From: a virus
Lineage: Duplodnaviria > Caudoviricetes
Virus record (IMG/VR): IMGVR_UViG_3300008740_000001
Coordinates: 96,001 to 160,000 of that record
Length of the DNA: 64,000 nucleotides
Direction: 5' to 3' (one strand)
Each line of letters begins with the position of its first letter. Position 1 is the stretch's first letter. Position numbers and translations under genes: made by a program. Positions 1 through 64,000 of this stretch are shown one piece after another. A model generated the notes under the pieces. The model did no database searches. It had not been told where the DNA came from and saw nothing but the letters and a program-made list of their open reading frames with translations.

Positions 1-4
1 CGAG

Positions 5-640
5 ATGGTTTTGGATTTGCCAAAGGGTTTTCGAACTCTTGCAACCTCGAATCAGACACTGGTCTCTCTCCCGGCAAAAAGGTACCTAAGAGACCGAGGC
101 TTGACAAAAGCAGATATTCTTAAGTGGAAGATAGGCTATGTTTTAGACGGCCCATATAAGAACCGGGTTATAGTGCCAAGCTTTAATGCAAATGGAGAAT
201 TAAATTATTTTGTTGCGCGTTCTTATGTCGGTGATTATAGAAAATATATAAATCCACCGGCTAGCCGCGATATTTGCTTTAATGAACTTTACGTAGACTG
301 GGACAGCGACTTAGCAATCGTAGAGGGTATCTTTGATGCCTTTGTGGCTGGCAATTCAGTACCGATTCTGGGGTCCAGCTTACGAAAGAATTCGAAGCTA
401 ATTCGACGCATTGTCGAGAACGATACTCCTGTTTATATCGCGCTAGACGCCGATGCAGAGAAAAAAGCAGCAAAAATAATCCAAACAATGTTACAATGTG
501 ATATAGAATTGTATAGAATTGATGTTAGCGGCTACGAAGATGTAGGCTCTATGACTAAAGAAGAGTTTGCCGGCAGAAAAGCCAATGCATCACCAGTCGA
601 TAGTGACAGCCAGCTAATGCAAAGCGTAATGTCCATTTAG
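5..640 (+). CDS. DNA primase, DnaG-like (TOPRIM part; probably 5'-truncated by window edge)
   Basis: YLRDRG, RVIVP...YFVARS, IVEGIFDA and IALDADA (TOPRIM E and DxD) motifs; frame is open to the window start. Confidence 0.85.
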   Translation: MVLDLPKGFRTLATSNQTLVSLPAKRYLRDRGLTKADILKWKIGYVLDGPYKNRVIVPSFNANGELNYFVARSYVGDYRKYINPPASRDICFNELYVDWDSDLAIVEGIFDAFVAGNSVPILGSSLRKNSKLIRRIVENDTPVYIALDADAEKKAAKIIQTMLQCDIELYRIDVSGYEDVGSMTKEEFAGRKANASPVDSDSQLMQSVMSI

Positions 641-654
641 GACAAGGAGAAAAT

Positions 655-3600
655 ATGAAACTGGCCCATCTTGCCGATACGCATATTAAGAATTTAAAGT
701 ACCATTATGAATATAGAGAAGTATTTGCTCAACTATACGAGCAATTGCGTGCCCAAGAAGTAGACTATATTATCCATTGCGGAGACATTGCTCATACCAA
801 GACGCAAATCTCCCCAGAATTTGTTGAATTATGTTCTGACTTTTTTCGGAACCTCGCTTCTATTGCTCCAACGTATATCATTCTGGGGAACCATGATGGG
901 AACCTGAAGAACAGTAGCCGTCAGGACGCCTTAACGCCCATTGTAGAGGCTTTGGACCTGCAGCACCTACATCTACTCAAAAACTCTGGAGAGACGGTTG
1001 TAAGCCCGTTCTTGACGCTTAATGTGCTTAGTGTTTTTGATGAAGATAATTGGGTCAAGCCATCAAACCCCGAAACGGTGAACATCGCTCTGTATCACGG
1101 GTCAATTAGTGGGGTTTCTACTGATATTGGCTGGGTTATGGATCATGGCGAGCACGATGTTGGCATCTTTGCCGGCCACGATTACGCCTTTTTGGGTGAC
1201 ATTCATAAGACAAATCAGGTTTTAGATACTGAAGGAAGAGTAAGGTACTGTGGTTCGACAGTTCAGCAGAACCATGGTGAGACGAACGACAAGGGATATC
1301 TGCTTTGGGACATTCAAGACAAAGACACCTTTAAGTGTTCGCATCATGTGTTATCGAACCCGAAGCCTTTTGTAACGATTGAACTTACGCCCAAGGGGCG
1401 AATGCCCAGAGGGACTAGTGTCCCAGAGGGCGCCCGATTGCGCCTAGTAAGTAACAATAATTTGGCCCTATCCCAGATGAAAAAGGCCATCGATGTCGCA
1501 AAGCACAGATTTAAGCCCGAAGCTATTACTTTTCTGAACCGCGCCGCCGGCAAGCGAGGTAATGTCGAGGAGATCACTGATAATCTTAAGATAGAAGACT
1601 TGCGTAATTTGGCCATACAAGAAAGGTTAATCAGAGAGTATCTGAAAGATTACGAAATAGATGAGCCTTTGATGGAAAGAGTGATCCGCTTGAACGCTCA
1701 CTATAATAAGGTTGCTGAGCAGAACGAAGAAGTTGGAAGAAACATCAATTGGAAGCTTCGCAAGGTCGAGTGGGATAATCTGTTTAATTACGGCACCAAA
1801 AATAGTGTTAATTTTACTAATCTTAATGGGATTACAGGTATTTTTGGAAAGAACTATTCTGGCAAGAGCAGTATTATTGACTCCCTATTGTACACTGTTT
1901 TTAACTCCACCTCGAAGAACGAGAGAAAGAATCTCAATATCATTAACCAAAACAGAGATAGCTGTCGAGGCATGGTAGAGATATCAGTGGGCGAAAAGAT
2001 TTATACAATTGAAAGGACTAGCGAAAAATATATTAAAAAGCTTAAAGGTGAAACGACGCTAGAAGCAAAAACAGATGTAGATTTTAGTGTATATTGTCCC
2101 GCCACAGATGTTCGTGAGAGCCTTAACGGACTAAGCAGGATCGAGACAGACAAAAACATTAGAAAGCATTTTGGAACCATGGAAGACTTCTTGTTGTCTG
2201 CAATGGCGAGCCAACATGGCGCCCTGCAGTTTATCAACGAGGGCTCAACAAGGCGAAAAGAGATTTTTGCTAAATTTTTAGATCTAGAAATCTTTGAGAA
2301 GAAATTCAAGCTTTCCAAGGAAGACGCGTCAGATACTCGTGGAGCCCTCCGAAGATTTGAGGGCCGTGACTATGATGAAGAGATTTCCGGCGCACTCCAA
2401 AACCTTACAGAGAACACGGAGAGATTGGAGCAGCAACAGTATGCTTGTGAGACTCTCAAAGGCCAGTTGGCTAGCCTTGACACGGAGTTAGCTACTACAA
2501 ACGCCCTGATTGAGTCTATCCCAGCAGAGATTATTGACGTGGTAGATGTTCGACAAAGACTTAATGATGCAAAGAATAAGCAATTTAGTCTTAAATCAAA
2601 GAATGTAGAGTTAGTTGAGAAAAGAAGGAAGAACGAGGATCTATATTCTAAGATAAATGAATTTCTAGAAACGTTCAACGTAGAAGAGCTTGAAGCCAAG
2701 CAGGCAGAAATTGAAGCATTGTCGCATAGCATTTCTGCACTGGAGTTCGACCGGACAGCTGAGTCGACCGAATTGGAGCGCCATCGCAAGAAAAGCAGTC
2801 TTTTAGAGGGCATTCCCTGCGGGACTTCGTTTCCAAAATGTAAGTTCATCAAAGATGCTCATGTAGCCCAATCAAGAATCCCTATTAGTAAAGAGCAAAT
2901 TCAAGAGATCGATAATCAAATCTTAGCGCTTTCAAAGACTCTAGAAGGATTTGCACCGGCAAAGGTAGAAGAGCATTTGGAGAACTACCGCAAGGTTGTC
3001 GAGAAGAAAACTAATGTTTCCAATACGATAGCCGATCTGAACCTTGAAATAGAAAAGAACAAGCTGGCAAAAGAAAAGGTGTATCACTCAATTAAGTCTT
3101 TGGCTGAAAAACTAGCTGAGTATGATCAAAATAAAGAGGCTATCGAGAACTTAGAAGAACTTGTTACGACTCGTAATAACTTGAATTCTGAAATCAAAAG
3201 TCAAAATATGAAACTTGATGTGTGCGAAGCTACGATTTTAGAACTAGTACGACAAAACGGTTCTCTAGAGCAGAAAGTGGAAACAGTACGACAGAGCAAG
3301 CAGGAACACACAGATCTTCAAGAAGAGTATGCAGCATATGATTTGTTCATGCGATGCATGCATTCTAACGGAATTGCCTATGACGTGATCAAAAGGAAGC
3401 TTCCGGTTATTAACCAAGAGATAGCCAAGGTTTTGGCCAATATTACAAATTTCGAGATTTACTTCGAAGACAATGGCAAAAAGTTTGAAATTTTCATCAA
3501 GCATCCGCGCCACGATCCTCGACCGCTGGAGATGGGCTCTGGTGCCGAAAAGACAATTGCTGCCATGTCAATACGACTGGCCATGTTATCGGTATCTTCG

Positions 3601-3807
3601 TTGCCAAAGGGAGACTTGTTCGTTCTTGACGAACCCGGCACGGCACTCGATGAAGATAACATGGAGGGATTTATTCGTATTTTGGAACTAATTAAGATGT
3701 ACTTTAAAAACGTTTTGTTGATTTCTCACTTGGATTCGCTCAAAGACTGTGTGGACACCCAAATCATGATTGAAAAGAAAAACGGGTACGCAAAAGTTAA
3801 CCAATAA
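655..3807 (+). CDS. Fused Mre11/SbcD nuclease - Rad50/SbcC ATPase (T4 gp47-gp46-like recombination endonuclease)
   Basis: N-terminal metallophosphoesterase motifs (ADTH, GD, GNHD, GDIH); Walker A GKNYSGKSS; long coiled coil; signature MGSGAE; Walker B FVLDEP; ISH switch; SD AGGAG at 645-649. Confidence 0.92.
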   Translation: MKLAHLADTHIKNLKYHYEYREVFAQLYEQLRAQEVDYIIHCGDIAHTKTQISPEFVELCSDFFRNLASIAPTYIILGNHDGNLKNSSRQDALTPIVEALDLQHLHLLKNSGETVVSPFLTLNVLSVFDEDNWVKPSNPETVNIALYHGSISGVSTDIGWVMDHGEHDVGIFAGHDYAFLGDIHKTNQVLDTEGRVRYCGSTVQQNHGETNDKGYLLWDIQDKDTFKCSHHVLSNPKPFVTIELTPKGRMPRGTSVPEGARLRLVSNNNLALSQMKKAIDVAKHRFKPEAITFLNRAAGKRGNVEEITDNLKIEDLRNLAIQERLIREYLKDYEIDEPLMERVIRLNAHYNKVAEQNEEVGRNINWKLRKVEWDNLFNYGTKNSVNFTNLNGITGIFGKNYSGKSSIIDSLLYTVFNSTSKNERKNLNIINQNRDSCRGMVEISVGEKIYTIERTSEKYIKKLKGETTLEAKTDVDFSVYCPATDVRESLNGLSRIETDKNIRKHFGTMEDFLLSAMASQHGALQFINEGSTRRKEIFAKFLDLEIFEKKFKLSKEDASDTRGALRRFEGRDYDEEISGALQNLTENTERLEQQQYACETLKGQLASLDTELATTNALIESIPAEIIDVVDVRQRLNDAKNKQFSLKSKNVELVEKRRKNEDLYSKINEFLETFNVEELEAKQAEIEALSHSISALEFDRTAESTELERHRKKSSLLEGIPCGTSFPKCKFIKDAHVAQSRIPISKEQIQEIDNQILALSKTLEGFAPAKVEEHLENYRKVVEKKTNVSNTIADLNLEIEKNKLAKEKVYHSIKSLAEKLAEYDQNKEAIENLEELVTTRNNLNSEIKSQNMKLDVCEATILELVRQNGSLEQKVETVRQSKQEHTDLQEEYAAYDLFMRCMHSNGIAYDVIKRKLPVINQEIAKVLANITNFEIYFEDNGKKFEIFIKHPRHDPRPLEMGSGAEKTIAAMSIRLAMLSVSSLPKGDLFVLDEPGTALDEDNMEGFIRILELIKMYFKNVLLISHLDSLKDCVDTQIMIEKKNGYAKVNQ

Positions 3808-3820
3808 AAAAGGAAACAAA

Positions 3821-4015
3821 ATGATGGCAACAGTAACAGCGAAGCTGGATAGACTAGTCGAGAAAATGATATCTCGCAAATTTATGGTGTGGCTCACGGC
3901 CACCGGATTGATGATCGTGGCCGGTCTGGAATCTAGCGACTGGGTAATCATCTCAGGCATTTATATCGGCTCTCAAGCCGTTATTGACGGGATTACAAAA
4001 ATGAAGGGTGCGTAG
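3821..4015 (+). CDS. Small two-TM membrane protein, holin-like
   Basis: 64 aa, SRKF motif then two hydrophobic helices, basic C-terminus; Met-Met start after AAGGA. Confidence 0.55.
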   Translation: MMATVTAKLDRLVEKMISRKFMVWLTATGLMIVAGLESSDWVIISGIYIGSQAVIDGITKMKGA

Positions 4016-4395
4016 TGAAGAAGACAATATTACTGTTTTTGGCCAAACACTGGAAAGAAATCGCATTGATTGTACTTTCTGCAGTGGTGATTGGTAAAAT
4101 GCAATATGATATGAACGAGATGCAGAAGGCATATGCTGCCGCGAAAGAGAGCTATGAACAACAAATTATTGGCTTGACAGAGATCCATGATCGCGAACTG
4201 AAAGAGCGCGAAGAGGCTCTCGCAGATTATGAAAAGCATATCGCCAAGATTGAAAAGGACTATCGAGAAGGCCTGCGCAATGCTGAACGCGATGCTCAAA
4301 GAGATGAACACCGGTATGAGCGCGAACACACAGAGGCCCCAGCAGAATTAATCGCAGAAATTGAAGGCCAATTTGGATTTGAATATGTTGAGTAA
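4015..4395 (+). CDS. N-terminally membrane-anchored coiled-coil protein (i-spanin-like)
   Basis: Basic N-terminus, one TM segment (IALIVLSAVVIG), then a heptad-rich E/K/Q helix; overlaps the upstream stop (TAGTG). Confidence 0.4.
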   Translation: MKKTILLFLAKHWKEIALIVLSAVVIGKMQYDMNEMQKAYAAAKESYEQQIIGLTEIHDRELKEREEALADYEKHIAKIEKDYREGLRNAERDAQRDEHRYEREHTEAPAELIAEIEGQFGFEYVE

Positions 4396-4858
4396 AGTGT
4401 TACCAGTCCTAGTTGGTATTCTGTTTTTAAGCACTCCGGCATATGCACAGGATTCGGAAGATACGGCATCGGAATCCGAAGCGCCCAAATTTACAATACT
4501 AGATTATGGCCAACCAGCCCCATTTCGAGGCACTCTATTCGATCCGACTGCGACTGCACAAATTTTGACCTTGAAGCGCCGACTAGGTGTGGAATATCAA
4601 CTAGAGTTAGATTATAGAATTTCGGAGTTAACAGCTACGCATCAGTTAGAGATGACAAATATGCAGTCTAGATACACGGCCCTCGATGAAGAATATCGTC
4701 TCAGAATTGAGGCCAAAGATGGCGAGATCGAGCAATTAAACACTTCCCTGTCCAAGCTGAGTAAAGATAATCGCCATTGGTTTGCCATCGGCGGGTTCGC
4801 TATCGGCGTTGGAGTTACGGTTGGGATTGTATCAGCCATCGCGGGAGCCAGCAAGTGA
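4385..4858 (+). CDS. Secreted coiled-coil protein with C-terminal membrane anchor
   Basis: Signal peptide MLSKVLPVLVGILFLSTPAYA (AxA site); C-terminal WFAIGGFAIGVGVTVGIVSAI helix. Confidence 0.55.
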   Translation: MLSKVLPVLVGILFLSTPAYAQDSEDTASESEAPKFTILDYGQPAPFRGTLFDPTATAQILTLKRRLGVEYQLELDYRISELTATHQLEMTNMQSRYTALDEEYRLRIEAKDGEIEQLNTSLSKLSKDNRHWFAIGGFAIGVGVTVGIVSAIAGASK

Positions 4859-5257
4859 ATGTCAAAGAAAGATTGGAACAAACTAGCAGCTTTTGAGAAA
4901 GCAATATCAAAAAAATATGGACAGGAGACGATCCAAAATCCCAAGTCGGGATGGGATGAAGAAAAGGAAAAGGAATACATTATACAACAGAAAGAGTTGT
5001 ACGAAAAGGAAATCGAGAGAAGGAGCGACACAGAGAAAATAGACCATGATGGTATTTTAATTTCTAAAAAACTACTTAATAGGGAATCTCGAAGAGCATG
5101 TCCAGTTTGCTATAAAATCTTTTTAAAAGCGATGGATGATGTCTGCTTGACAAAGCATGAATGTTGTTTCGAGTGTTATGTAAAGTGGGTAGAAGGAAGA
5201 GAAGAGAGATGGATAAAAGGATGGAGACCAGATGAAGTTCACGAAGAAACAGATTAA
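4859..5257 (+). CDS. Hypothetical protein with Cys cluster (zinc-finger-like)
   Basis: CPVC...C...CCFEC pattern; abuts upstream gene. Confidence 0.6.
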   Translation: MSKKDWNKLAAFEKAISKKYGQETIQNPKSGWDEEKEKEYIIQQKELYEKEIERRSDTEKIDHDGILISKKLLNRESRRACPVCYKIFLKAMDDVCLTKHECCFECYVKWVEGREERWIKGWRPDEVHEETD

Positions 5258-5516
5258 AAAAATTATTGAAGAAGAGTTAGCGTCTTTTAGTCACGGCTTC
5301 TGGCGTCAAGATTTGAAGGAACTCGATGCTTCTGATATAGAACCACCGGTAGCCTCTACTGGCACCGGCCAAGATGGTGTGGTACTCCGAACCCTAACGC
5401 CGGAGCAGAGCGCAGATGTGGAGAACATGGCGGACGCTATTAAAGCAATGGCTCAACAAGACAAAGAGCAAATTGAAGTTATTTTGGCCCAATTGAGTAC
5501 TGAAGCTCTGAGTTAA
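5232..5516 (+). CDS. Small acidic protein with MKFTKKQIKKIIEEEL leader (putative internal head protein)
   Basis: N-terminus matches leaders of ORFs at 61506, 62284 and 62688. Confidence 0.6.
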   Translation: MKFTKKQIKKIIEEELASFSHGFWRQDLKELDASDIEPPVASTGTGQDGVVLRTLTPEQSADVENMADAIKAMAQQDKEQIEVILAQLSTEALS

Positions 5517-5559
5517 CTAATTATAAAAGAATACTACTTATTTAAAGGAAGCGAATATT

Positions 5560-6096
5560 ATGGCAACAACTATAGAAATTATCCAAGGAATTCAGCAGGC
5601 CGCCGCCAACGCTTATGACGGTGCACTGGACGAGAATGGCGATCTAGTAAAGGTCGGCTTGAAGAGAGAAGAAGGCAACCCGCTTTTGGACAAGAGAGTG
5701 ATGGATGGATTCAATGTTTCCTTCTATGGCAACAAGTTGTGCCTTTCTTACCACTCGGAGATTCAATTGAAGGAAGTTTATGGCAACAGCTTCGAATCAG
5801 ACATCGAACAAATGTTGGAAGATGTAGCAAGCTTTTTGCGTAAAGAATATAAGAAGGTGACTGGCGAAAGTTTGTCTTTGAAGGGCTTGGGCGAAGTCGA
5901 TATTCTTGTACAGAACACCTCTAGAGTAAGGTCTTGGGTGCAGGCGAAAAAGCATTATGAGATTGGCTCGCTTAACGAAGTGGAGTCCGTCCCCGGATCT
6001 GACGAAACACCCCAGCAGCGCAAAATAGATCCAGAATTCGAAAAGTTTCTCGCTCTTGGCGGCTTGGGCAAGAAGGCCAAAAACGATAAGCGCTAA
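5560..6096 (+). CDS. Hypothetical protein upstream of terminase
   Basis: 178-aa ORF with SD AAAGGA and upstream ACTA-TTA motifs. Confidence 0.7.
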   Translation: MATTIEIIQGIQQAAANAYDGALDENGDLVKVGLKREEGNPLLDKRVMDGFNVSFYGNKLCLSYHSEIQLKEVYGNSFESDIEQMLEDVASFLRKEYKKVTGESLSLKGLGEVDILVQNTSRVRSWVQAKKHYEIGSLNEVESVPGSDETPQQRKIDPEFEKFLALGGLGKKAKNDKR

Positions 6097-6113
6097 TTAT
6101 AAAATGGCGAACA

Positions 6114-7697
6114 ATGGCAAAACTGTCCAAAAATCAACAAATCAAAGAAATATTAAAGTGTGGTAAAGACCCAAGTTATTTTTTAAGAAACTATGCCAAG
6201 ATATCTCATCCGCTACATGGTCTAATACCATTTAAAACTTATGATTTCCAAGACGACCTTTTATGTGATTTTAACGATTATCGTTTTAATGTTATTCTGA
6301 AAGCACGTCAGCTTGGAATATCCACTATCACGGCCGGATACATTGTTTGGCTGATGATGTTTCATCGGGATAAAAATGTTTTAGTCATGGCCACAAAGTT
6401 TGGCACAGCCGCCAACCTAGTCAAAAAGGTAAAAGCAATTGTCCAGCATATTCCGCCATGGCTAAAGATTACAGATATCAAAATAGACAACAGAACGTCC
6501 TTTGAGCTGTTAAACGGCTCTCAGATTAAAGCCTCTTCGACCTCTTTCGATGCCGGTCGTTCAGAGGCTCTTTCTTTGTTGGTCATTGACGAGGCGGCGC
6601 ACGTAGAGGGTTTAGAAGAATTGTGGACCGGTTTGTACCCTACGCTGTCGACTGGTGGCCGCTGCATTGCTCTATCAACCCCAAATGGTGTGGGTAACTG
6701 GTTTCACCAAACTTATATCGATGCTGACGAAGAGATTAATGATTTCCATCCAACGTGTTTGCGCTGGGATGTTCATCCTGATCGCGACGTAGATTGGTTT
6801 GAACGCGAAACGCGTAACATGTCCAGACGCCAGATTGCTCAAGAATTAGAATGTAATTTCAATACTTCTGGAGACAGTGTGATCCATCCAGATGACATAT
6901 CTATTCTTGTTGAGAACATTCGCGAGCCACAGTATAGAACCGGATTTGACAGGAATTATTGGATCTGGGAAGAGTACATGACCGAGGCCTCCTACCTGTT
7001 GGTGGCAGATGTCGCTCGCGGTGACGGCGCAGATAGTTCTGCTTTCCACATTATAAAACTAGAAACGATGGAAATTGTTGCAGAATATAAAGGAAAACCT
7101 ACAATTGATGCGTATTCTAGGATATTATATGATGCAGGTCTTGAATATGGTCGATGCCTTTTGGTGGTGGAGAACGTTGGAGTTGGATACTCGGTGTTAG
7201 AAAAGCTTATAGAACTAGAGTATCCCAATTTATATTATTCTGTCAAGTCTACGCACGAGTTTGTGGAGCAATACCAAGCAGAAGTCATGTCTAACGCAGT
7301 CGCCGGTTTTACCACTTCTACAAAAACTAGACCATTAGTTATTGCAAAACTGGAGGAATTCATTAGAAATAAACTAATTAAGATATATTCCGAAAGAACT
7401 GTGGAGGAACTTAAAACATTTATTTGGTATAATGGCAAGCCACAGGCTATGAGGGGCTACTCTGATGACCTAACCATGGCATTGGCAATTGCGTGCTGGG
7501 TTAGAGATACAGCCCTAACAGTAAACCAGCGAAATGTTGAATATCAGAAGGCCTTTTTGAGTTCGATCCAAACCACTAGTAGAAAAATGAACACTACAAT
7601 TGCAGGGATGGAAGGACACAAGCGCTCCAAGGGCGACAGAATAACCGAGGAAGAGAAAAAGAGAATGAAAGAATTTATGTGGGTATATAAAGGATAA
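6114..7697 (+). CDS. Terminase large subunit (T4 gp17-like)
   Basis: KARQLG (Walker A region), LVIDEAAH (Walker B), STPNG coupling motif, nuclease DVARGDGADSS and DD near C-terminus. Confidence 0.95.
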   Translation: MAKLSKNQQIKEILKCGKDPSYFLRNYAKISHPLHGLIPFKTYDFQDDLLCDFNDYRFNVILKARQLGISTITAGYIVWLMMFHRDKNVLVMATKFGTAANLVKKVKAIVQHIPPWLKITDIKIDNRTSFELLNGSQIKASSTSFDAGRSEALSLLVIDEAAHVEGLEELWTGLYPTLSTGGRCIALSTPNGVGNWFHQTYIDADEEINDFHPTCLRWDVHPDRDVDWFERETRNMSRRQIAQELECNFNTSGDSVIHPDDISILVENIREPQYRTGFDRNYWIWEEYMTEASYLLVADVARGDGADSSAFHIIKLETMEIVAEYKGKPTIDAYSRILYDAGLEYGRCLLVVENVGVGYSVLEKLIELEYPNLYYSVKSTHEFVEQYQAEVMSNAVAGFTTSTKTRPLVIAKLEEFIRNKLIKIYSERTVEELKTFIWYNGKPQAMRGYSDDLTMALAIACWVRDTALTVNQRNVEYQKAFLSSIQTTSRKMNTTIAGMEGHKRSKGDRITEEEKKRMKEFMWVYKG

Positions 7698-7699
7698 AC

Positions 7700-9676
7700 A
7701 TGGCAGATAACGATAAAAATCCAAGAAACAATCAAGCGGATCTGTTTAAGAGACTAACGAGGCTCTTCTCAGGCCCGATTATTAATCATAGAAGCCAGTC
7801 TGGTCGTCGTATCCGACGCCAGCATATGGATAAATATGCTGCACAGTTTAAGTCAGCTAGCGGTCAGCAGTTTAAGAAGAGCACATATAACCCCCTTGAA
7901 CGTATTTCACACGATGCTATCGCTAACCAGCGTAGAGCAGAACGCTATGTAGATTTCGATCAGATGGAGTATATGCCAGAGTTGGCTTCTGCTTTGGATA
8001 TCTACGCTGACGAAATGACAACCTCGTCCGACTTGTCTCCGATGATTAGGATCAACTGTCCTAATGAGGAGATCAAAGCAGTCTTAAGCACGCTGTATGT
8101 AAATATTTTAAATGTCGATTCCAACCTATTCGGCTGGTGCCGCACCATGTCAAAATACGGAGATTTTTTCTTGTATCTAGATCTGGACGAAAGCTTTGGA
8201 ATTCGGACTGTGTTGCCTTTGCCCCCACAGGAGGTCGAGAGACTAGAAGGTCTAGACGCCACAAATCCAAATTATGTTCAGTACCAGTGGAATTCCGCAG
8301 GTATGACATTTGAGAATTGGCAAATTTCACACTTTAGAGTACTCGGCAACGACAAGTATGCTCCTTATGGCACATCTATCCTTGAACCAGCCCGCCGGAT
8401 CTGGCGCCAGTTGACGCTTATCGAAGATGCCATGATGGCGTATCGAGTTATTCGCTCCCCCGAACGCAGAGTTTTCTATATCGATGTTGGCCAGATCGCC
8501 CCACAAGATGTGGAGCAATATATGCAAAAGATTATTACGCAGATGAAGCGCCATCAGGTACTTGACCCCGACACAGGCCGTGTTGATCTTCGCTATAACC
8601 CAATGTCCGTTGAAGAAGACTACTACATCCCTGTCCGTGGCCAACAGTCAAACACTCGGATTGAAAATCTCCAAGGTGGCCAGCACGCCACAGCGATTGA
8701 CGACGTTAAGTACTTGAGAGACAAACTGTTCTCCGCACTAAAGATTCCGCAATCGTACTTAACGATGGGCGAAGGCGCCGAGGAAGATAAGACCACCCTC
8801 GCACAAAAGGACATTCGATTTGCGAGAACGATCCAGCGCTTACAGAGAGTCGTAATCAGCGAATTGGAAAAGATTGGGATTGTGCACTTATACACTCTCG
8901 GATTCAGAGGTGACGATCTTCTGAGCTTTAAGCTTACTTTGAACAATCCTTCACGCATTGCTGAATTGCAAGAACTTGAACACTGGCGCACGAAATTTGA
9001 AGTTGCCGGCGCAGCCACCGAGGGGTTCTTTTCAAGACGCTGGGTGGCACAACACTTATTCTCAATGTCGGAGGAAGAATTCCTACGCAACCAGCGAGAA
9101 ATTTACTATGATAGAAAATACGATGCATCTCTGCAGGCTGTTGCTGAAAGTGCCGCCGCCGAAGCAGCAGGAATGGCCGGCGGCATGCCACCTGCAGGCG
9201 GCGAAGAAGGGGCCCCGCCGCTTGATCCCGGCGCTGAAGGAGAAGAGGGCATGCCAGAGCCCGGCGCCGAGGAAATGCCACCAGATGCCGGTGGAGAGGC
9301 CGCACCCGAGCCTGAAACTGGAGATCTCCTTGCGGCTCCACCCGGATCGCGACCTTCACCCAGAATACACGATGGTCCCCATGGCGGCAAGAAATACTAT
9401 CCCGTTAAGAGTGATAAGAGGGATATGGGCGCCCGCAACAGAAGTTTTAACAGGCTAGCCACCCCAGAATTTGGCACTTATAGAACCACTAATTTAGGCG
9501 CCCCAGAGCTTCGATCTTTATCAAAGGGAATTTTTGCTGAAGAAGGGTCTAATTATAGTGATAGCGAAATAATACAAGAGAAGCGCCTGTTTGAGATAAA
9601 CAATGAGATTAGAACATTGATCGAAAATCTAGAAAAGAATTCGGAGTTGACACAAAATGAAGATGAAACACAATAA
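7700..9676 (+). CDS. Portal protein (T4 gp20-like) with acidic Pro/Gly-rich C-terminal extension
   Basis: IEDAMMAYRVIRSPERRVFYIDVG, EEDYYIP, IDDVKYLRDKLFSALKIP, DIRFARTIQRLQ motifs. Confidence 0.93.
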   Translation: MADNDKNPRNNQADLFKRLTRLFSGPIINHRSQSGRRIRRQHMDKYAAQFKSASGQQFKKSTYNPLERISHDAIANQRRAERYVDFDQMEYMPELASALDIYADEMTTSSDLSPMIRINCPNEEIKAVLSTLYVNILNVDSNLFGWCRTMSKYGDFFLYLDLDESFGIRTVLPLPPQEVERLEGLDATNPNYVQYQWNSAGMTFENWQISHFRVLGNDKYAPYGTSILEPARRIWRQLTLIEDAMMAYRVIRSPERRVFYIDVGQIAPQDVEQYMQKIITQMKRHQVLDPDTGRVDLRYNPMSVEEDYYIPVRGQQSNTRIENLQGGQHATAIDDVKYLRDKLFSALKIPQSYLTMGEGAEEDKTTLAQKDIRFARTIQRLQRVVISELEKIGIVHLYTLGFRGDDLLSFKLTLNNPSRIAELQELEHWRTKFEVAGAATEGFFSRRWVAQHLFSMSEEEFLRNQREIYYDRKYDASLQAVAESAAAEAAGMAGGMPPAGGEEGAPPLDPGAEGEEGMPEPGAEEMPPDAGGEAAPEPETGDLLAAPPGSRPSPRIHDGPHGGKKYYPVKSDKRDMGARNRSFNRLATPEFGTYRTTNLGAPELRSLSKGIFAEEGSNYSDSEIIQEKRLFEINNEIRTLIENLEKNSELTQNEDETQ

Positions 9677-10478
9677 GAAACGCAACACAGCTATATTGTA
9701 TGAGGTCCTGACACAACAGCTTACTAAGGCAGTGATCGATAAAGATAAATCAAAAAAGCAGCGTATCGCCAGTGTGTTACGTTCGTTTTTCAGCACCGGC
9801 AAAATTATGAACCGTGAGTTGGAGCTATACAAAGCTTTATACGAGACTAGGGGTCTGGAAGAGGGCCTATGTATTCGGCTGGTTCAAGAAGTGGCCAAAG
9901 CTCACGCGGCACTTGATCAGAAAGAGATCTACAAAGAACAGTCAAAACTGATTGATGTGATTAATAAAGAAGTTTCGAAGTCAGCATTTCAGGCGTTTAT
10001 TCCAAATTATAAATGCCTAGCCAGTATTTCGCAAATGTTTAATCCTTCTGTGACAATCAAGAACAAGGTTTTATTAGAGAAGCAAATTGTAGACTATATG
10101 TCAGTGACCAAACTGGAAGACAAGAAAGATCTGGTGCCAATTGACAACATTGTTTATACTAAGTTTGTGGAGAAGTTTAATGACAAATACAGCGATCACT
10201 TGTTAGAAGAACAGAAGACGCTTCTTAGTAAATATATTTCTTCTTTTGCCGACAACGGTGTTGAGCTTAAGATCTATTTAAACGAGGAAATCGAAAGACT
10301 CAAGGAAGAGATGGCTTCCTGTATTACACTTAAAGAGTTCATCGACGATAGCCACATGCAAGAGAAGGCCAAAAAGGTTGTTGAGTTATTGGACTCCACA
10401 TCTACCCGGGCCGTCAACACGGCTTTAGTAGAAGACGTGGTGAAGATTCAGTCTTTGGTCAAGGAGATAAGGGACTGA
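9657..10478 (+). CDS. Conserved hypothetical head-module protein
   Basis: 273-aa helical ORF between portal and protease, begins KHNKKRNTAILYEVL. Confidence 0.7.
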   Translation: MKMKHNKKRNTAILYEVLTQQLTKAVIDKDKSKKQRIASVLRSFFSTGKIMNRELELYKALYETRGLEEGLCIRLVQEVAKAHAALDQKEIYKEQSKLIDVINKEVSKSAFQAFIPNYKCLASISQMFNPSVTIKNKVLLEKQIVDYMSVTKLEDKKDLVPIDNIVYTKFVEKFNDKYSDHLLEEQKTLLSKYISSFADNGVELKIYLNEEIERLKEEMASCITLKEFIDDSHMQEKAKKVVELLDSTSTRAVNTALVEDVVKIQSLVKEIRD

Positions 10479-11020
10479 TGGGCATTAAAATCAAAATTGG
10501 CAAGTCTAAAGTAACTGAGCCGGTTACTAGAAAGTTTGAATTAAAGATTAGAAAGTCGCTGGATGGCAACTTGATGATTTTTGATCATGCCGATATTGAT
10601 ATTGTAATCATGCCTTCCAAGAAAAAGATTCTTACACTTCCAAAAGAGATCATGACTGATGCTGTCTATGGTGCTCAAAATAGATTGATGGCACACCTGA
10701 GAAGAAAGGGTGTTATCGATGTAGCTTCTGTACAGGGCGGGAACGTGTATGGCTCAATAGAAGCGATCATTGCTGAAAGCGTTGATGGTTTAGATTCAGT
10801 AAAGATGGTTTTGTTAAACATTGATAAATTTATCGATGAAGAGCGCCCCTACTTCGACTTTGTTAAGGGCTACGAAGATGAGGCCTCTGACGTGTACACT
10901 GACCCAGATGATCTGCACTCTACCGACCTAGGAGATGTGAGCCATCACGATACGAAGGGATCTATCCGCCCGGGCTGGGTAAGAGATCCATACGGCCTAT
11001 CCCAACTTTACAAAATCTAG
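10478..11020 (+). CDS. Hypothetical protein
   Basis: 180-aa ORF translationally coupled (TGATG) to upstream gene. Confidence 0.7.
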   Translation: MGIKIKIGKSKVTEPVTRKFELKIRKSLDGNLMIFDHADIDIVIMPSKKKILTLPKEIMTDAVYGAQNRLMAHLRRKGVIDVASVQGGNVYGSIEAIIAESVDGLDSVKMVLLNIDKFIDEERPYFDFVKGYEDEASDVYTDPDDLHSTDLGDVSHHDTKGSIRPGWVRDPYGLSQLYKI

Positions 11021-11029
11021 AGGTGATGT

Positions 11030-11365
11030 TTGAGTATATTAGTGAATTTATTATGGTTTATCCTGTGTTCTTATGGGTTGACCCAGATACTTGTATACGG
11101 TTCTCTCTTTAACAGAATAAGACCCCGTAAGGAATGGCTTAAAGGCGCCGGCGAATTATTCCATTGTCCAATGTGCATGGGATTTTGGGTTGGTGCTTTT
11201 TTGTTTTGTATTTCTTCGCACACCGAACTATTTACATTTGAGCAGAATTTAGTAAACTTATTTATTTGTGGCTGGGTCTCTTCTGGCACATCATATATAA
11301 TGAATGTTTTGTTTTGCGACAACGGAATTCAACTAGGAGTTAACAATGGCAAAGACATGGACTAA
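11030..11365 (+). CDS. Small membrane protein (DUF1360-like, HCPMCMGFW motif)
   Basis: Hydrophobic segments plus CxxC-GFW motif; TTG start after GAGGTG. Confidence 0.6.
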   Translation: MSILVNLLWFILCSYGLTQILVYGSLFNRIRPRKEWLKGAGELFHCPMCMGFWVGAFLFCISSHTELFTFEQNLVNLFICGWVSSGTSYIMNVLFCDNGIQLGVNNGKDMD

Positions 11366-11411
11366 AAAGTGGCTACTTCAACCTGTTCGACGCTGCTGCA
11401 AGGGCTCTTAG
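11346..11411 (+). CDS. 21-codon small ORF MAKTWTKKWLLQPVRRCCKGS (missed by ORF track)
   Basis: Strong SD AGGAG at 11335-11339, ATG 11346, TAG 11409-11411; in frame with the protease ORF. Confidence 0.5.
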   Translation: MAKTWTKKWLLQPVRRCCKGS

Positions 11412-11444
11412 CTCACGCGGGTGGCGCCCGCGAAGGTATTAATT

Positions 11445-12044
11445 ATGAAGAAAGTGCTTTTACGAGAATATTATGAACTATGCGAAGGTGGCGTTTGCCA
11501 AGATCTCTTAACTGAAGAGGAAAAGAGGTATGTGGCAAACGGAGGCATGATTTTGTCTGGCGTTATGCAGAGATCTGACGCCCAAAATGGAAATGGCAGA
11601 ATTTATCCTCACAAGACCCTCCAGCGAGAAGTCGAAAATTACAATAAGCTTGTGCGAGAGTCCCGAGCCTTGGGTGAATTAGACCACCCTGAAGATTCCG
11701 TCATCAATCTTAAGAACGCTTCACACTTAGTCACTGACATCTGGTGGGACAATAAGGATGTGATGGGCAAAGTAAAAGTATTGAACACTCCGGCCGGTAA
11801 GGTTCTGCAAGAACTGGTTAACAGCGGAGTAAAGCTTGGGATATCCTCCAGAGGCCTAGGTTCAGTTTCCGAGTCCACCGGCGGCACAATTGTTGAAGAT
11901 GATTTTCAGTTGATTTGTTTTGATTTCGTCTCTGAGCCCTCAACCACAGGTGCTTTCATGGTGAAGGAGAACAAAGAGCCAAATATTTTCACCAAGGCCG
12001 ATAAGATAAATCGAATTTTAAATGATATTTTGAGAGACAAATGA
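11445..12044 (+). CDS. Prohead core protease (T4 gp21-like)
   Basis: NGRIYP, ALGELDHP, GISSRGLGS, FDFVSEPST motifs; ATG 11445 preferred over GTG 11421. Confidence 0.93.
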   Translation: MKKVLLREYYELCEGGVCQDLLTEEEKRYVANGGMILSGVMQRSDAQNGNGRIYPHKTLQREVENYNKLVRESRALGELDHPEDSVINLKNASHLVTDIWWDNKDVMGKVKVLNTPAGKVLQELVNSGVKLGISSRGLGSVSESTGGTIVEDDFQLICFDFVSEPSTTGAFMVKENKEPNIFTKADKINRILNDILRDK

Positions 12045-12484
12045 AAAAAGAAGAATTAAAGGCAGCCCTAAAACCGCTAATCAAAGAGTGCATCAAGGAG
12101 GTGATGTTTGAAGACGATGTGTTGTCTTCCGTGATTAAGGAAGTCATTAAAGGCACGTCTTCTGCACAAGTGGTAACAGAGGTAAAGACGGAACAAAAGC
12201 CTGCACCGGCGCCCGAGAGGTTCGGTGCAGGCCGTCCCGATCCTGCAAAAGCTCTAGCAGAGAGAAAGAGTAAACTTCTTGGAGCAATCGGCTCGGAAGC
12301 GTTCAATGGGATTGATATTTTTGAAGGTACCGCCCCACTGAGCAAAGGAGCAGAAAGTTCAGATGGCCCACATATCCCAAGCGTGCTGGGGGACGATCCT
12401 GCAGACTCGGGAGTCGATATCACCGGACTGTTCTCTTCTGCTGGCCATACTTGGAAAACAATATCTAGTGGGATGAAGAAGTAA
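12041..12484 (+). CDS. Hypothetical head-module protein
   Basis: 147-aa ORF overlapping protease stop (ATGA); N-terminal LKPLIKECIKEVM amphipathic motif. Confidence 0.7.
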   Translation: MKKEELKAALKPLIKECIKEVMFEDDVLSSVIKEVIKGTSSAQVVTEVKTEQKPAPAPERFGAGRPDPAKALAERKSKLLGAIGSEAFNGIDIFEGTAPLSKGAESSDGPHIPSVLGDDPADSGVDITGLFSSAGHTWKTISSGMKK

Positions 12485-12724
12485 ATGGCAGCAGTAAACG
12501 TATCGGTAAGGGCCCGTGGTAGAGAACCGGCCGAAAAATTAATTCGACGGTTTATTAGAAAGTGTAAGAAAGAGAAAATTGTTGAGAGATATCGAGAGCG
12601 ACACGATCACTACGTCAAGCCCTCGGAAAAGAGAAGAATAAAGAGGAGAAAAGCGAAACGTCTTCGTGAATTAGACGAGCTTAAACGCTCAAAAATCAGG
12701 AAGCGTTCTAAATACAATAGGTAA
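12485..12724 (+). CDS. rpsU: Phage-encoded ribosomal protein bS21
   Basis: V.V..R..EP.EKLIRRF.RKC.K..I....R....YVKPSEKRR pattern of bS21; 79 aa, very basic. Confidence 0.85.
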   Translation: MAAVNVSVRARGREPAEKLIRRFIRKCKKEKIVERYRERHDHYVKPSEKRRIKRRKAKRLRELDELKRSKIRKRSKYNR

Positions 12725-12758
12725 ATGTTTGTAGATTTGGATTACTTCTAAATCGCAG

Positions 12759-12768
12759 ACTATTTATA
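12759..12768 (+). promoter_or_regulatory. Putative late-promoter motif ACTATTTATA (representative copy)
   Basis: Recurs as ACTA(T/C/A)TTA at 5516, 5533, 18149, 20770, 23336, 26438, 26740, 29474, 34387 and 61027, with a GCTA variant at 6092, each upstream of a virion-module or leader-family gene. Confidence 0.7.
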
Positions 12769-12802
12769 AAAAGCAACGTATTGCAATCGTAGGAGTTAGA
12801 AA

Positions 12803-13210
12803 ATGTCATATGATCAATCACAGCCATATACAGTAGGGCTGCACAATGTAGGTTCGTATCAGGTCTCGGCAGTACCGTATATAACGGGCTCGGCTACATT
12901 GGCTGCGAACAGCGAGCATAAACTTGAATTCCCAAATGTGACCAGATCTGTGACGGTCGTAAATCATAGTTCAGAGACCATCCGCATACACTTTGTCTCT
13001 AAAGACGAGGGAAACGTGATGGGCGGGTATCATTACGTCGAACTTGATAGCGACGAGGATTCGTACACATTCAATGTGAAGTGTAATGTAATTTATGTTT
13101 CAACACCTTCTGGTAACTCAGGAGCGGCGGAATATAGAGTAATCGCAGAGTTGACCAATATTGCCCGCCACCGCATGTATGCCCTGACCGGTTCAGGAAT
13201 TTCAGAATAA
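12803..13210 (+). CDS. Small virion structural protein (hypothetical)
   Basis: 135 aa beta-rich ORF, GLHNVGSYQVS motif; preceded by ACTATTTATA and AGGAG. Confidence 0.6.
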   Translation: MSYDQSQPYTVGLHNVGSYQVSAVPYITGSATLAANSEHKLEFPNVTRSVTVVNHSSETIRIHFVSKDEGNVMGGYHYVELDSDEDSYTFNVKCNVIYVSTPSGNSGAAEYRVIAELTNIARHRMYALTGSGISE

Positions 13211-13222
13211 AGGAGAGTTAAA

Positions 13223-16006
13223 ATGGGTTTTGGAGGAGGCTTTAAGGGCGGCGAAGGAGATCTTGGTAGCGACCTTAAAATTAATGACGGTACCATAAAG
13301 ATTAAGGAGCAAGCTAGCGCCGAAAGCGATAGTACCGCGTATGGTCAAATTTGGGTAAAATCAAATGCCCCATGTGATTTATATTTCACGGATGATACGG
13401 GCCAAGATATTCGAATCACCAACGATGGTAGTCTTGCGGCTGCAGGTTCGGCATCTGCCGTCAAGGCCGACGATATTGAGGACGGAGACGCCGCCGTTAC
13501 CCTGCAGGCCGAGTCTGGCAATAATGTTACGGTCAATGCCACAGCCGCACAACTACAGTTAAAGACTACAACTTCCGGCGAACTAGATATTACATCAGCC
13601 GGCACACTTGATATTAACGCAGTCGCCGTAGATCTCGACGGATCCGGGGCTGTCACTATAGATACCAGCGACACTACAAATGGCGTCAAGATTGGCGCAT
13701 CAACGTCTGGCATGCCGATCACTCTCGGCCATGGTACTTCCGAAACCACGGTTGGAGACAATCTGGTAGTTACGGGAGATCTTAAACTCACCGGAAACGT
13801 TATTAAGGCGTCAGACGGCGGAAGCACTATTACATTAGATACTTCTGACAATGTTACGATTGCTGGTGATTTACAGATTGATGGGAACAACATCAAAGAT
13901 GCCGGCGGAAACCAAGGAATTACATTTGATGGAAGTGGACACACAACTATCGATGGAAACCTGACAGTAACCGGAAACGTCATTAAGGCTTCAGACGGCG
14001 GAAGCACCATTACAATGGACACGTCTGACAACGTTACAGTTGCGGGCACTCTTACCTGCTCGACAAGCCTAACTATCGGATCCGCAGCAATGAGCGAGGC
14101 AGATCTTGAACAGCTTGACGGTATCACTGCCGGCACTGCTGCTGCTAGCAAGGCCGTCGTATTAGACGGAAGCAAGAACATCGCTACCATCGGAACAGTT
14201 GGCTGTGGAGCTATCACTTCTACTGGCGCCTCATCTATGGGGAGTCTATCTGTTGCCGGCGCCCTCGATTGCGACACCAGCTTCACGCTTGATTCAGTAG
14301 CAATTAACGCAACAGAGCTTGGTTACATCGACGGCGTAACTGCTGGAACCGCCACTGCTTCCAAAGCTGTGGTTCTTGATTCCAACAAAGATATTGGCAC
14401 TATTCGAAACTTGACTATTGATGGGACGCTTTCAGACGGAAACTATACTTTCGATACAAGCGGGAATGTAAGTGGCCTCGGCACAGTCGGCTCAGGGGCT
14501 ATCACTTCTAGTGGCATAATCAAGACAGATGATACAACTGACGCGACTAGCAAGACTGATGGTTCACTTCAAACTGATGGTGGCTTAAGCGTTGCCAAGG
14601 CAATTTATAACGGAACAGCAGCTACGCTAGCCGCAGATTCCGGCGTTGTGACAATGGGCTCCACTACTGCAGCCACTGTTTCAGCCGCCGGCATCTTGAA
14701 TGTCAACAATACAACAGAAGCAACTTCGGCAACGGATGGTTCACTTCAAACTGATGGCGGACTTTCGGTTGTAAAGAGCGCCGTAATCGGAGACGACTTA
14801 GATCTCTTATCTGATGGCGCCATTCTTAACATCGGAAGTACTTCCAAGTTTACTGTAACAGATCAGGGCGCCAACAATTGCGTAATGGCCACTTCGGGTC
14901 ACAGACTAGCCTTTGGTCATGCTGATGAATATGTTAGCGGCGATGGCACCGATCTTACAATTAACAGTAGTGGAGAAATCAATCTTGACGCAACAACCGT
15001 GGATCTGAACGGGGCCCTCGATGTTTCAGGCGCCTCACAGTTTGGCAGCACCATTACGGTCGGAGTCGATGGCACTGGCTATGATGTGAAGTTCTTTGGA
15101 GCCACGTCCAGCGCGTACATGCTTTGGGACGAAGACGAAGACGATCTTGTCTTGGCCGGCGCAGCCCGGGCAGTTGTCCCAGATGGACAATTGGTTCTTG
15201 GTTCGACGGCAGTTTCTTCTACGGCCGCTGAGTTGAACAAGCTCGACGGTGCAGACAGTAACGTTACGGCAGCCAAGCTCAGTACGCTTTCTGCATTAAG
15301 CGATACAGAGATTGGTTACATCGATGGTTCGGGTACATCAGTTGTGGCCTCTAAAGCAGTTGTCGCAGATAGCAACAGAGATGTTGCCACGCTTCGAAAT
15401 CTTACCATTGATGGAACACTTTCAGATGGAAACTATACTTTTGATACCAGCGGTAACGTCAGTGGCCTAGGGACGGTTGGCTGCGGTGCTATCACTACAA
15501 CTGGTAACTTTACTGGTTCAGGCGCCCTAACTTCATTTGGTTCAGGCCTACACAGGATTACGGTCGATCAAGATATTCGTTACGCCGATACGGCTGACGC
15601 GTCAGTGGTGGTAGAACTATCCGGCGTTAAAATCCCAGCAAACGCAATTATTACGCGAGTCGTCGCAGTAGTAAAGACGATATCAAATCTGGGCTCAGCC
15701 GATTCAGGCGCCCACAAAGTAAACATCCAAATGTCCGCTACCAGTGGCACAAGTGCAGATGCAGCGATTTCCACTGGAACAGAACTTCTGGGCGGCGGTG
15801 TTTCCAACACAATTAGTAGTGACGGCGCCGCAGAGGATGTTGATATGACTTCGCTTGCTGATGTTTGGATGTGTAACGATATTGTCAAAAACGGAACTTC
15901 GGATCAGTATCTCTATATTTGCAACGGCGGCGACGTTGACAATGGAACCACCGACCCGTCTGCTGGCACCTTAACCGTTATTGTTGAATATTATGGTATG
16001 GACTAG
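13223..16006 (+). CDS. Fibre-like structural protein with internal repeats
   Basis: 927 aa, G/T/S/D/A-rich; duplicated segments GNVIKASDGGSTIT, DGTLSDGNYTFDTSGNVSGLGTVG, DGSLQTDGGLSV. Confidence 0.7.
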   Translation: MGFGGGFKGGEGDLGSDLKINDGTIKIKEQASAESDSTAYGQIWVKSNAPCDLYFTDDTGQDIRITNDGSLAAAGSASAVKADDIEDGDAAVTLQAESGNNVTVNATAAQLQLKTTTSGELDITSAGTLDINAVAVDLDGSGAVTIDTSDTTNGVKIGASTSGMPITLGHGTSETTVGDNLVVTGDLKLTGNVIKASDGGSTITLDTSDNVTIAGDLQIDGNNIKDAGGNQGITFDGSGHTTIDGNLTVTGNVIKASDGGSTITMDTSDNVTVAGTLTCSTSLTIGSAAMSEADLEQLDGITAGTAAASKAVVLDGSKNIATIGTVGCGAITSTGASSMGSLSVAGALDCDTSFTLDSVAINATELGYIDGVTAGTATASKAVVLDSNKDIGTIRNLTIDGTLSDGNYTFDTSGNVSGLGTVGSGAITSSGIIKTDDTTDATSKTDGSLQTDGGLSVAKAIYNGTAATLAADSGVVTMGSTTAATVSAAGILNVNNTTEATSATDGSLQTDGGLSVVKSAVIGDDLDLLSDGAILNIGSTSKFTVTDQGANNCVMATSGHRLAFGHADEYVSGDGTDLTINSSGEINLDATTVDLNGALDVSGASQFGSTITVGVDGTGYDVKFFGATSSAYMLWDEDEDDLVLAGAARAVVPDGQLVLGSTAVSSTAAELNKLDGADSNVTAAKLSTLSALSDTEIGYIDGSGTSVVASKAVVADSNRDVATLRNLTIDGTLSDGNYTFDTSGNVSGLGTVGCGAITTTGNFTGSGALTSFGSGLHRITVDQDIRYADTADASVVVELSGVKIPANAIITRVVAVVKTISNLGSADSGAHKVNIQMSATSGTSADAAISTGTELLGGGVSNTISSDGAAEDVDMTSLADVWMCNDIVKNGTSDQYLYICNGGDVDNGTTDPSAGTLTVIVEYYGMD
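14403..15495 (+). repeat. Intragenic direct repeats in the 927-aa fibre gene
   Basis: About 100-nt imperfect repeat at 14403 and 15393; also 13790 vs 13970 (180 nt apart) and an identical 23-mer at 14558 and 14735. Confidence 0.8.
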
Positions 16007-16024
16007 GAACAAGGGGAGTGTTGA

Positions 16025-16885
16025 ATGAGTTTTGGATGGGCATATGTAGGATGCGAAGACATAGCGGTTACAAGTCTACTTGGACCCTCCGGGTCCATTC
16101 TTGTCAGAACGGACACGTTTGTCCTCTCCGGTTCGCAGAATTATAAGCTCCTTCAAGAAGAGCCCGGCGAAGATGGCGAAACTCATAGTCACGCCTTATT
16201 ATTAACTGGCTCGTTCAAACAGCTAGGCAATGTTCATCGACTCGGATCCACACATATCACTGGAGCCCTAGGAGTCTCTGGCGATGTGACCGTGCAAGGA
16301 AACATCCATGCGAACTCATATAATGTCGTTAATACATCGATTACCGAAATAGAAGCTGCCGGTTCAAGTAACCTAGGCGACTCATTCGGGGATCTCCACA
16401 CTATAACTGGCTCTCTGGTTGTTGCTGGTCTCGGCACCCAGCGCCCCTCGTTGGTTGTAACGGGCTCTACACTGGGTGACAATGTACCGAGCACAGCTCT
16501 CCAAACTGCTTTTGTTGGTGTCGCGACAAACAGGCCCCCGACAATGTTGGCAGTCAGCGGCAGTTACTCAGTAAACTATGACAAGCTACCAACTAACTGC
16601 TTAGCGGCCACTTTGACGTTAACCAGTTCAATTGTGGGCGTAAACGCAAATTTGGCCGTAGCAGTCACCTTACCTCCAGCTACATCGACTCCCGGCCGGA
16701 TGGTTATTATCAAAGACGAAGCCGGTACCCAGCCGCGCACCACTAGCAACAAGATATCCGTTTTACCCGGCACTTCCAACGGAGTTGCCGACACTATTGA
16801 CGATCAATCTGCATACTACATTATGGGCTCTAGAGCAGCCTTATCGCTCTATTCAGACGGCATCAGTAAATGGTTCGTGTTCTAA
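16025..16885 (+). CDS. Fibre/decoration protein, shared C-terminal module
   Basis: TGS/SGS repeats; C-terminal TLP..G..IIKDE.G..ID..SDG..W module. Confidence 0.65.
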   Translation: MSFGWAYVGCEDIAVTSLLGPSGSILVRTDTFVLSGSQNYKLLQEEPGEDGETHSHALLLTGSFKQLGNVHRLGSTHITGALGVSGDVTVQGNIHANSYNVVNTSITEIEAAGSSNLGDSFGDLHTITGSLVVAGLGTQRPSLVVTGSTLGDNVPSTALQTAFVGVATNRPPTMLAVSGSYSVNYDKLPTNCLAATLTLTSSIVGVNANLAVAVTLPPATSTPGRMVIIKDEAGTQPRTTSNKISVLPGTSNGVADTIDDQSAYYIMGSRAALSLYSDGISKWFVF

Positions 16886-16908
16886 GCCATGCGTGGAGGG
16901 CACGATAG

Positions 16909-18063
16909 ATGGGATACAATGTATTATCAGGTTCAATTACTTCATACGGCTCAATCCAGATCACTGGCTCATTCAAAGCCATGGGTACGGGAGATCAGGG
17001 ATTCGTCGGAGACGGTTCTTTACTGACGGGTCTGCCCCATACAGAAGTATATTCAATTACAAATGCCAGTACTGATCGTCTCATAACAACGAATGACGGC
17101 AGCGGGAATTCATTCAACGCCGAAGATGGTTTGACATATAGTAGTGCTACGCGCACACTGACTGTAAAAGGTCTCGATGACGTACATGATACAACGATAA
17201 CAGTTGATATTACAGGTTCAAACAAATCTCAACTTCTACACGTAAGATCTAACGCAAACTCAAATATTCTGTTTGTAACGGGTTCTGGCAAAGTTGGTGT
17301 CGGCACCGGTACCCCAATCGCAACACTTGATGTAGCCGGAAAGATAGCGATCTCTGCGGAGAGTAATACTCCTGCTCAGCCGGCCGATGGGAAAGGGTTT
17401 CTATATAGCAAGTCAGACGGCAAACTGTATTGGCGTTCATATGATGTTACGGAAGTCGATTTGACCAGCGGTACTACACCGACTTTTAAGACGCTTGCTG
17501 TGTCGGGACAAGACGATGTAGTGGCCGATAGTACGACCGACACTCTGACTTTGGTTGCAGGAAGCAACATGACAATTACTACAGATGCCGCCGGCGACTC
17601 GATTACTTTTACATCCACCGGAGGAGGTGGCGGAGGCGGCTCTGGCATTTTTACAGAAGTAGACGGTTCAAACGCTTATGTTACTAGCAGTTTGAAGCTC
17701 GGCGGTACCGGCGCGACTAGCCACCAGTTGGCCGTTGTTGGTAGCACTTTACTCCTCGGCGGCATGGTACATAAGAGAGTAAGCAAGACCGCTGATTATA
17801 CGATCACTACGGGAGATTACTATATCGGTGTCGATACGACAGGCGGAACGTTTACGCTAACTTTGCCAGTTGCGAACAATACAGCGGAAGGTCAAACGTT
17901 TATTGTAAAAGATGAAGGAGGCGCCTCGAATACAAATGCTGTGGTGATCCATACTTCTGGCGATGCTGACAAAATTGATGGCGGTGATTCAGTGGTTTTG
18001 GAGTCTCCATACGCCGCTATAGCTATATACAGCGACGGTACATCGCGTTATTATGTGTACTAG
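16909..18063 (+). CDS. Fibre/decoration protein, shared C-terminal module
   Basis: GDGSLLTGL, VGVGT.TP.ATLDV fibre motifs, poly-Gly hinge, C-terminal TLP...KDEGG...KIDGGDSVVLESPYAA module. Confidence 0.65.
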   Translation: MGYNVLSGSITSYGSIQITGSFKAMGTGDQGFVGDGSLLTGLPHTEVYSITNASTDRLITTNDGSGNSFNAEDGLTYSSATRTLTVKGLDDVHDTTITVDITGSNKSQLLHVRSNANSNILFVTGSGKVGVGTGTPIATLDVAGKIAISAESNTPAQPADGKGFLYSKSDGKLYWRSYDVTEVDLTSGTTPTFKTLAVSGQDDVVADSTTDTLTLVAGSNMTITTDAAGDSITFTSTGGGGGGGSGIFTEVDGSNAYVTSSLKLGGTGATSHQLAVVGSTLLLGGMVHKRVSKTADYTITTGDYYIGVDTTGGTFTLTLPVANNTAEGQTFIVKDEGGASNTNAVVIHTSGDADKIDGGDSVVLESPYAAIAIYSDGTSRYYVY

Positions 18064-18255
18064 TTTTTACAATAGTAGTTCGCTCTTTTAAAAAAAGCCA
18101 TTTTTTTTTCATTTTTTTTGTTTTTTTATTGTGACTAGCCTTTGGACGACTACTTAGAGGTGCTCGTCTGACCGTAATATCATGGCGCTTGCCGTGGTAT
18201 ATAAACAATCTTTTTTATAAAAGAGCTATTAAATCACATATGGAGGGATTAAAAA

Positions 18256-20676
18256 ATGGCTTATAAATTTCAATTAGGATCCGCTGTTCTCAGTGGTTCC
18301 ATTACACAGGAAGGTGACATTACTGGTTCATTCGACCTGTCTATCGCCACAGGTGGTACCATCGGCTGTGCAGCCGATAAAGACCTGATGACGCTCACAG
18401 ACGGCGTTGTCACCGTTGCCGGCGAGGTCTCTATGACCACGCTCGACATTGGTGGCACCAATGTTACGTCCACTGCCACCGAGCTTAACTTGCTCGACGC
18501 AATTACTAGAGGTTCTATCCTTTATGGAAACGCTTCCGGCGCCACGGCCCGGTTGGCAAAAGGTAGCGCGAACACGGTACTTTCATCCGATGGTACTGAC
18601 ATTGCGTACAGTACTGTTAGCAACGACATGCTCGCAGGCTCGATTGGCGCAGGCAAACTCGCAGGTGCTATTCCTGACAGCAAGCTGCAAACGATTGCTA
18701 CTGCAGGCAAAGTGGCACTCACCGCTCTTGAGATCGACGGTGGTACCGACATAAACGGCGCGCTCGCTGATGCAGATTTGATTATTATTGACGACGGTGC
18801 TGGCGGAACCAACAAATACTCTGCAATGTCCAGAGTCAAGACCTATGTGGCTGATCTGACGCTCACAACTGCCGCACAAACCAACATTACTTCTGTTGGC
18901 AACCTCGCCGGCGGCACTATCGCTAGCGGCTTCGGCGCAATCGATAACGGCACCAGCGGCATCACCTCGTCCGGCGTGCTTAAGCAGTCTGCCGACCTCG
19001 CCGCAGCCCCGAGCACTTCTCAGGCCGTCGCAGGTCAAGCAGGCTCAATCACTTTAGGTGTCGGCGCGGATGCTGGTATCGGTGTTCACAATGATCACCT
19101 TTACATTGAGAACAATACTGACACGAAGGATATTATCTTCAGAGTCCACGATGGCACTGATTATGATGACATCTTCTCGGTTGGTGGTATGGGCCTCGAA
19201 GTGGGCGACACCACGCCATTCATCTTCGGTGCATCTGAAGACTTTGCCTTGTCATGGGACGGCAGCGGCGGCGCATTCGTGATGAAAGCAAACGTCGAAG
19301 ATCAGCCTTTCGTAATGGACTGGCAATCCGACCAAGGCGATGACGCTGCGGACGCGTGGAGGTGGAGCATCAACAAAACCTCTGGAGTTATGACACTGGC
19401 CAGCAAGATTGACGGCGACTTCGACGACGTGCTGGTACAGCACACTCCCAATAATACCTTGGCCGATTCGATCAGCGCCTTCGGAGGCTCTGTTACCGTT
19501 GGTAAGGATCTCACCGTGACTGGCAACCTTACTATCAATGGAACAACAACCACTGTCGATACCACAAACATGCTGGTCAAAGATAGTTTGATTGGTTTAA
19601 ACGAAGGTGCCAGTTCTAACGCAAACGACTGCGGATTCATCATTGAACGTGGTTCAACTGGTAACAACGCTGCATTCATTTGGGACGAGTCTGCTGACAA
19701 GTTCACAATGGGCTTAACCACCGATTTGCCGAGCGCCACTGGTGACCTTACCGTCACTGCTGGTACACTTGTTGTAGGTACTTTAGAGGGTGACGTAACT
19801 GGTGATTTGACTGGTACCGTCCAGACCGCTGCACAAACCAACATTACAAGTCTTGGTACACTTACTGCACTTACTGTTGATCAAATTGCTATGGACGGCA
19901 AGGTCATGACCATGACCGGCAACACCGGTGATACTGCAGTCTTTACTGTAGGTACCAACGGCGACCTGAGTATCGTAACGACTGACACGGCCGCAGCCGC
20001 TGCTAACATCGCCATCACCGCAGATGGTACGGCAGAACTTGCTGGCACTACGGTCACCCTGAACTCCGGCGGTGGCGTTACTATTGATGCAGACAACGGA
20101 ACCATCACCTTTGCGGATGGTGGCGTATCTCTGGGAACGATCACATCGTCTGGATACTCCGGTGCTGCCGCTAGCGCGGCAACTGCGACTGTTGCTACAA
20201 CAGTGACAGTTTCAGACAACGAGTCTACAGCTGAGAATAACGCAATTCTCTTTGCCGCTGGCGCAGCCGGTTCTGGTAATGTTGGTGTTGAAGCCGATGC
20301 CGGCGATCTCCACTACAACCCCAGCACTGGTTTGTTGACGGCACCGGTCTTCTCCGGCGCTGTGCTGGCTAGCCTGAATTTTGTTGCTGTGGCTTCGTTG
20401 GGGAACGATTTCGCAAATGCCTACGCTCTGCAAGCCGGTAAGTATAACGTAGTCGATGGCGACCTTGATGCAAATCACTACGTGAAGCTTCCCAGCGGCG
20501 CCGCCGTTGGCGACCTAGTTCATGTTAAGCTGGAAGGAGCCGGCGGGTTCAAACTGTTCATTGAGTCTTATGCAGATGCTGTCAAGATTGATGGAGGCGA
20601 CTCCATTGTTCTCGAATCAGACTATGCTGCGGTCACATTGATTCAGGCTGACACCAACGATTGGCGAGTATTCTAA
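18256..20676 (+). CDS. Long fibre/decoration protein, shared C-terminal module
   Basis: 806 aa; AAQTNITS repeated; C-terminal KLP...KIDGGDSIVLESDYAA...W module. Confidence 0.7.
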   Translation: MAYKFQLGSAVLSGSITQEGDITGSFDLSIATGGTIGCAADKDLMTLTDGVVTVAGEVSMTTLDIGGTNVTSTATELNLLDAITRGSILYGNASGATARLAKGSANTVLSSDGTDIAYSTVSNDMLAGSIGAGKLAGAIPDSKLQTIATAGKVALTALEIDGGTDINGALADADLIIIDDGAGGTNKYSAMSRVKTYVADLTLTTAAQTNITSVGNLAGGTIASGFGAIDNGTSGITSSGVLKQSADLAAAPSTSQAVAGQAGSITLGVGADAGIGVHNDHLYIENNTDTKDIIFRVHDGTDYDDIFSVGGMGLEVGDTTPFIFGASEDFALSWDGSGGAFVMKANVEDQPFVMDWQSDQGDDAADAWRWSINKTSGVMTLASKIDGDFDDVLVQHTPNNTLADSISAFGGSVTVGKDLTVTGNLTINGTTTTVDTTNMLVKDSLIGLNEGASSNANDCGFIIERGSTGNNAAFIWDESADKFTMGLTTDLPSATGDLTVTAGTLVVGTLEGDVTGDLTGTVQTAAQTNITSLGTLTALTVDQIAMDGKVMTMTGNTGDTAVFTVGTNGDLSIVTTDTAAAAANIAITADGTAELAGTTVTLNSGGGVTIDADNGTITFADGGVSLGTITSSGYSGAAASAATATVATTVTVSDNESTAENNAILFAAGAAGSGNVGVEADAGDLHYNPSTGLLTAPVFSGAVLASLNFVAVASLGNDFANAYALQAGKYNVVDGDLDANHYVKLPSGAAVGDLVHVKLEGAGGFKLFIESYADAVKIDGGDSIVLESDYAAVTLIQADTNDWRVF

Positions 20677-20715
20677 GATACCCTTGGATTCTTACGAATC
20701 TCGACTCTATTTACT

Positions 20716-20745
20716 GGGGGCCCTCTTCGGGGGGCCTCCTTTTTA
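20716..20745 (+). terminator. Rho-independent terminator
   Basis: GGGGGCCCTC-TTCG-GGGGGCCTCC stem with cUUCGg tetraloop followed by T tract. Confidence 0.9.
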
Positions 20746-20812
20746 TTTTGGCGGATTTGTTAACACTCTACTATTTATAAAAGAACCTTAGAAGTGTCTT
20801 GGAAGGTATTAA

Positions 20813-23299
20813 ATGTCATATAACTTAATGTCAGGTAGCGTAGAGTTCATCGGTGATACTCTCGGCCAAGTAGAAGATATTGTAAACGTGCACACAGCAC
20901 AGACTATTAGTGGTGCAAAAACGTTTAACAACATCACCGCATCCGGCGGAAACCCGGTTGGGCTCACTGTCGTGGGCCAACTTTCAATAGATCAGGATAT
21001 TATCCACGCCGGCGATAACGATACTAAACTCAATTTTCCCGGCGCCAATGAAGTCCGCCTTTATGCGGGAAATCAGAATTTCCTTCAAGTCAAGGACACT
21101 ACAGGGGTTGATATCAACAAAGCCGCAGATGACACCGGACATTTCACTTGGTGGGCGAAAAGTACTTTTAATTCTAAACAGTTCTATCTAGACGCAGATC
21201 TTGGCACGGTTTCCATCGGAGGTGCCACACCACTAGATGATAGTGTTAAGGTTCATATTTCTGGAAGCGCCGGAGCAGCTGAAGATCCAATTCCGGCCCT
21301 GTTAGCTGTTGGTGACAGAAAACATCCTGTTCTAGCTGTTTCTGGAAATGTGTACGGTCGCGGCGCGAGCGACTGGAAGATCGAGATGTCGGGCGTGTTA
21401 AAGACAAACAGGCCTATTCTGCTCGAAGGCCCAAGTGCCAATCTTGTTTCAGCGGGCCCCATTAGTGCGTCTATTGTACAAGCCAGCCAACTCTCTGGGG
21501 CCCTCAATAATCTTGATTCGCAGTCACTATATTACATGAATGCAGGATCCCCCGGAGCAGAAAAGTATCTAGCAGTGAAACTGGATGCCGATGAGGGTCT
21601 TACCAAAACTGCTTCTGGTCTTGCGCTAGACATCCACAGCATAGCCACAGTGGGCTCTATTAATACGAGCACATCGGGACAAGATTTTATTGCAATTTCG
21701 GATAACGACGATAGCAACTCTATAAAGAAAATGGGCGTTGGTTCTCTTCTCGCCCTCACTATGGATCCTTCAGTAAACAACCTAGGTTCAGGAGGCCAAG
21801 TTGCTAAAACAGTCACAACCCGCGTACCTCAGTTTAGGTCGATTGTCGGCGGAACCGGAATTACTGTTGCGACAAACACTAACGACCTTACTATTAATGC
21901 TGCAGTTGCCGGCGCCGGCGGTGATCATGGAATGGTTACTTATAACTATACCGGCTCTACCACTGGAGCCGCATGGTTACGTTATGATCCTACTCCGAAT
22001 GATCCTACATCAATCTGGGCATCTGGCAATCCCGCGAAAAGCCATGTTCCTGAAGCAGTTAACGGAACTTTTCAAGTTGGTGATTCGGGGTTCTTGACGG
22101 CTTTTACTGGTTCGGTACACGTCACCGGCGCCGCCGCACTGGGCGACAATACCGTCCTTTTCGACGTGTCAAGCAACACGGTGCCTTCAATATTCTTTGT
22201 GAGCGCCTCTTCCAACGCTGGATACGTCGGGATTGGCGGGGATGGTCTCCATGTACCGGCCCACACTCTTTCTGTAAAAGGTAATGTTAATGTCACAAGC
22301 TTTGTGTCCGCCTCCGGCTTCTCTGGCGATGGATCGAACCTTGCAAACGTTCCCATCACGCCCGCAGGCCCAGCCAATGCGCTGCAGCTAAACCAATCTG
22401 GCAGCATCGGAGGATCCGGCGATCTTCTGTTGAAAAGGACAGAGACTCCAGCCCAGAGCGAGATGAGTCTAATAGGTAATTTGACTTGTACAAGTTTCGT
22501 TTCAGCCTCTGGTTTCGCCGGCGATGGTTCAAACATCACAGGCCTACCCGCGTCTGTCGCTGGTCCGCATAACTCAATTCAGGTTAATCGCAGCGGTTCT
22601 CTCCATGGCGATCCCATGTTTAAGGCTATAGCTGCAACTGCACCCGGCGGTGGCGACGAGGTTAGATTGTTCCTTACGGGTACCCTTACAGCCACAGAGG
22701 TTTCTTCTTCTGGAGGATTCAAAGCTGGTGGTTTCGGCGGGAATAACGCTTCTTATGACTTGTATAATTTGGGCGGGGCCAAGATTGCCGATCTTAGACT
22801 TTGGGACGGCGCCGCCCTGACTCTTTATGATTCCGGCAACGCGAGAGCACAACTGGCAATCGGCATGGAGAGCGACGGCCAGCTACAACTAAAAACTCAA
22901 GGTGGTCAAACTTACTTCCATGCATCAGAAATGGACACCATAATCAGCGGAAGCGCCATCCGGCTTCAAGGCGCCGTCCATGTGAATTCGAGCATCAAAA
23001 CTGCCAATTATATCCTTGATGTAGAAGATCGAGTGGTAATCTTTAATTCACCGCATGGCCTCACCGCCTCCTTGCCAAAAATCACAGCGGAAAATGTCGG
23101 AGTTGTATATACTATCAAGAATATTAATACGGGCGCCGTTAAGATAACCGGAAGTGGTGATCCGCCTCTTGGTCCACAGAATATTGACGGAAATGAGTAC
23201 GTAACAATTCCCCAGACATCAGGGATGGGCAAATACAGGACCGTAACGGCTGTTGATACGGGAGCGGACTACGATTGGATCATCATTGGCGAGAACTAA
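20813..23299 (+). CDS. Long fibre/decoration protein, shared C-terminal module
   Basis: 828 aa; duplicated TSFVSASGF(S/A)GDGSN; C-terminal SLP...G..YTIKN...IDG...W module. Confidence 0.68.
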   Translation: MSYNLMSGSVEFIGDTLGQVEDIVNVHTAQTISGAKTFNNITASGGNPVGLTVVGQLSIDQDIIHAGDNDTKLNFPGANEVRLYAGNQNFLQVKDTTGVDINKAADDTGHFTWWAKSTFNSKQFYLDADLGTVSIGGATPLDDSVKVHISGSAGAAEDPIPALLAVGDRKHPVLAVSGNVYGRGASDWKIEMSGVLKTNRPILLEGPSANLVSAGPISASIVQASQLSGALNNLDSQSLYYMNAGSPGAEKYLAVKLDADEGLTKTASGLALDIHSIATVGSINTSTSGQDFIAISDNDDSNSIKKMGVGSLLALTMDPSVNNLGSGGQVAKTVTTRVPQFRSIVGGTGITVATNTNDLTINAAVAGAGGDHGMVTYNYTGSTTGAAWLRYDPTPNDPTSIWASGNPAKSHVPEAVNGTFQVGDSGFLTAFTGSVHVTGAAALGDNTVLFDVSSNTVPSIFFVSASSNAGYVGIGGDGLHVPAHTLSVKGNVNVTSFVSASGFSGDGSNLANVPITPAGPANALQLNQSGSIGGSGDLLLKRTETPAQSEMSLIGNLTCTSFVSASGFAGDGSNITGLPASVAGPHNSIQVNRSGSLHGDPMFKAIAATAPGGGDEVRLFLTGTLTATEVSSSGGFKAGGFGGNNASYDLYNLGGAKIADLRLWDGAALTLYDSGNARAQLAIGMESDGQLQLKTQGGQTYFHASEMDTIISGSAIRLQGAVHVNSSIKTANYILDVEDRVVIFNSPHGLTASLPKITAENVGVVYTIKNINTGAVKITGSGDPPLGPQNIDGNEYVTIPQTSGMGKYRTVTAVDTGADYDWIIIGEN

Positions 23300-23383
23300 A
23301 ACATAGTGCAAAAATGTCATTTACAGTTTTTACTTACTATTTAAAAGATGAAGAAATCTAATTTTGTTACTAGGAGTATTTGA

Positions 23384-24433
23384 ATGTCTTCGTTGTTAGA
23401 ACAGGCTATTATAGACGCTACCGCGCTTAAAGAGGCGGCCTTAAAAAATGCCGAAACGGCTGTGTTGGAAAAGTATGCCCCCGAAGTCAAGAAGGCTGTC
23501 GAGTCCCTCTTGGAGCAAGAGGTTGATCCGATGGCAGATCCAATGGCTATGGGTGCACCTCCGGCCGACATGGGAATGGAGACAGATGTTGACGCGCCCT
23601 TAGCAGCTACAGATGGAGAAGAGATGTGCCCATGCCCCGATGACGGTGAAGAGCAGGAGATTGAAGTGAACTTTGCAGAACTTGAAAAGATGATTTCTGG
23701 AGATCAGGAGCCGGCCGAAGATCAGCAAGATCTGGCTGCTGCAATTCCGGTCCAAGAAGAAATTGAACTCTCCGAAGATGTTCTTGATGCCCTGCTCAGC
23801 GAGGTAGGCAACGATTGTACAGCAGAAAACGACGACGGACAGGAACAAGAGGAACTTGAAGAGTCAGACGCGTCAGACGAAAACCTCGAAGAGTCCCTAG
23901 AAGACATCATAGAAAAGATGGTTGTCGACATGGCCTCCAGAAAAACTGGTTGGCTAGGCGCAGCCGAAGGCGAAATTGCACACGAAGCTGAGCTTGAGTT
24001 AGCTCGTCGCCAATCCACAGAATTTAAAGAAGAGAACGCAGCGCTCAAGAAGGCAGTTGCAGATTTGCAGGAAAAGCTTACTAAGTATGAAGCCACGTTC
24101 TCTCAAGTGAAAACCAAATTAGAAGAAACCAATCTTACAAACGCAAGATTATTATACGCGAACCGTATTTTGAACAGCAGCTCCTTGAATGAGCGGCAAA
24201 AGAACAAAATTGTTGAAGCTATTTCAAAGGCAGGTTCAGTTAAAGAAGCAAAGGTTATTTATGAGACCCTTCAAGACACAGTGGGTTCTGCGCCGGATCG
24301 ACGCGGACCACAATCACTGCGTGAGGCAGTCACCAGACCTTCTTCTATAATGTCTCTTCGGGAAAACCGAAACAGGCAAAATTCTGATCCACAAGCTGAG
24401 AGAATGCAAATTCTCGCAGGAATTAAAAAATAA
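23384..24433 (+). CDS. Prohead core scaffolding protein (T4 gp22-like position)
   Basis: Acidic coiled-coil ORF immediately before the capsid gene; NARLLYANR..LNERQKNKIVE..AGSVKEAKVIYETL and RMQILAGI C-terminus. Confidence 0.75.
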   Translation: MSSLLEQAIIDATALKEAALKNAETAVLEKYAPEVKKAVESLLEQEVDPMADPMAMGAPPADMGMETDVDAPLAATDGEEMCPCPDDGEEQEIEVNFAELEKMISGDQEPAEDQQDLAAAIPVQEEIELSEDVLDALLSEVGNDCTAENDDGQEQEELEESDASDENLEESLEDIIEKMVVDMASRKTGWLGAAEGEIAHEAELELARRQSTEFKEENAALKKAVADLQEKLTKYEATFSQVKTKLEETNLTNARLLYANRILNSSSLNERQKNKIVEAISKAGSVKEAKVIYETLQDTVGSAPDRRGPQSLREAVTRPSSIMSLRENRNRQNSDPQAERMQILAGIKK

Positions 24434-24459
24434 CATAACATTCAAGGAGAAAATTAATA

Positions 24460-26304
24460 ATGTCTATTTTAACAAAATTAACTGAAGGCATCGTTGATCG
24501 TGATCTCTCTAAAGAATCGCACGCACTTCTGACGAAGTGGGAGCGTACTGGTCTTCTTGAAGGTTTGACCGATGACCGTTCGCGGTCGTCGATGGCCCGC
24601 TTGCTTGAGAACCAAGCCAAAGAGTTACTTCGTGAGGCATCTGCTATGTCCGCAGGTGACGTTGAAGGTTTTGCCGCTGTGGCATTCCCCATCGTCCGAC
24701 GCGTATTTGCAGGTCTGATCGCTAACGATTTGGTTTCAGTTCAGCCAATGAGCTTGCCATCCGGTCTCATCTTCTTCTTAGACTTTAAGTTCAGCCCCAA
24801 CATCTCAGATGCGAACGATCTTTCTACAGATACGCGAATCACCGGTATGTTCGGTCAAACTAACGATAAGTCCATTTATGGTACTGATCAGGTCGGTAGC
24901 CAGATTACTGGTGGTGTCGATCTAGTCGGATCTCAAGGTGAAGACCTTAGTGGTCCGCGCACGACGGTAGGTTACGCTTATGGCGCATCCTCCGGTTCGT
25001 GTACGCTTCCCAATGGAACGGCAGCTGCTTCGCACATGCGTGCATCTTTCGGTATTTCCACTTCCACGGAAGCTCAGAAGAAGCTGGTTCTTTATGATCC
25101 AGACCTTATGGCCCTTTCCGGCTCTAGTACTGCGCGTGGCGTTGCTATTATCTCGGTTGCCAAGGCCAGTCTTACCGGTTCTAATGGTATTTCTGCTGAC
25201 TTTGACAACTTAGGTGCAATCAGTCTGCATGGTATCTCTAGTGTTACCGGTCTCGGTTCGGGCGCTAAGCTCGTCCGTCGCCTCACCCGTCCAGATCCAG
25301 ATCAGAAGGATCGTATTCTGTTCACCATTGTTGGTGCTTCTGGTTCTAGCGGTGTTTACGTCAACGGCTCCCCCGCCGCCGGCGTGCAGGTTGCGGCCTC
25401 CGGTGCTGTTGTTGCTGGTACAGCAATGACTGCTCGTTTCCCGATCAAGGATAACCTTACGTCGTCTACGGCGCTTGGTTCCGTTGTCGGTGCAACTCCG
25501 TGGGGACTTGAGAACGAGGCCTCGATCCCTGAGATCGACATTCAGGTGGACAGTATTGCTGTTACCGCGCAGACCAAGAAGCTCAAGGCTAAGTGGACGC
25601 CAGAGTTGGGACAGGATCTTAATGCCTATCACAACCTTGACGCCGAAGTCGAGCTTACCAGCATTCTCTCTGAGCAGATCGCTCTTGAGATTGATCGCGA
25701 GATCCTTGCTGACTTGATCCGTGGCGCCAGCGCTGCTACCTACTACTGGTCCCGTTCCCCGGGCATGTTCCTTAACAGGACTTCCGGTCAAGAGGTTGGT
25801 GCTAGCTCTGCTGCTCCTGACTTCACGGGTACAGTGTCTGAATGGTATGAGACTCTTGTCGAGACCGTTAATGATGTGTCTGCACAGATCCACCGTAAGA
25901 CTCTACGGGGTGGAGCAAACTTCTTGGTGACTTCACCAGAGGTTGCAAACATCCTTGAGTTCACCGCTGGGTTCCGCGCTAGCGTGACTGCAGATGATGA
26001 TCGTGGCACCGTTGGTGCTGTCAAGGTTGGTTCCTTGAGCAAGAAGTGGGATGTCCATGTTGACCCCTACTTCCCACGTAACGTCGTCTTGGTTGGTCGT
26101 CGTGGCGGTAGCTTCCTCGAAAGTGGCTACGTTTACGCCCCATACGTCCCGCTGCAGGTCACTCCTACCATCTTTGGCCCCGAAGACTTCGTGCCCCGTA
26201 AGGGCGTGATGACTCGTTATGCCAAGAAGATGGTTAGACCAGATATGTATGGTCTAGTCGTGGTTCGTGGCTTGGTTGGTGAGTCTGGTCAGAAGACTAG
26301 TTAA
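24460..26304 (+). CDS. Major capsid protein (T4 gp23-like) with large insertion
   Basis: LVSVQPMSLPSGLIFF, KLKAKWTPELGQDL.AYH.LDAE.EL..ILSEQI.LEIDREI, YAPYVPL, GVMTRY motifs. Confidence 0.95.
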   Translation: MSILTKLTEGIVDRDLSKESHALLTKWERTGLLEGLTDDRSRSSMARLLENQAKELLREASAMSAGDVEGFAAVAFPIVRRVFAGLIANDLVSVQPMSLPSGLIFFLDFKFSPNISDANDLSTDTRITGMFGQTNDKSIYGTDQVGSQITGGVDLVGSQGEDLSGPRTTVGYAYGASSGSCTLPNGTAAASHMRASFGISTSTEAQKKLVLYDPDLMALSGSSTARGVAIISVAKASLTGSNGISADFDNLGAISLHGISSVTGLGSGAKLVRRLTRPDPDQKDRILFTIVGASGSSGVYVNGSPAAGVQVAASGAVVAGTAMTARFPIKDNLTSSTALGSVVGATPWGLENEASIPEIDIQVDSIAVTAQTKKLKAKWTPELGQDLNAYHNLDAEVELTSILSEQIALEIDREILADLIRGASAATYYWSRSPGMFLNRTSGQEVGASSAAPDFTGTVSEWYETLVETVNDVSAQIHRKTLRGGANFLVTSPEVANILEFTAGFRASVTADDDRGTVGAVKVGSLSKKWDVHVDPYFPRNVVLVGRRGGSFLESGYVYAPYVPLQVTPTIFGPEDFVPRKGVMTRYAKKMVRPDMYGLVVVRGLVGESGQKTS

Positions 26305-26329
26305 TAACTCTAGCCAATAGCGATAAAGT

Positions 26330-26368
26330 AAAGCCCTCTTCCAGAATTCTGGGAGGGGGCTTTCTTTG
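26330..26368 (+). terminator. Rho-independent terminator after capsid gene
   Basis: AAAGCCCTCTTCCAG...CTGGGAGGGGGCTTT inverted repeat followed by TCTTT. Confidence 0.8.
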
Positions 26369-26474
26369 TAAAAACACCGATCTGCCAAAAAATACCGCCG
26401 GCAATTTTTTGAGATTTTTGGTTTTGTGAATTTTCAAACTACTTATATAAACAAACCACATAAGGAGATCCCCC

Positions 26475-26714
26475 ATGGGAAAGAAGAGAAAGATAATTGC
26501 ATATCCGCAGAAGTATGGACGTAAATACAAGTATTTGGCCCCGTCAGAGCCAGTAGAGGCCCCAGAGCCTGAGCCGGTTGTTGAACAGGCCCCAGAGCCT
26601 GCACCCGCACCAGCGCCGAAAGCGCCTGCACCTGCTCGCTCCACAAGGGCAAAGAGAGCAGTTAAGCCTAGGACTTCACGCGCCGCAAAAACAGAAACTA
26701 CAGAGACAGAGTAA
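26475..26714 (+). CDS. Small basic/Pro-rich protein
   Basis: SD AAGGAG; K/R-rich ends with a central (EP)n/(AP)n linker. Confidence 0.65.
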   Translation: MGKKRKIIAYPQKYGRKYKYLAPSEPVEAPEPEPVVEQAPEPAPAPAPKAPAPARSTRAKRAVKPRTSRAAKTETTETE

Positions 26715-26766
26715 AACCAGCCGGTTTCCTGATTCCCTAACTACTTATGTCTAGGAGGAACTATGC

Positions 26767-28020
26767 ATGGCTGTGCCTACCTTAACCCCTGCTAGTAATA
26801 CTAGTGCTTCAAGACTGCCAGTAACGGGTAACGTTAGTAGCGTATCCGCAGCTTTGCCTTTTGGTATTTATTCGGCTAACACGGATTTTCTGTCTGGTGC
26901 AGCCGAACAAGTAGCTTATACTTATAAAAAGCTGGGCGGTGATATTCTTGACATAGAGCTTAAAGCAGACAACGTATATGCCAACTACGAAGAGGCATGT
27001 TTAGAATATTCGTATCTTATCAATACCCATCAGGCAAAGAATGTATTATCTGATATATTGGGGTATACAACAGGCACGTTTGACCACGACGGGAGCCTAA
27101 AAACAGGTCCCAGTAATTTAAATCTAAAGTATCCCAGATTTGAGTTTGCATATGCGCGCCGAGTAACAGATGCTATTTCAACAGAGGCCGGCTCGACAGG
27201 TGGCGTTCTCACTGAATATTCCGCCAGCTTTACTTTGGAGAATGCGAAGCAGGATTACGATCTGCAGACAATTATCTCATCTTCCGCAACTGACTCCGAT
27301 TCACCGTTTTATAACGCAGTTGGGAACAACAAGGTTACTATTCGTAGAGTTTATTATGTTTCCCCCCGCGCAATGTGGAGATTTTTTGGCTATTATGGCG
27401 GTGTAAGCGTTGTCGGCAACTTTAATACATATGGACAGTTTGCTGATGACTCGACTTTCGAGATTATTCCAACTTGGCAAAACAAGGCGCAGGCTATACA
27501 ATATGAAGACTCTATTTACACCCGTACATCGCACTATGCATATGAGATTGTCAATAATAAATTGAGACTTTATCCAGTTCCGTCCCAAGATTTCTCCCCG
27601 GGAAAAATGTGGGTTACTTTTACGATCAAGAAGGATCCTTGGGAAGAATATTCGGATAGAAAATCTGGTATTGGAGGAGTAAACAACGTTAATACGGCTC
27701 CGTTTGATAACATACCATACCAGAATATTAACGCTATTGGAAAACAGTGGATCCGGCGTTATGCGCTAGCCCTCTCAAAAGAGACTTTGGGTCAAGTAAG
27801 AGGTAAGTTTAGTACAGTTCCGATTCCGGGCGAAGCGGTAACCTTGAATCATTCGGAACTTTTGTCGCAAGCAAAAGAGGAGCAGGAGAAATTAAGAACG
27901 GAACTTAAAGAAGTGTTGGATCAGCTAACTTACAGTGCGCTAATGGAGGATGACGCCAAAATCGCAGAATCCGCCGGCCAGATTAATAGTGCGATTCCAA
28001 TGAAGATCTTTGTGGGGTAG
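26767..28020 (+). CDS. Neck protein (T4 gp13-like)
   Basis: C-terminal WIRRYALALSKETLGQVRGKF..PIPG..VTLN...AKEEQEKLR motif; position after capsid. Confidence 0.8.
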   Translation: MAVPTLTPASNTSASRLPVTGNVSSVSAALPFGIYSANTDFLSGAAEQVAYTYKKLGGDILDIELKADNVYANYEEACLEYSYLINTHQAKNVLSDILGYTTGTFDHDGSLKTGPSNLNLKYPRFEFAYARRVTDAISTEAGSTGGVLTEYSASFTLENAKQDYDLQTIISSSATDSDSPFYNAVGNNKVTIRRVYYVSPRAMWRFFGYYGGVSVVGNFNTYGQFADDSTFEIIPTWQNKAQAIQYEDSIYTRTSHYAYEIVNNKLRLYPVPSQDFSPGKMWVTFTIKKDPWEEYSDRKSGIGGVNNVNTAPFDNIPYQNINAIGKQWIRRYALALSKETLGQVRGKFSTVPIPGEAVTLNHSELLSQAKEEQEKLRTELKEVLDQLTYSALMEDDAKIAESAGQINSAIPMKIFVG

Positions 28021-28024
28021 GTAA

Positions 28025-28522
28025 ATGGCAGATGATAACAACAAATGGAAACAGCCTGCAGCACCACCGCCGCCTTTATTTACTGGAAAGCCCGAAAGGG
28101 ACTTAGTAAAACAGGTAAATGACGAACTGATTGAGAGAGTCATTGGCCAGACTGTTGTATATTACCCTATTGACATCGAACACACAAATTTCCATGATTT
28201 ATATGGTGAAGCGTTACGAAAAAGCTTCTTGCCTCCGGTAAGGGTTTACGCTTTGGTTGAGTTTGAGGGCATCAAGACAACATACACGCCCGGTATTGGG
28301 ATTGATAAAGAAGCCGGGATTATAGTTCACTTTCATAAGCGTAGATTGACCGAGGACCAAAATTTATATGTCCGCGAGGGAGATTTCTTGTTATATGGAG
28401 ATATTTACTACGAGATTGTGACGTTAACAGAGCCAAAACAGCTTTTTGGACAGATTGATCACCGAATTGAGATTTCGGCAAAGTGCATCAAGGCACGCGA
28501 GGGTATTTTTGATGGGAACTAA
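28025..28522 (+). CDS. Neck/head-completion protein (T4 gp14-like)
   Basis: GQ.V.YYP....LYGE motif and REGD beta-barrel pattern; synteny. Confidence 0.65.
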   Translation: MADDNNKWKQPAAPPPPLFTGKPERDLVKQVNDELIERVIGQTVVYYPIDIEHTNFHDLYGEALRKSFLPPVRVYALVEFEGIKTTYTPGIGIDKEAGIIVHFHKRRLTEDQNLYVREGDFLLYGDIYYEIVTLTEPKQLFGQIDHRIEISAKCIKAREGIFDGN

Positions 28523-29450
28523 TTTCATAAGTCCGAGAAAAGAGGCTGAAAGGTCGAATGAAGAGAACGAGAAAGAAGTTGTTGAGTTTTATATGGCGGC
28601 TTCTACTCTCGAAACTGTTGATAGGGCCTTTTTCGAGTTTCTTGATGAAACACTCGACCCGTTTATCTCCACTGGTACTGATTTTAAGAAAGTACCGGTT
28701 ATTTGGACCTCAGCAGAGCGTGCCTTCCAGATTAAGAGTGATAAAGATATTAGGGACAAAGATGGCAGAATCAAAATGCCGGTTATAACCATCGAAAGAA
28801 CATCGATCACTAAAGATTCTAGTCAGCATGGAAAATTGGTCGCCACCTTAGCCCCTTTGGAGACAATGAACGGCGGTAGTTGGGTTGTAGCAAGAAGGAT
28901 TCAGCATGAAAAAACTGCTCTTTTTGCAGCTAGCAATTCAGCGCGAAAAACATCCGAAAAGGCCCTAAATGGCGCCACGTCGACCCCCATAACTACAGGT
29001 AATGGCCAAAAGTGGTTTCCGGGCGAAAACAAGACAATTGTATATGAAACATTGTCTGTGCCCATGCCGGTATATGTAAACATGAATTACACCATAATTC
29101 TTAAGGCCCAATATCAGCAGCACATTAATGAAATGCTAATGCCATTTTTGACTAAAACGGGAAATTGGAATATTTTTGAATTAGAGCGCGATGGTCACGT
29201 ATATGAGGCCTTCTTGCCTAAAGAATTTGGCGCGAATAACAATGTTTCTGATTTGGGAGAAGATGAGAGAATGTACGAGACAAAGTTCGATGTGCGAGTG
29301 TTAGCTTATCTTATCGGCCAAGATGCTAACCAAGAGGGCCCCGAAATCGGTATTACAGAAAACATTGTCAAAGTTCGGCTGCCGCGTGAGCAGGTTATTT
29401 TTGAGGACCCCCATCCCAGAGCACATAAGGGTCAATTTTATAAAGAGTAA
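28512..29450 (+). CDS. Tail terminator / sheath stabiliser (T4 gp15-like)
   Basis: VPVIW.SAER...MP.ITIER, PVYVNMNY motifs; synteny before sheath. Confidence 0.65.
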   Translation: MGTNFISPRKEAERSNEENEKEVVEFYMAASTLETVDRAFFEFLDETLDPFISTGTDFKKVPVIWTSAERAFQIKSDKDIRDKDGRIKMPVITIERTSITKDSSQHGKLVATLAPLETMNGGSWVVARRIQHEKTALFAASNSARKTSEKALNGATSTPITTGNGQKWFPGENKTIVYETLSVPMPVYVNMNYTIILKAQYQQHINEMLMPFLTKTGNWNIFELERDGHVYEAFLPKEFGANNNVSDLGEDERMYETKFDVRVLAYLIGQDANQEGPEIGITENIVKVRLPREQVIFEDPHPRAHKGQFYKE

Positions 29451-29554
29451 AATGGAGATTGAGGCAAACGGTTACTATTTATTATACGATAAGGCTCGAT
29501 ATGTGTAGAGAGCGTTTTGCTAAATAAAGTTTGTTTTTAAGGAGTTAAATTAAT

Positions 29555-32461
29555 ATGTCTGTGAAGAAGTACAAATTCGTATCTCCCGGTATTTTTATCA
29601 AAGAGGTAGATCAGTCCTTCCGCCCGGCCGCAAGGCCACGCGTCGGACCGGTCATTATCGGGCGAACCAGAATGGGGCCTGCGATGCGCCCAGTTCGCGT
29701 TGATTCATTCGGTGATTTCGTGAACACTTTCGGAAACACCGTTTCTGGATTCCAAGGAGGAGATATCTGGAGGGATGGAAACCTAGGTGGTCCGACCTAT
29801 GCCGCATATGCTGCCCAAGCATATCTCGCCGCGAAGGTGGGCCCCGTAACCATGATGAGGTTGCTCGGAACAGAGCATGCTAATAGAGAATCGGGCGGAA
29901 AAGCCGGCTGGACTACTTCCGCTGGCCATAACGTCTCAGAAGGCAGCAACGGAGGCGCCTATGGGCTCTTCCTGTTTAACTCTGCTTCGGCCGCAGGGAT
30001 TGGAGCCTCTACGGGCGCCGTTCAGGGCTGTTTGGCTGCTGTTTGGTACCTCAACCAAGGCTCGATCACTCTGAGAGGCACGGATCGAACGGGTGTAACA
30101 ACTTCCGGTTCGGCAGCACTTTTCAGAACTGCAAACGCGTCTACTCACGAGTTGAGAGCAGAAATCCGAGATTCTAGCGGAAATGCAGTGTTAGACACGT
30201 CCTTTAACTTTAGCAGAACTTCCGACCTTTATATTCGCAAGGTGTTTAACACGAATCCTCACAAGACAAACACGGCTTGTACTCCTTCAGCACAAGCTGA
30301 AAAGTATTGGCTTGGACAGACTTATGATCAGCAGATTGAGCATCTTATAACCGGATCAGCCAACAATCACAACTTGGCATGTATCATCGGTCTTAAGAAA
30401 GGGAGCTATGGTTTCCACAATAAGCAGATGCCTTACCAAAATGGTAAGACTGGCTGGTTTGTTGCACAGGACACCGGCACTGCAGGTAGTTACAATGTTA
30501 CGAATGCACAAAAGCTCTTCCGTTTGGTTGGCTTAGAGGGCGGAACCTCAGTTCAAGAGAGATTTAAGGTGTCTATTGAAGATGTGAAACCAGCTGTCTC
30601 TCCAACTGTTAATGCCTATGGTACATTCTCGGTGGTTCTTAGATCTCTTACTGATACCGACAACAACGTTCTTGTCGTCGAAAGGTTTACTAAGTGTGAT
30701 CTTAACCCCAACTCAAATAACTATGTTGCCAAGAAGATTGGTGATAAGTGGCTAACTTGGAGTGATTCTGAAAACCGGTACCGAGAGTACGGCGATTATG
30801 ATAATCGTTCTAAGTACGTCCGTGTAGAGGTGAACGAGTCGGTCAACAACGCCGCAACTGAGCCTGATTTGCTTCCTTTCGGAGTAATCGGCCCACAGCG
30901 TCCGATTAGTTACCGTATCATTGCTGGCCACGACAACGATGGCGGCGGAGGCCACCAAACCTCTGTTTCTCCAAGAATAATTTCTGGAGAGACTACTGGT
31001 TCGACTGCACAATCTAACGCTTATTACTTGGGAGGATCTGGAATCCCCCGTGCCGTAAGTGGTTCCTCGGCTGGAATTGTAACCTACGGACCCTTTACTG
31101 GTTCCGTGTACTTCCCGGCTTTAGCCCAGCGCTCTTCGTCTCTTGACGGTGGTTTGGGTGACCAGACCAACGCGTACTTCGGTGTTACCACCAACAGAAG
31201 TGGTTCTATCGTTTACTGCGAAAGTGTACCTGACTTCTTACGCCCGATTGATGAAGGCTTGGGAAGAGATACATGGGATGCCGACAATTCTAGCACGGTA
31301 CCGTCTTGGACCTTCTCGCTTGACGAGTTGAAATATGATACTACCAAGAAGTGTGCTAACTATGTCTCCGGCTCCCGCGCTGCAGGAACCTCGGTGACAG
31401 CAGTTAGCTCGTCATTCCAGACTATTTTGAACCTTGGTTTCGACCGATTCACGACCGTGTTCCACGGTGGTTTCGATGGTGTGGATATCAAGGAAATGGA
31501 GCCCTTCGGCTTCCATGTAGCCTCAAACTCTACTGATGAGTTTAAGAACTACGCCTACCACTCTATTAAGAGAGCAATCACTGGTATCAGCGATCCGGAG
31601 TTCGTGGAAATGAACCTCCTCGCCGCCCCCGGCGTTAAGGCAACCGGTCTCCAGAACCACATGATGACCACCTGTGAAGATCGTGGAGACGCACTTGCAG
31701 TACTCGACCTTGAGGGTGATTACACCCCCAGAACTGAGTCAACTGATAGTGTTGCAAACCGCCGAGGCACCGTAGCGAGTGTTGTTTCAAACCTTAAGGG
31801 ACGAAACATTGATTCAAGCTATGGATGTGCCTATTACCCATGGGTCCAGATTAAGGATTCTGTCGATGGAGATATTCTTTGGGCTCCGCCCTCTGTTGTC
31901 GCCCTCGGCGTAATGGGCTCTTCTGAGAGAGCTTCGGAAGTTTGGTTTGCTCCCGCCGGGTTCAACCGTGGAGGCCTTTCCGAAGGCGCCGCAGGAATCC
32001 CAGTTGTCGGCGTCCGCCAGCGACTGACGAAGGCAGACCGAGATAAGCTGTATGAGCAGGCAATTAACCCAATTGCCAAGTTCCCGTCAGAAGGAATTGT
32101 GGTCTTCGGTCAGAAGACTCTGCAGGCTCGCGCATCGGCCCTTGACCGGATCAATGTCCGCCGCCTCATGATTCACCTTAAGAAAGAGGTTTCCAGACTC
32201 GCTACACAGGTCTTGTTTGACCAGAACGTGGAAGCAACTTGGAACCGCTTCAAGGCCCTTGTCGAGCCGCTGCTAGCCAGCACCAAGGCACGCTTTGGTC
32301 TGACGGAATACCGACTCATTCTTGATGAAACCACTACGACCCCGGATCTTATCGATCAGAACATTCTGTACGCCAAGATCTTACTGAAGCCGGCTAGAGC
32401 AATTGAGTTCATCGCAATTGATTTCAACATCATGCCAACTGGTGCTTCTTTCGATGACTAA
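29555..32461 (+). CDS. Tail sheath protein (gp18-like), 968 aa
   Basis: SPGIFIKEVD N-terminus; YYPWV, PPS, WFAPAGFNRG, INPIA.FP..G.VVFGQKTL, RINVRRL, P.RAIEFI motifs. Confidence 0.95.
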   Translation: MSVKKYKFVSPGIFIKEVDQSFRPAARPRVGPVIIGRTRMGPAMRPVRVDSFGDFVNTFGNTVSGFQGGDIWRDGNLGGPTYAAYAAQAYLAAKVGPVTMMRLLGTEHANRESGGKAGWTTSAGHNVSEGSNGGAYGLFLFNSASAAGIGASTGAVQGCLAAVWYLNQGSITLRGTDRTGVTTSGSAALFRTANASTHELRAEIRDSSGNAVLDTSFNFSRTSDLYIRKVFNTNPHKTNTACTPSAQAEKYWLGQTYDQQIEHLITGSANNHNLACIIGLKKGSYGFHNKQMPYQNGKTGWFVAQDTGTAGSYNVTNAQKLFRLVGLEGGTSVQERFKVSIEDVKPAVSPTVNAYGTFSVVLRSLTDTDNNVLVVERFTKCDLNPNSNNYVAKKIGDKWLTWSDSENRYREYGDYDNRSKYVRVEVNESVNNAATEPDLLPFGVIGPQRPISYRIIAGHDNDGGGGHQTSVSPRIISGETTGSTAQSNAYYLGGSGIPRAVSGSSAGIVTYGPFTGSVYFPALAQRSSSLDGGLGDQTNAYFGVTTNRSGSIVYCESVPDFLRPIDEGLGRDTWDADNSSTVPSWTFSLDELKYDTTKKCANYVSGSRAAGTSVTAVSSSFQTILNLGFDRFTTVFHGGFDGVDIKEMEPFGFHVASNSTDEFKNYAYHSIKRAITGISDPEFVEMNLLAAPGVKATGLQNHMMTTCEDRGDALAVLDLEGDYTPRTESTDSVANRRGTVASVVSNLKGRNIDSSYGCAYYPWVQIKDSVDGDILWAPPSVVALGVMGSSERASEVWFAPAGFNRGGLSEGAAGIPVVGVRQRLTKADRDKLYEQAINPIAKFPSEGIVVFGQKTLQARASALDRINVRRLMIHLKKEVSRLATQVLFDQNVEATWNRFKALVEPLLASTKARFGLTEYRLILDETTTTPDLIDQNILYAKILLKPARAIEFIAIDFNIMPTGASFDD

Positions 32462-32525
32462 AAAGTTGAGAAAAAACTATAAATTAATTTTAGAGACTAT
32501 ATAATTGTAAAGGAGACATCACAAA

Positions 32526-33194
32526 ATGGGATTTTGGACTCAAAGTAAAAGCTCGCTCGGACGTGATCCGAAAAGAGGCTTTAGATTTACCGTACAGATT
32601 ACTAACTTAGGAGGTAGCGATCCTGCTGCTGGGGGAGGTATTCTATGGTATGCGAAGACCGCCGATAAGCCCAGTTTCGAGGTTAGTAACACAGAGCATA
32701 ACTATTTGAACCACAAGTTTAACTTTCCCGGTAGAACGTCGTGGTCTCCTGTAGAAATTAAGTTGGTCGATCCAACTGATCCAGATATGGCCGCGAGTCT
32801 TTCTGATATTGTTACTGCAGCCGGATATCATCCGCCCGCAGATGTCAACGATCACACTTCTATGCAGAAGGCTTTGGCCACTGCAGCCCTAGGAGACGTG
32901 ATTATCACTCAGATTGATTCTGACGGAAACGCTCTTGAAAAGTGGACCCTCTGGAACGCGTGGATCTCCAAAGTAAACTACGGTAGCTTGGATTATAGCT
33001 CCGATGACCTCACAGAGATGTCGATGGAAATCGTCTATGACTGGGCAACGCTCGAAACCCCCTCTACAGCAGGAAGCAACTATGCTGGAACGGAAGCCGC
33101 AGGCTCCCCGAACAAGCAGAAGTTCTGGGCTTCTGATGGTAGCACGGATGCCAACCCCGAAGATGGCGGTGGCCCCGGATTCGGCACATCATAA
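32526..33194 (+). CDS. Tail tube protein (gp19-like)
   Basis: PKRGFRF, KP.FE, FPGR..W.P, W.L.NAW..V.YG.LDYSSDD, YDWA motifs; follows sheath. Confidence 0.9.
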   Translation: MGFWTQSKSSLGRDPKRGFRFTVQITNLGGSDPAAGGGILWYAKTADKPSFEVSNTEHNYLNHKFNFPGRTSWSPVEIKLVDPTDPDMAASLSDIVTAAGYHPPADVNDHTSMQKALATAALGDVIITQIDSDGNALEKWTLWNAWISKVNYGSLDYSSDDLTEMSMEIVYDWATLETPSTAGSNYAGTEAAGSPNKQKFWASDGSTDANPEDGGGPGFGTS

Positions 33195-33232
33195 TAATTA
33201 ACGACAAAACGGAACGAAAAGAGAGGTGATAT

Positions 33233-34120
33233 TTGTCAAGAAATAATGAAGATCGGTTAACTCCAAAAACAGGAGCTAGCCAAGACGCAGGCACCGAAGT
33301 TCCACCACAGACGACAGCGAAGACGGACTCAACAAATGATGGGGCTTCCTTCGCTTTCGTTACTCCTACGGAGTTTGTGGAGCTTCCGTCGAAAGGTGAC
33401 TACTATCCAGAAGGACACATTTTACATGGCGTCGAAACAGTAGAAATAAGGCATATGACTGCCAAAGACGAAGATATTTTAACATCAAGAACTTTGCTCA
33501 GAAAGGGCGTGGCTCTTGATCGAATGCTTAAGAATATTCTAGTCGACAAGAGAATTAATCTAGACGACATGCTCGTTGGAGACAAGAATGCATTGATCGT
33601 CGCTGCCCGAAAGAGCGGCTACGGCGAGGAGTATGAAACAAAAGTAACTTGTCCCTCATGTGGAGAAGTTAGCCAACATGTGTTCGATCTTTCTACCTTG
33701 GAGGATATACCAGAGGTTCCCGTATGGGATGGTATGCCAAGTGTTACAAGAACGGGCAATAACTTTGACGTAGAACTGCCAAGAAGTGAAGCTGTTGTAC
33801 AGGTTCGCTTGATGACCGGTAAAGATGAAGCAGTCGCTGCTCGCCAAGCCCGCATGGCCAAGAAAGCCGGCTCAGAGCAAGAATTAACATTAACAGGCCA
33901 ATTTAAGCGATTTATCGTTTCGGTAAATGGCGACAGCAGTCCCAGAAACATTGCATATTTTGTGGATCACATGCCCGCAGGAGACTCAAGGTTTTTGAGG
34001 ACTATGTATAAAGCAGTCACACCAAACGTTGATATGGTTATGATGTATGACTGTAACTCTTGCGGATACGCATCAGACATGGAGGTTCCGTTTACAGCGG
34101 ACTTTTTTTGGCCTCAGTAA
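33233..34120 (+). CDS. Tail/baseplate assembly chaperone (gp26-like)
   Basis: LPS.G.YY, MTAKDEDIL, two CxxC motifs, FFWP C-terminus; TTG start after GAGGTG. Confidence 0.75.
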   Translation: MSRNNEDRLTPKTGASQDAGTEVPPQTTAKTDSTNDGASFAFVTPTEFVELPSKGDYYPEGHILHGVETVEIRHMTAKDEDILTSRTLLRKGVALDRMLKNILVDKRINLDDMLVGDKNALIVAARKSGYGEEYETKVTCPSCGEVSQHVFDLSTLEDIPEVPVWDGMPSVTRTGNNFDVELPRSEAVVQVRLMTGKDEAVAARQARMAKKAGSEQELTLTGQFKRFIVSVNGDSSPRNIAYFVDHMPAGDSRFLRTMYKAVTPNVDMVMMYDCNSCGYASDMEVPFTADFFWPQ

Positions 34121-34127
34121 TGAATAT

Positions 34128-34292
34128 ATGGCAGACGTGTATGAGCAATTCTTCTTCCTTAAATACAAGGGCGGATGGAGCTTCACGGAAGCATATAACT
34201 TGCCAGTAGGACTTCGAAAATGGTTTGTTGAAAGACTAGTACAGCAGTTAGAGGCCGAGCATAAAGCTATGAAAGACGCTTACAAAAAATAG
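34128..34292 (+). CDS. Tail chaperone second segment (gp51-like / GT-type extension)
   Basis: YEQFFFLKY.GGWSFTEAYNLP..LRKWF motif; no obvious SD; frame open back across the T7 run at 34103-34109. Confidence 0.65.
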   Translation: MADVYEQFFFLKYKGGWSFTEAYNLPVGLRKWFVERLVQQLEAEHKAMKDAYKK

Positions 34293-34345
34293 GTCTCTCT
34301 CTCACACCTACCCTCACACCCACTACTAGTATTTCAACAACCATC

Positions 34346-34380
34346 AAAGCCGGGAGCAAACACTCCCGGCTTTATTTTTT
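34346..34380 (+). terminator. Rho-independent terminator
   Basis: AAAGCCGGGAG-CAAACA-CTCCCGGCTTT perfect 11-bp stem plus T tract. Confidence 0.9.
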
Positions 34381-34420
34381 TAAATTACTAATTATAAATG
34401 CAAAAGGGGATTTATAGCCT

Positions 34421-34762
34421 ATGTCAAGCTTGAGCGAAGACAAACTTAGCGAAATTGTAATAGATTTCGGACACATGAGAAACCCGGAATTGAAAGAGGG
34501 GTTTTTGGAGTCTTTTGGCTTCATGGTCAAGAGTATTCTTAAGAGAATTTTTGGGGGCTCTGCTCCCAATCTATCTGTTCGCGGCCGACCTGTTGAGGTT
34601 GACGCTTTCGCCAAAGCCATTAAGTCAGAAACCAATTATTTAGCTATGTTGCGAGATTATGGCCTAGACGATCCCCGCTCTTATAGAAACAAGGCCAAAC
34701 TAAAAAGTAGTGTAAAAAATTTCGAGCGGAAAACGGGTGTTAAGTGGCCTTTTGAAGTTTAG
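34421..34762 (+). CDS. Hypothetical protein
   Basis: 113-aa ORF after ACTAATTATA motif. Confidence 0.65.
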   Translation: MSSLSEDKLSEIVIDFGHMRNPELKEGFLESFGFMVKSILKRIFGGSAPNLSVRGRPVEVDAFAKAIKSETNYLAMLRDYGLDDPRSYRNKAKLKSSVKNFERKTGVKWPFEV

Positions 34763-34775
34763 GGGAACTTAGCTG

Positions 34776-37700
34776 ATGGCAGACGATCCAAAAACCAATG
34801 AAAAATTAACCAGAGCGATTGAGCAGCTTACTAAGCAGGTCGAGCGCAATACGGCTGGTTTTAATCGAGAGTTAAAAAAGTCGGGCCAACTCACTGAGAG
34901 TCTGGGGGATTCGTTTGAGGAAATCGCCAAGAGCCTCAAGAAGAAAAATGATATTCTAGAAAATACAATACTGTCGTTGACTAGAATAGGCGAAATTACT
35001 ACTGTGCAGGATCGTCGCGCCGCATATCGAGCCGAAGCCTTGCAGGCAGAATTGGACAGCATTAATAACCTTCTGGCAGCCGAAGAGAGCAAGCTTGAGG
35101 TAATGATCCAAGAAGGGACGATCTCAGAAGAGGCCCGCAAGAATTATGAGATTAAACTAGAAGCCCAGCGCGAGTCTGTACGGCTTCTTAAGGGTGAAGT
35201 TCAGCAAATGAATGCTGCAGCCAGTGCTGCAGATGATGTTGCTAAAGGTATGCTCGGCATCGCCGGCATTACCGACAAAATGCGCCTAGACGATAAGTTT
35301 GCTAATGCTGTCGGTGAAGCTGGAGGCTTAGTTCCGGTTTTGCAAGCCGTTGGGAAGCGCCTCATGGACAACACCACAAAGACCATGCTTCTTTCGTCGG
35401 CTTCTTCGCATGTTTCAGACGCAATCATGGGCCTCGCCATGGCAGCAATTAAACAAATGGTGTCTCTTGATAACCTCGAAGCGCAGATGCGCCGGATGAC
35501 TGGCGGCAACCACGAGTATTCTGAATCTATTAGAGAGGTATATTTGGCGAACCGGATCAACGGTGTTTCTGCTGAAGATGCAGCTAGCTCAGTTAATACG
35601 CTCTACACCGAAATGAGCACGTTCACACGATATAATAAGGCGACCCGTTCTGAATTAGCGAACACTGGTGCGCTCCTAGAAAGAATGGGTGTTAGCAATG
35701 AAGCGTTTGCAGGCGGCTTAGAGGTATCGACAAAGATGTTGGGCATGACAGCGATTGAATCTCGCGACACTCAGACCGATATTGCCAGATTTGCAACTGA
35801 ATTGGGCGTTGCTCCCGAAACAATGGCTGCTGGCTTCAAGAACGCCGGCCCAATTATGGCGAAATTCTCAATTAACGCCACTAAGGCCTTTAAGAACGTT
35901 GCCAAGGCAGCTAAGGCCACCGGTATCGAAATGGACCGGATCCTCGACTATACACAGCGATTTGACACCTTTGAGGGCGCCGCAGAGCAGGTTGGCTCTC
36001 TGAACGCAATGTTGGGTGGCGATTATATCAACGCTATGGACCTGATGGCCACAGAAGACCCTGCAGAGCGAATGAAAATGATTACAGACGCTATTCATGA
36101 TTCAGGCAAGGCTTTTGAGGAAATGAGCTATTATGAGAAGATCGCAATTGCGGAAGCTTCCGGGTTCCAAGATGTCGGAGAGCTAGCCAAGGCCATGTCT
36201 GGCGATATGGACACCCTAAACACGTCTACTGAAGAGCATGCTTTAACAGAAGAACAGTTGGCCGAAAATGCCAAAATTAATCAATCACTTCAGGAAAAGC
36301 TCGCAAACACAATGGCTGAACTGGCCCCTGCTATAATGGACGTGATGGATGGCCTTAACAAATTCATGGTTCCGATTATGAAGTTCGTCGCCATTGCTGG
36401 CCCGGTGCTGTTCCCAGCACTTTTGATGCTCAAGGGGCTAATGTGGGCAGTTCAGATTAAGACGGCCATGGCCACGGCTGCAACCGAATTCCGAATGATC
36501 GCTCAGCTTAAAGCATGGGCCGTTGACAAGCTAGAAACTGCTCAAATTTGGCTTATGATCAAAGCCGATGAAGCCAAAGCGGCTATAGATCGCATTCGGG
36601 CCGCCACCACCGGCGCTAGTACGGCTGCAACAGCGGCCAACACCGGAGCCCAGAATCTCAGCACAGCCGCTACCATTAGGGGTCGACTCGCCATAATCGG
36701 CCAGAACATTGCCCGGGGTGTAGCGGTCGCGGGTACAGCCGCATGGGCCGTCATTCAGGGAGTTTGGGCTATTGCCACCGGTGCAGGTACTGTTGCAACT
36801 CTTGGCGCCACCGTAGCAACGTGGGGATTGAATACTGCACTTATTACAGCGACCGGTGGTCTGATTTTGATTATTCCACTGATTATCGCCATTGCATACG
36901 GCTTGAAGAAAATGTGGGAACAGGGCGGCATTGCGAAGGGCATTGTTATCGCACTAGGAATCGCTGCTGGAGCCGCATTGGTTGCTGCTACTGGAGGTCT
37001 TATACTTCTGGTCCCACTGGTTATTGGATTATTCTTGGGTCTTAAGAAGGTATGGGATGGGCTTAAGGAAGGTGCGACATGGGCAAAGATTGTGGGCGGA
37101 ATATTACTTTACATTTTCGCAGCCCCCCTTGTTCCTCTTTTCTTGCTTTGGCAGTTCTGGGACAAGATTAAAGCCGGCTTCATTATTGGTGCGAAAGCGA
37201 TTTTCAACGCGCTAACATGGCCATTCCAAAAGGCCTATGATCTTGTAACTTCTATTTGGGATGGGATCACTGGATTCTTTACGTCAAAGATTGATACTAT
37301 CAAAGCTGTGTTTATGTCAATTGCATCGGTGGGCAAAACTATCGCAAACGTCTTTAAGTGGCCGTTCAACGCACTTATTGGAATTATCAACAAGTTTATC
37401 GGTTTTATTGAAGGTGTCTTTACTCTTAAGATTAGGGTGCCCAAGATTCTCCCGGGCCCTTCGAAGTTCCAGATTGGTCCTCCGAATATGGGAAGAATAC
37501 CCAAGTTGGCCAAGGGCACAGAAGCCTTTGCTGGCGGAATGGCCATGGTCGGTGAGAAGGGTCCAGAAATGGTAAACATGCCGGCCGGCACGAGCGTAAC
37601 GCCCGCTGAGAAGACCAAGAAATTTGTTGAGACGCTAGCACAAGTAGCGAACATGACTGCAAAGATCGCAGGCGCCATGGGGGTGCCCGGCGCTTCAGCG

Positions 37701-37862
37701 GTCGCGGGTGTAACAGAAAAGGTGACCAAAGCAGTCGGAGGTGGACAGCAAGAAAGTCCCCAGCCGGTTCAAGTAAATATTACTTTGGAACTAGATAAGA
37801 GAGTACTAGCAAGACACACAGAAGAGATTATGGTTGCCAAACTGAACCCGGCAAGCGCTTAA
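34776..37862 (+). CDS. Tape measure protein
   Basis: 1028 aa, Ala-rich helical with hydrophobic/Trp-periodic central region; follows tube and chaperones. Confidence 0.85.
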   Translation: MADDPKTNEKLTRAIEQLTKQVERNTAGFNRELKKSGQLTESLGDSFEEIAKSLKKKNDILENTILSLTRIGEITTVQDRRAAYRAEALQAELDSINNLLAAEESKLEVMIQEGTISEEARKNYEIKLEAQRESVRLLKGEVQQMNAAASAADDVAKGMLGIAGITDKMRLDDKFANAVGEAGGLVPVLQAVGKRLMDNTTKTMLLSSASSHVSDAIMGLAMAAIKQMVSLDNLEAQMRRMTGGNHEYSESIREVYLANRINGVSAEDAASSVNTLYTEMSTFTRYNKATRSELANTGALLERMGVSNEAFAGGLEVSTKMLGMTAIESRDTQTDIARFATELGVAPETMAAGFKNAGPIMAKFSINATKAFKNVAKAAKATGIEMDRILDYTQRFDTFEGAAEQVGSLNAMLGGDYINAMDLMATEDPAERMKMITDAIHDSGKAFEEMSYYEKIAIAEASGFQDVGELAKAMSGDMDTLNTSTEEHALTEEQLAENAKINQSLQEKLANTMAELAPAIMDVMDGLNKFMVPIMKFVAIAGPVLFPALLMLKGLMWAVQIKTAMATAATEFRMIAQLKAWAVDKLETAQIWLMIKADEAKAAIDRIRAATTGASTAATAANTGAQNLSTAATIRGRLAIIGQNIARGVAVAGTAAWAVIQGVWAIATGAGTVATLGATVATWGLNTALITATGGLILIIPLIIAIAYGLKKMWEQGGIAKGIVIALGIAAGAALVAATGGLILLVPLVIGLFLGLKKVWDGLKEGATWAKIVGGILLYIFAAPLVPLFLLWQFWDKIKAGFIIGAKAIFNALTWPFQKAYDLVTSIWDGITGFFTSKIDTIKAVFMSIASVGKTIANVFKWPFNALIGIINKFIGFIEGVFTLKIRVPKILPGPSKFQIGPPNMGRIPKLAKGTEAFAGGMAMVGEKGPEMVNMPAGTSVTPAEKTKKFVETLAQVANMTAKIAGAMGVPGASAVAGVTEKVTKAVGGGQQESPQPVQVNITLELDKRVLARHTEEIMVAKLNPASA

Positions 37863-37875
37863 AGGAGGCAAGAAA

Positions 37876-38739
37876 ATGGGCTTTTTAGATGAATTAAATG
37901 ACTTGAACAGAGAGCGTACTTCGCTGTTTGATTCAAAATCAAAAGCAGGTCGAGATGCATCAGACACGTATGCTAACCTAAACCAGCTTTATATTGAATT
38001 TTATCATTTGCCTTCAGACAGAAGTGTTACGTTCAAGGCTTATATCACTGAATGGTCAGACAAATTTAGTTCCAACTATAACACCGAAAACGTGTATGGA
38101 AGAAACGACCCGATTCATACTTTTGAGGGAACATCGCGTGAAATCTCGCTTGCATGGGAATGCGCATCTTCCACTGCTCACGAAGCACAAGAAAATCTAG
38201 CCAGAGTGTCTTTGTTGGCGCAATTTTTGTACCCAGCATTTAAGATGCAGGAGTTTACTTTTGGCCCGGGCGCAGAAACCTTAAAAGTTGGAACAATGGC
38301 CAAAGCACCCTTAGTTAAGGTGCGTTTTGCGAACTTGATCTTGGACAGTAAGGGTGCCGCCGTCGACGCGGCAACGGGGATGTCTGATGTTAACGCAAAA
38401 ACGGGCGGTCTTCTGTGTGCTCTAGATGGCTTAAACATATCAACAGATCTGGAAGAAGGCGTAATTGACGCGACTGGCATTTCAACCCCTAAAACATTAA
38501 CACTGAGCACAACCCTGAAAGTCATTCACCAGCATACGCTAGGTTGGGATAATAGCAATAAAACATGGCTGGGTGAAGGAAATGCAGTTGCTTTCCCATA
38601 TAATGCTTGGGGAGCCGGCGCCGCTGAATTGTCGGGCATCGAAGATCGTTACGGCGTAGAAGAACCGGAGGATCCCGCTGCAGCACCATCTGATGAACTG
38701 CCAACTATGGACGCCTCGTCGCTGGAGCGGGTATCATGA
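37876..38739 (+). CDS. Baseplate tube-initiator-like protein (gp48/gp54/GpU-like)
   Basis: VYGRNDPIHTFEGTSREISL motif; position after tape measure. Confidence 0.6.
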   Translation: MGFLDELNDLNRERTSLFDSKSKAGRDASDTYANLNQLYIEFYHLPSDRSVTFKAYITEWSDKFSSNYNTENVYGRNDPIHTFEGTSREISLAWECASSTAHEAQENLARVSLLAQFLYPAFKMQEFTFGPGAETLKVGTMAKAPLVKVRFANLILDSKGAAVDAATGMSDVNAKTGGLLCALDGLNISTDLEEGVIDATGISTPKTLTLSTTLKVIHQHTLGWDNSNKTWLGEGNAVAFPYNAWGAGAAELSGIEDRYGVEEPEDPAAAPSDELPTMDASSLERVS

Positions 38740-39086
38740 GTAGATATTTTGGTAGACGAAGAAAAACAACGAAAGAGAAGATGCACAAAGAGCTTCTTGA
38801 TAAGCGCGGCGTCAAGCATATTAAGCATTATACGACACCCGTCCTCTCTCACCCAACGGTTGAGGAAAGAAGCAAGTACACGCAAGAACTACATGTTTGG
38901 TCAGTGGGAGATCGCTATTATAAGCTAGCCCACAAGCATTACGGAGATTCTAAATATTGGTGGGTCATAGCCCACTGGAACCTTAAGCCCACTGAGGGAC
39001 ACTTAAACTTGGGTGATGCAGTTCGAATCCCCGGCCCGATTAATGTGGTATTAAATATCCTTAAGAGGAACGGCGGTGGTTATTAA
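38736..39086 (+). CDS. LysM-like baseplate wedge protein (gp53-like)
   Basis: GDR..KLAHKHYGDSKYWWVIA..N motif. Confidence 0.75.
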   Translation: MSRYFGRRRKTTKEKMHKELLDKRGVKHIKHYTTPVLSHPTVEERSKYTQELHVWSVGDRYYKLAHKHYGDSKYWWVIAHWNLKPTEGHLNLGDAVRIPGPINVVLNILKRNGGGY

Positions 39087-42000
39087 TGTCGCGGGGTTAT
39101 ACAGCGAAAGTACCAGCGAACTGGAGTTCCGACGTACTCGATCTTGTCAATAGTTTTGAGATCGAAGGCGCAACTATCTATTTTGATGATGCGAATAAAT
39201 TCTCGGCAGAAGACTTAGATATTATCTCTGGAGAGGCCATCGTCAAGAGTTTGTCTTATGACAGAGACTTTTCAGGCGAAGGCGATATGCCCGATGGACT
39301 ATACGAATATAAGGGCGAATCACAACGCCTAGGATCTGTGTTCAAAGATCTCGCCGGATGTATTGACGGCACTCAGAATTACTGCCTGTCGTATGAAGAT
39401 TTCGACGATATCGACAAAGATTATCTTTCTGACTGGATCGTCGATAATGTTTCCTCTGGAGATGATGCTTTACCTTTATCAAACGTCAAATCTGGAGATG
39501 ATATCTTTAAAAACACTTGGGGGAATGACCCCGACTATAAGATGTCCGAAAGATATAGCTGGTCTAAGACGCGCTGTGGAAGTATTACCTCTAGTGGCCG
39601 CGCCAGCGCAATGTCATCTAATACTGCCAAACTTCCGATGACATCCGGCGGTGTACAAGGCTCTTCCACCGCCCCCTCTATGCGTGAATATTCGGATCAG
39701 CTATTCGCAGATTCTCGATTCCTCTCACAGCGCATGCAATACATTTCGAAGGCCGTTACCGCATATGAAGAATTAGAGGATCTTGACGATGAAGCCGTAG
39801 AGGAGGGTATGGACCGCCTCGCGGAGTTGCAGGAGAAGGAAGAAGACGGCGATCTCACCCCCGAAGAAGCGGAAGAACTGGCGCGACTCCAAGGCGCGAT
39901 GACGCCATCCAACTTGAGCGATAGAGCTGATCAGCAGGCCGCAGTGGCCGCATTGGAAGAAAGTGGAGAGGCCGGCTCATATGCTGCAGCTATGCGAGCT
40001 ATGGAACAGTGTTTTATGATAAAGGATATTGTGACGATGGCTCAGGCGAACGTTCAAAGGAGTAGGGAAGGAAAAACTCAGTATCGTGTCGCAGACGGGC
40101 CGGCAGCACACATGGTACACGGAGAGATGGGCCAAACAGTTTCAAAATTAATGTTCGACCCGGCCTATTCTGCTTATTATTTTATGCCACCGAGCAAGTT
40201 GTCGTACTTGACCCCTTCAATAAAACTGTATCAAGTTTTGCATGAGGCAAACGCATCCGGGCCATCGCCCGAGACATCAGACTTGAATCCGCCGGTAGAC
40301 TTCCAAATACCATTCTTTCAACACATGACCCAGTATTCGATAGATCAGATCATGAACGGAGAAGAGGGTCGCGGCGGCATCATCGGCTTAAAGAGTTTTG
40401 ATTGGGTCTATCAGGGCTCAAATCCGGCTTCCTCTAGAAGAGATATTAAGGCGACCTTGATATTGGAGTGTCAATCGTTTGGGGAATTGGTTAGGGAAAG
40501 GACCGTAACCCTCCAAGGGCCAAACGGCGAGTTTACTCATCATTGGACCTATGCTGATTTGGCAATTCGAAGAAACCGCGACCACAGACAGGCACCCGAT
40601 GTGATATATCAGCAAACAAAAGTGGTAGTTGGTTGGGGTTTGGACGACGCGTCTGAAGAAATTAACACTCTTGGGTTTACAGAAGACGAGATCCGGGCAG
40701 TTAAGAACTCTCAAATGACAATGTTTTTGACATTAATTGATCACGGGTTTGATATCAGAGAGGATGGCACAGTAGAGATGAAAATTGAATATCGGGCCTA
40801 CATCGAAGGGGCGTTTACTTCACCGGAAGCCAATGTGTTGATTACAGATGATTTGTTAGAAAAACAGGCCGAACGAAAACGCTTGTTAGGTGAGATGCAG
40901 GCAGATATTAATGATCCGAACGGAAGATGTAGAACTGCAGATTTGCAGGAGTTAAAAAGAAGGTTTACTAATCAGATACATGAAGAGAAGGAGCAAGCAC
41001 ATCTTTCTCTCTTGAAGGGTCTAGAAGACGAAAATAGCATCTTTATTCGGACTATTGATATTGTAGAAATGATGCAATTTATGCAAAATCCTTTCGCGGG
41101 CTCTTCCGGGGCTAACGCTCAAACAGGAGCCAGCGGCAACCCTTCTGTTTCGGGGAACTCATCAGCCGACCAACTTAGGACAGCGGATGGAGTTGTCGCA
41201 GATTTGGAGTCTAAATTTAATTTTCCAGATCAAGCAGCCCACGGCAGTGCCGAAAGCCAAAGCACAAATGAGTTGTTGGAAAACGTATATACAGAAGAGG
41301 TCGACGGCGAATTTCAGGTACCTTACTTTTTCCTAGGAGATCTAATTCACGTTGCGCTTAAGAATATTTCCAAATCAGACACGGCGGATCCAAAGAAATT
41401 TAAAAATATGCGTTTATTGTTAGGGGCCCTCGAAATTAATGATTTTGAAAACTCAGATGTTAAGTATCAGATTAATATAGCGGACGTGCCCATTGCGGTT
41501 ACATATTTTTTGGAATGGTTCATGAACAGAATTCAAAAAAAGCAAGAAGTTGTTTGGTACCTTATGGACTTCATCAAAGATGTCATCAAAAATATGATTT
41601 ACAAAGTGCTTAATTCAGATGAGTGCTTCGCCGGCGCCGTAAGGCAAAAAGCCAACTTTCAGAACATCTATCTCGTGGGCAAAGGCAACGGTGGCGTTGA
41701 TAAGATACAGGAACTAATTGATACGCCCGCAGGCGCCGATACTGGCCTATATAAGCGTTTGTTCGTAGATGATGTGTCTAGCGACCAGTCGCCTATTTTA
41801 GAAGTTGACAAGTCGGACGAACAGATCGACGCCGCCGACATGTTTCACTACGTGCTCTTATACGCAGCAGATCCTACCCCGAGAAACCTGAATGGAAATT
41901 TCAGCGAAGATGTGGAAAAGGGTGTATATCATTTTCATATTGGTACCAACAAGGGTCTTGTCAAAAGGATCAAGTTTACTAAGACGGATCAGCCCGGCTT

Positions 42001-42415
42001 GAGAGAGGCGAGATACTTCAGTCAAGGTTATGACGGCTTATCACAATTGAGAGAGCCGTACAAGATAGATATTGAAATGTATGGTAATGCGAGAATCTTC
42101 CCGGGGCAGACAATTTACGTAGATCCGCAGGGATTGGGTTTTAATTTAGGCAGCCCTGCCAACGAGGGCTCAATGGCTTGGACGCTGGGTTTGGGCGGTT
42201 ATCACATGGTTATCAATGTTCAGCACACAATCGCCCGTGGAATATTTGATACTAGGGTTAATGCAGTGTGGGTGCTCCGAGGCGGCATGGGCGGAGAATC
42301 AACAGAGGCCGATGGTACCGAAACCCCGGCGCGCAATACATCAGCCTGTCAGGTCTTGAACAATTCGGGACTTCCGGCGAGCGGGTATGACCCAAGTAGC
42401 GAGGGAGGAGGGTAG
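39086..42415 (+). CDS. Baseplate hub protein (gp27/GpD-like), 1109 aa
   Basis: C-terminal IEMYGNARIFPGQTIYVD and GGY.V..V.H.I motifs typical of hub proteins; synteny. Confidence 0.6.
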   Translation: MSRGYTAKVPANWSSDVLDLVNSFEIEGATIYFDDANKFSAEDLDIISGEAIVKSLSYDRDFSGEGDMPDGLYEYKGESQRLGSVFKDLAGCIDGTQNYCLSYEDFDDIDKDYLSDWIVDNVSSGDDALPLSNVKSGDDIFKNTWGNDPDYKMSERYSWSKTRCGSITSSGRASAMSSNTAKLPMTSGGVQGSSTAPSMREYSDQLFADSRFLSQRMQYISKAVTAYEELEDLDDEAVEEGMDRLAELQEKEEDGDLTPEEAEELARLQGAMTPSNLSDRADQQAAVAALEESGEAGSYAAAMRAMEQCFMIKDIVTMAQANVQRSREGKTQYRVADGPAAHMVHGEMGQTVSKLMFDPAYSAYYFMPPSKLSYLTPSIKLYQVLHEANASGPSPETSDLNPPVDFQIPFFQHMTQYSIDQIMNGEEGRGGIIGLKSFDWVYQGSNPASSRRDIKATLILECQSFGELVRERTVTLQGPNGEFTHHWTYADLAIRRNRDHRQAPDVIYQQTKVVVGWGLDDASEEINTLGFTEDEIRAVKNSQMTMFLTLIDHGFDIREDGTVEMKIEYRAYIEGAFTSPEANVLITDDLLEKQAERKRLLGEMQADINDPNGRCRTADLQELKRRFTNQIHEEKEQAHLSLLKGLEDENSIFIRTIDIVEMMQFMQNPFAGSSGANAQTGASGNPSVSGNSSADQLRTADGVVADLESKFNFPDQAAHGSAESQSTNELLENVYTEEVDGEFQVPYFFLGDLIHVALKNISKSDTADPKKFKNMRLLLGALEINDFENSDVKYQINIADVPIAVTYFLEWFMNRIQKKQEVVWYLMDFIKDVIKNMIYKVLNSDECFAGAVRQKANFQNIYLVGKGNGGVDKIQELIDTPAGADTGLYKRLFVDDVSSDQSPILEVDKSDEQIDAADMFHYVLLYAADPTPRNLNGNFSEDVEKGVYHFHIGTNKGLVKRIKFTKTDQPGLREARYFSQGYDGLSQLREPYKIDIEMYGNARIFPGQTIYVDPQGLGFNLGSPANEGSMAWTLGLGGYHMVINVQHTIARGIFDTRVNAVWVLRGGMGGESTEADGTETPARNTSACQVLNNSGLPASGYDPSSEGGG

Positions 42416-43693
42416 ATGAAAGCAACTGACAAAAATATGATGCGCGGCAAAAACGACTTGTCATCGGATCTTATTTACTATTATCGGCTTTTGTACTCTG
42501 TTGTTCATAGTGTTGGTTCTCCGTATAAAAAGATTGGCAAAAGCGTCAGAAACTTTGAAAACGGAGAAAGAGTAATGTATGGGCGAGTTGACAGGGAGTA
42601 TGTTGCCATTTTGCCAAAAGAAGAACTGCTAGTGGCTCCCTCGGGCCAGACAGGCACGCAATTAGTTAGGGTAATGCCCTTCGTAGCAGATGCATTTGAG
42701 GATTTTCAAAAGGCATTTCAGTCAGCACTGTACGCCAAAAAGATAAGTGGCAATGACGCTTTTTTGTCGACGCCAATGCCAAAGAAGGGGTACATGTCCC
42801 CTACTCAACAATATAAAGAATATCGTCGTGCCATGTTTAAGATATTTATAAAATACTTAGACGCCTTAGACTGCCACAAGAAGATAACAGATTTTGAGAG
42901 CTTTCAGATTTACTTTATGGACTTTGTTAGAAACACAACTGCCCGGGCCCCTTTTACCATAGAAGGGTTTCAAAGAAGCCACCTTGCACACCCGCACATG
43001 TCTGGACTTGTAATAGACTTAGCAGACACGCTAGATCCGGCAGACGACAAGGCAAAAGTTGAAAAGATTTTTGAAAGCCCCAATTACAGATTTTATGAAA
43101 ACGCCGCAATGCAGTTTGGGTTTTCTATTGACAAAAACTGTCCTTGGAGACTGGTTGCAGATTTGGGTAGCCCCGTTATGCTCACATACATGGAAAATAG
43201 AGGATTTTCTTCAGTTGACAGGGTATTAAGAAAGTGTTATGATAAGGCTTATATGAGCGGGTACAATATATTCAAAACTATGTTAGAAATGTATTATAAT
43301 AGTTATATCGATCTCAAGAAGCGAGTAGTCTTTCCGAAGCGTAACTCGAAAGGGGACTATATTAGTGCCTCACTAAAGAGGAGCCAAACTAGTCTTGCTG
43401 ATTTATCTTTTGAATATGGCGAATCATACTTTTTAGAAAAATATATCACCATTAGAAATTTAGAAGAAGGGGGAATGTTTAGTGAGCAGAAAGTGCAGCT
43501 TATGCTGAGTCGCTCGTTAGAGATGATCCAAATAAGCGGTACAGAGTCGGCATTAAAGTACATCAATGAACAACTTTCTGATACCACCAATCGCTCTGGC
43601 TCGCTTGCACAGCGGAAACACAGAAGAAAAAAGAAAAAAGAAGAAGAAAAAGCCTTGCAATCTCAACCAAAACCGGGTACAATGAAATACTAG
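42416..43693 (+). CDS. Hypothetical protein
   Basis: 425-aa ORF abutting hub gene; no motif recognised. Confidence 0.7.
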   Translation: MKATDKNMMRGKNDLSSDLIYYYRLLYSVVHSVGSPYKKIGKSVRNFENGERVMYGRVDREYVAILPKEELLVAPSGQTGTQLVRVMPFVADAFEDFQKAFQSALYAKKISGNDAFLSTPMPKKGYMSPTQQYKEYRRAMFKIFIKYLDALDCHKKITDFESFQIYFMDFVRNTTARAPFTIEGFQRSHLAHPHMSGLVIDLADTLDPADDKAKVEKIFESPNYRFYENAAMQFGFSIDKNCPWRLVADLGSPVMLTYMENRGFSSVDRVLRKCYDKAYMSGYNIFKTMLEMYYNSYIDLKKRVVFPKRNSKGDYISASLKRSQTSLADLSFEYGESYFLEKYITIRNLEEGGMFSEQKVQLMLSRSLEMIQISGTESALKYINEQLSDTTNRSGSLAQRKHRRKKKKEEEKALQSQPKPGTMKY

Positions 43694-43704
43694 GTAGGTG
43701 TTCT

Positions 43705-44889
43705 TTGCTGTTTCAAGCACTAGATAACAAAAATGAATGTATTGGCGTATATGCCAACGGGGAGTTGATCTATGAACTCCCAGAGAATCTGACAAAAACG
43801 TGGGGATATTCCTCATTTCTTTCGGAACGAGAAATTGAATATGCTAGCCTATATTGCATGGGCAAGGACATATCAGAAGTGTGTCCCGAAGGATTAAGAG
43901 AGGAGTGGGCTTTGTCTTCTGAACGCATGCGCGCTTATCTGAAATCCTTTACAATTGCAAAGATATCCCTAGACGACAATTGTTTTTTCGACCTGATCCC
44001 GAAACGTCATTTAATGGAATTGTGCGAAGTTAAGAATAAGATAGCAGAGCATGTTTTCCAGACATATGAGAGGCCAAGGAATTATGAACATCTCTTGGCA
44101 GTCACGAAACTTGTGGAAGACATCGCGCAACAGCCGTTGAAAGTAAACTCCGCGAACATAAAACACCTCAGAGCCAGCTTGCAGGCTCGAAATTTTTTAA
44201 AGAAAATTCAACGATCATCGTCGTATTGTAAATATGTCGTCGACGGAACTAAAACCGGCAGGTTGACCGTAAGGCCAAACAGCTTTCCTATTTTGACAAT
44301 GAATAAAGATTTTCGCTCTGTCCTAGAGCCTCAAAATGATTGGTTTGTCGAATTAGATTACAATGCCGCCGAATTGCGAGTATTGTTGGCCTTGCTTGAA
44401 AAGGAACAGCCAAAAGGCGATATCCACAAGTGGAACTTGGAAAATGTGTTCAAAGGAATGAATACCAGATCTGGGGCGAAAAAGAGGGCCTTTGCTTGGC
44501 TGTATAACCCAAATTCAGAAGATACGCTTATGGATCACTTCTACGAAAGAAACGTGGTTGTGGATAAATTTTGGGACGGCTCTAACGTAAACACCTGTTT
44601 TGGCAGAACTATTCCGGCTGACTCCTTTCACGCACTAAACTATATTGTCCAAAGCACCTGTGCGGATATGGTCTTGGAGCAAGCATGCAAAATACATCGA
44701 TTGCTGGCTCATAAACGCTCCTCAATCGCGTTTGTGGTTCACGACAGTATAGTGCTCGACTTTGCGGACGAAGACCGTCAGACGCTAGCTGAGCTTGTTA
44801 GTGAATATTCCACTACAAGGTTAGGTCAGTTCATGGTAAACTTGAACGCAGGAAAAAACTTTGGCAACCTTAAACCATTGAGGACGTAA
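43705..44889 (+). CDS. Minimal family A DNA polymerase (polymerase domain only)
   Basis: TKTGRL, motif A LDYNAAELRVL, DIH, motif B RSGAKKRAFAWLY, ALNYIVQST.ADM, motif C VHDSIV; only 394 aa. Confidence 0.85.
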   Translation: MLFQALDNKNECIGVYANGELIYELPENLTKTWGYSSFLSEREIEYASLYCMGKDISEVCPEGLREEWALSSERMRAYLKSFTIAKISLDDNCFFDLIPKRHLMELCEVKNKIAEHVFQTYERPRNYEHLLAVTKLVEDIAQQPLKVNSANIKHLRASLQARNFLKKIQRSSSYCKYVVDGTKTGRLTVRPNSFPILTMNKDFRSVLEPQNDWFVELDYNAAELRVLLALLEKEQPKGDIHKWNLENVFKGMNTRSGAKKRAFAWLYNPNSEDTLMDHFYERNVVVDKFWDGSNVNTCFGRTIPADSFHALNYIVQSTCADMVLEQACKIHRLLAHKRSSIAFVVHDSIVLDFADEDRQTLAELVSEYSTTRLGQFMVNLNAGKNFGNLKPLRT

Positions 44890-45735
44890 ATGGATAAAAT
44901 CATCGGCCTAGGCGCCGCCGGCTGCAATGTGGTCAAAGAATTTCAGAAATTCCCACAATATACTGGATATCAGCTTGACGTTGGCCTTAAAGGTCTAAAG
45001 AAAAATGGAATATATTCTATAGAACCGCAGGAAACCCCAGAAGCATACGAATCTGGTTGTCCTTCTGTTAAAAATTTTCTGAAAGAGGCGAAGCCTACAG
45101 TAAAGTTCGTACTTGCTGGATCTGGCAAAATTGCAGGTGCGACACTTTCAATTTTAGAGCAAATCAAGGATAGAGATATCCACGTTTTGTTTGTGAAGTC
45201 TGACGAGCGGCGCCTGAGTGAACACGCACGGCTTACTGAACGTGCAACTTTTGGAATCTTGCAGGAATACGCCAGATCGGGGCTTTTGGGCTCTATTGAA
45301 CTTGTTAGCAACAAAGCGGTCAGTGGTATTTTGGGGAAAGTTCCGGTTATGGGATATTATCCAGCGATTAACGAACTAATGATCAACACCATGCACATGA
45401 TTAACGTATTTGACAACTCAACTCCTATTATATCGGACTTTTCCCCGGTTTCAGAGATTAATAGAATTGCAACGTATGGGGTCTGCCCGTTCGAAGAAAA
45501 AAATAAAGAAAATTTGTTTTTTCCACTTGACAACGTTCGACAAATGAGGTATTATTTTGCTATAAATCAAAAACAATTAGAAGAAGACACAGAATTAAAC
45601 TATAAAATTAATGAGTTTTTGGACGACTCACAAGAAGAAGAAATCGACACTTCATACGGAATTTATTCTACAAATTATGAACAAAATTTTGTATACTATA
45701 AACTATACACTAACGCAATACAGGAGTACAAATGA
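44890..45735 (+). CDS. Divergent tubulin/FtsZ-family protein (PhuZ/TubZ-like)
   Basis: N-terminal IIGLGAAGCNVV (FtsZ T1 loop), degenerate T4 loop AGSGKIAG, LVSN; about 280 aa. Confidence 0.7.
   Translation: MDKIIGLGAAGCNVVKEFQKFPQYTGYQLDVGLKGLKKNGIYSIEPQETPEAYESGCPSVKNFLKEAKPTVKFVLAGSGKIAGATLSILEQIKDRDIHVLFVKSDERRLSEHARLTERATFGILQEYARSGLLGSIELVSNKAVSGILGKVPVMGYYPAINELMINTMHMINVFDNSTPIISDFSPVSEINRIATYGVCPFEEKNKENLFFPLDNVRQMRYYFAINQKQLEEDTELNYKINEFLDDSQEEEIDTSYGIYSTNYEQNFVYYKLYTNAIQEYK
45527..45555 (+). promoter_or_regulatory. sigma70-type promoter inside tubulin gene
   Basis: TTGACA-N17-TATTAT. Confidence 0.55.
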
Positions 45736-46016
45736 AAGCGTATACGGGAACTTTTACCAAGGTGGATGGTAGCAAACGAACAATGAATTTTGTTCGCTTG
45801 ACAGACTTGCCAGACAGCTTCCTCGCCGCGCAAATTAAGGGGCGAAATCTCTCAGAAACACGAATTCGAGCCAAGGCTAGGATGGTTGCTGAGGGGAAGG
45901 AGACTGTATGGGATCTAGAGAAGAACACGTTTCGTATTTTTAACTGGAAAACGACCACCGGTGAGGTTACAGAAATCGAGATCGAAAATAAAAACTTTTT
46001 TGAAAATAATACTTGA
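45732..46016 (+). CDS. Small SH3/WYL-like phage protein (DUF2693-like)
   Basis: F.K.DGS.R.M and VWDLEK..FR.F motifs. Confidence 0.55.
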   Translation: MKAYTGTFTKVDGSKRTMNFVRLTDLPDSFLAAQIKGRNLSETRIRAKARMVAEGKETVWDLEKNTFRIFNWKTTTGEVTEIEIENKNFFENNT

Positions 46017-46041
46017 CTTTTATATAAAGCGGTGTTATATT
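46013..46041 (+). promoter_or_regulatory. sigma70-type promoter for SSB
   Basis: TTGACT-N17-TATATT with extended -10 TG. Confidence 0.8.
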
Positions 46042-46107
46042 TAATAACAGAGGATCGGAATATTTGCCGATTCTACTATAGCCAAGAGCAAAAAGGAGAA
46101 AAGACTA

Positions 46108-46848
46108 ATGGCAATTGATATGAAGGCTATGCGCGCCAAGTTAAGCGCACTCAAGAACGGGGGTCAGAGGAACACTTTCTGGCGCCCACAGGATGGGGAT
46201 CAGACGATCCGCATTGTTACCCCGGAAGACGGAGATCCCTTTAAGGACTACTTCTTCCACTATAACGTGGGCAACAATAGTGGGTTTTTGTGCCCAAAGA
46301 GAAACTACGGAGATGACTGCGCAGTTTGCAACTTTGTTCGTGCCCTTTATGATGAAGGCACGGAGGAATCTGTAAAGATGGCAAAGTCCCTCACAGCCCG
46401 TCAGCGTTTCTTCAGTCCCGTCGTTGTACGTGGCGAGGAGAAGGAAGGGGTCCGCATTTGGGGTTATGGCAAGACCGCATATGAGACTCTTCTGAATCTG
46501 GTCCTTAACCCAGATTACGGTGATATCACCGATGTTGATGAGGGCACAGATCTTTCCGTTAACTACGGAAAGCCCGCCGGAGCTTCGTTCCCGCAAACGA
46601 AGATCCAACCTCGCCGTCGCACTAGTGCACTTGCGGATTCACCAGAGTTCGTGGCTGAGTTACTCAGCAATATTCCTGAGTTTGAAAGTCTCTTTGAAAA
46701 GAAGAGCACACAGGATGTTGAAGGACTCCTAGACGCTTTTTTGTCTGACGATGAAGATGTTGAAGAGCGCTCTAGTGAAACTGTTCGCTACACTTCAAAG
46801 AGTGAAACCTCAAGTGTTGATGAAGCGTTTGACTCGCTTCTAGCTTAA
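46108..46848 (+). CDS. Single-stranded DNA-binding protein (T4 gp32-like)
   Basis: FWRP, H...C...C..C Zn ligands, RFFSPV, IWGYGK, acidic C-terminal tail ending FDSLLA. Confidence 0.88.
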   Translation: MAIDMKAMRAKLSALKNGGQRNTFWRPQDGDQTIRIVTPEDGDPFKDYFFHYNVGNNSGFLCPKRNYGDDCAVCNFVRALYDEGTEESVKMAKSLTARQRFFSPVVVRGEEKEGVRIWGYGKTAYETLLNLVLNPDYGDITDVDEGTDLSVNYGKPAGASFPQTKIQPRRRTSALADSPEFVAELLSNIPEFESLFEKKSTQDVEGLLDAFLSDDEDVEERSSETVRYTSKSETSSVDEAFDSLLA

Positions 46849-46928
46849 CGACAGCGCCCACAGGGAGGCACAGGGTTATCAGGTGCCTCACCCTTTATAG
46901 TAAATAGTATTGTAATTACCAATTTTAT

Positions 46929-47004
<76 letters not shown>

Positions 47005-47026
47005 TTTTTTTAAGGCCGGAGATAAC

Positions 47027-47308
47027 ATGTTTAAGAAAATCGCAATTTTGATTATGCTCACCCTCACCGCCAGCAGTACTGCTATGGCTGCCGGGTTTGA
47101 AGCCGACACAAAGTTAACACGCGCTGAGGCAGTCAGTGGCTTGCACTTGCACCATCATCATCCACCTCCACCAAAGCCTCGTCCACATCGAGCACCGCCA
47201 CCGAAATACGTGGCACCAGTGGTTACTGCCGCAGTCGTCTTGGCTGTGGGAGCAATTATCCTTGTGGATTCGCTCAATCACCACCCAACACACGCTCACG
47301 TACATTAG
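47027..47308 (+). CDS. Exported His/Pro-rich small membrane protein
   Basis: Signal peptide (AMA), HLHHHHPPPP tract, C-terminal TM helix. Confidence 0.65.
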   Translation: MFKKIAILIMLTLTASSTAMAAGFEADTKLTRAEAVSGLHLHHHHPPPPKPRPHRAPPPKYVAPVVTAAVVLAVGAIILVDSLNHHPTHAHVH

Positions 47309-47311
47309 GAA

Positions 47312-48439
47312 ATGCTTAGAATGGCGAAAAGAAAGAAGAGTGGCGCCGGCAAGATGTCTATTGCCGATATGCGTTCAATTATCAACAAAAAGGCTGGAAT
47401 GGAAGTCGCCCACAGCCTAGCCGGTGAGAATCCAACCGAAGTAAAAGATTGGATTCCCACCGGTTCTCGTTGGCTGGATTCAATTATTGCCCGGGGCAAA
47501 CGAGCCGGGATCCCCGTAGGCAAGGTCACGGAGATCGCAGGTCTCGAAGCTTCTGGCAAGTCTTTCTTGGCTGCACAAGTTGCCGCCAACGCGCAGAAGA
47601 TGGGCATCGACGTAATCTATTTTGATTCTGAGTCTGCCATCGACCCAATGTTTTTGACACGGGCAGGGTGTGATATTAATGATCTTCTATATGTTCAAGC
47701 CTCTTCTGTTGAGTTTGTTCTGGAGACTATCGAAGATTTGCTGGCCAATAATGAGAACAGGATGCTTTTCATCTGGGACTCTCTAGCACTGACGCCGGCT
47801 ATATCGGACGTTGAAGGCGACTTTAACCCACAATCTTCTATGGCTATGAAGGCGCGCATTCTCGCCAAGGGCATGAGTAAACTAACAGTTCCGATTGCCA
47901 ACTCGCAGTCGACGTTTTTGGTCCTGAATCAGCTTAAGTCTAATATTACGCGCTCACCATCTGAAGCCCTTGTTACGCCTTATATGACACCGGGCGGCAA
48001 GGCTATGATTTACGCCTATTCGCTTCGGATTTGGCTAACTCGCCGGAAGGCAAAAGCCAGCTTTATTACAGACGACAAGGGGTTCCGCATCGGTTCAGAA
48101 GTAAAGGTAAAGTTGGAGAAATCACGCTTTGGAACACAGGGCCGTCAGTGCAACTTCAAAATTTTGTGGGGCACGGAAGATGTTGGTGTGCAAGACCGGG
48201 AATCATGGTTTGAAGCCATCAAGGGATCAGAACATATCAAGCAGGCCGGCGCATGGTTTACACTAATGTACGCTGACGGCACCGAAGAACGTTTTCAGGC
48301 GTCAAAGTGGGCGAAAAAGCTAGAAAATGAGAAGTTCCTTGCTAGGGTAGAAGAGCTTATGGATATCGAAGTTGTGAGAAAATTCGATGCACGCGAAGGC
48401 ACTGCCGAAGAATTTTACGGGGAAAAAGAAGAAAATTAA
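47312..48439 (+). CDS. recA: RecA/UvsX recombinase
   Basis: IPTGS..LD, EIAGLEASGKS Walker A, DSE, WDS, NQL, TPGGKA, KSRF motifs (start may be 47321). Confidence 0.95.
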   Translation: MLRMAKRKKSGAGKMSIADMRSIINKKAGMEVAHSLAGENPTEVKDWIPTGSRWLDSIIARGKRAGIPVGKVTEIAGLEASGKSFLAAQVAANAQKMGIDVIYFDSESAIDPMFLTRAGCDINDLLYVQASSVEFVLETIEDLLANNENRMLFIWDSLALTPAISDVEGDFNPQSSMAMKARILAKGMSKLTVPIANSQSTFLVLNQLKSNITRSPSEALVTPYMTPGGKAMIYAYSLRIWLTRRKAKASFITDDKGFRIGSEVKVKLEKSRFGTQGRQCNFKILWGTEDVGVQDRESWFEAIKGSEHIKQAGAWFTLMYADGTEERFQASKWAKKLENEKFLARVEELMDIEVVRKFDAREGTAEEFYGEKEEN

Positions 48440-48448
48440 AAAAAACAC

Positions 48449-48477
48449 TTGACTACTTATTGCAAAAGTGTTATATT
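48449..48477 (+). promoter_or_regulatory. sigma70-type promoter
   Basis: TTGACT-N17-TATATT with extended -10 TG. Confidence 0.8.
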
Positions 48478-48498
48478 ATTAATACAAAAGGAGAAAAA

Positions 48499-48834
48499 AT
48501 GAGATTTTCATTAGTAGCACTGCTTGCGCTCCTAACTAGCGGCTGCGCAGCGCATGCCCATCGACCCGTTTCTACGGTATATGTGGCAACCCCGCCTCCC
48601 ACAACGAAGGTTGTGTATGTGGCGCCATCCCCGACAATCCGATACCACTACGTGTATACAAACAGTACTTGGGTCCGTCGCACAGGCGCACCACCTGCAG
48701 GATCGCGGTATCATGCTCATCCAAGGCACAGTCACAGTGTGATTGTTCACCGTTCAACCAGCCCTAGGGCTAGCCATGGACACCAACCTCGTGCAAAGAG
48801 CACAACGAAGGTTGTCCGCCGCTCTACACGATAA
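48499..48834 (+). CDS. Putative lipoprotein, Pro/His/Arg-rich
   Basis: MRFSLVALLALLTSGC lipobox-like signal; SD AAGGAG. Confidence 0.65.
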   Translation: MRFSLVALLALLTSGCAAHAHRPVSTVYVATPPPTTKVVYVAPSPTIRYHYVYTNSTWVRRTGAPPAGSRYHAHPRHSHSVIVHRSTSPRASHGHQPRAKSTTKVVRRSTR

Positions 48835-48847
48835 CCAAGAGGTGTAT

Positions 48848-49372
48848 ATGCGCCACATCAGCGCTCTTTTCACGGCAGCTATTTTTTCAGGTTGTACTTT
48901 CCATGCCGACGCAGACGGCTGGATTTCACCCGGATACCCAGAAGACACCGGTACGACAATTGTCGATACCAGCGGCCATTCTGGCAATCATTCTATGATC
49001 GTCGATACATACGCCGAATGCTGGCTTATGCAGAACAACACTAATGGAGAGTATGGTTGGTACTTTGAAGCAGTGGTGGACTACGCCAACCATCACTTGG
49101 AGGCAATTGACGAGGTGTGGGTTGATGTCTACGACGGCGGAGGCCTTCTATTTTCTCAACTGATGTACGACGAGGTTGACTACGAAGCTTGGCTCCGACC
49201 ACCTGCAGCAGCAACTTTCGGATATCAGACCGACGAGTTGGACGGTGTGTTCATGTACGCAAATGTTGAACAAAATGTAAACCTTAAGTGCAACTCTAAC
49301 ATCCCTTATGATGTGTATACTACGGTTTATGATATTTATGGGAATTACGAAACAACTGTAGAATATCTTTAA
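48848..49372 (+). CDS. Putative lipoprotein, acidic beta-rich
   Basis: MRHISALFTAAIFSGC lipobox-like signal; SD GAGG. Confidence 0.65.
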   Translation: MRHISALFTAAIFSGCTFHADADGWISPGYPEDTGTTIVDTSGHSGNHSMIVDTYAECWLMQNNTNGEYGWYFEAVVDYANHHLEAIDEVWVDVYDGGGLLFSQLMYDEVDYEAWLRPPAAATFGYQTDELDGVFMYANVEQNVNLKCNSNIPYDVYTTVYDIYGNYETTVEYL

Positions 49373-49380
49373 ACTACTGC

Positions 49381-49409
49381 TTGACTCAGGCCCCTGTATC
49401 TGTTATATT
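49381..49409 (+). promoter_or_regulatory. sigma70-type promoter embedded in 13-bp inverted repeat
   Basis: TTGACT-N17-TATATT with extended TG; arms at 49388-49400 and 49414-49426. Confidence 0.8.
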
Positions 49410-49448
49410 ATATGATATAGGGGCCTTTGTGTATATAAGGAGAAGACT

Positions 49449-49928
49449 GTGAATATCGGAATAGACTTTCATGATACAATTTCGTATGCACCCGAGTTTT
49501 TTAAAAAACTGATCAGAGATTGGCGCGGAAATGTTTATATTGTAACTGGTACCCCGCCTTCAAAGTCGAACGAACTAATCCGAGATTTAGAAAAATATGG
49601 TTTCACTCCAGATGATTTCAAAGGCATTCTTATGGGCTTTGAATACGACAAGAATAAAATGAACTTGTCACACTTCAGGAAGATGGCTAAACACAAACTA
49701 AAACTCTTGCAAGAAAACGATATTCGGGTTTATTTCGACGATAATCCTTTTTATGTAGACTATGTTAGAGACCACGGCATAGTCGCTATGCAGCCAATTT
49801 TGAATAAAGAGTACCTTGCACGCTTCGAAGAAGCCGACCCCTTTTTTACTTGTAACCTTCAAAAGATGCAATTCGATTATCTAGAGGATCTGGAAAATGA
49901 TACCATGGTCCGATCAAAACACGAATGA
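49449..49928 (+). CDS. HAD-superfamily phosphatase
   Basis: IGIDFHDT motif I variant, IVTG motif II, YFDDNP motif IV. Confidence 0.7.
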   Translation: MNIGIDFHDTISYAPEFFKKLIRDWRGNVYIVTGTPPSKSNELIRDLEKYGFTPDDFKGILMGFEYDKNKMNLSHFRKMAKHKLKLLQENDIRVYFDDNPFYVDYVRDHGIVAMQPILNKEYLARFEEADPFFTCNLQKMQFDYLEDLENDTMVRSKHE

Positions 49929-50158
49929 GGCTTGTAGATTGCGAAACTCCAGAAGTAAAACACTTAAAGGTGGGAGACTTAGTAACCTTTGACCCAAAAC
50001 ACTGCGGCCCCGAGTGGGCCGAAAAGATTGCAATTATTCTCGATATTGACATGGATATGTTGACACTTTGGTGCGAATATGATATATTTGATAGACAACC
50101 ATGGTGGGCCGTAACCATATTAAGCAAGGCAACAAATGAAACGAGTATTGATTATTGA
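49925..50158 (+). CDS. Hypothetical protein
   Basis: 77-aa ORF overlapping both neighbours. Confidence 0.55.
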   Translation: MRLVDCETPEVKHLKVGDLVTFDPKHCGPEWAEKIAIILDIDMDMLTLWCEYDIFDRQPWWAVTILSKATNETSIDY

Positions 50159-51101
50159 CGCACTAAATATGTTTTTTAGAGCGTACATTGTAGACCCAAG
50201 TCTTTCCACTAACGGCCAACCCATTGGTGGTCTTAAAGGCTTTCTTAAGATTTTGCAGAAGCAGATCCGCGAGACAAAGCCAGACGAAGTGGTGATTGCT
50301 TGGGACGGCCAAGGTGGTTCCCGCAAGCGTAAGTCGGTTAACAAGAATTACAAAGAAGGACGCAAGCCAATACGTTTGAATCGTTCCATTCGGAACATGA
50401 CCGAGAACGAAGAAATGGAAAACAAGGTGTGGCAACAAACACGCCTATTCGACTATCTAAACGAGATGCCGATCTCTCAGGTGGTCTTGCCAGAGGTGGA
50501 GGCTGATGACGTGATTGCCGCTGTAAAGATTCTCGATTATTATCGCGGCTGGCAAAAGGTTATCGTTTCCAGCGATAAAGACTTTCTGCAATTGTGCGAT
50601 CACGAAACCGTTTTGTTTCGTCCAATTCAGAAGGTGGTGATGAACCGAAATGATGTTGTGGAAGAATATGGAATCCACCCAGAGAATATGGCCCTCGCCC
50701 GCGCTATCGTTGGTGACAAGTCGGACAACTTGGCTGGCATTTCTGGCATTGGTTTGAAAACTGTTGCTAAGAGATTTCCATTTTTGGCAAACGAGGAAAA
50801 TTGTACAATCGATAACTTGATTGAACACTGCGAAAACCACGAAGAATCAAGCTTGAAGGTATACACTTCGATTGTTGAAAATAGAGAACTAATTGAGGAA
50901 AACTATAAGCTTATGCAGCTTTATGTTCCATCGATTTCCGTACAGGGAAGACAGAAGGTAAAGTACGCCGTAGAAAACTCCGAAAAGAGCTTTAATCAAA
51001 CAGAAATTAATGTTATGATGCTACAAGATGGTATGGGAGTCTGGGATTGGACGACCCTATTTACCACCATGAAACGAATCGTAGCAAACTCAAAGGAATA
51101 G
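50136..51101 (+). CDS. 5'-3' exonuclease / RNase H (T4 rnh, Pol I N-domain-like)
   Basis: LIID..N, AWDG, YK.GR, EADD, SSDKDF.QL, GDKSDNLAG.SGIGLKT (H3TH) motifs. Confidence 0.92.
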   Translation: MKRVLIIDALNMFFRAYIVDPSLSTNGQPIGGLKGFLKILQKQIRETKPDEVVIAWDGQGGSRKRKSVNKNYKEGRKPIRLNRSIRNMTENEEMENKVWQQTRLFDYLNEMPISQVVLPEVEADDVIAAVKILDYYRGWQKVIVSSDKDFLQLCDHETVLFRPIQKVVMNRNDVVEEYGIHPENMALARAIVGDKSDNLAGISGIGLKTVAKRFPFLANEENCTIDNLIEHCENHEESSLKVYTSIVENRELIEENYKLMQLYVPSISVQGRQKVKYAVENSEKSFNQTEINVMMLQDGMGVWDWTTLFTTMKRIVANSKE

Positions 51102-51110
51102 GGGCGCCCA

Positions 51111-52469
51111 ATGGAAGAAAAGGTGGATTTCGGCCGCTACGGTAAGAGGTTTCAAGAGGGACTGTGCCAGCTGGTTTTGCAAGATAGGCCCTTTGCTGAT
51201 CGTATCACTGAAGTGCTGGATTTAAACTTTTTGGAACTGGCATATTTGCAGACTTTCGTTAAGAAGATTGTAGAATATCGTGACAAGTATGGTGTTCACC
51301 CCGAATACGAAACCATGCTTACGATCTTGCGAACCGAAATAGAAGACGAGCCAGAAGTTGTCCAAAAGCAAGTACGCAGCTTCTTTGCGCGCATTCACAA
51401 GTCCGACGTTGAAGGGCCAGAGTATATCAAAGAAATTTCTCTAGATTTTTGCAGGAAGCAGAAATTGAAAGAAGCTATGTTGGAATCTGTGAAGCTTCTG
51501 AAGTCATCCTCATATGATGAGATTTCGCAAGTTATCAACGAGGCTCTTAAGCTCGGATCTGACAATAATTTTGGATATGACTATGTTGCTGATTTCGAGG
51601 AACGCTTTAAGTTTAAGGCCCGGGATCCGATCTCAACAGGCTGGGCCGAGATCGACGCGATCTGTAAGACCGGTCTCGGCAAGGGCGAACTGGGCGTCGT
51701 CATTGCTCCCACGGGTACTGGAAAGTCGATGGTATTGGTACATTTAGGCGCGGAAGCCTTACGACAAGGCAAAACGGTAGTGCAGTATACATTGGAACTT
51801 CAGGACACAACCATCGCCACGCGCTATGATAGCTGCTTAACCAACATCCCACTAGATGAACTAGTGGGGTTCAAGGAAGAGATCTTTGAATTGGTTCAAG
51901 ATATCGAAGGGAAGTTAATTATTAAGGAATACCCGACAAAATCAGCCTCTCTTAAGACGATTAACAACCATCTCGATGGCCTGAAGAAGAGAGATATTGA
52001 TGTTGATGTGGTAATCGTTGATTATGCAGATCTTTTGCGACCAATTAATTCTCAAAGAGAGAAAAGAATGGAACTGGAGGCTATTTACGAAGGACTACGC
52101 GCAATTGCACAAGAGCGCAAATGCGCAGTATGGACGGCCTCGCAGACAAATCGCGGAGGTCTGAACGCAGAGGTGATTACAATGGAGTCAATTTCAGAGG
52201 CTTTTAACAAGTGTTTTGTTGCAGACTTTATTTTTTCGGTTTCTCGCACAGTGCAAGACAAGGCCACCAATAGTGGGCGAGTATTCATTGCAAAAAACAG
52301 AAATGGCCCTGATGGTTTGATTTATCCTATATACATGGATACTAGCAGAGTCAAGATAAAAGTATTTCCCAGCCAAAACGAAACCATTGAGGGCATCGCT
52401 GCCGTATCAGCTAAAGAACAGCAACAGTCTCTAAAGGACAAGTACAAAAAATTTAAAAGGAAAGATTAA
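51111..52469 (+). CDS. Replicative helicase (DnaB/T4 gp41-like)
   Basis: APTGTGKS Walker A, TLE, VDYADL, TASQTNR, AKNRNG motifs. Confidence 0.93.
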   Translation: MEEKVDFGRYGKRFQEGLCQLVLQDRPFADRITEVLDLNFLELAYLQTFVKKIVEYRDKYGVHPEYETMLTILRTEIEDEPEVVQKQVRSFFARIHKSDVEGPEYIKEISLDFCRKQKLKEAMLESVKLLKSSSYDEISQVINEALKLGSDNNFGYDYVADFEERFKFKARDPISTGWAEIDAICKTGLGKGELGVVIAPTGTGKSMVLVHLGAEALRQGKTVVQYTLELQDTTIATRYDSCLTNIPLDELVGFKEEIFELVQDIEGKLIIKEYPTKSASLKTINNHLDGLKKRDIDVDVVIVDYADLLRPINSQREKRMELEAIYEGLRAIAQERKCAVWTASQTNRGGLNAEVITMESISEAFNKCFVADFIFSVSRTVQDKATNSGRVFIAKNRNGPDGLIYPIYMDTSRVKIKVFPSQNETIEGIAAVSAKEQQQSLKDKYKKFKRKD

Positions 52470-52473
52470 TACA

Positions 52474-54444
52474 ATGAGAGAGAACACAACAGTTAGAAAA
52501 TTCCGGCTCTCCGATACTTTTATCGAGCCGTACAAAACAGCAGAGGTGCCGTGGGGCCCTTTAGGTTATGTAACCTTTAAAAGAACCTATTCGCGGCGCC
52601 TAGATGAATTTGATTCAAGTGCCACGGGGACTGAAGAGTGGTGGCAGACATGTCGACGTGTCATAGAGGGCATGTTTACAATCCAGAAGCGCCATGTTTA
52701 TATGCTCGGATTAGAATGGAACGACGCCAAAGCCCAGCGAACGGCAAAAGACGCCTACGATAGACTCTTTAGTCTTAAGTGGACCCCTCCCGGCCGTGGC
52801 CTGTGGATGATGGGCACAGATTTCGTTGAAACTCGCACTGGCGCTGGCTTGTTCAACTGCGCATTTCGTTCCACCAAGGAACTCTCGTCAAAGGGTGGAT
52901 ACCTTTTTAAGTGGATTATGGACGCTTTGATGGTAGGCATTGGTGTGGGTTTCGACACGCTCGGCGCCGGTTCAGTTACGATCAAGGAGCCAACATGGAC
53001 AGACGAGATTTATCACATCGCAGATTCCAGAGAAGGTTGGGTCGAGAGTGTTGGCATACTCCTCAATGGTTACTTTTTCGGAGAAAAGGTACCAGAGTTT
53101 GACTATTCGCGAATCCGCCCTCTTGGCGCCAAGATACGCGGCTTTGGAGGCACCTCCTCCGGTCCCGCACCGCTCATCGAACTACACAATAATCTTAAAA
53201 TTATGTATTCAAACAGAATTGGGAAAACAATCACTTCTGTAGATATCGTGGATACAGAGAATCTTATTGGCCGCTGTGTTGTTGCTGGGAATGTCCGCCG
53301 GAGCGCAGCACTAGCGCTTGGCCAATATGATGATCGCGAATATCTTGAAATGAAGAACGACGAAGACGCTCTCTATCACCACCGATGGGGTTCAAACAAC
53401 TCTTTTGTGGCCGAAGTTGGTATGGACTATACTTGGCATGCCGAACAATCTCAAAAGAATGGTGAGCCGGGATACATCTGGCTTGATCAGGCACGCTCAA
53501 AGGGGCGCTTTAAGGATCCGAATCGGTATGACGACAAAAACATTATGGGGTTCAACCCATGCGTAGAGCAACAGCTTGAAGATGCGGAATTGTGCTGTTT
53601 GGTAGAAACATATCCAGCAAAGCACGACAGCTATGAAGATTATGTTAAAACGCTAAAGATTGCGTATCTATATGGCAAAACAGTAACCTTGGTGAACACA
53701 CACTGGCCAGAGACTAACGCAATCATGCTCAAAAACCGGCGCATCGGCCTCTCTCAAAGTGGCGTGATTCAGGCGTTCAACAAGCATGGTCGTCGACAAA
53801 TGTATAATTGGTGCGACCGGGCCTATGATCACGTACAGGATTTGGATGAGCAGTATTCCGACTGGTTGTGTATCCCCAGATCTGTACGTATGACTTCGAT
53901 TAAGCCATCAGGAACAGTATCTCTGCTGAACGGATCTACTCCCGGGATACACTTTCCAGAGGACGAATATTATATTCGGAGAATTAGATTTTCGAAAACT
54001 TCGGAATTAATTAAAACTTTGGAAGAAAACGGTTATAATGTAGAGGATGACAAGTATTCGCCTAATACTGTAGTCGTAGACTTTCCGGTACATGAGCCGT
54101 ATTTTCATAAAGGCAAGAGGGATGCTAGCATGTGGGAACAGCTTGAAATAGCTGCACAATATCAGCACTATTGGGCCGACAATTCGGTTTCAGTAACTGT
54201 ATCGTTTAAGCCCGAAGAGGGCCCGCAAATTAAGTCTGCGTTGGAAATGTATGAAACGCGACTCAAGGCTGTCTCGTTTTTGAAGTATGAAAAGACGGGC
54301 TATGTCCAAGCGCCCTACGAGCCAATATCTAAAAAGAAGTATGAAAAGTTAATGGCGAAAATTACCCCATTCCAGCGGGCCGAAACAACCGACGCAGGCG
54401 CCGGAACCAAATTCTGTGATGGGGATACTTGTGTGATCAATTAG
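52474..54444 (+). CDS. nrdJ: Class II (adenosylcobalamin-dependent) ribonucleotide reductase, monomeric RTPR type
   Basis: PPGRGLW, FNCAF, GNVRRSA, NPCVEQ, CCLVE, TSIKPSGTVS, C-terminal CDGDTC. Confidence 0.92.
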   Translation: MRENTTVRKFRLSDTFIEPYKTAEVPWGPLGYVTFKRTYSRRLDEFDSSATGTEEWWQTCRRVIEGMFTIQKRHVYMLGLEWNDAKAQRTAKDAYDRLFSLKWTPPGRGLWMMGTDFVETRTGAGLFNCAFRSTKELSSKGGYLFKWIMDALMVGIGVGFDTLGAGSVTIKEPTWTDEIYHIADSREGWVESVGILLNGYFFGEKVPEFDYSRIRPLGAKIRGFGGTSSGPAPLIELHNNLKIMYSNRIGKTITSVDIVDTENLIGRCVVAGNVRRSAALALGQYDDREYLEMKNDEDALYHHRWGSNNSFVAEVGMDYTWHAEQSQKNGEPGYIWLDQARSKGRFKDPNRYDDKNIMGFNPCVEQQLEDAELCCLVETYPAKHDSYEDYVKTLKIAYLYGKTVTLVNTHWPETNAIMLKNRRIGLSQSGVIQAFNKHGRRQMYNWCDRAYDHVQDLDEQYSDWLCIPRSVRMTSIKPSGTVSLLNGSTPGIHFPEDEYYIRRIRFSKTSELIKTLEENGYNVEDDKYSPNTVVVDFPVHEPYFHKGKRDASMWEQLEIAAQYQHYWADNSVSVTVSFKPEEGPQIKSALEMYETRLKAVSFLKYEKTGYVQAPYEPISKKKYEKLMAKITPFQRAETTDAGAGTKFCDGDTCVIN

Positions 54445-54453
54445 GAGTATATT

Positions 54454-54699
54454 TTGCGTCTTACAAAATTAAATCATCTTCTGGATGAGAGGCAGGCAAC
54501 TGGTAGGTGCCCAACGGGTAAACAGCACTGCTGGGTAGCGAGCGGGGAAGTCCGGTCGACCGCAGGAGGACACGTTGTATTGCATTTGCGTTGCAACAAC
54601 TGCAACAAGAGAGAAACGACCTTCTTAACCAACGAAGATTATAGAATACAAGAAACTGTTATCAACAATTCAATTAAAGAACACACCCATAGGAGTTGA
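54454..54699 (+). CDS. Small zinc-ribbon protein
   Basis: C..(H)C and CNNC motifs; TTG start after AGGAG. Confidence 0.55.
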   Translation: MRLTKLNHLLDERQATGRCPTGKQHCWVASGEVRSTAGGHVVLHLRCNNCNKRETTFLTNEDYRIQETVINNSIKEHTHRS

Positions 54700-54700
54700 G

Positions 54701-55018
54701 ATGAGTGATACAACCTTCATACCGTTCAACCGGTATATTTTAGTAAAGAGGCCTCCGCCTCTTGAGTCATCGGATTCAACAGGAATCCTTCTTCCAGACG
54801 AATACAAGAAAACACAGAGTCTTTATGAAACTGTGACTGTGGTGCGTACATCGCCAAACTGCGCCTTCAAAGACAGGATCAAGCCGGGATCTCAGATCGT
54901 GGTTCTTACAAATTTTTTGGAAGAAATCGAAATAGCTGGCGATATTATCACAGTTGTTCTCGAAAATCATGTTTTTGGCAAGTTGTCTTGCCACCTAGGT
55001 GAGCAGCATGGACAGTAA
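54701..55018 (+). CDS. GroES/Cpn10-like co-chaperonin
   Basis: IPFNRYILVKR, mobile loop TGILLP, IKPG..I.V pattern. Confidence 0.72.
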   Translation: MSDTTFIPFNRYILVKRPPPLESSDSTGILLPDEYKKTQSLYETVTVVRTSPNCAFKDRIKPGSQIVVLTNFLEEIEIAGDIITVVLENHVFGKLSCHLGEQHGQ

Positions 55019-55226
55019 CCAACGTGCCTCGCTAGACGACAATCAGATGCTTTTTACGCTTTTGGCTGCGCTTGTCAAGCGTTCTGGCGGCGAGATTCGA
55101 ATTCCCGAAAACGAAATGGACGGGGTGACGAAGAAGGACATGGTGATGTTGTACTATGATCAAGAACAGAAAGAATTGATTTTGGCTACACATTTCCTCA
55201 CAAATAGAGAAGAGACAGAGCACTAG
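55008..55226 (+). CDS. Hypothetical protein
   Basis: 72-aa ORF overlapping upstream stop. Confidence 0.55.
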   Translation: MDSNQRASLDDNQMLFTLLAALVKRSGGEIRIPENEMDGVTKKDMVMLYYDQEQKELILATHFLTNREETEH

Positions 55227-55235
55227 GGAGTAAAA

Positions 55236-55799
55236 ATGAGTAATGATTTGCCTTTACCAAAGGCTCGAAATCTATATTTAGCAAAGCAGGTAGACCAAGC
55301 ATCTATGAATGCGCTGACAAAGGGCATTCTTGAAATTAATGATGACGATGAATATCTCAAAAAGCTATATGCAGTACATGACTTGGAATACAATCCAAAA
55401 CCTATAAAAATCTATATTGATTCTTATGGTGGGGCAGTGTACCAATGTTTTGGTTTGCTCGGCGTGATCGAGAAGAGCGGAACTCCCGTTCACACTATTG
55501 TCACGGGAGCAGCAATGTCTTGCGGATTTATGATTCTCATCAGTGGCCACCATAGGATGGGATATCCGCTATCTACCCCTCTTTATCATCAGGTTTCTTC
55601 TGGATTTTGGGGGAAGGTGCAGGACATAGAAGAAAAGCTAGAAGAGACCAAGAGATTGCAGAAAAAGATTGAAGAGATAACAATTTCTAAAACACAGATT
55701 TCAAAGAAAAAGTTAACTGATATTCTAAAGAAAAAGACCGATTGGTACATGACCGCAGAGGAGGCTTTGGGTTTAGGCGTTATTGATGAGATTGTCTGA
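55236..55799 (+). CDS. clpP: ClpP-family protease subunit
   Basis: IYIDSYGG, GAAMSCG (catalytic Ser), YHQ (His), DWYMTAEEAL.LG.IDEI. Confidence 0.88.
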   Translation: MSNDLPLPKARNLYLAKQVDQASMNALTKGILEINDDDEYLKKLYAVHDLEYNPKPIKIYIDSYGGAVYQCFGLLGVIEKSGTPVHTIVTGAAMSCGFMILISGHHRMGYPLSTPLYHQVSSGFWGKVQDIEEKLEETKRLQKKIEEITISKTQISKKKLTDILKKKTDWYMTAEEALGLGVIDEIV

Positions 55800-56634
55800 T
55801 AAGCACGTTTATCATTATGACAAGGTAATTGTTGGCAATTCTTTATCGGCATTATTATGCGGTTATCATACGGCCACACCGGTTCTTTCCTTGAATCCTC
55901 GACTGCCTCTGTTCTTTGAGAGATTCGAGCCAAATGTAAACTTGGAATTTTTGGGAATCAAAAACGAATCGCGTCAAATTCAAACCAATGTGGGTGAAGA
56001 AACTGTTGGAATAGAGAAAAGTAAAGTTTACCGCCGGCTCATTATGATTATGTCAATGGCCGGCCTGTTACCAATCGGCGCTAAAGCAAAATCGATGCGC
56101 CTCATGGAAGAAAAAAAGATAAGAGTAGTTTTGGACCATGCCAGAGCAGCCAACTTCGTTTGCGAGAATATAACAGTATTCGGAGATAATCTGTTAGAGC
56201 CAGAAATCCCTCCAGAACAATATATGGTTTTAGATTGGATGAATGTGCGCTCTGGCATGGTTCACCCTTATGACCGCATAAGTTCAGATTCAGACTTTGT
56301 TAACTGTATACATTTTTACCCTTCTAAGCGGATTGATGGCAGTCATTTGGACAAGAAAGACTTGGTGTGCGTATCATATCTCACAAGAGAGCAAATGGAG
56401 AATTACGAGTACTCAGACACTTATGCAAGATTCGAGATATCTGATCGCATGAAGGCTTTAGGCATTCGTGGAGCCCGCAATGGCAGGGATCCATCCAACC
56501 CAGAGAGATACAAATACTATGCGCTAAAGATCGAATCTGACCGACGAGAAGCAATGCGAGTGCCTCGTTCCGTCATCTTTGAACCAAAGGCAACCACGGA
56601 TTCATACTTGCAGTATTTGACAGAGAACTTGTGA
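55786..56634 (+). CDS. Hypothetical protein with degenerate FAD/NAD Rossmann-like N-terminus
   Basis: YDKVIVGNSLSAL resembles a beta1-GxGxxG dinucleotide loop with Gly losses. Confidence 0.45.
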   Translation: MRLSDKHVYHYDKVIVGNSLSALLCGYHTATPVLSLNPRLPLFFERFEPNVNLEFLGIKNESRQIQTNVGEETVGIEKSKVYRRLIMIMSMAGLLPIGAKAKSMRLMEEKKIRVVLDHARAANFVCENITVFGDNLLEPEIPPEQYMVLDWMNVRSGMVHPYDRISSDSDFVNCIHFYPSKRIDGSHLDKKDLVCVSYLTREQMENYEYSDTYARFEISDRMKALGIRGARNGRDPSNPERYKYYALKIESDRREAMRVPRSVIFEPKATTDSYLQYLTENL

Positions 56635-57512
56635 GATTACGCCAAAGACACATCGCTGGCATCATCCCGGTGGCCGGCCGCGAAGATATTTTCGGTTTCG
56701 AATGGCCAGACTGTGTAATGCCTTTATCCGAAGATTATACTTGCGTCGAACGAAGTGTGCTTGAGTGCGCTTATGCTGGTTGTAAGACAATTTGGGTAAT
56801 TTGCAACGACGATGTGGCTCCCGTGTTAAAACACCGCATAGGCGAATATGTAAACGATCCAGTTTGGCAACATAGAAAAGACAAATATCCAAGTGATAGT
56901 CGCCGCATTATACCAGTCTTTTATGTCCCGACACATCCAAAAGATGTCAACAAGAGAGATTGTATGGCTTGGAGTATTATCTATGGTGCCCTAACTGCTT
57001 TTAAGATTGGTTCATCTCTTAGTAAATGGGTGGCTCCGTATCGATATTACGTGTCTTTTCCATACGGGATATATGATCCTTCTGTTATCCGAGAGCACAG
57101 AAATAGTATTAAAAAAGAAGAGGTTTTCGCCCTATCTTACGAGCAAAACACAGCAAAAGAGAATAAGTATTTGGGCTTTACCTTTGGGAAAGAAGAATGG
57201 CTAGAGTTTAGGCGGGTCATCCGCTCGGGAACGGGCATGTTCACGTCAGACAACATGGCAGAGGGCAAGTATCCCAGAACATTGTTGCCACTAGCTGAAA
57301 GATATTCCGCCAAAAATTTTTCACTTAGTAAAGTTCTGGCAGCCCTACAACCTACAAATTTAGTCGAGATTGATAGTTATAACTCAATAGACAGTTGGCA
57401 GGATTACGTCGATTATATGGCGTCCGAAAATATTTTAAAAAAACCACATAACTACTTGACAAGTGGTAAGAAATTGAATACAATATATAAAGAAGATAAG
57501 GAGTCTCAATGA
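56631..57512 (+). CDS. Nucleotidyltransferase-fold protein (NTP_transferase-like, degenerate)
   Basis: GIIPVAG start, P.CVMPL, VLECAYAGCKTIWVI pattern; canonical GxGTR and Lys missing. Confidence 0.5.
   Translation: MRLRQRHIAGIIPVAGREDIFGFEWPDCVMPLSEDYTCVERSVLECAYAGCKTIWVICNDDVAPVLKHRIGEYVNDPVWQHRKDKYPSDSRRIIPVFYVPTHPKDVNKRDCMAWSIIYGALTAFKIGSSLSKWVAPYRYYVSFPYGIYDPSVIREHRNSIKKEEVFALSYEQNTAKENKYLGFTFGKEEWLEFRRVIRSGTGMFTSDNMAEGKYPRTLLPLAERYSAKNFSLSKVLAALQPTNLVEIDSYNSIDSWQDYVDYMASENILKKPHNYLTSGKKLNTIYKEDKESQ
57456..57484 (+). promoter_or_regulatory. sigma70-type promoter for dnaE
   Basis: TTGACA-N17-TACAAT. Confidence 0.7.
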
Positions 57513-60500
57513 AAACAAACCCCAACAGGAAGAAGGGAAGTCTTCCCTTCGTAAACCTTCATGCTCACAGTGTGGCCGGATCGATCTTCGATGCGATTGG
57601 GTACCCGCAAGATCATATGGATTTCGCATATGAAAACGGGCTTAACGCCTTGGCACTCACAGATCATGGAAACATGAATGGATTGGCATATCAGGTCTTG
57701 CATGGTAAGAAAATGGCAGAAGAAGGAAGGGACTTCAAACCGATTTATGGTGTTGAGGCGTACTTCGTTCCGTCCCTTTCGCAATGGAGAACAGAGTATG
57801 AGAAGGTCATGGAGGATAAGAAGAAGGCACGCTCTTCTGCCAAGGGTCTTCAATCCGGCGCAACCGTAGAGGACTCTCATGAGTCGAAGCGAGCAATGAA
57901 TAACGTTCTAAAGCGCCGCAGTCATTTGGTCCTGTTGGCTCAAAACCAAGAGGGCTTGAATAATATTTTCAAACTTATTTCTGAAAGTTATAAGGCAGAA
58001 AACTTTTATCGATATCCGCGTATTGATTACGCGCTTCTGGAGAAATATAGTGATGGCATTATTGCCTCATCTGCATGTCTGGGAGGTATTTATGCCGGAG
58101 ATTACTGGCGTGCTAGCACCTATGACGAGGAGGGAAATCGCACCGGCGTCGACACTGATGCTGCTTTGGAATCCATGAGGGAAACGACGCAGCGTATGCA
58201 GTCGATTTTCGGAGATAGGTGGTACGGAGAACTGCAGTGGAACAACATCAAGGAACAGCATGAGTTGAACAACATGATCATTCAAATGGCTACAGAGTTT
58301 GACATGGACTTGATTTCTACGGCAGATAGTCATTATCCAAATCCCGATGCTTGGAAGGATCGTGAACTCTATAATCGCCTAGGCTGGCTTGGCAAGGGGC
58401 GCCCATCGTGGGCCGAAGAAGATTCGGATCTACCTGTGGATGTCGATGAGATCGGGTACGAACTATATCCCAAGAATGGTGATCAGATGTGGGATTCGTA
58501 TAGAAAGTACTCCAAGCACTGCAATGTAGAATACGATGATACTGTGGTTCGCAACTCTATTACAAACAGTTACGCCATTGCAGAGGAACGCATTGAGCGC
58601 TTCTTTCCCGATAACACAGTTAGGCTTCCAGACTTTGTTGTTCCGGTTGGAATGACCGCAACTCAAGCATTAGTAAAGTTGTCCATGGATGGCCTTAACG
58701 AACTTGGCTTGGCTGAAAATGAAGAGTATCTTGGAAGACTTAAGTCGGAACTAAAGGTCATCGATGATCGAGGCTTCTCAAAGTACTTCTTGACTATGAA
58801 GGCGATCTCTGATCGTGCTACTGAGACGATGCTCACCGGGCCCGGTCGAGGCTCCGCTGCTGGCTCATTGGTGGCGTATGCTTTGAAGATTACACAAGTT
58901 GATCCGATTAAACACGGCTTGTTGTTCTCTAGATTTCTGCGTTCAGACGCAACGGACTACCCAGATATTGATTACGATGTGGCCGATCCGATGGCCCTTA
59001 AGGAGCAGCTAATTGAAGAATGGGGAGAGGATACCGTTGCTCCAATCTCTAACTGGAACACGCTGCAGCTTCGCTCCTTGATCAAAGACATTTCCAAGCT
59101 GTATGGTGTCGAATTTACCGAGGTTAATAAGGTGACATCTACAATGATGTCAGAGGCAACACCTGCTGCAAAGCAAAAGCATGGAATCAAGGCCGGCGTA
59201 TACGCGCCAACTTGGCAAGAAGTTGTCGAGTTCAGTCCTACGTTGCGTGATTTTCTAAACAAGTATCCAGATATCCGCACACACGTTGAAACTTTGGTTG
59301 GACAAGTCCGCTCGTGTTCCCGGCATGCCGGTGGTGTAGTGGTAGCCGAAAATCTTGATCGGCATATGCCGCTGATCAACTCGGGAGGAGTTAGGCAGAC
59401 CCCGTGGTCTGAGGGACAGAATGTCAGGCACCTTGAGCCCATGGGGTTCATTAAATTTGATATTCTGGGTCTGGCTAGTCTTCGGATGATCGACGGAGCT
59501 ATTCGCCACGTTCTCAAGAGGCACCATAACATAGAACAGCCCACATTCTCAGATGTGAAGGACTTTTATAATAAGCATCTCCATCCTGACACAATTGACT
59601 TTGATGATCAGGCAGTATATGAAAATGTTTTTCATGCAGCAAAGTGGGCCGGCGTGTTTCAGTTTACAGAGACTGGCTCACAGAACTTCTGTGTACGTGC
59701 ACAGCCACGCAGCATTATTGATCTGTCTGCAATCACTTCGATCTTTCGACCGGGCCCACTCTCGGCCGGCGTGGATACTGATTATGTGGACGCAAAAACT
59801 TCCCCGCAGTATATTAAGTATGCGCACCCGCTCGTGCAAGAGGTCACCGAGGAAACTTATGGATTTCTGATCTTTCAAGAGCAGATTGCCCTCTTGGCAC
59901 ATAAGCTTGGCAAAGATTTGAGTCTGGATGAGGGCAACAAGTTGCGCAAACTCCTTACCAAGAAGGGCACTGGCAGTGCGGCCCGCGAGAAGAAGCGAAT
60001 TCACAAGAAGTTTGTAGACGGTTGCACCGAAAAGGGAATGAAGAAGGATGTGGCGCAGAGACTCTGGGAGACATTTGAGTACTTCTCGGGATATGGCTTC
60101 AACAAGTCGCATGCAGTTTCATATAGTATTCTATCGTTCCAGTGCGCATGGTTGCTGAACTACTACCCGTCTGAGTGGGTGGCAGCATTTCTTGACAAGG
60201 AGCCGGAGTCTCGCAAGGAAAAGGCAATTGGTATTGCCAAGAGTCTTGGCTTTGAGATTGAGCCGCTGAACGTCAACACATCTGGCAGGGTGTGGGAGAT
60301 TACGGAATCTGGTACAACACTAGTCCAGCCGTTTAACTCGATTAAGGGTCTTGGTGATGCTGCGATTGATCAGATTTTAAACAATAGACCGTTTAATAAC
60401 ATTGAAGAGTTTTTGTTTAACGAAGAGATCTCTTATTCTAAGCTGAACAAGAAGGCTCTGGACGTATTGATCAGAAGTGAGGCCTTGGATACTCTCATGG

Positions 60501-60988
60501 ATGAGCGCTTTACCGGGGCGAAGCACTTCTGGTCTGCGGTGGCTGTGGACCGACCGAAGAATAAGAAGAAGTTTCTAGAGAACGTTGAGCTTTATCGACC
60601 AGAGGGAGATTTTACAGAAGAAGAGAAGATCCAGTCTATTGTTGATTTGACAGGATCGTTCCCTATGAGTCGAGTCATCGACGAAGATGTGATGCAAAGG
60701 CTTGAGGAAAAGTGTATCCCGCCCATCGCGGAATACGATTCAGACTTGCAAGTAACTTGGTTCATTCCTCGCAAGGTTACAGCTAAGAAAACAAAGAACG
60801 GCAAGCTCTATTGGATTCTAGAAGTTATTGATTCAACCAATTCGCTTACCAAGATTCGTTGTTGGGGCGTAAAGCCGGAGCAAGATCGTATTCTTATGAA
60901 CCGGCCCTATCTTGCTAGGTTGGACCACAATCAACAGTGGGGGTTCAGCACGCGCTCTATTCGATACAATTTTCGACTACTGGGATAA
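57509..60988 (+). CDS. dnaE: DNA polymerase III alpha subunit (family C)
   Basis: PHP motifs HAHS, TDHGNMNG; GRGSAAGSL; PDIDYD; RHAGGV; KFDILGL; YGFNKSHA; no intein seen. Confidence 0.96.
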   Translation: MKTNPNRKKGSLPFVNLHAHSVAGSIFDAIGYPQDHMDFAYENGLNALALTDHGNMNGLAYQVLHGKKMAEEGRDFKPIYGVEAYFVPSLSQWRTEYEKVMEDKKKARSSAKGLQSGATVEDSHESKRAMNNVLKRRSHLVLLAQNQEGLNNIFKLISESYKAENFYRYPRIDYALLEKYSDGIIASSACLGGIYAGDYWRASTYDEEGNRTGVDTDAALESMRETTQRMQSIFGDRWYGELQWNNIKEQHELNNMIIQMATEFDMDLISTADSHYPNPDAWKDRELYNRLGWLGKGRPSWAEEDSDLPVDVDEIGYELYPKNGDQMWDSYRKYSKHCNVEYDDTVVRNSITNSYAIAEERIERFFPDNTVRLPDFVVPVGMTATQALVKLSMDGLNELGLAENEEYLGRLKSELKVIDDRGFSKYFLTMKAISDRATETMLTGPGRGSAAGSLVAYALKITQVDPIKHGLLFSRFLRSDATDYPDIDYDVADPMALKEQLIEEWGEDTVAPISNWNTLQLRSLIKDISKLYGVEFTEVNKVTSTMMSEATPAAKQKHGIKAGVYAPTWQEVVEFSPTLRDFLNKYPDIRTHVETLVGQVRSCSRHAGGVVVAENLDRHMPLINSGGVRQTPWSEGQNVRHLEPMGFIKFDILGLASLRMIDGAIRHVLKRHHNIEQPTFSDVKDFYNKHLHPDTIDFDDQAVYENVFHAAKWAGVFQFTETGSQNFCVRAQPRSIIDLSAITSIFRPGPLSAGVDTDYVDAKTSPQYIKYAHPLVQEVTEETYGFLIFQEQIALLAHKLGKDLSLDEGNKLRKLLTKKGTGSAAREKKRIHKKFVDGCTEKGMKKDVAQRLWETFEYFSGYGFNKSHAVSYSILSFQCAWLLNYYPSEWVAAFLDKEPESRKEKAIGIAKSLGFEIEPLNVNTSGRVWEITESGTTLVQPFNSIKGLGDAAIDQILNNRPFNNIEEFLFNEEISYSKLNKKALDVLIRSEALDTLMDERFTGAKHFWSAVAVDRPKNKKKFLENVELYRPEGDFTEEEKIQSIVDLTGSFPMSRVIDEDVMQRLEEKCIPPIAEYDSDLQVTWFIPRKVTAKKTKNGKLYWILEVIDSTNSLTKIRCWGVKPEQDRILMNRPYLARLDHNQQWGFSTRSIRYNFRLLG

Positions 60989-61062
60989 GTTATGCTCTAA
61001 ATAAAGGTACGATTCTCTAAAAATTTACTATTTATAAATGCGAACCTGCAGGAGTCCCAAAT

Positions 61063-61509
61063 ATGTTTTTAACAGAAGACCTTTTGAAGAAGCTGATTTC
61101 AGAAATCAGAGATGAATATTTAACACAATTACCATCCACAGCGGATGCACCCATAAGCGATACGGAAGCCTCAATGGATGCTTTCACTGCCGAACTGGAA
61201 GAGATTGAGATCGATCCCGGCGAAGGCGTGCACTTTATGGGCAAAGCTATGAATTATGATGAGTTTTTGGCAATTCTTGGAAACTACATAGCAACCAGAG
61301 AGCAGCGTCGTCACGGAGGCCAGCCTGATAAGTATCTCCGAAAGGAAATTAAGGCTGCTGTGAGAGACGCCCTTGTTAGAGTCCCCCAGATGATAGCTGA
61401 TGCTATCGCAGAAGTGCTCGAAGACCGTCTTGAAGATGACAGTTGGGAGTATGGCCCAGAATCTAGACGACCCATGACGCCCGAAGAGAAGGAGGATTGG
61501 GGATTATGA
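61063..61509 (+). CDS. Acidic hypothetical protein with leader-like N-terminus
   Basis: MFLTEDLLKKLISEI; preceded by ACTATTTATA (61027) and AGGAG. Confidence 0.65.
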   Translation: MFLTEDLLKKLISEIRDEYLTQLPSTADAPISDTEASMDAFTAELEEIEIDPGEGVHFMGKAMNYDEFLAILGNYIATREQRRHGGQPDKYLRKEIKAAVRDALVRVPQMIADAIAEVLEDRLEDDSWEYGPESRRPMTPEEKEDWGL

Positions 61510-62297
61510 AAATTACCAGAACAAGACTTAAGGAGATTCTCGCAGAGGAAATTACTCTTTATGAAAATTTCCGTGGCACTGCTGGTGGCTTACAATCACC
61601 GAGTGGGCTTACTCCGGAAGATATCGCCAATGAATTACTCCAGCAAGGAGTTAGCGACGAGGATGCCATAACGCAAGCAATCCTCGATGCCGGCGTCCAA
61701 GACGACAGCATACCAGATTTTGAAGATGCCGTTTGGGGAGAACTTGACAAGGCACAGAATTTACCAGAGTCACTAGAAGCTGCAGCCGGCCTGATGTCAC
61801 AAGCAGGTGTGTATACCAAACACCCCAAGGTACAGCAGCGACTGATGCGCGTGGTTCAGCAAGCGCGAGAGGCCGGATTGACCGACGAGGAAATCTTAGA
61901 GTTGACGCAGGGCCTTCTTGGGGCGGATATGATGCAGACTGCTGAAGAGGCACCCGATGAGGTGGGACTCGAAGAAGAACGCTTTATGGGCGGCCAAATC
62001 GATATCGAGCCTTTGTCCGACGAAGAGCAAGCTGCATCGACCGAGGCGTATTATGAGTTGTTTAACGTTCTCTTAGGCTCCAATCTTCCCGGCGACAAAC
62101 CTTCGGAGAAGCTAAAGTATGCGCTCCGCTGGATTGCAAAATTTGAACAGAGTGGAGAGGAGGATAGAGCATATCGAGCCAAGCTTGATGATGCGCCTGC
62201 GATGGGCCGCTTCGTTCGTGGACTCAAAGAGGTAGAAGGGCGCAAGGAACAATTAATTGATATTATTACGGAAGTGGTTCGAGATGAAATTTACTAA
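61506..62297 (+). CDS. Acidic protein, shared leader (putative internal head protein)
   Basis: MKITRTRLKEILAEEI; ATGA coupling. Confidence 0.65.
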   Translation: MKITRTRLKEILAEEITLYENFRGTAGGLQSPSGLTPEDIANELLQQGVSDEDAITQAILDAGVQDDSIPDFEDAVWGELDKAQNLPESLEAAAGLMSQAGVYTKHPKVQQRLMRVVQQAREAGLTDEEILELTQGLLGADMMQTAEEAPDEVGLEEERFMGGQIDIEPLSDEEQAASTEAYYELFNVLLGSNLPGDKPSEKLKYALRWIAKFEQSGEEDRAYRAKLDDAPAMGRFVRGLKEVEGRKEQLIDIITEVVRDEIY

Positions 62298-62691
62298 ATC
62301 GGACATAAGAGAAATCATCGCGGAAGAAATCGACAATATGCTGGCCGAAAGTCATGACGAAGAAAATGAAGGAGCTATGGCAGTTAACCAGCTGAACCAG
62401 ATTGGACAAATGTCTGCAGAGTTGGGAGATATGATTTCCGATGCTACAGACTTGGAAGAATGGGCAGAAGCGAAGATAACAAAGGCTCACGATTATCTCA
62501 ATACGGTATTGAATCATCTCGCCTCCTCACAGGAGCTTCACTCTCAAATCCCCGAAGAGCCAGATCCACTGAAGGCAGATGATGGTGCTGTGGAACCAGA
62601 TGCGGTTGAACCCCTGCGCTTAAAGACACCTACGCGTCAGAAAATTAATAGACTTAGAAGAAACTTGGCAACTGGGGATTGGTCAAGATGA
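62284..62691 (+). CDS. Acidic protein, shared leader (putative internal head protein)
   Basis: MKFTKSDIREIIAEEI; EG.MA..QL...LEEW...KITKA.DY motif. Confidence 0.65.
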   Translation: MKFTKSDIREIIAEEIDNMLAESHDEENEGAMAVNQLNQIGQMSAELGDMISDATDLEEWAEAKITKAHDYLNTVLNHLASSQELHSQIPEEPDPLKADDGAVEPDAVEPLRLKTPTRQKINRLRRNLATGDWSR

Positions 62692-63644
62692 GGGTCTCCA
62701 TGTCGCAACTGCAGAAGATTATTAAAGAAGAGCTTGACGAGGCCACCGCTCTGGGTACCTCTTGGGCGGACAAGATGGCTCGGGAGTATGGCGCATCGAG
62801 TCGCAAAGAAAAAGAGCGCGGCCGGAAGAGAAAAAAGGGCGACAAAGAAAAAGTCAAGGAAGAAGTCGAGGAACCGACCAGCTTTGCTCCAACAGCGGCA
62901 GAAGAGGCTCAAAAGATCAACGATCAAACTGGCTTGACTTATGTTACTGATCAATCGTATTGGGAGAGCATGGGTGTGAAGACGGGTGAAGACTTGGCAA
63001 GAACGGTTTTGTTTCAAACATATTCAGATACATACAAAGAATTATACGGGCACCGGCCCAGAGGCATGCCGTGGAAAGAAATGACACCTCAAGAGATTCA
63101 AGACGCTCAGGCTGCACTTGACGATGAGTGGATGGAACATCGCCATCATGATGATCAAGCTTGGAAAGACGACGATCCCGAATATATTGCACGCGCCAAA
63201 GAAATAGAAGCAGAATACGAAGCAGAGAAAGAAGCAGCCGCCAGCGCCGCCGAAGAAGAGAGAATGAAAACTCCCGAACAAGGCGAAGAGTTTCCCAAAC
63301 GCGCCGGGATGGGCAAAAGAATGAAGGAGACTAGCACAAGGAGAGGCACAGTGAAGATTACAACAGCAAAGTTAGACGAGATTATCAAAGAAGAGACAGA
63401 CTCGGCCATTAAAGAATGGGAAAATACCCGAGATTACCGCGAGGGCCTATATTCCGGCTTGGGCGAACCAGAACATGAAATGAGCGACGAGGGCAACAAT
63501 GTATTTGTAACCTCTGGTGATACGCCACCAGAGAGAGAAGGTTACCTTGAAGCGCGCATTATTGATGCGGTAACACTTTTGAAGCAGGGACACTCTGAAG
63601 AGGCGTTAGAAGAATTGATGAACGCCTTGACAACCAAGTTATAA
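62688..63644 (+). CDS. Acidic protein with two copies of the leader motif
   Basis: MRVSMSQLQKIIKEEL at the N-terminus and VKITTAKLDEIIKEET internally. Confidence 0.65.
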   Translation: MRVSMSQLQKIIKEELDEATALGTSWADKMAREYGASSRKEKERGRKRKKGDKEKVKEEVEEPTSFAPTAAEEAQKINDQTGLTYVTDQSYWESMGVKTGEDLARTVLFQTYSDTYKELYGHRPRGMPWKEMTPQEIQDAQAALDDEWMEHRHHDDQAWKDDDPEYIARAKEIEAEYEAEKEAAASAAEEERMKTPEQGEEFPKRAGMGKRMKETSTRRGTVKITTAKLDEIIKEETDSAIKEWENTRDYREGLYSGLGEPEHEMSDEGNNVFVTSGDTPPEREGYLEARIIDAVTLLKQGHSEEALEELMNALTTKL

Positions 63645-63655
63645 TCTGTTATATT
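63627..63655 (+). promoter_or_regulatory. sigma70-type promoter
   Basis: TTGACA-N17-TATATT with extended TG. Confidence 0.75.
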
Positions 63656-63661
63656 ATATAA

Positions 63662-63925
63662 GTGAAATACAAAGTAGGCGACATTGTACTAGTCGAGTCT
63701 TTTGCTGGGCCCCAAGTGCGTGTCCGACTAAAGACACGGATCATAAAGCCAAACAATGGCTGGGGTGCAGACGGCTGGGATGCTGTGATAATTTACAAGA
63801 AAGATGTAGACGCTCTCATTAGCAGTGGTGTGCCGTATAAGCGCGGCAGCAAACCCACTACTTTTGTATTTGATGAAGACATCATCAAAAAGGTGATAAA
63901 AAAAAGACGCACAAAGCGTAAATAA
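63662..63925 (+). CDS. Hypothetical SH3-like small protein
   Basis: KYKVGDIV start; basic tail. Confidence 0.55.
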   Translation: MKYKVGDIVLVESFAGPQVRVRLKTRIIKPNNGWGADGWDAVIIYKKDVDALISSGVPYKRGSKPTTFVFDEDIIKKVIKKRRTKRK

Positions 63926-63928
63926 ATG

Positions 63929-63957
63929 TGGACAAACTACGATAAATGTAGTATATT
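63929..63957 (+). promoter_or_regulatory. sigma70-type promoter for gene starting near window end
   Basis: TGGACA-N17-TATATT then AAGGAG and ATG. Confidence 0.6.
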
Positions 63958-64000
63958 AATAGAATAGCAAGGAGAAAAAATGCTAAATCTAAATGATGAC

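Follow-up and report, generated by a model that had tools for sequence, protein, structure and literature searches.

The gene at 43705–44889 encodes a 394-residue family A DNA polymerase that belongs to the divPolA1 kind, a kind already known from published phage genomes. We give a probability of roughly 0.6 to the reading that this mini-polymerase acts as an accessory enzyme, active and selective for dNTPs, without proofreading and of low processivity, which would carry out short synthesis during replication or recombination. The window analyzed here is a stretch of 64,000 nucleotides that corresponds to positions 96001–160000 of a complete 203,859-bp IMG/VR record with direct terminal repeats, originating from an uncultured marine T4-related phage. 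All substantial genes of the window, including all those described below, are carried by the + strand, and coordinates are those of the window unless another genome is named.

The open reading frame begins with a TTG start codon and comprises 394 codons. It starts 11 bases after the end of the upstream gene and is preceded by an AGGTG ribosome-binding site (43696–43700) located four bases 5′ of the start. The protein matches the Pfam model PF00476 (DNA_pol_A) with 54.8 bits, for a curated cut-off of 34.3, and the same frame was recovered by PF00476 in a scan of the whole genome. It also matches PHROG_17, annotated as 'DNA polymerase', with an E-value of 1.9e-18. The positions of the motifs were set by alignment to Bst and Klenow. 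These alignments place all catalytic residues and bear out the first-pass annotation, which had described motifs A, B and C as intact. The TGR motif contacting the primer terminus (T184-G185-R186, 44254–44262) aligns to the TGRLSS sequence of Bst and Klenow. Motif A (D218-Y-N-A-A-E223-L-R225, within LDYNAAELR, 44356–44379) contains the catalytic Asp D218 and the steric-gate Glu E223. Motif B, on the O-helix, is represented by R255, K259, F263 and Y267 (44467–44505) and aligns to RRSAKAINFGLIYG of Klenow, whereas motif C (H346-D347-S348 followed by D352, 44740–44760), with the second catalytic Asp, aligns to QVHDE in both reference enzymes, its HDS thus standing in place of HDE. A DIH motif is also found at D239/H241. 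The alignments and the predicted structure confirm 43705–44889 as a genuine family A polymerase gene, whose product is modelled with the right-hand fold of Pol I-type enzymes.

The structure of the mini-polymerase was predicted with AlphaFold2 from an alignment of 95 sequences (pLDDT 96.4, pTM 0.93). Residues 352–928 of Klenow align structurally to residues 1–390 of the model, with about 200 Klenow residues left without a counterpart. A polymerase domain devoid of any exonuclease domain is ruled out by this alignment. In the model, residues 1–140 (43705–44124) form a shrunken, probably inactive 3′-5′ exonuclease domain with a DEDD-type fold. The DxE exonuclease motif is absent from the protein, the first strand (ExoI) reading Q4-x-L6-D7-x-K, and the active DEDD proofreading site of bacterial Pol I was not recovered. 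Given this fold without a DxE motif, proofreading is almost certainly dead; since residues 1–140 still fold as a DEDD-type domain, the exonuclease domain is degenerate and not absent. The earlier remark that no 3′-5′ exonuclease motifs could be recognized is therefore correct for the DxE motif, but the domain itself is present in reduced form. By the same token, the ordinary Klenow-like enzyme that had been contemplated in case the N-terminal region should model as an exonuclease domain is recovered for the fold and not for the catalytic motif. As modelled, the layout is that of a miniaturized Klenow with a dead exonuclease domain and not that of a polymerase-only protein.

The thumb is reduced to a stub at residues ~148–175 (44146–44229; boundaries estimated from the AlphaFold2 secondary structure), made of two short helices (residues 149–155 and 159–170). 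A first palm segment resembling 'motif 1' can be placed at residues 137–149 by a weak HMM match to Klenow VLSRIERNGVKID. From this segment to the TGR motif there are ~33 residues in the mini-polymerase against ~115 in Klenow, indicating that most of the thumb is gone, and the very short thumb suspected at first sight is thereby substantiated. The fingers are shorter as well, with 88 residues from K259 to D347 against 124 in E. coli.

The mini-polymerase family is large in aquatic metagenomes, with thousands of members, as compared to the 14 published genomes. A search of 5.8 billion proteins retrieved at least 1,877 clusters at 90% identity, nearly all of 392–399 aa and aligning end to end, many of them from Tara and other aquatic samples. 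When representatives at 50% identity were searched exhaustively, 250 clusters had an E-value below 1e-30, and contigs carrying homologues reach 204 kb. When the protein was compared with 50,697 phage records by tblastn, the sole hits were weak, C-terminal ones to mycobacteriophage PolA (28% identity, with 24% of the query covered).

Residue conservation was counted on 225 full-length members. D218, D239, K259, D347 and D352 are invariant (225/225), so that the loss of catalytic Asp residues in homologues, which would have pointed to an inactive relic, was not observed. R186, R255 and Q316 are each present in 224 of the 225 members, R225 in 222 and Y267 in 221. This near-complete conservation of catalytic residues fits an enzyme selected for catalysis and excludes an inactive relic. 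Position 223, the steric gate (E710 in E. coli), is Glu in 200 members and Asp in 22; the presence of one or the other in 222/225 argues for the use of dNTPs. Phe at the position of E. coli F762 had been pointed out in the present protein; F263 is indeed there and Phe is the majority residue (201/225), but it is not universal (I in 8, L in 7, Y in 3). Position 348 corresponds to E. coli E883, the third carboxylate of motif C. It is Ser in 196 members, that is 87%, then A in 12, N in 6, C in 5 and E in only 5, and motif C of the family has to be written HDS instead of HDE. In Klenow, mutation of the E883 residue reduces activity. With Ser at this position, turnover of the mini-polymerase may be slow or its metal geometry altered.

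The virion genes of the phage are T4-like, with a major head protein (PHROG_138), a tail sheath (PHROG_23) and a tape measure protein, and the closest capsids among cultured phages are those of Flavobacterium phage immuto, Microcystis phage Mel-JY01 and Rhodothermus phage RM378. Downstream of the mini-polymerase, the gene order is the following: a 281-aa gene, a gp32-type SSB, UvsX, a flap endonuclease, DnaB, RNR, a GroES-like gene, ClpP and DnaE. The gp32-type ssDNA-binding protein (46108–46848) matches PF08804 (E 1.1e-13) and PHROG_1192 and is syntenic in 73 of 80 related loci. It is followed by the UvsX/RecA recombinase (47312–48439; PHROG_97, E 1.9e-56, and PF00154), the stand-alone 5′-3′ exonuclease or flap endonuclease, FEN (50136–51101; PF02739, E 7e-30, and PF01367, E 2e-9), and the DnaB-type replicative helicase (51111–52469; PHROG_19, E 1.6e-71, and PF03796). 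The 'regular' polymerase is DnaE, the family C Pol III alpha subunit (57509–60988; PHROG_405, E 8.8e-225), a full-length protein carrying the PHP, DNA_pol3_alpha, finger and HHH_6 domains. The exonuclease and DnaE thus lie in the same + strand block as the mini-polymerase, as the first-pass annotation had noted. The stand-alone FEN corresponds to the usual T4-type RNase H arrangement. DnaE is the only other DNA polymerase detected in the genome: neither a PolB nor a second PolA, nor a separate DEDD exonuclease (PF01612, RNase_T), was found by Pfam in the 203,859 bp. The N-terminal domain of the beta-clamp (PF00712) was not found anywhere in the 204-kb genome either. Since no phage beta-clamp was found, bulk synthesis by DnaE is itself presumed. 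A phage DnaE of this sort might gain processivity from the host clamp or from an unrecognized factor.

Synteny was established on 80 IMG/VR loci from close relatives, whose mini-polymerases are 47–68% identical to the present one. The order is fixed: tape measure, three baseplate-region genes, mini-polymerase, 281-aa gene, gp32, UvsX, FEN, DnaB and RNR. The 281-aa gene (44890–45735), whose start abuts the stop of the mini-polymerase gene, is a compact member of the tubulin/FtsZ superfamily, and the fold of its product was confirmed. It occurs in 79/80 close loci. In nine more distant IMG/VR loci (37–43% identity) the gene order is unchanged, and the tubulin-like gene directly follows the mini-polymerase in all seven for which downstream sequence is available. 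The mini-polymerase is thus almost always paired with a tubulin-fold gene in the marine clade. Five large relatives (106–190 kb) were scanned whole. DnaE (1,142–1,159 aa) is found in 4/5 of them, including both complete records, FEN in 5/5, and PolB in 0/5.

Some loci depart in detail from this arrangement. In locus L012, a 100-aa ORF (11182–11484, +) lies between the mini-polymerase and the tubulin-like gene, and other loci are organized likewise, with the tubulin-like gene ~1,490 nt after the mini-polymerase start. By eye, the N-terminus of this ORF (…KLVRDRIPEII…) recalls MazG-like NTP pyrophosphohydrolases; no Pfam match was obtained at E 0.01. Loci L055, L080 and L082 carry an insertion of ~2.5 kb at the same place, which in L055 contains a 783-aa ORF (4398–6749, +) with no significant Pfam match. 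On the 5′ side, the two genes directly upstream of the present mini-polymerase (39086–43693, +), of 1,109 and 425 aa, are syntenic in 57/80 and 72/80 loci, respectively. They have no Pfam or PHROG match and, from their position after the tape measure gene, probably encode baseplate proteins.

A sigma-70-type promoter-like site, TTGACA-17-TATGAT with a TG extension, was identified at 43215–43243 (+), in the 3′ portion of the structural gene that precedes the mini-polymerase. It matches the consensus at 11 of 12 positions, a match to consensus only. Among 70 relatives, 48 have a TTGACA-N16-18-TANNNT sequence within 800 nt 5′ of the mini-polymerase, mostly at −100 to −50, for a background of 0.23 per kb. 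With these sites upstream, the gene seems to be the first of an early or middle replication operon and not a member of the late tail unit, and it has a probable host-type promoter of its own. Further near-consensus sites (TTGACA/TTGACT-17-TATNNT) are located at 45527–45555, 46013–46041, 48449–48477, 49381–49409 and 50060–50088 (+), preceding successive replication genes, including p94, gp32 and FEN. Judging from these sequences, it looks as if the whole replication module were driven by host-type promoters.

The divPolA1 group was defined by Yutin, Tolstoy, Mutz, Wolf, Krupovic and Koonin (2024, Virol J 21:200, PMC11348598; preprint 10.1101/2024.04.26.591309). It comprises immuto and 13 related genomes, 14 T4-related phages of 155–190 kb, and in each of them a 'regular' polymerase, from family A, B or C, is present as well (PMC11348598). 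Its members keep the catalytic residues of the palm, have a truncated thumb and show replacements of the carboxylates in the exonuclease domain (PMC11348598). These structural conclusions, reached independently, agree point by point with ours. Conserved replication genes lie downstream of divPolA1, and chaperonin genes adjoin the regular polymerases (PMC11348598). This arrangement, with the mini-polymerase at the head of the replication block and the main polymerases among chaperonin and nucleotide-metabolism genes, was read as leaving both roles open, and divPolA1 was assigned no function (PMC11348598). Tubulin, FtsZ and TubZ are not mentioned in that paper (PMC11348598), and we did not find the name divPolA1 in any later one. 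The present family shares with divPolA1 its homology to immuto gp1, the extra regular polymerase, the downstream SSB-recombinase-FEN-helicase-RNR genes, the short thumb and the dead exonuclease fold. We infer that the present clade is the marine sub-clade represented in that paper. Compared to the immuto-type divPolA1, the marine clade of ~394-aa proteins is only ~17–19% identical, retains the steric-gate Glu and the motif B Arg, and has a tubulin-fold gene next to the polymerase, which immuto has not.

Three distant homologues could be analyzed; tblastn was insufficient to retrieve them, and profile searches of individual genomes were needed. In Flavobacterium phage immuto (immuto_3-5A, MW353176), the homologue is gp1 (1–1326; 441 aa, E 1.1e-21 with the family profile), and the regular polymerase is a 777-aa PolA adjoining GroES/GroEL. 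Microcystis phage Mel-JY01 has a 408-aa mini-polymerase (4398–5624, E 3e-16) and a PolB as regular polymerase, and the uncultured 484-kb phage LR756508 has a 452-aa mini-polymerase (1015–2373, E 1.3e-25) together with a PolB and a DnaE-like frame. No mini-polymerase was detectable with the family profile in Rhodothermus phage RM378, which has a related capsid and a PolB. In immuto, gp1 is followed by two small genes, then by SSB, RecA, 5′-3′ exonuclease, DnaB and RNR, as in the module of the present phage. The possibility that the two small genes represent a split tubulin-like gene was rejected (hhalign probability below 1% for both). As they are unrelated to the tubulin-like protein, the tubulin pairing is specific to the marine clade. 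In all three homologues, the two catalytic Asp, Q316 and, in motif B, Lys and Tyr are retained, and the immuto gp1 alignment keeps T184, R186, D218, K259, Y267, Q316, D347 and D352. A His occupies the steric gate (DYDAFHLR), motif C reads YDA and the Arg of motif B is missing; these homologues may differ from the marine clade in substrate preference and in exonuclease status. Their N-terminal domains are longer and begin with …IVESE….

Since the mini-polymerase occurs at the same position with a full PolA in immuto and a PolB in Mel-JY01, it is the large polymerase that varies among these phages, the small one staying constant. The pairing with DnaE is accordingly not specific, PolB or PolA replicases being found in relatives. 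The 'split Pol I' alongside DnaE that was initially proposed is too narrow a description, and the occurrence of the mini-polymerase beside PolB or a full PolA in relatives led us to reject an origin by fission of bacterial Pol I confined to DnaE phages.

Comparison with other known systems places the enzyme further. The large fragments of Bst, Taq and M. smegmatis Pol1 also have a vestigial exonuclease domain, but the mini-polymerase is ~190 residues shorter (394 against ~540–580), lacks the tip of the thumb as well as portions of the fingers and exonuclease domain, and has HDS instead of HDE. It is moreover a phage gene beside another replicase, and its 5′ nuclease seems never to be fused (neither fusions nor longer forms were found, a null result of little weight). 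As in Okazaki fragment maturation by E. coli Pol I and Pol III, the phage genome combines a replicase of family C with a polymerase of family A and a 5′ flap nuclease, which is the functional analogy initially proposed; unlike in E. coli Pol I, polymerase and nuclease are separate genes ~5 kb apart, and there is no proofreading. The divPolA2 of barbaviruses is likewise a second divergent PolA with an intact palm beside a regular polymerase. It has no homologous thumb, an unrelated N-terminal globular domain and variable gene neighbourhoods (PMC11348598), whereas the mini-polymerase has an exonuclease-fold N-terminus and a fixed neighbourhood.

In the reading that we prefer, the complete active site formed by the palm and reduced fingers would perform DNA-templated synthesis from dNTPs, the exonuclease domain being reduced to a small scaffold without catalytic function and the thumb largely lost. 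The gene heads a replication and recombination block (tubulin-like, gp32, UvsX, FEN, DnaB, RNR), apparently from its own host-type promoter. Candidate tasks are the extension of primers or of recombination intermediates (D-loops) and the filling of gaps beside FEN; most of the 204-kb genome would be copied by the exchangeable 'regular' polymerase, which in this phage is DnaE. An accessory role of low processivity is reasonable because the catalytic residues are intact, proofreading motifs are missing, the thumb is short and both DnaE and FEN are co-conserved. Deletion of the thumb tip of Klenow reduces DNA affinity and processivity, and polymerases without proofreading normally serve for short patches. 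The first-pass proposal of a DnaE replicase assisted by a low-processivity PolA remains sensible on these grounds, DnaE and FEN being found in 4/5 and 5/5 large relatives, but its restriction to DnaE is too narrow. To our knowledge, T4-type phages with a PolB otherwise need no separate gap-filling polymerase, a point that counts against the accessory reading.

The roles could also be reversed, with the mini-polymerase as the conserved core replicase, partners replacing its thumb and processivity, and DnaE, PolB or PolA serving in repair, in a second replication mode or in escape from defence. This would fit with a mini-polymerase that is invariant and heads the SSB-recombinase-FEN-helicase block in conserved order, while the regular polymerase changes family between relatives and lies in a context said to make its function 'less obvious' (PMC11348598); it would also fit with the lack of a detected phage clamp for DnaE. 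We nevertheless consider it unlikely, because an enzyme without proofreading and with a thumb stub suits a 204-kb genome poorly, because DnaE retains its PHP, alpha, finger and HhH domains here and a full size in relatives, and because no candidate processivity factor emerged among our findings. A specialized repair, lesion-bypass or modified-nucleotide polymerase, copying phage DNA whose damage or modifications are poorly tolerated by the main polymerase, seems improbable too. The residues that bind the dNTP are the canonical ones (R255, K259 and Y267, with Phe in most members at 263), and no modification pathway was shown in the present genome, even if relatives have nucleotide-modification genes such as QueF in immuto. 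In its favour, bypass enzymes typically lack proofreading and have smaller fingers and thumb, motif C deviates from HDE to read HDS, and the model has Pol nu and Pol theta among its top structural hits; these two, however, score no better than ordinary Pol I enzymes, and Pol theta-type inserts are absent. It is very improbable that the protein is not a DNA polymerase in practice. An inactive structural relic would hardly keep both catalytic Asp and the Arg, Lys and Tyr of motif B strictly conserved across 225 members. An RNA-synthesizing derivative of the PolA fold, primase-like or RNA polymerase-like, is at odds with the Glu or Asp found at the steric gate in all but three members, with structural scores about twice as high for DNA polymerases as for RNA polymerases, and with the absence of a promoter-recognition or N-terminal RNA polymerase domain; in particular, the steric-gate Glu and the lack of RNA polymerase-specific domains set the protein apart from single-subunit (T7-type) RNA polymerases. 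Finally, we regard as quite unlikely a bolder pair of proposals: either the mini-polymerase and the abutting tubulin-fold protein would form one unit, a filament-associated or positioned polymerase organizing the replication site, or the mini-polymerase would be the constant replicase, with processivity supplied by partners and DnaE, PolB and PolA as exchangeable add-ons.

Beyond the divPolA1 paper, the present analysis adds the scale of the family, residue statistics (HDS, retained steric gate), a probable promoter of the gene's own and the tubulin pairing. This polymerase-tubulin gene pair is unreported as far as we could find and provides a concrete lead. With a complete active site in 394 residues, the mini-polymerase is a natural minimal family A polymerase, useful for probing the contributions of the thumb and exonuclease domains. 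In this group of phages, divPolA1 is never exchanged and the family of the main polymerase varies (A, B or C), which inverts the usual idea of the core enzyme. The cultured relative immuto makes the function of the mini-polymerase testable and, the family being far commoner in aquatic viromes than the 14 genomes suggest, any function found would apply to an abundant group of marine phages.
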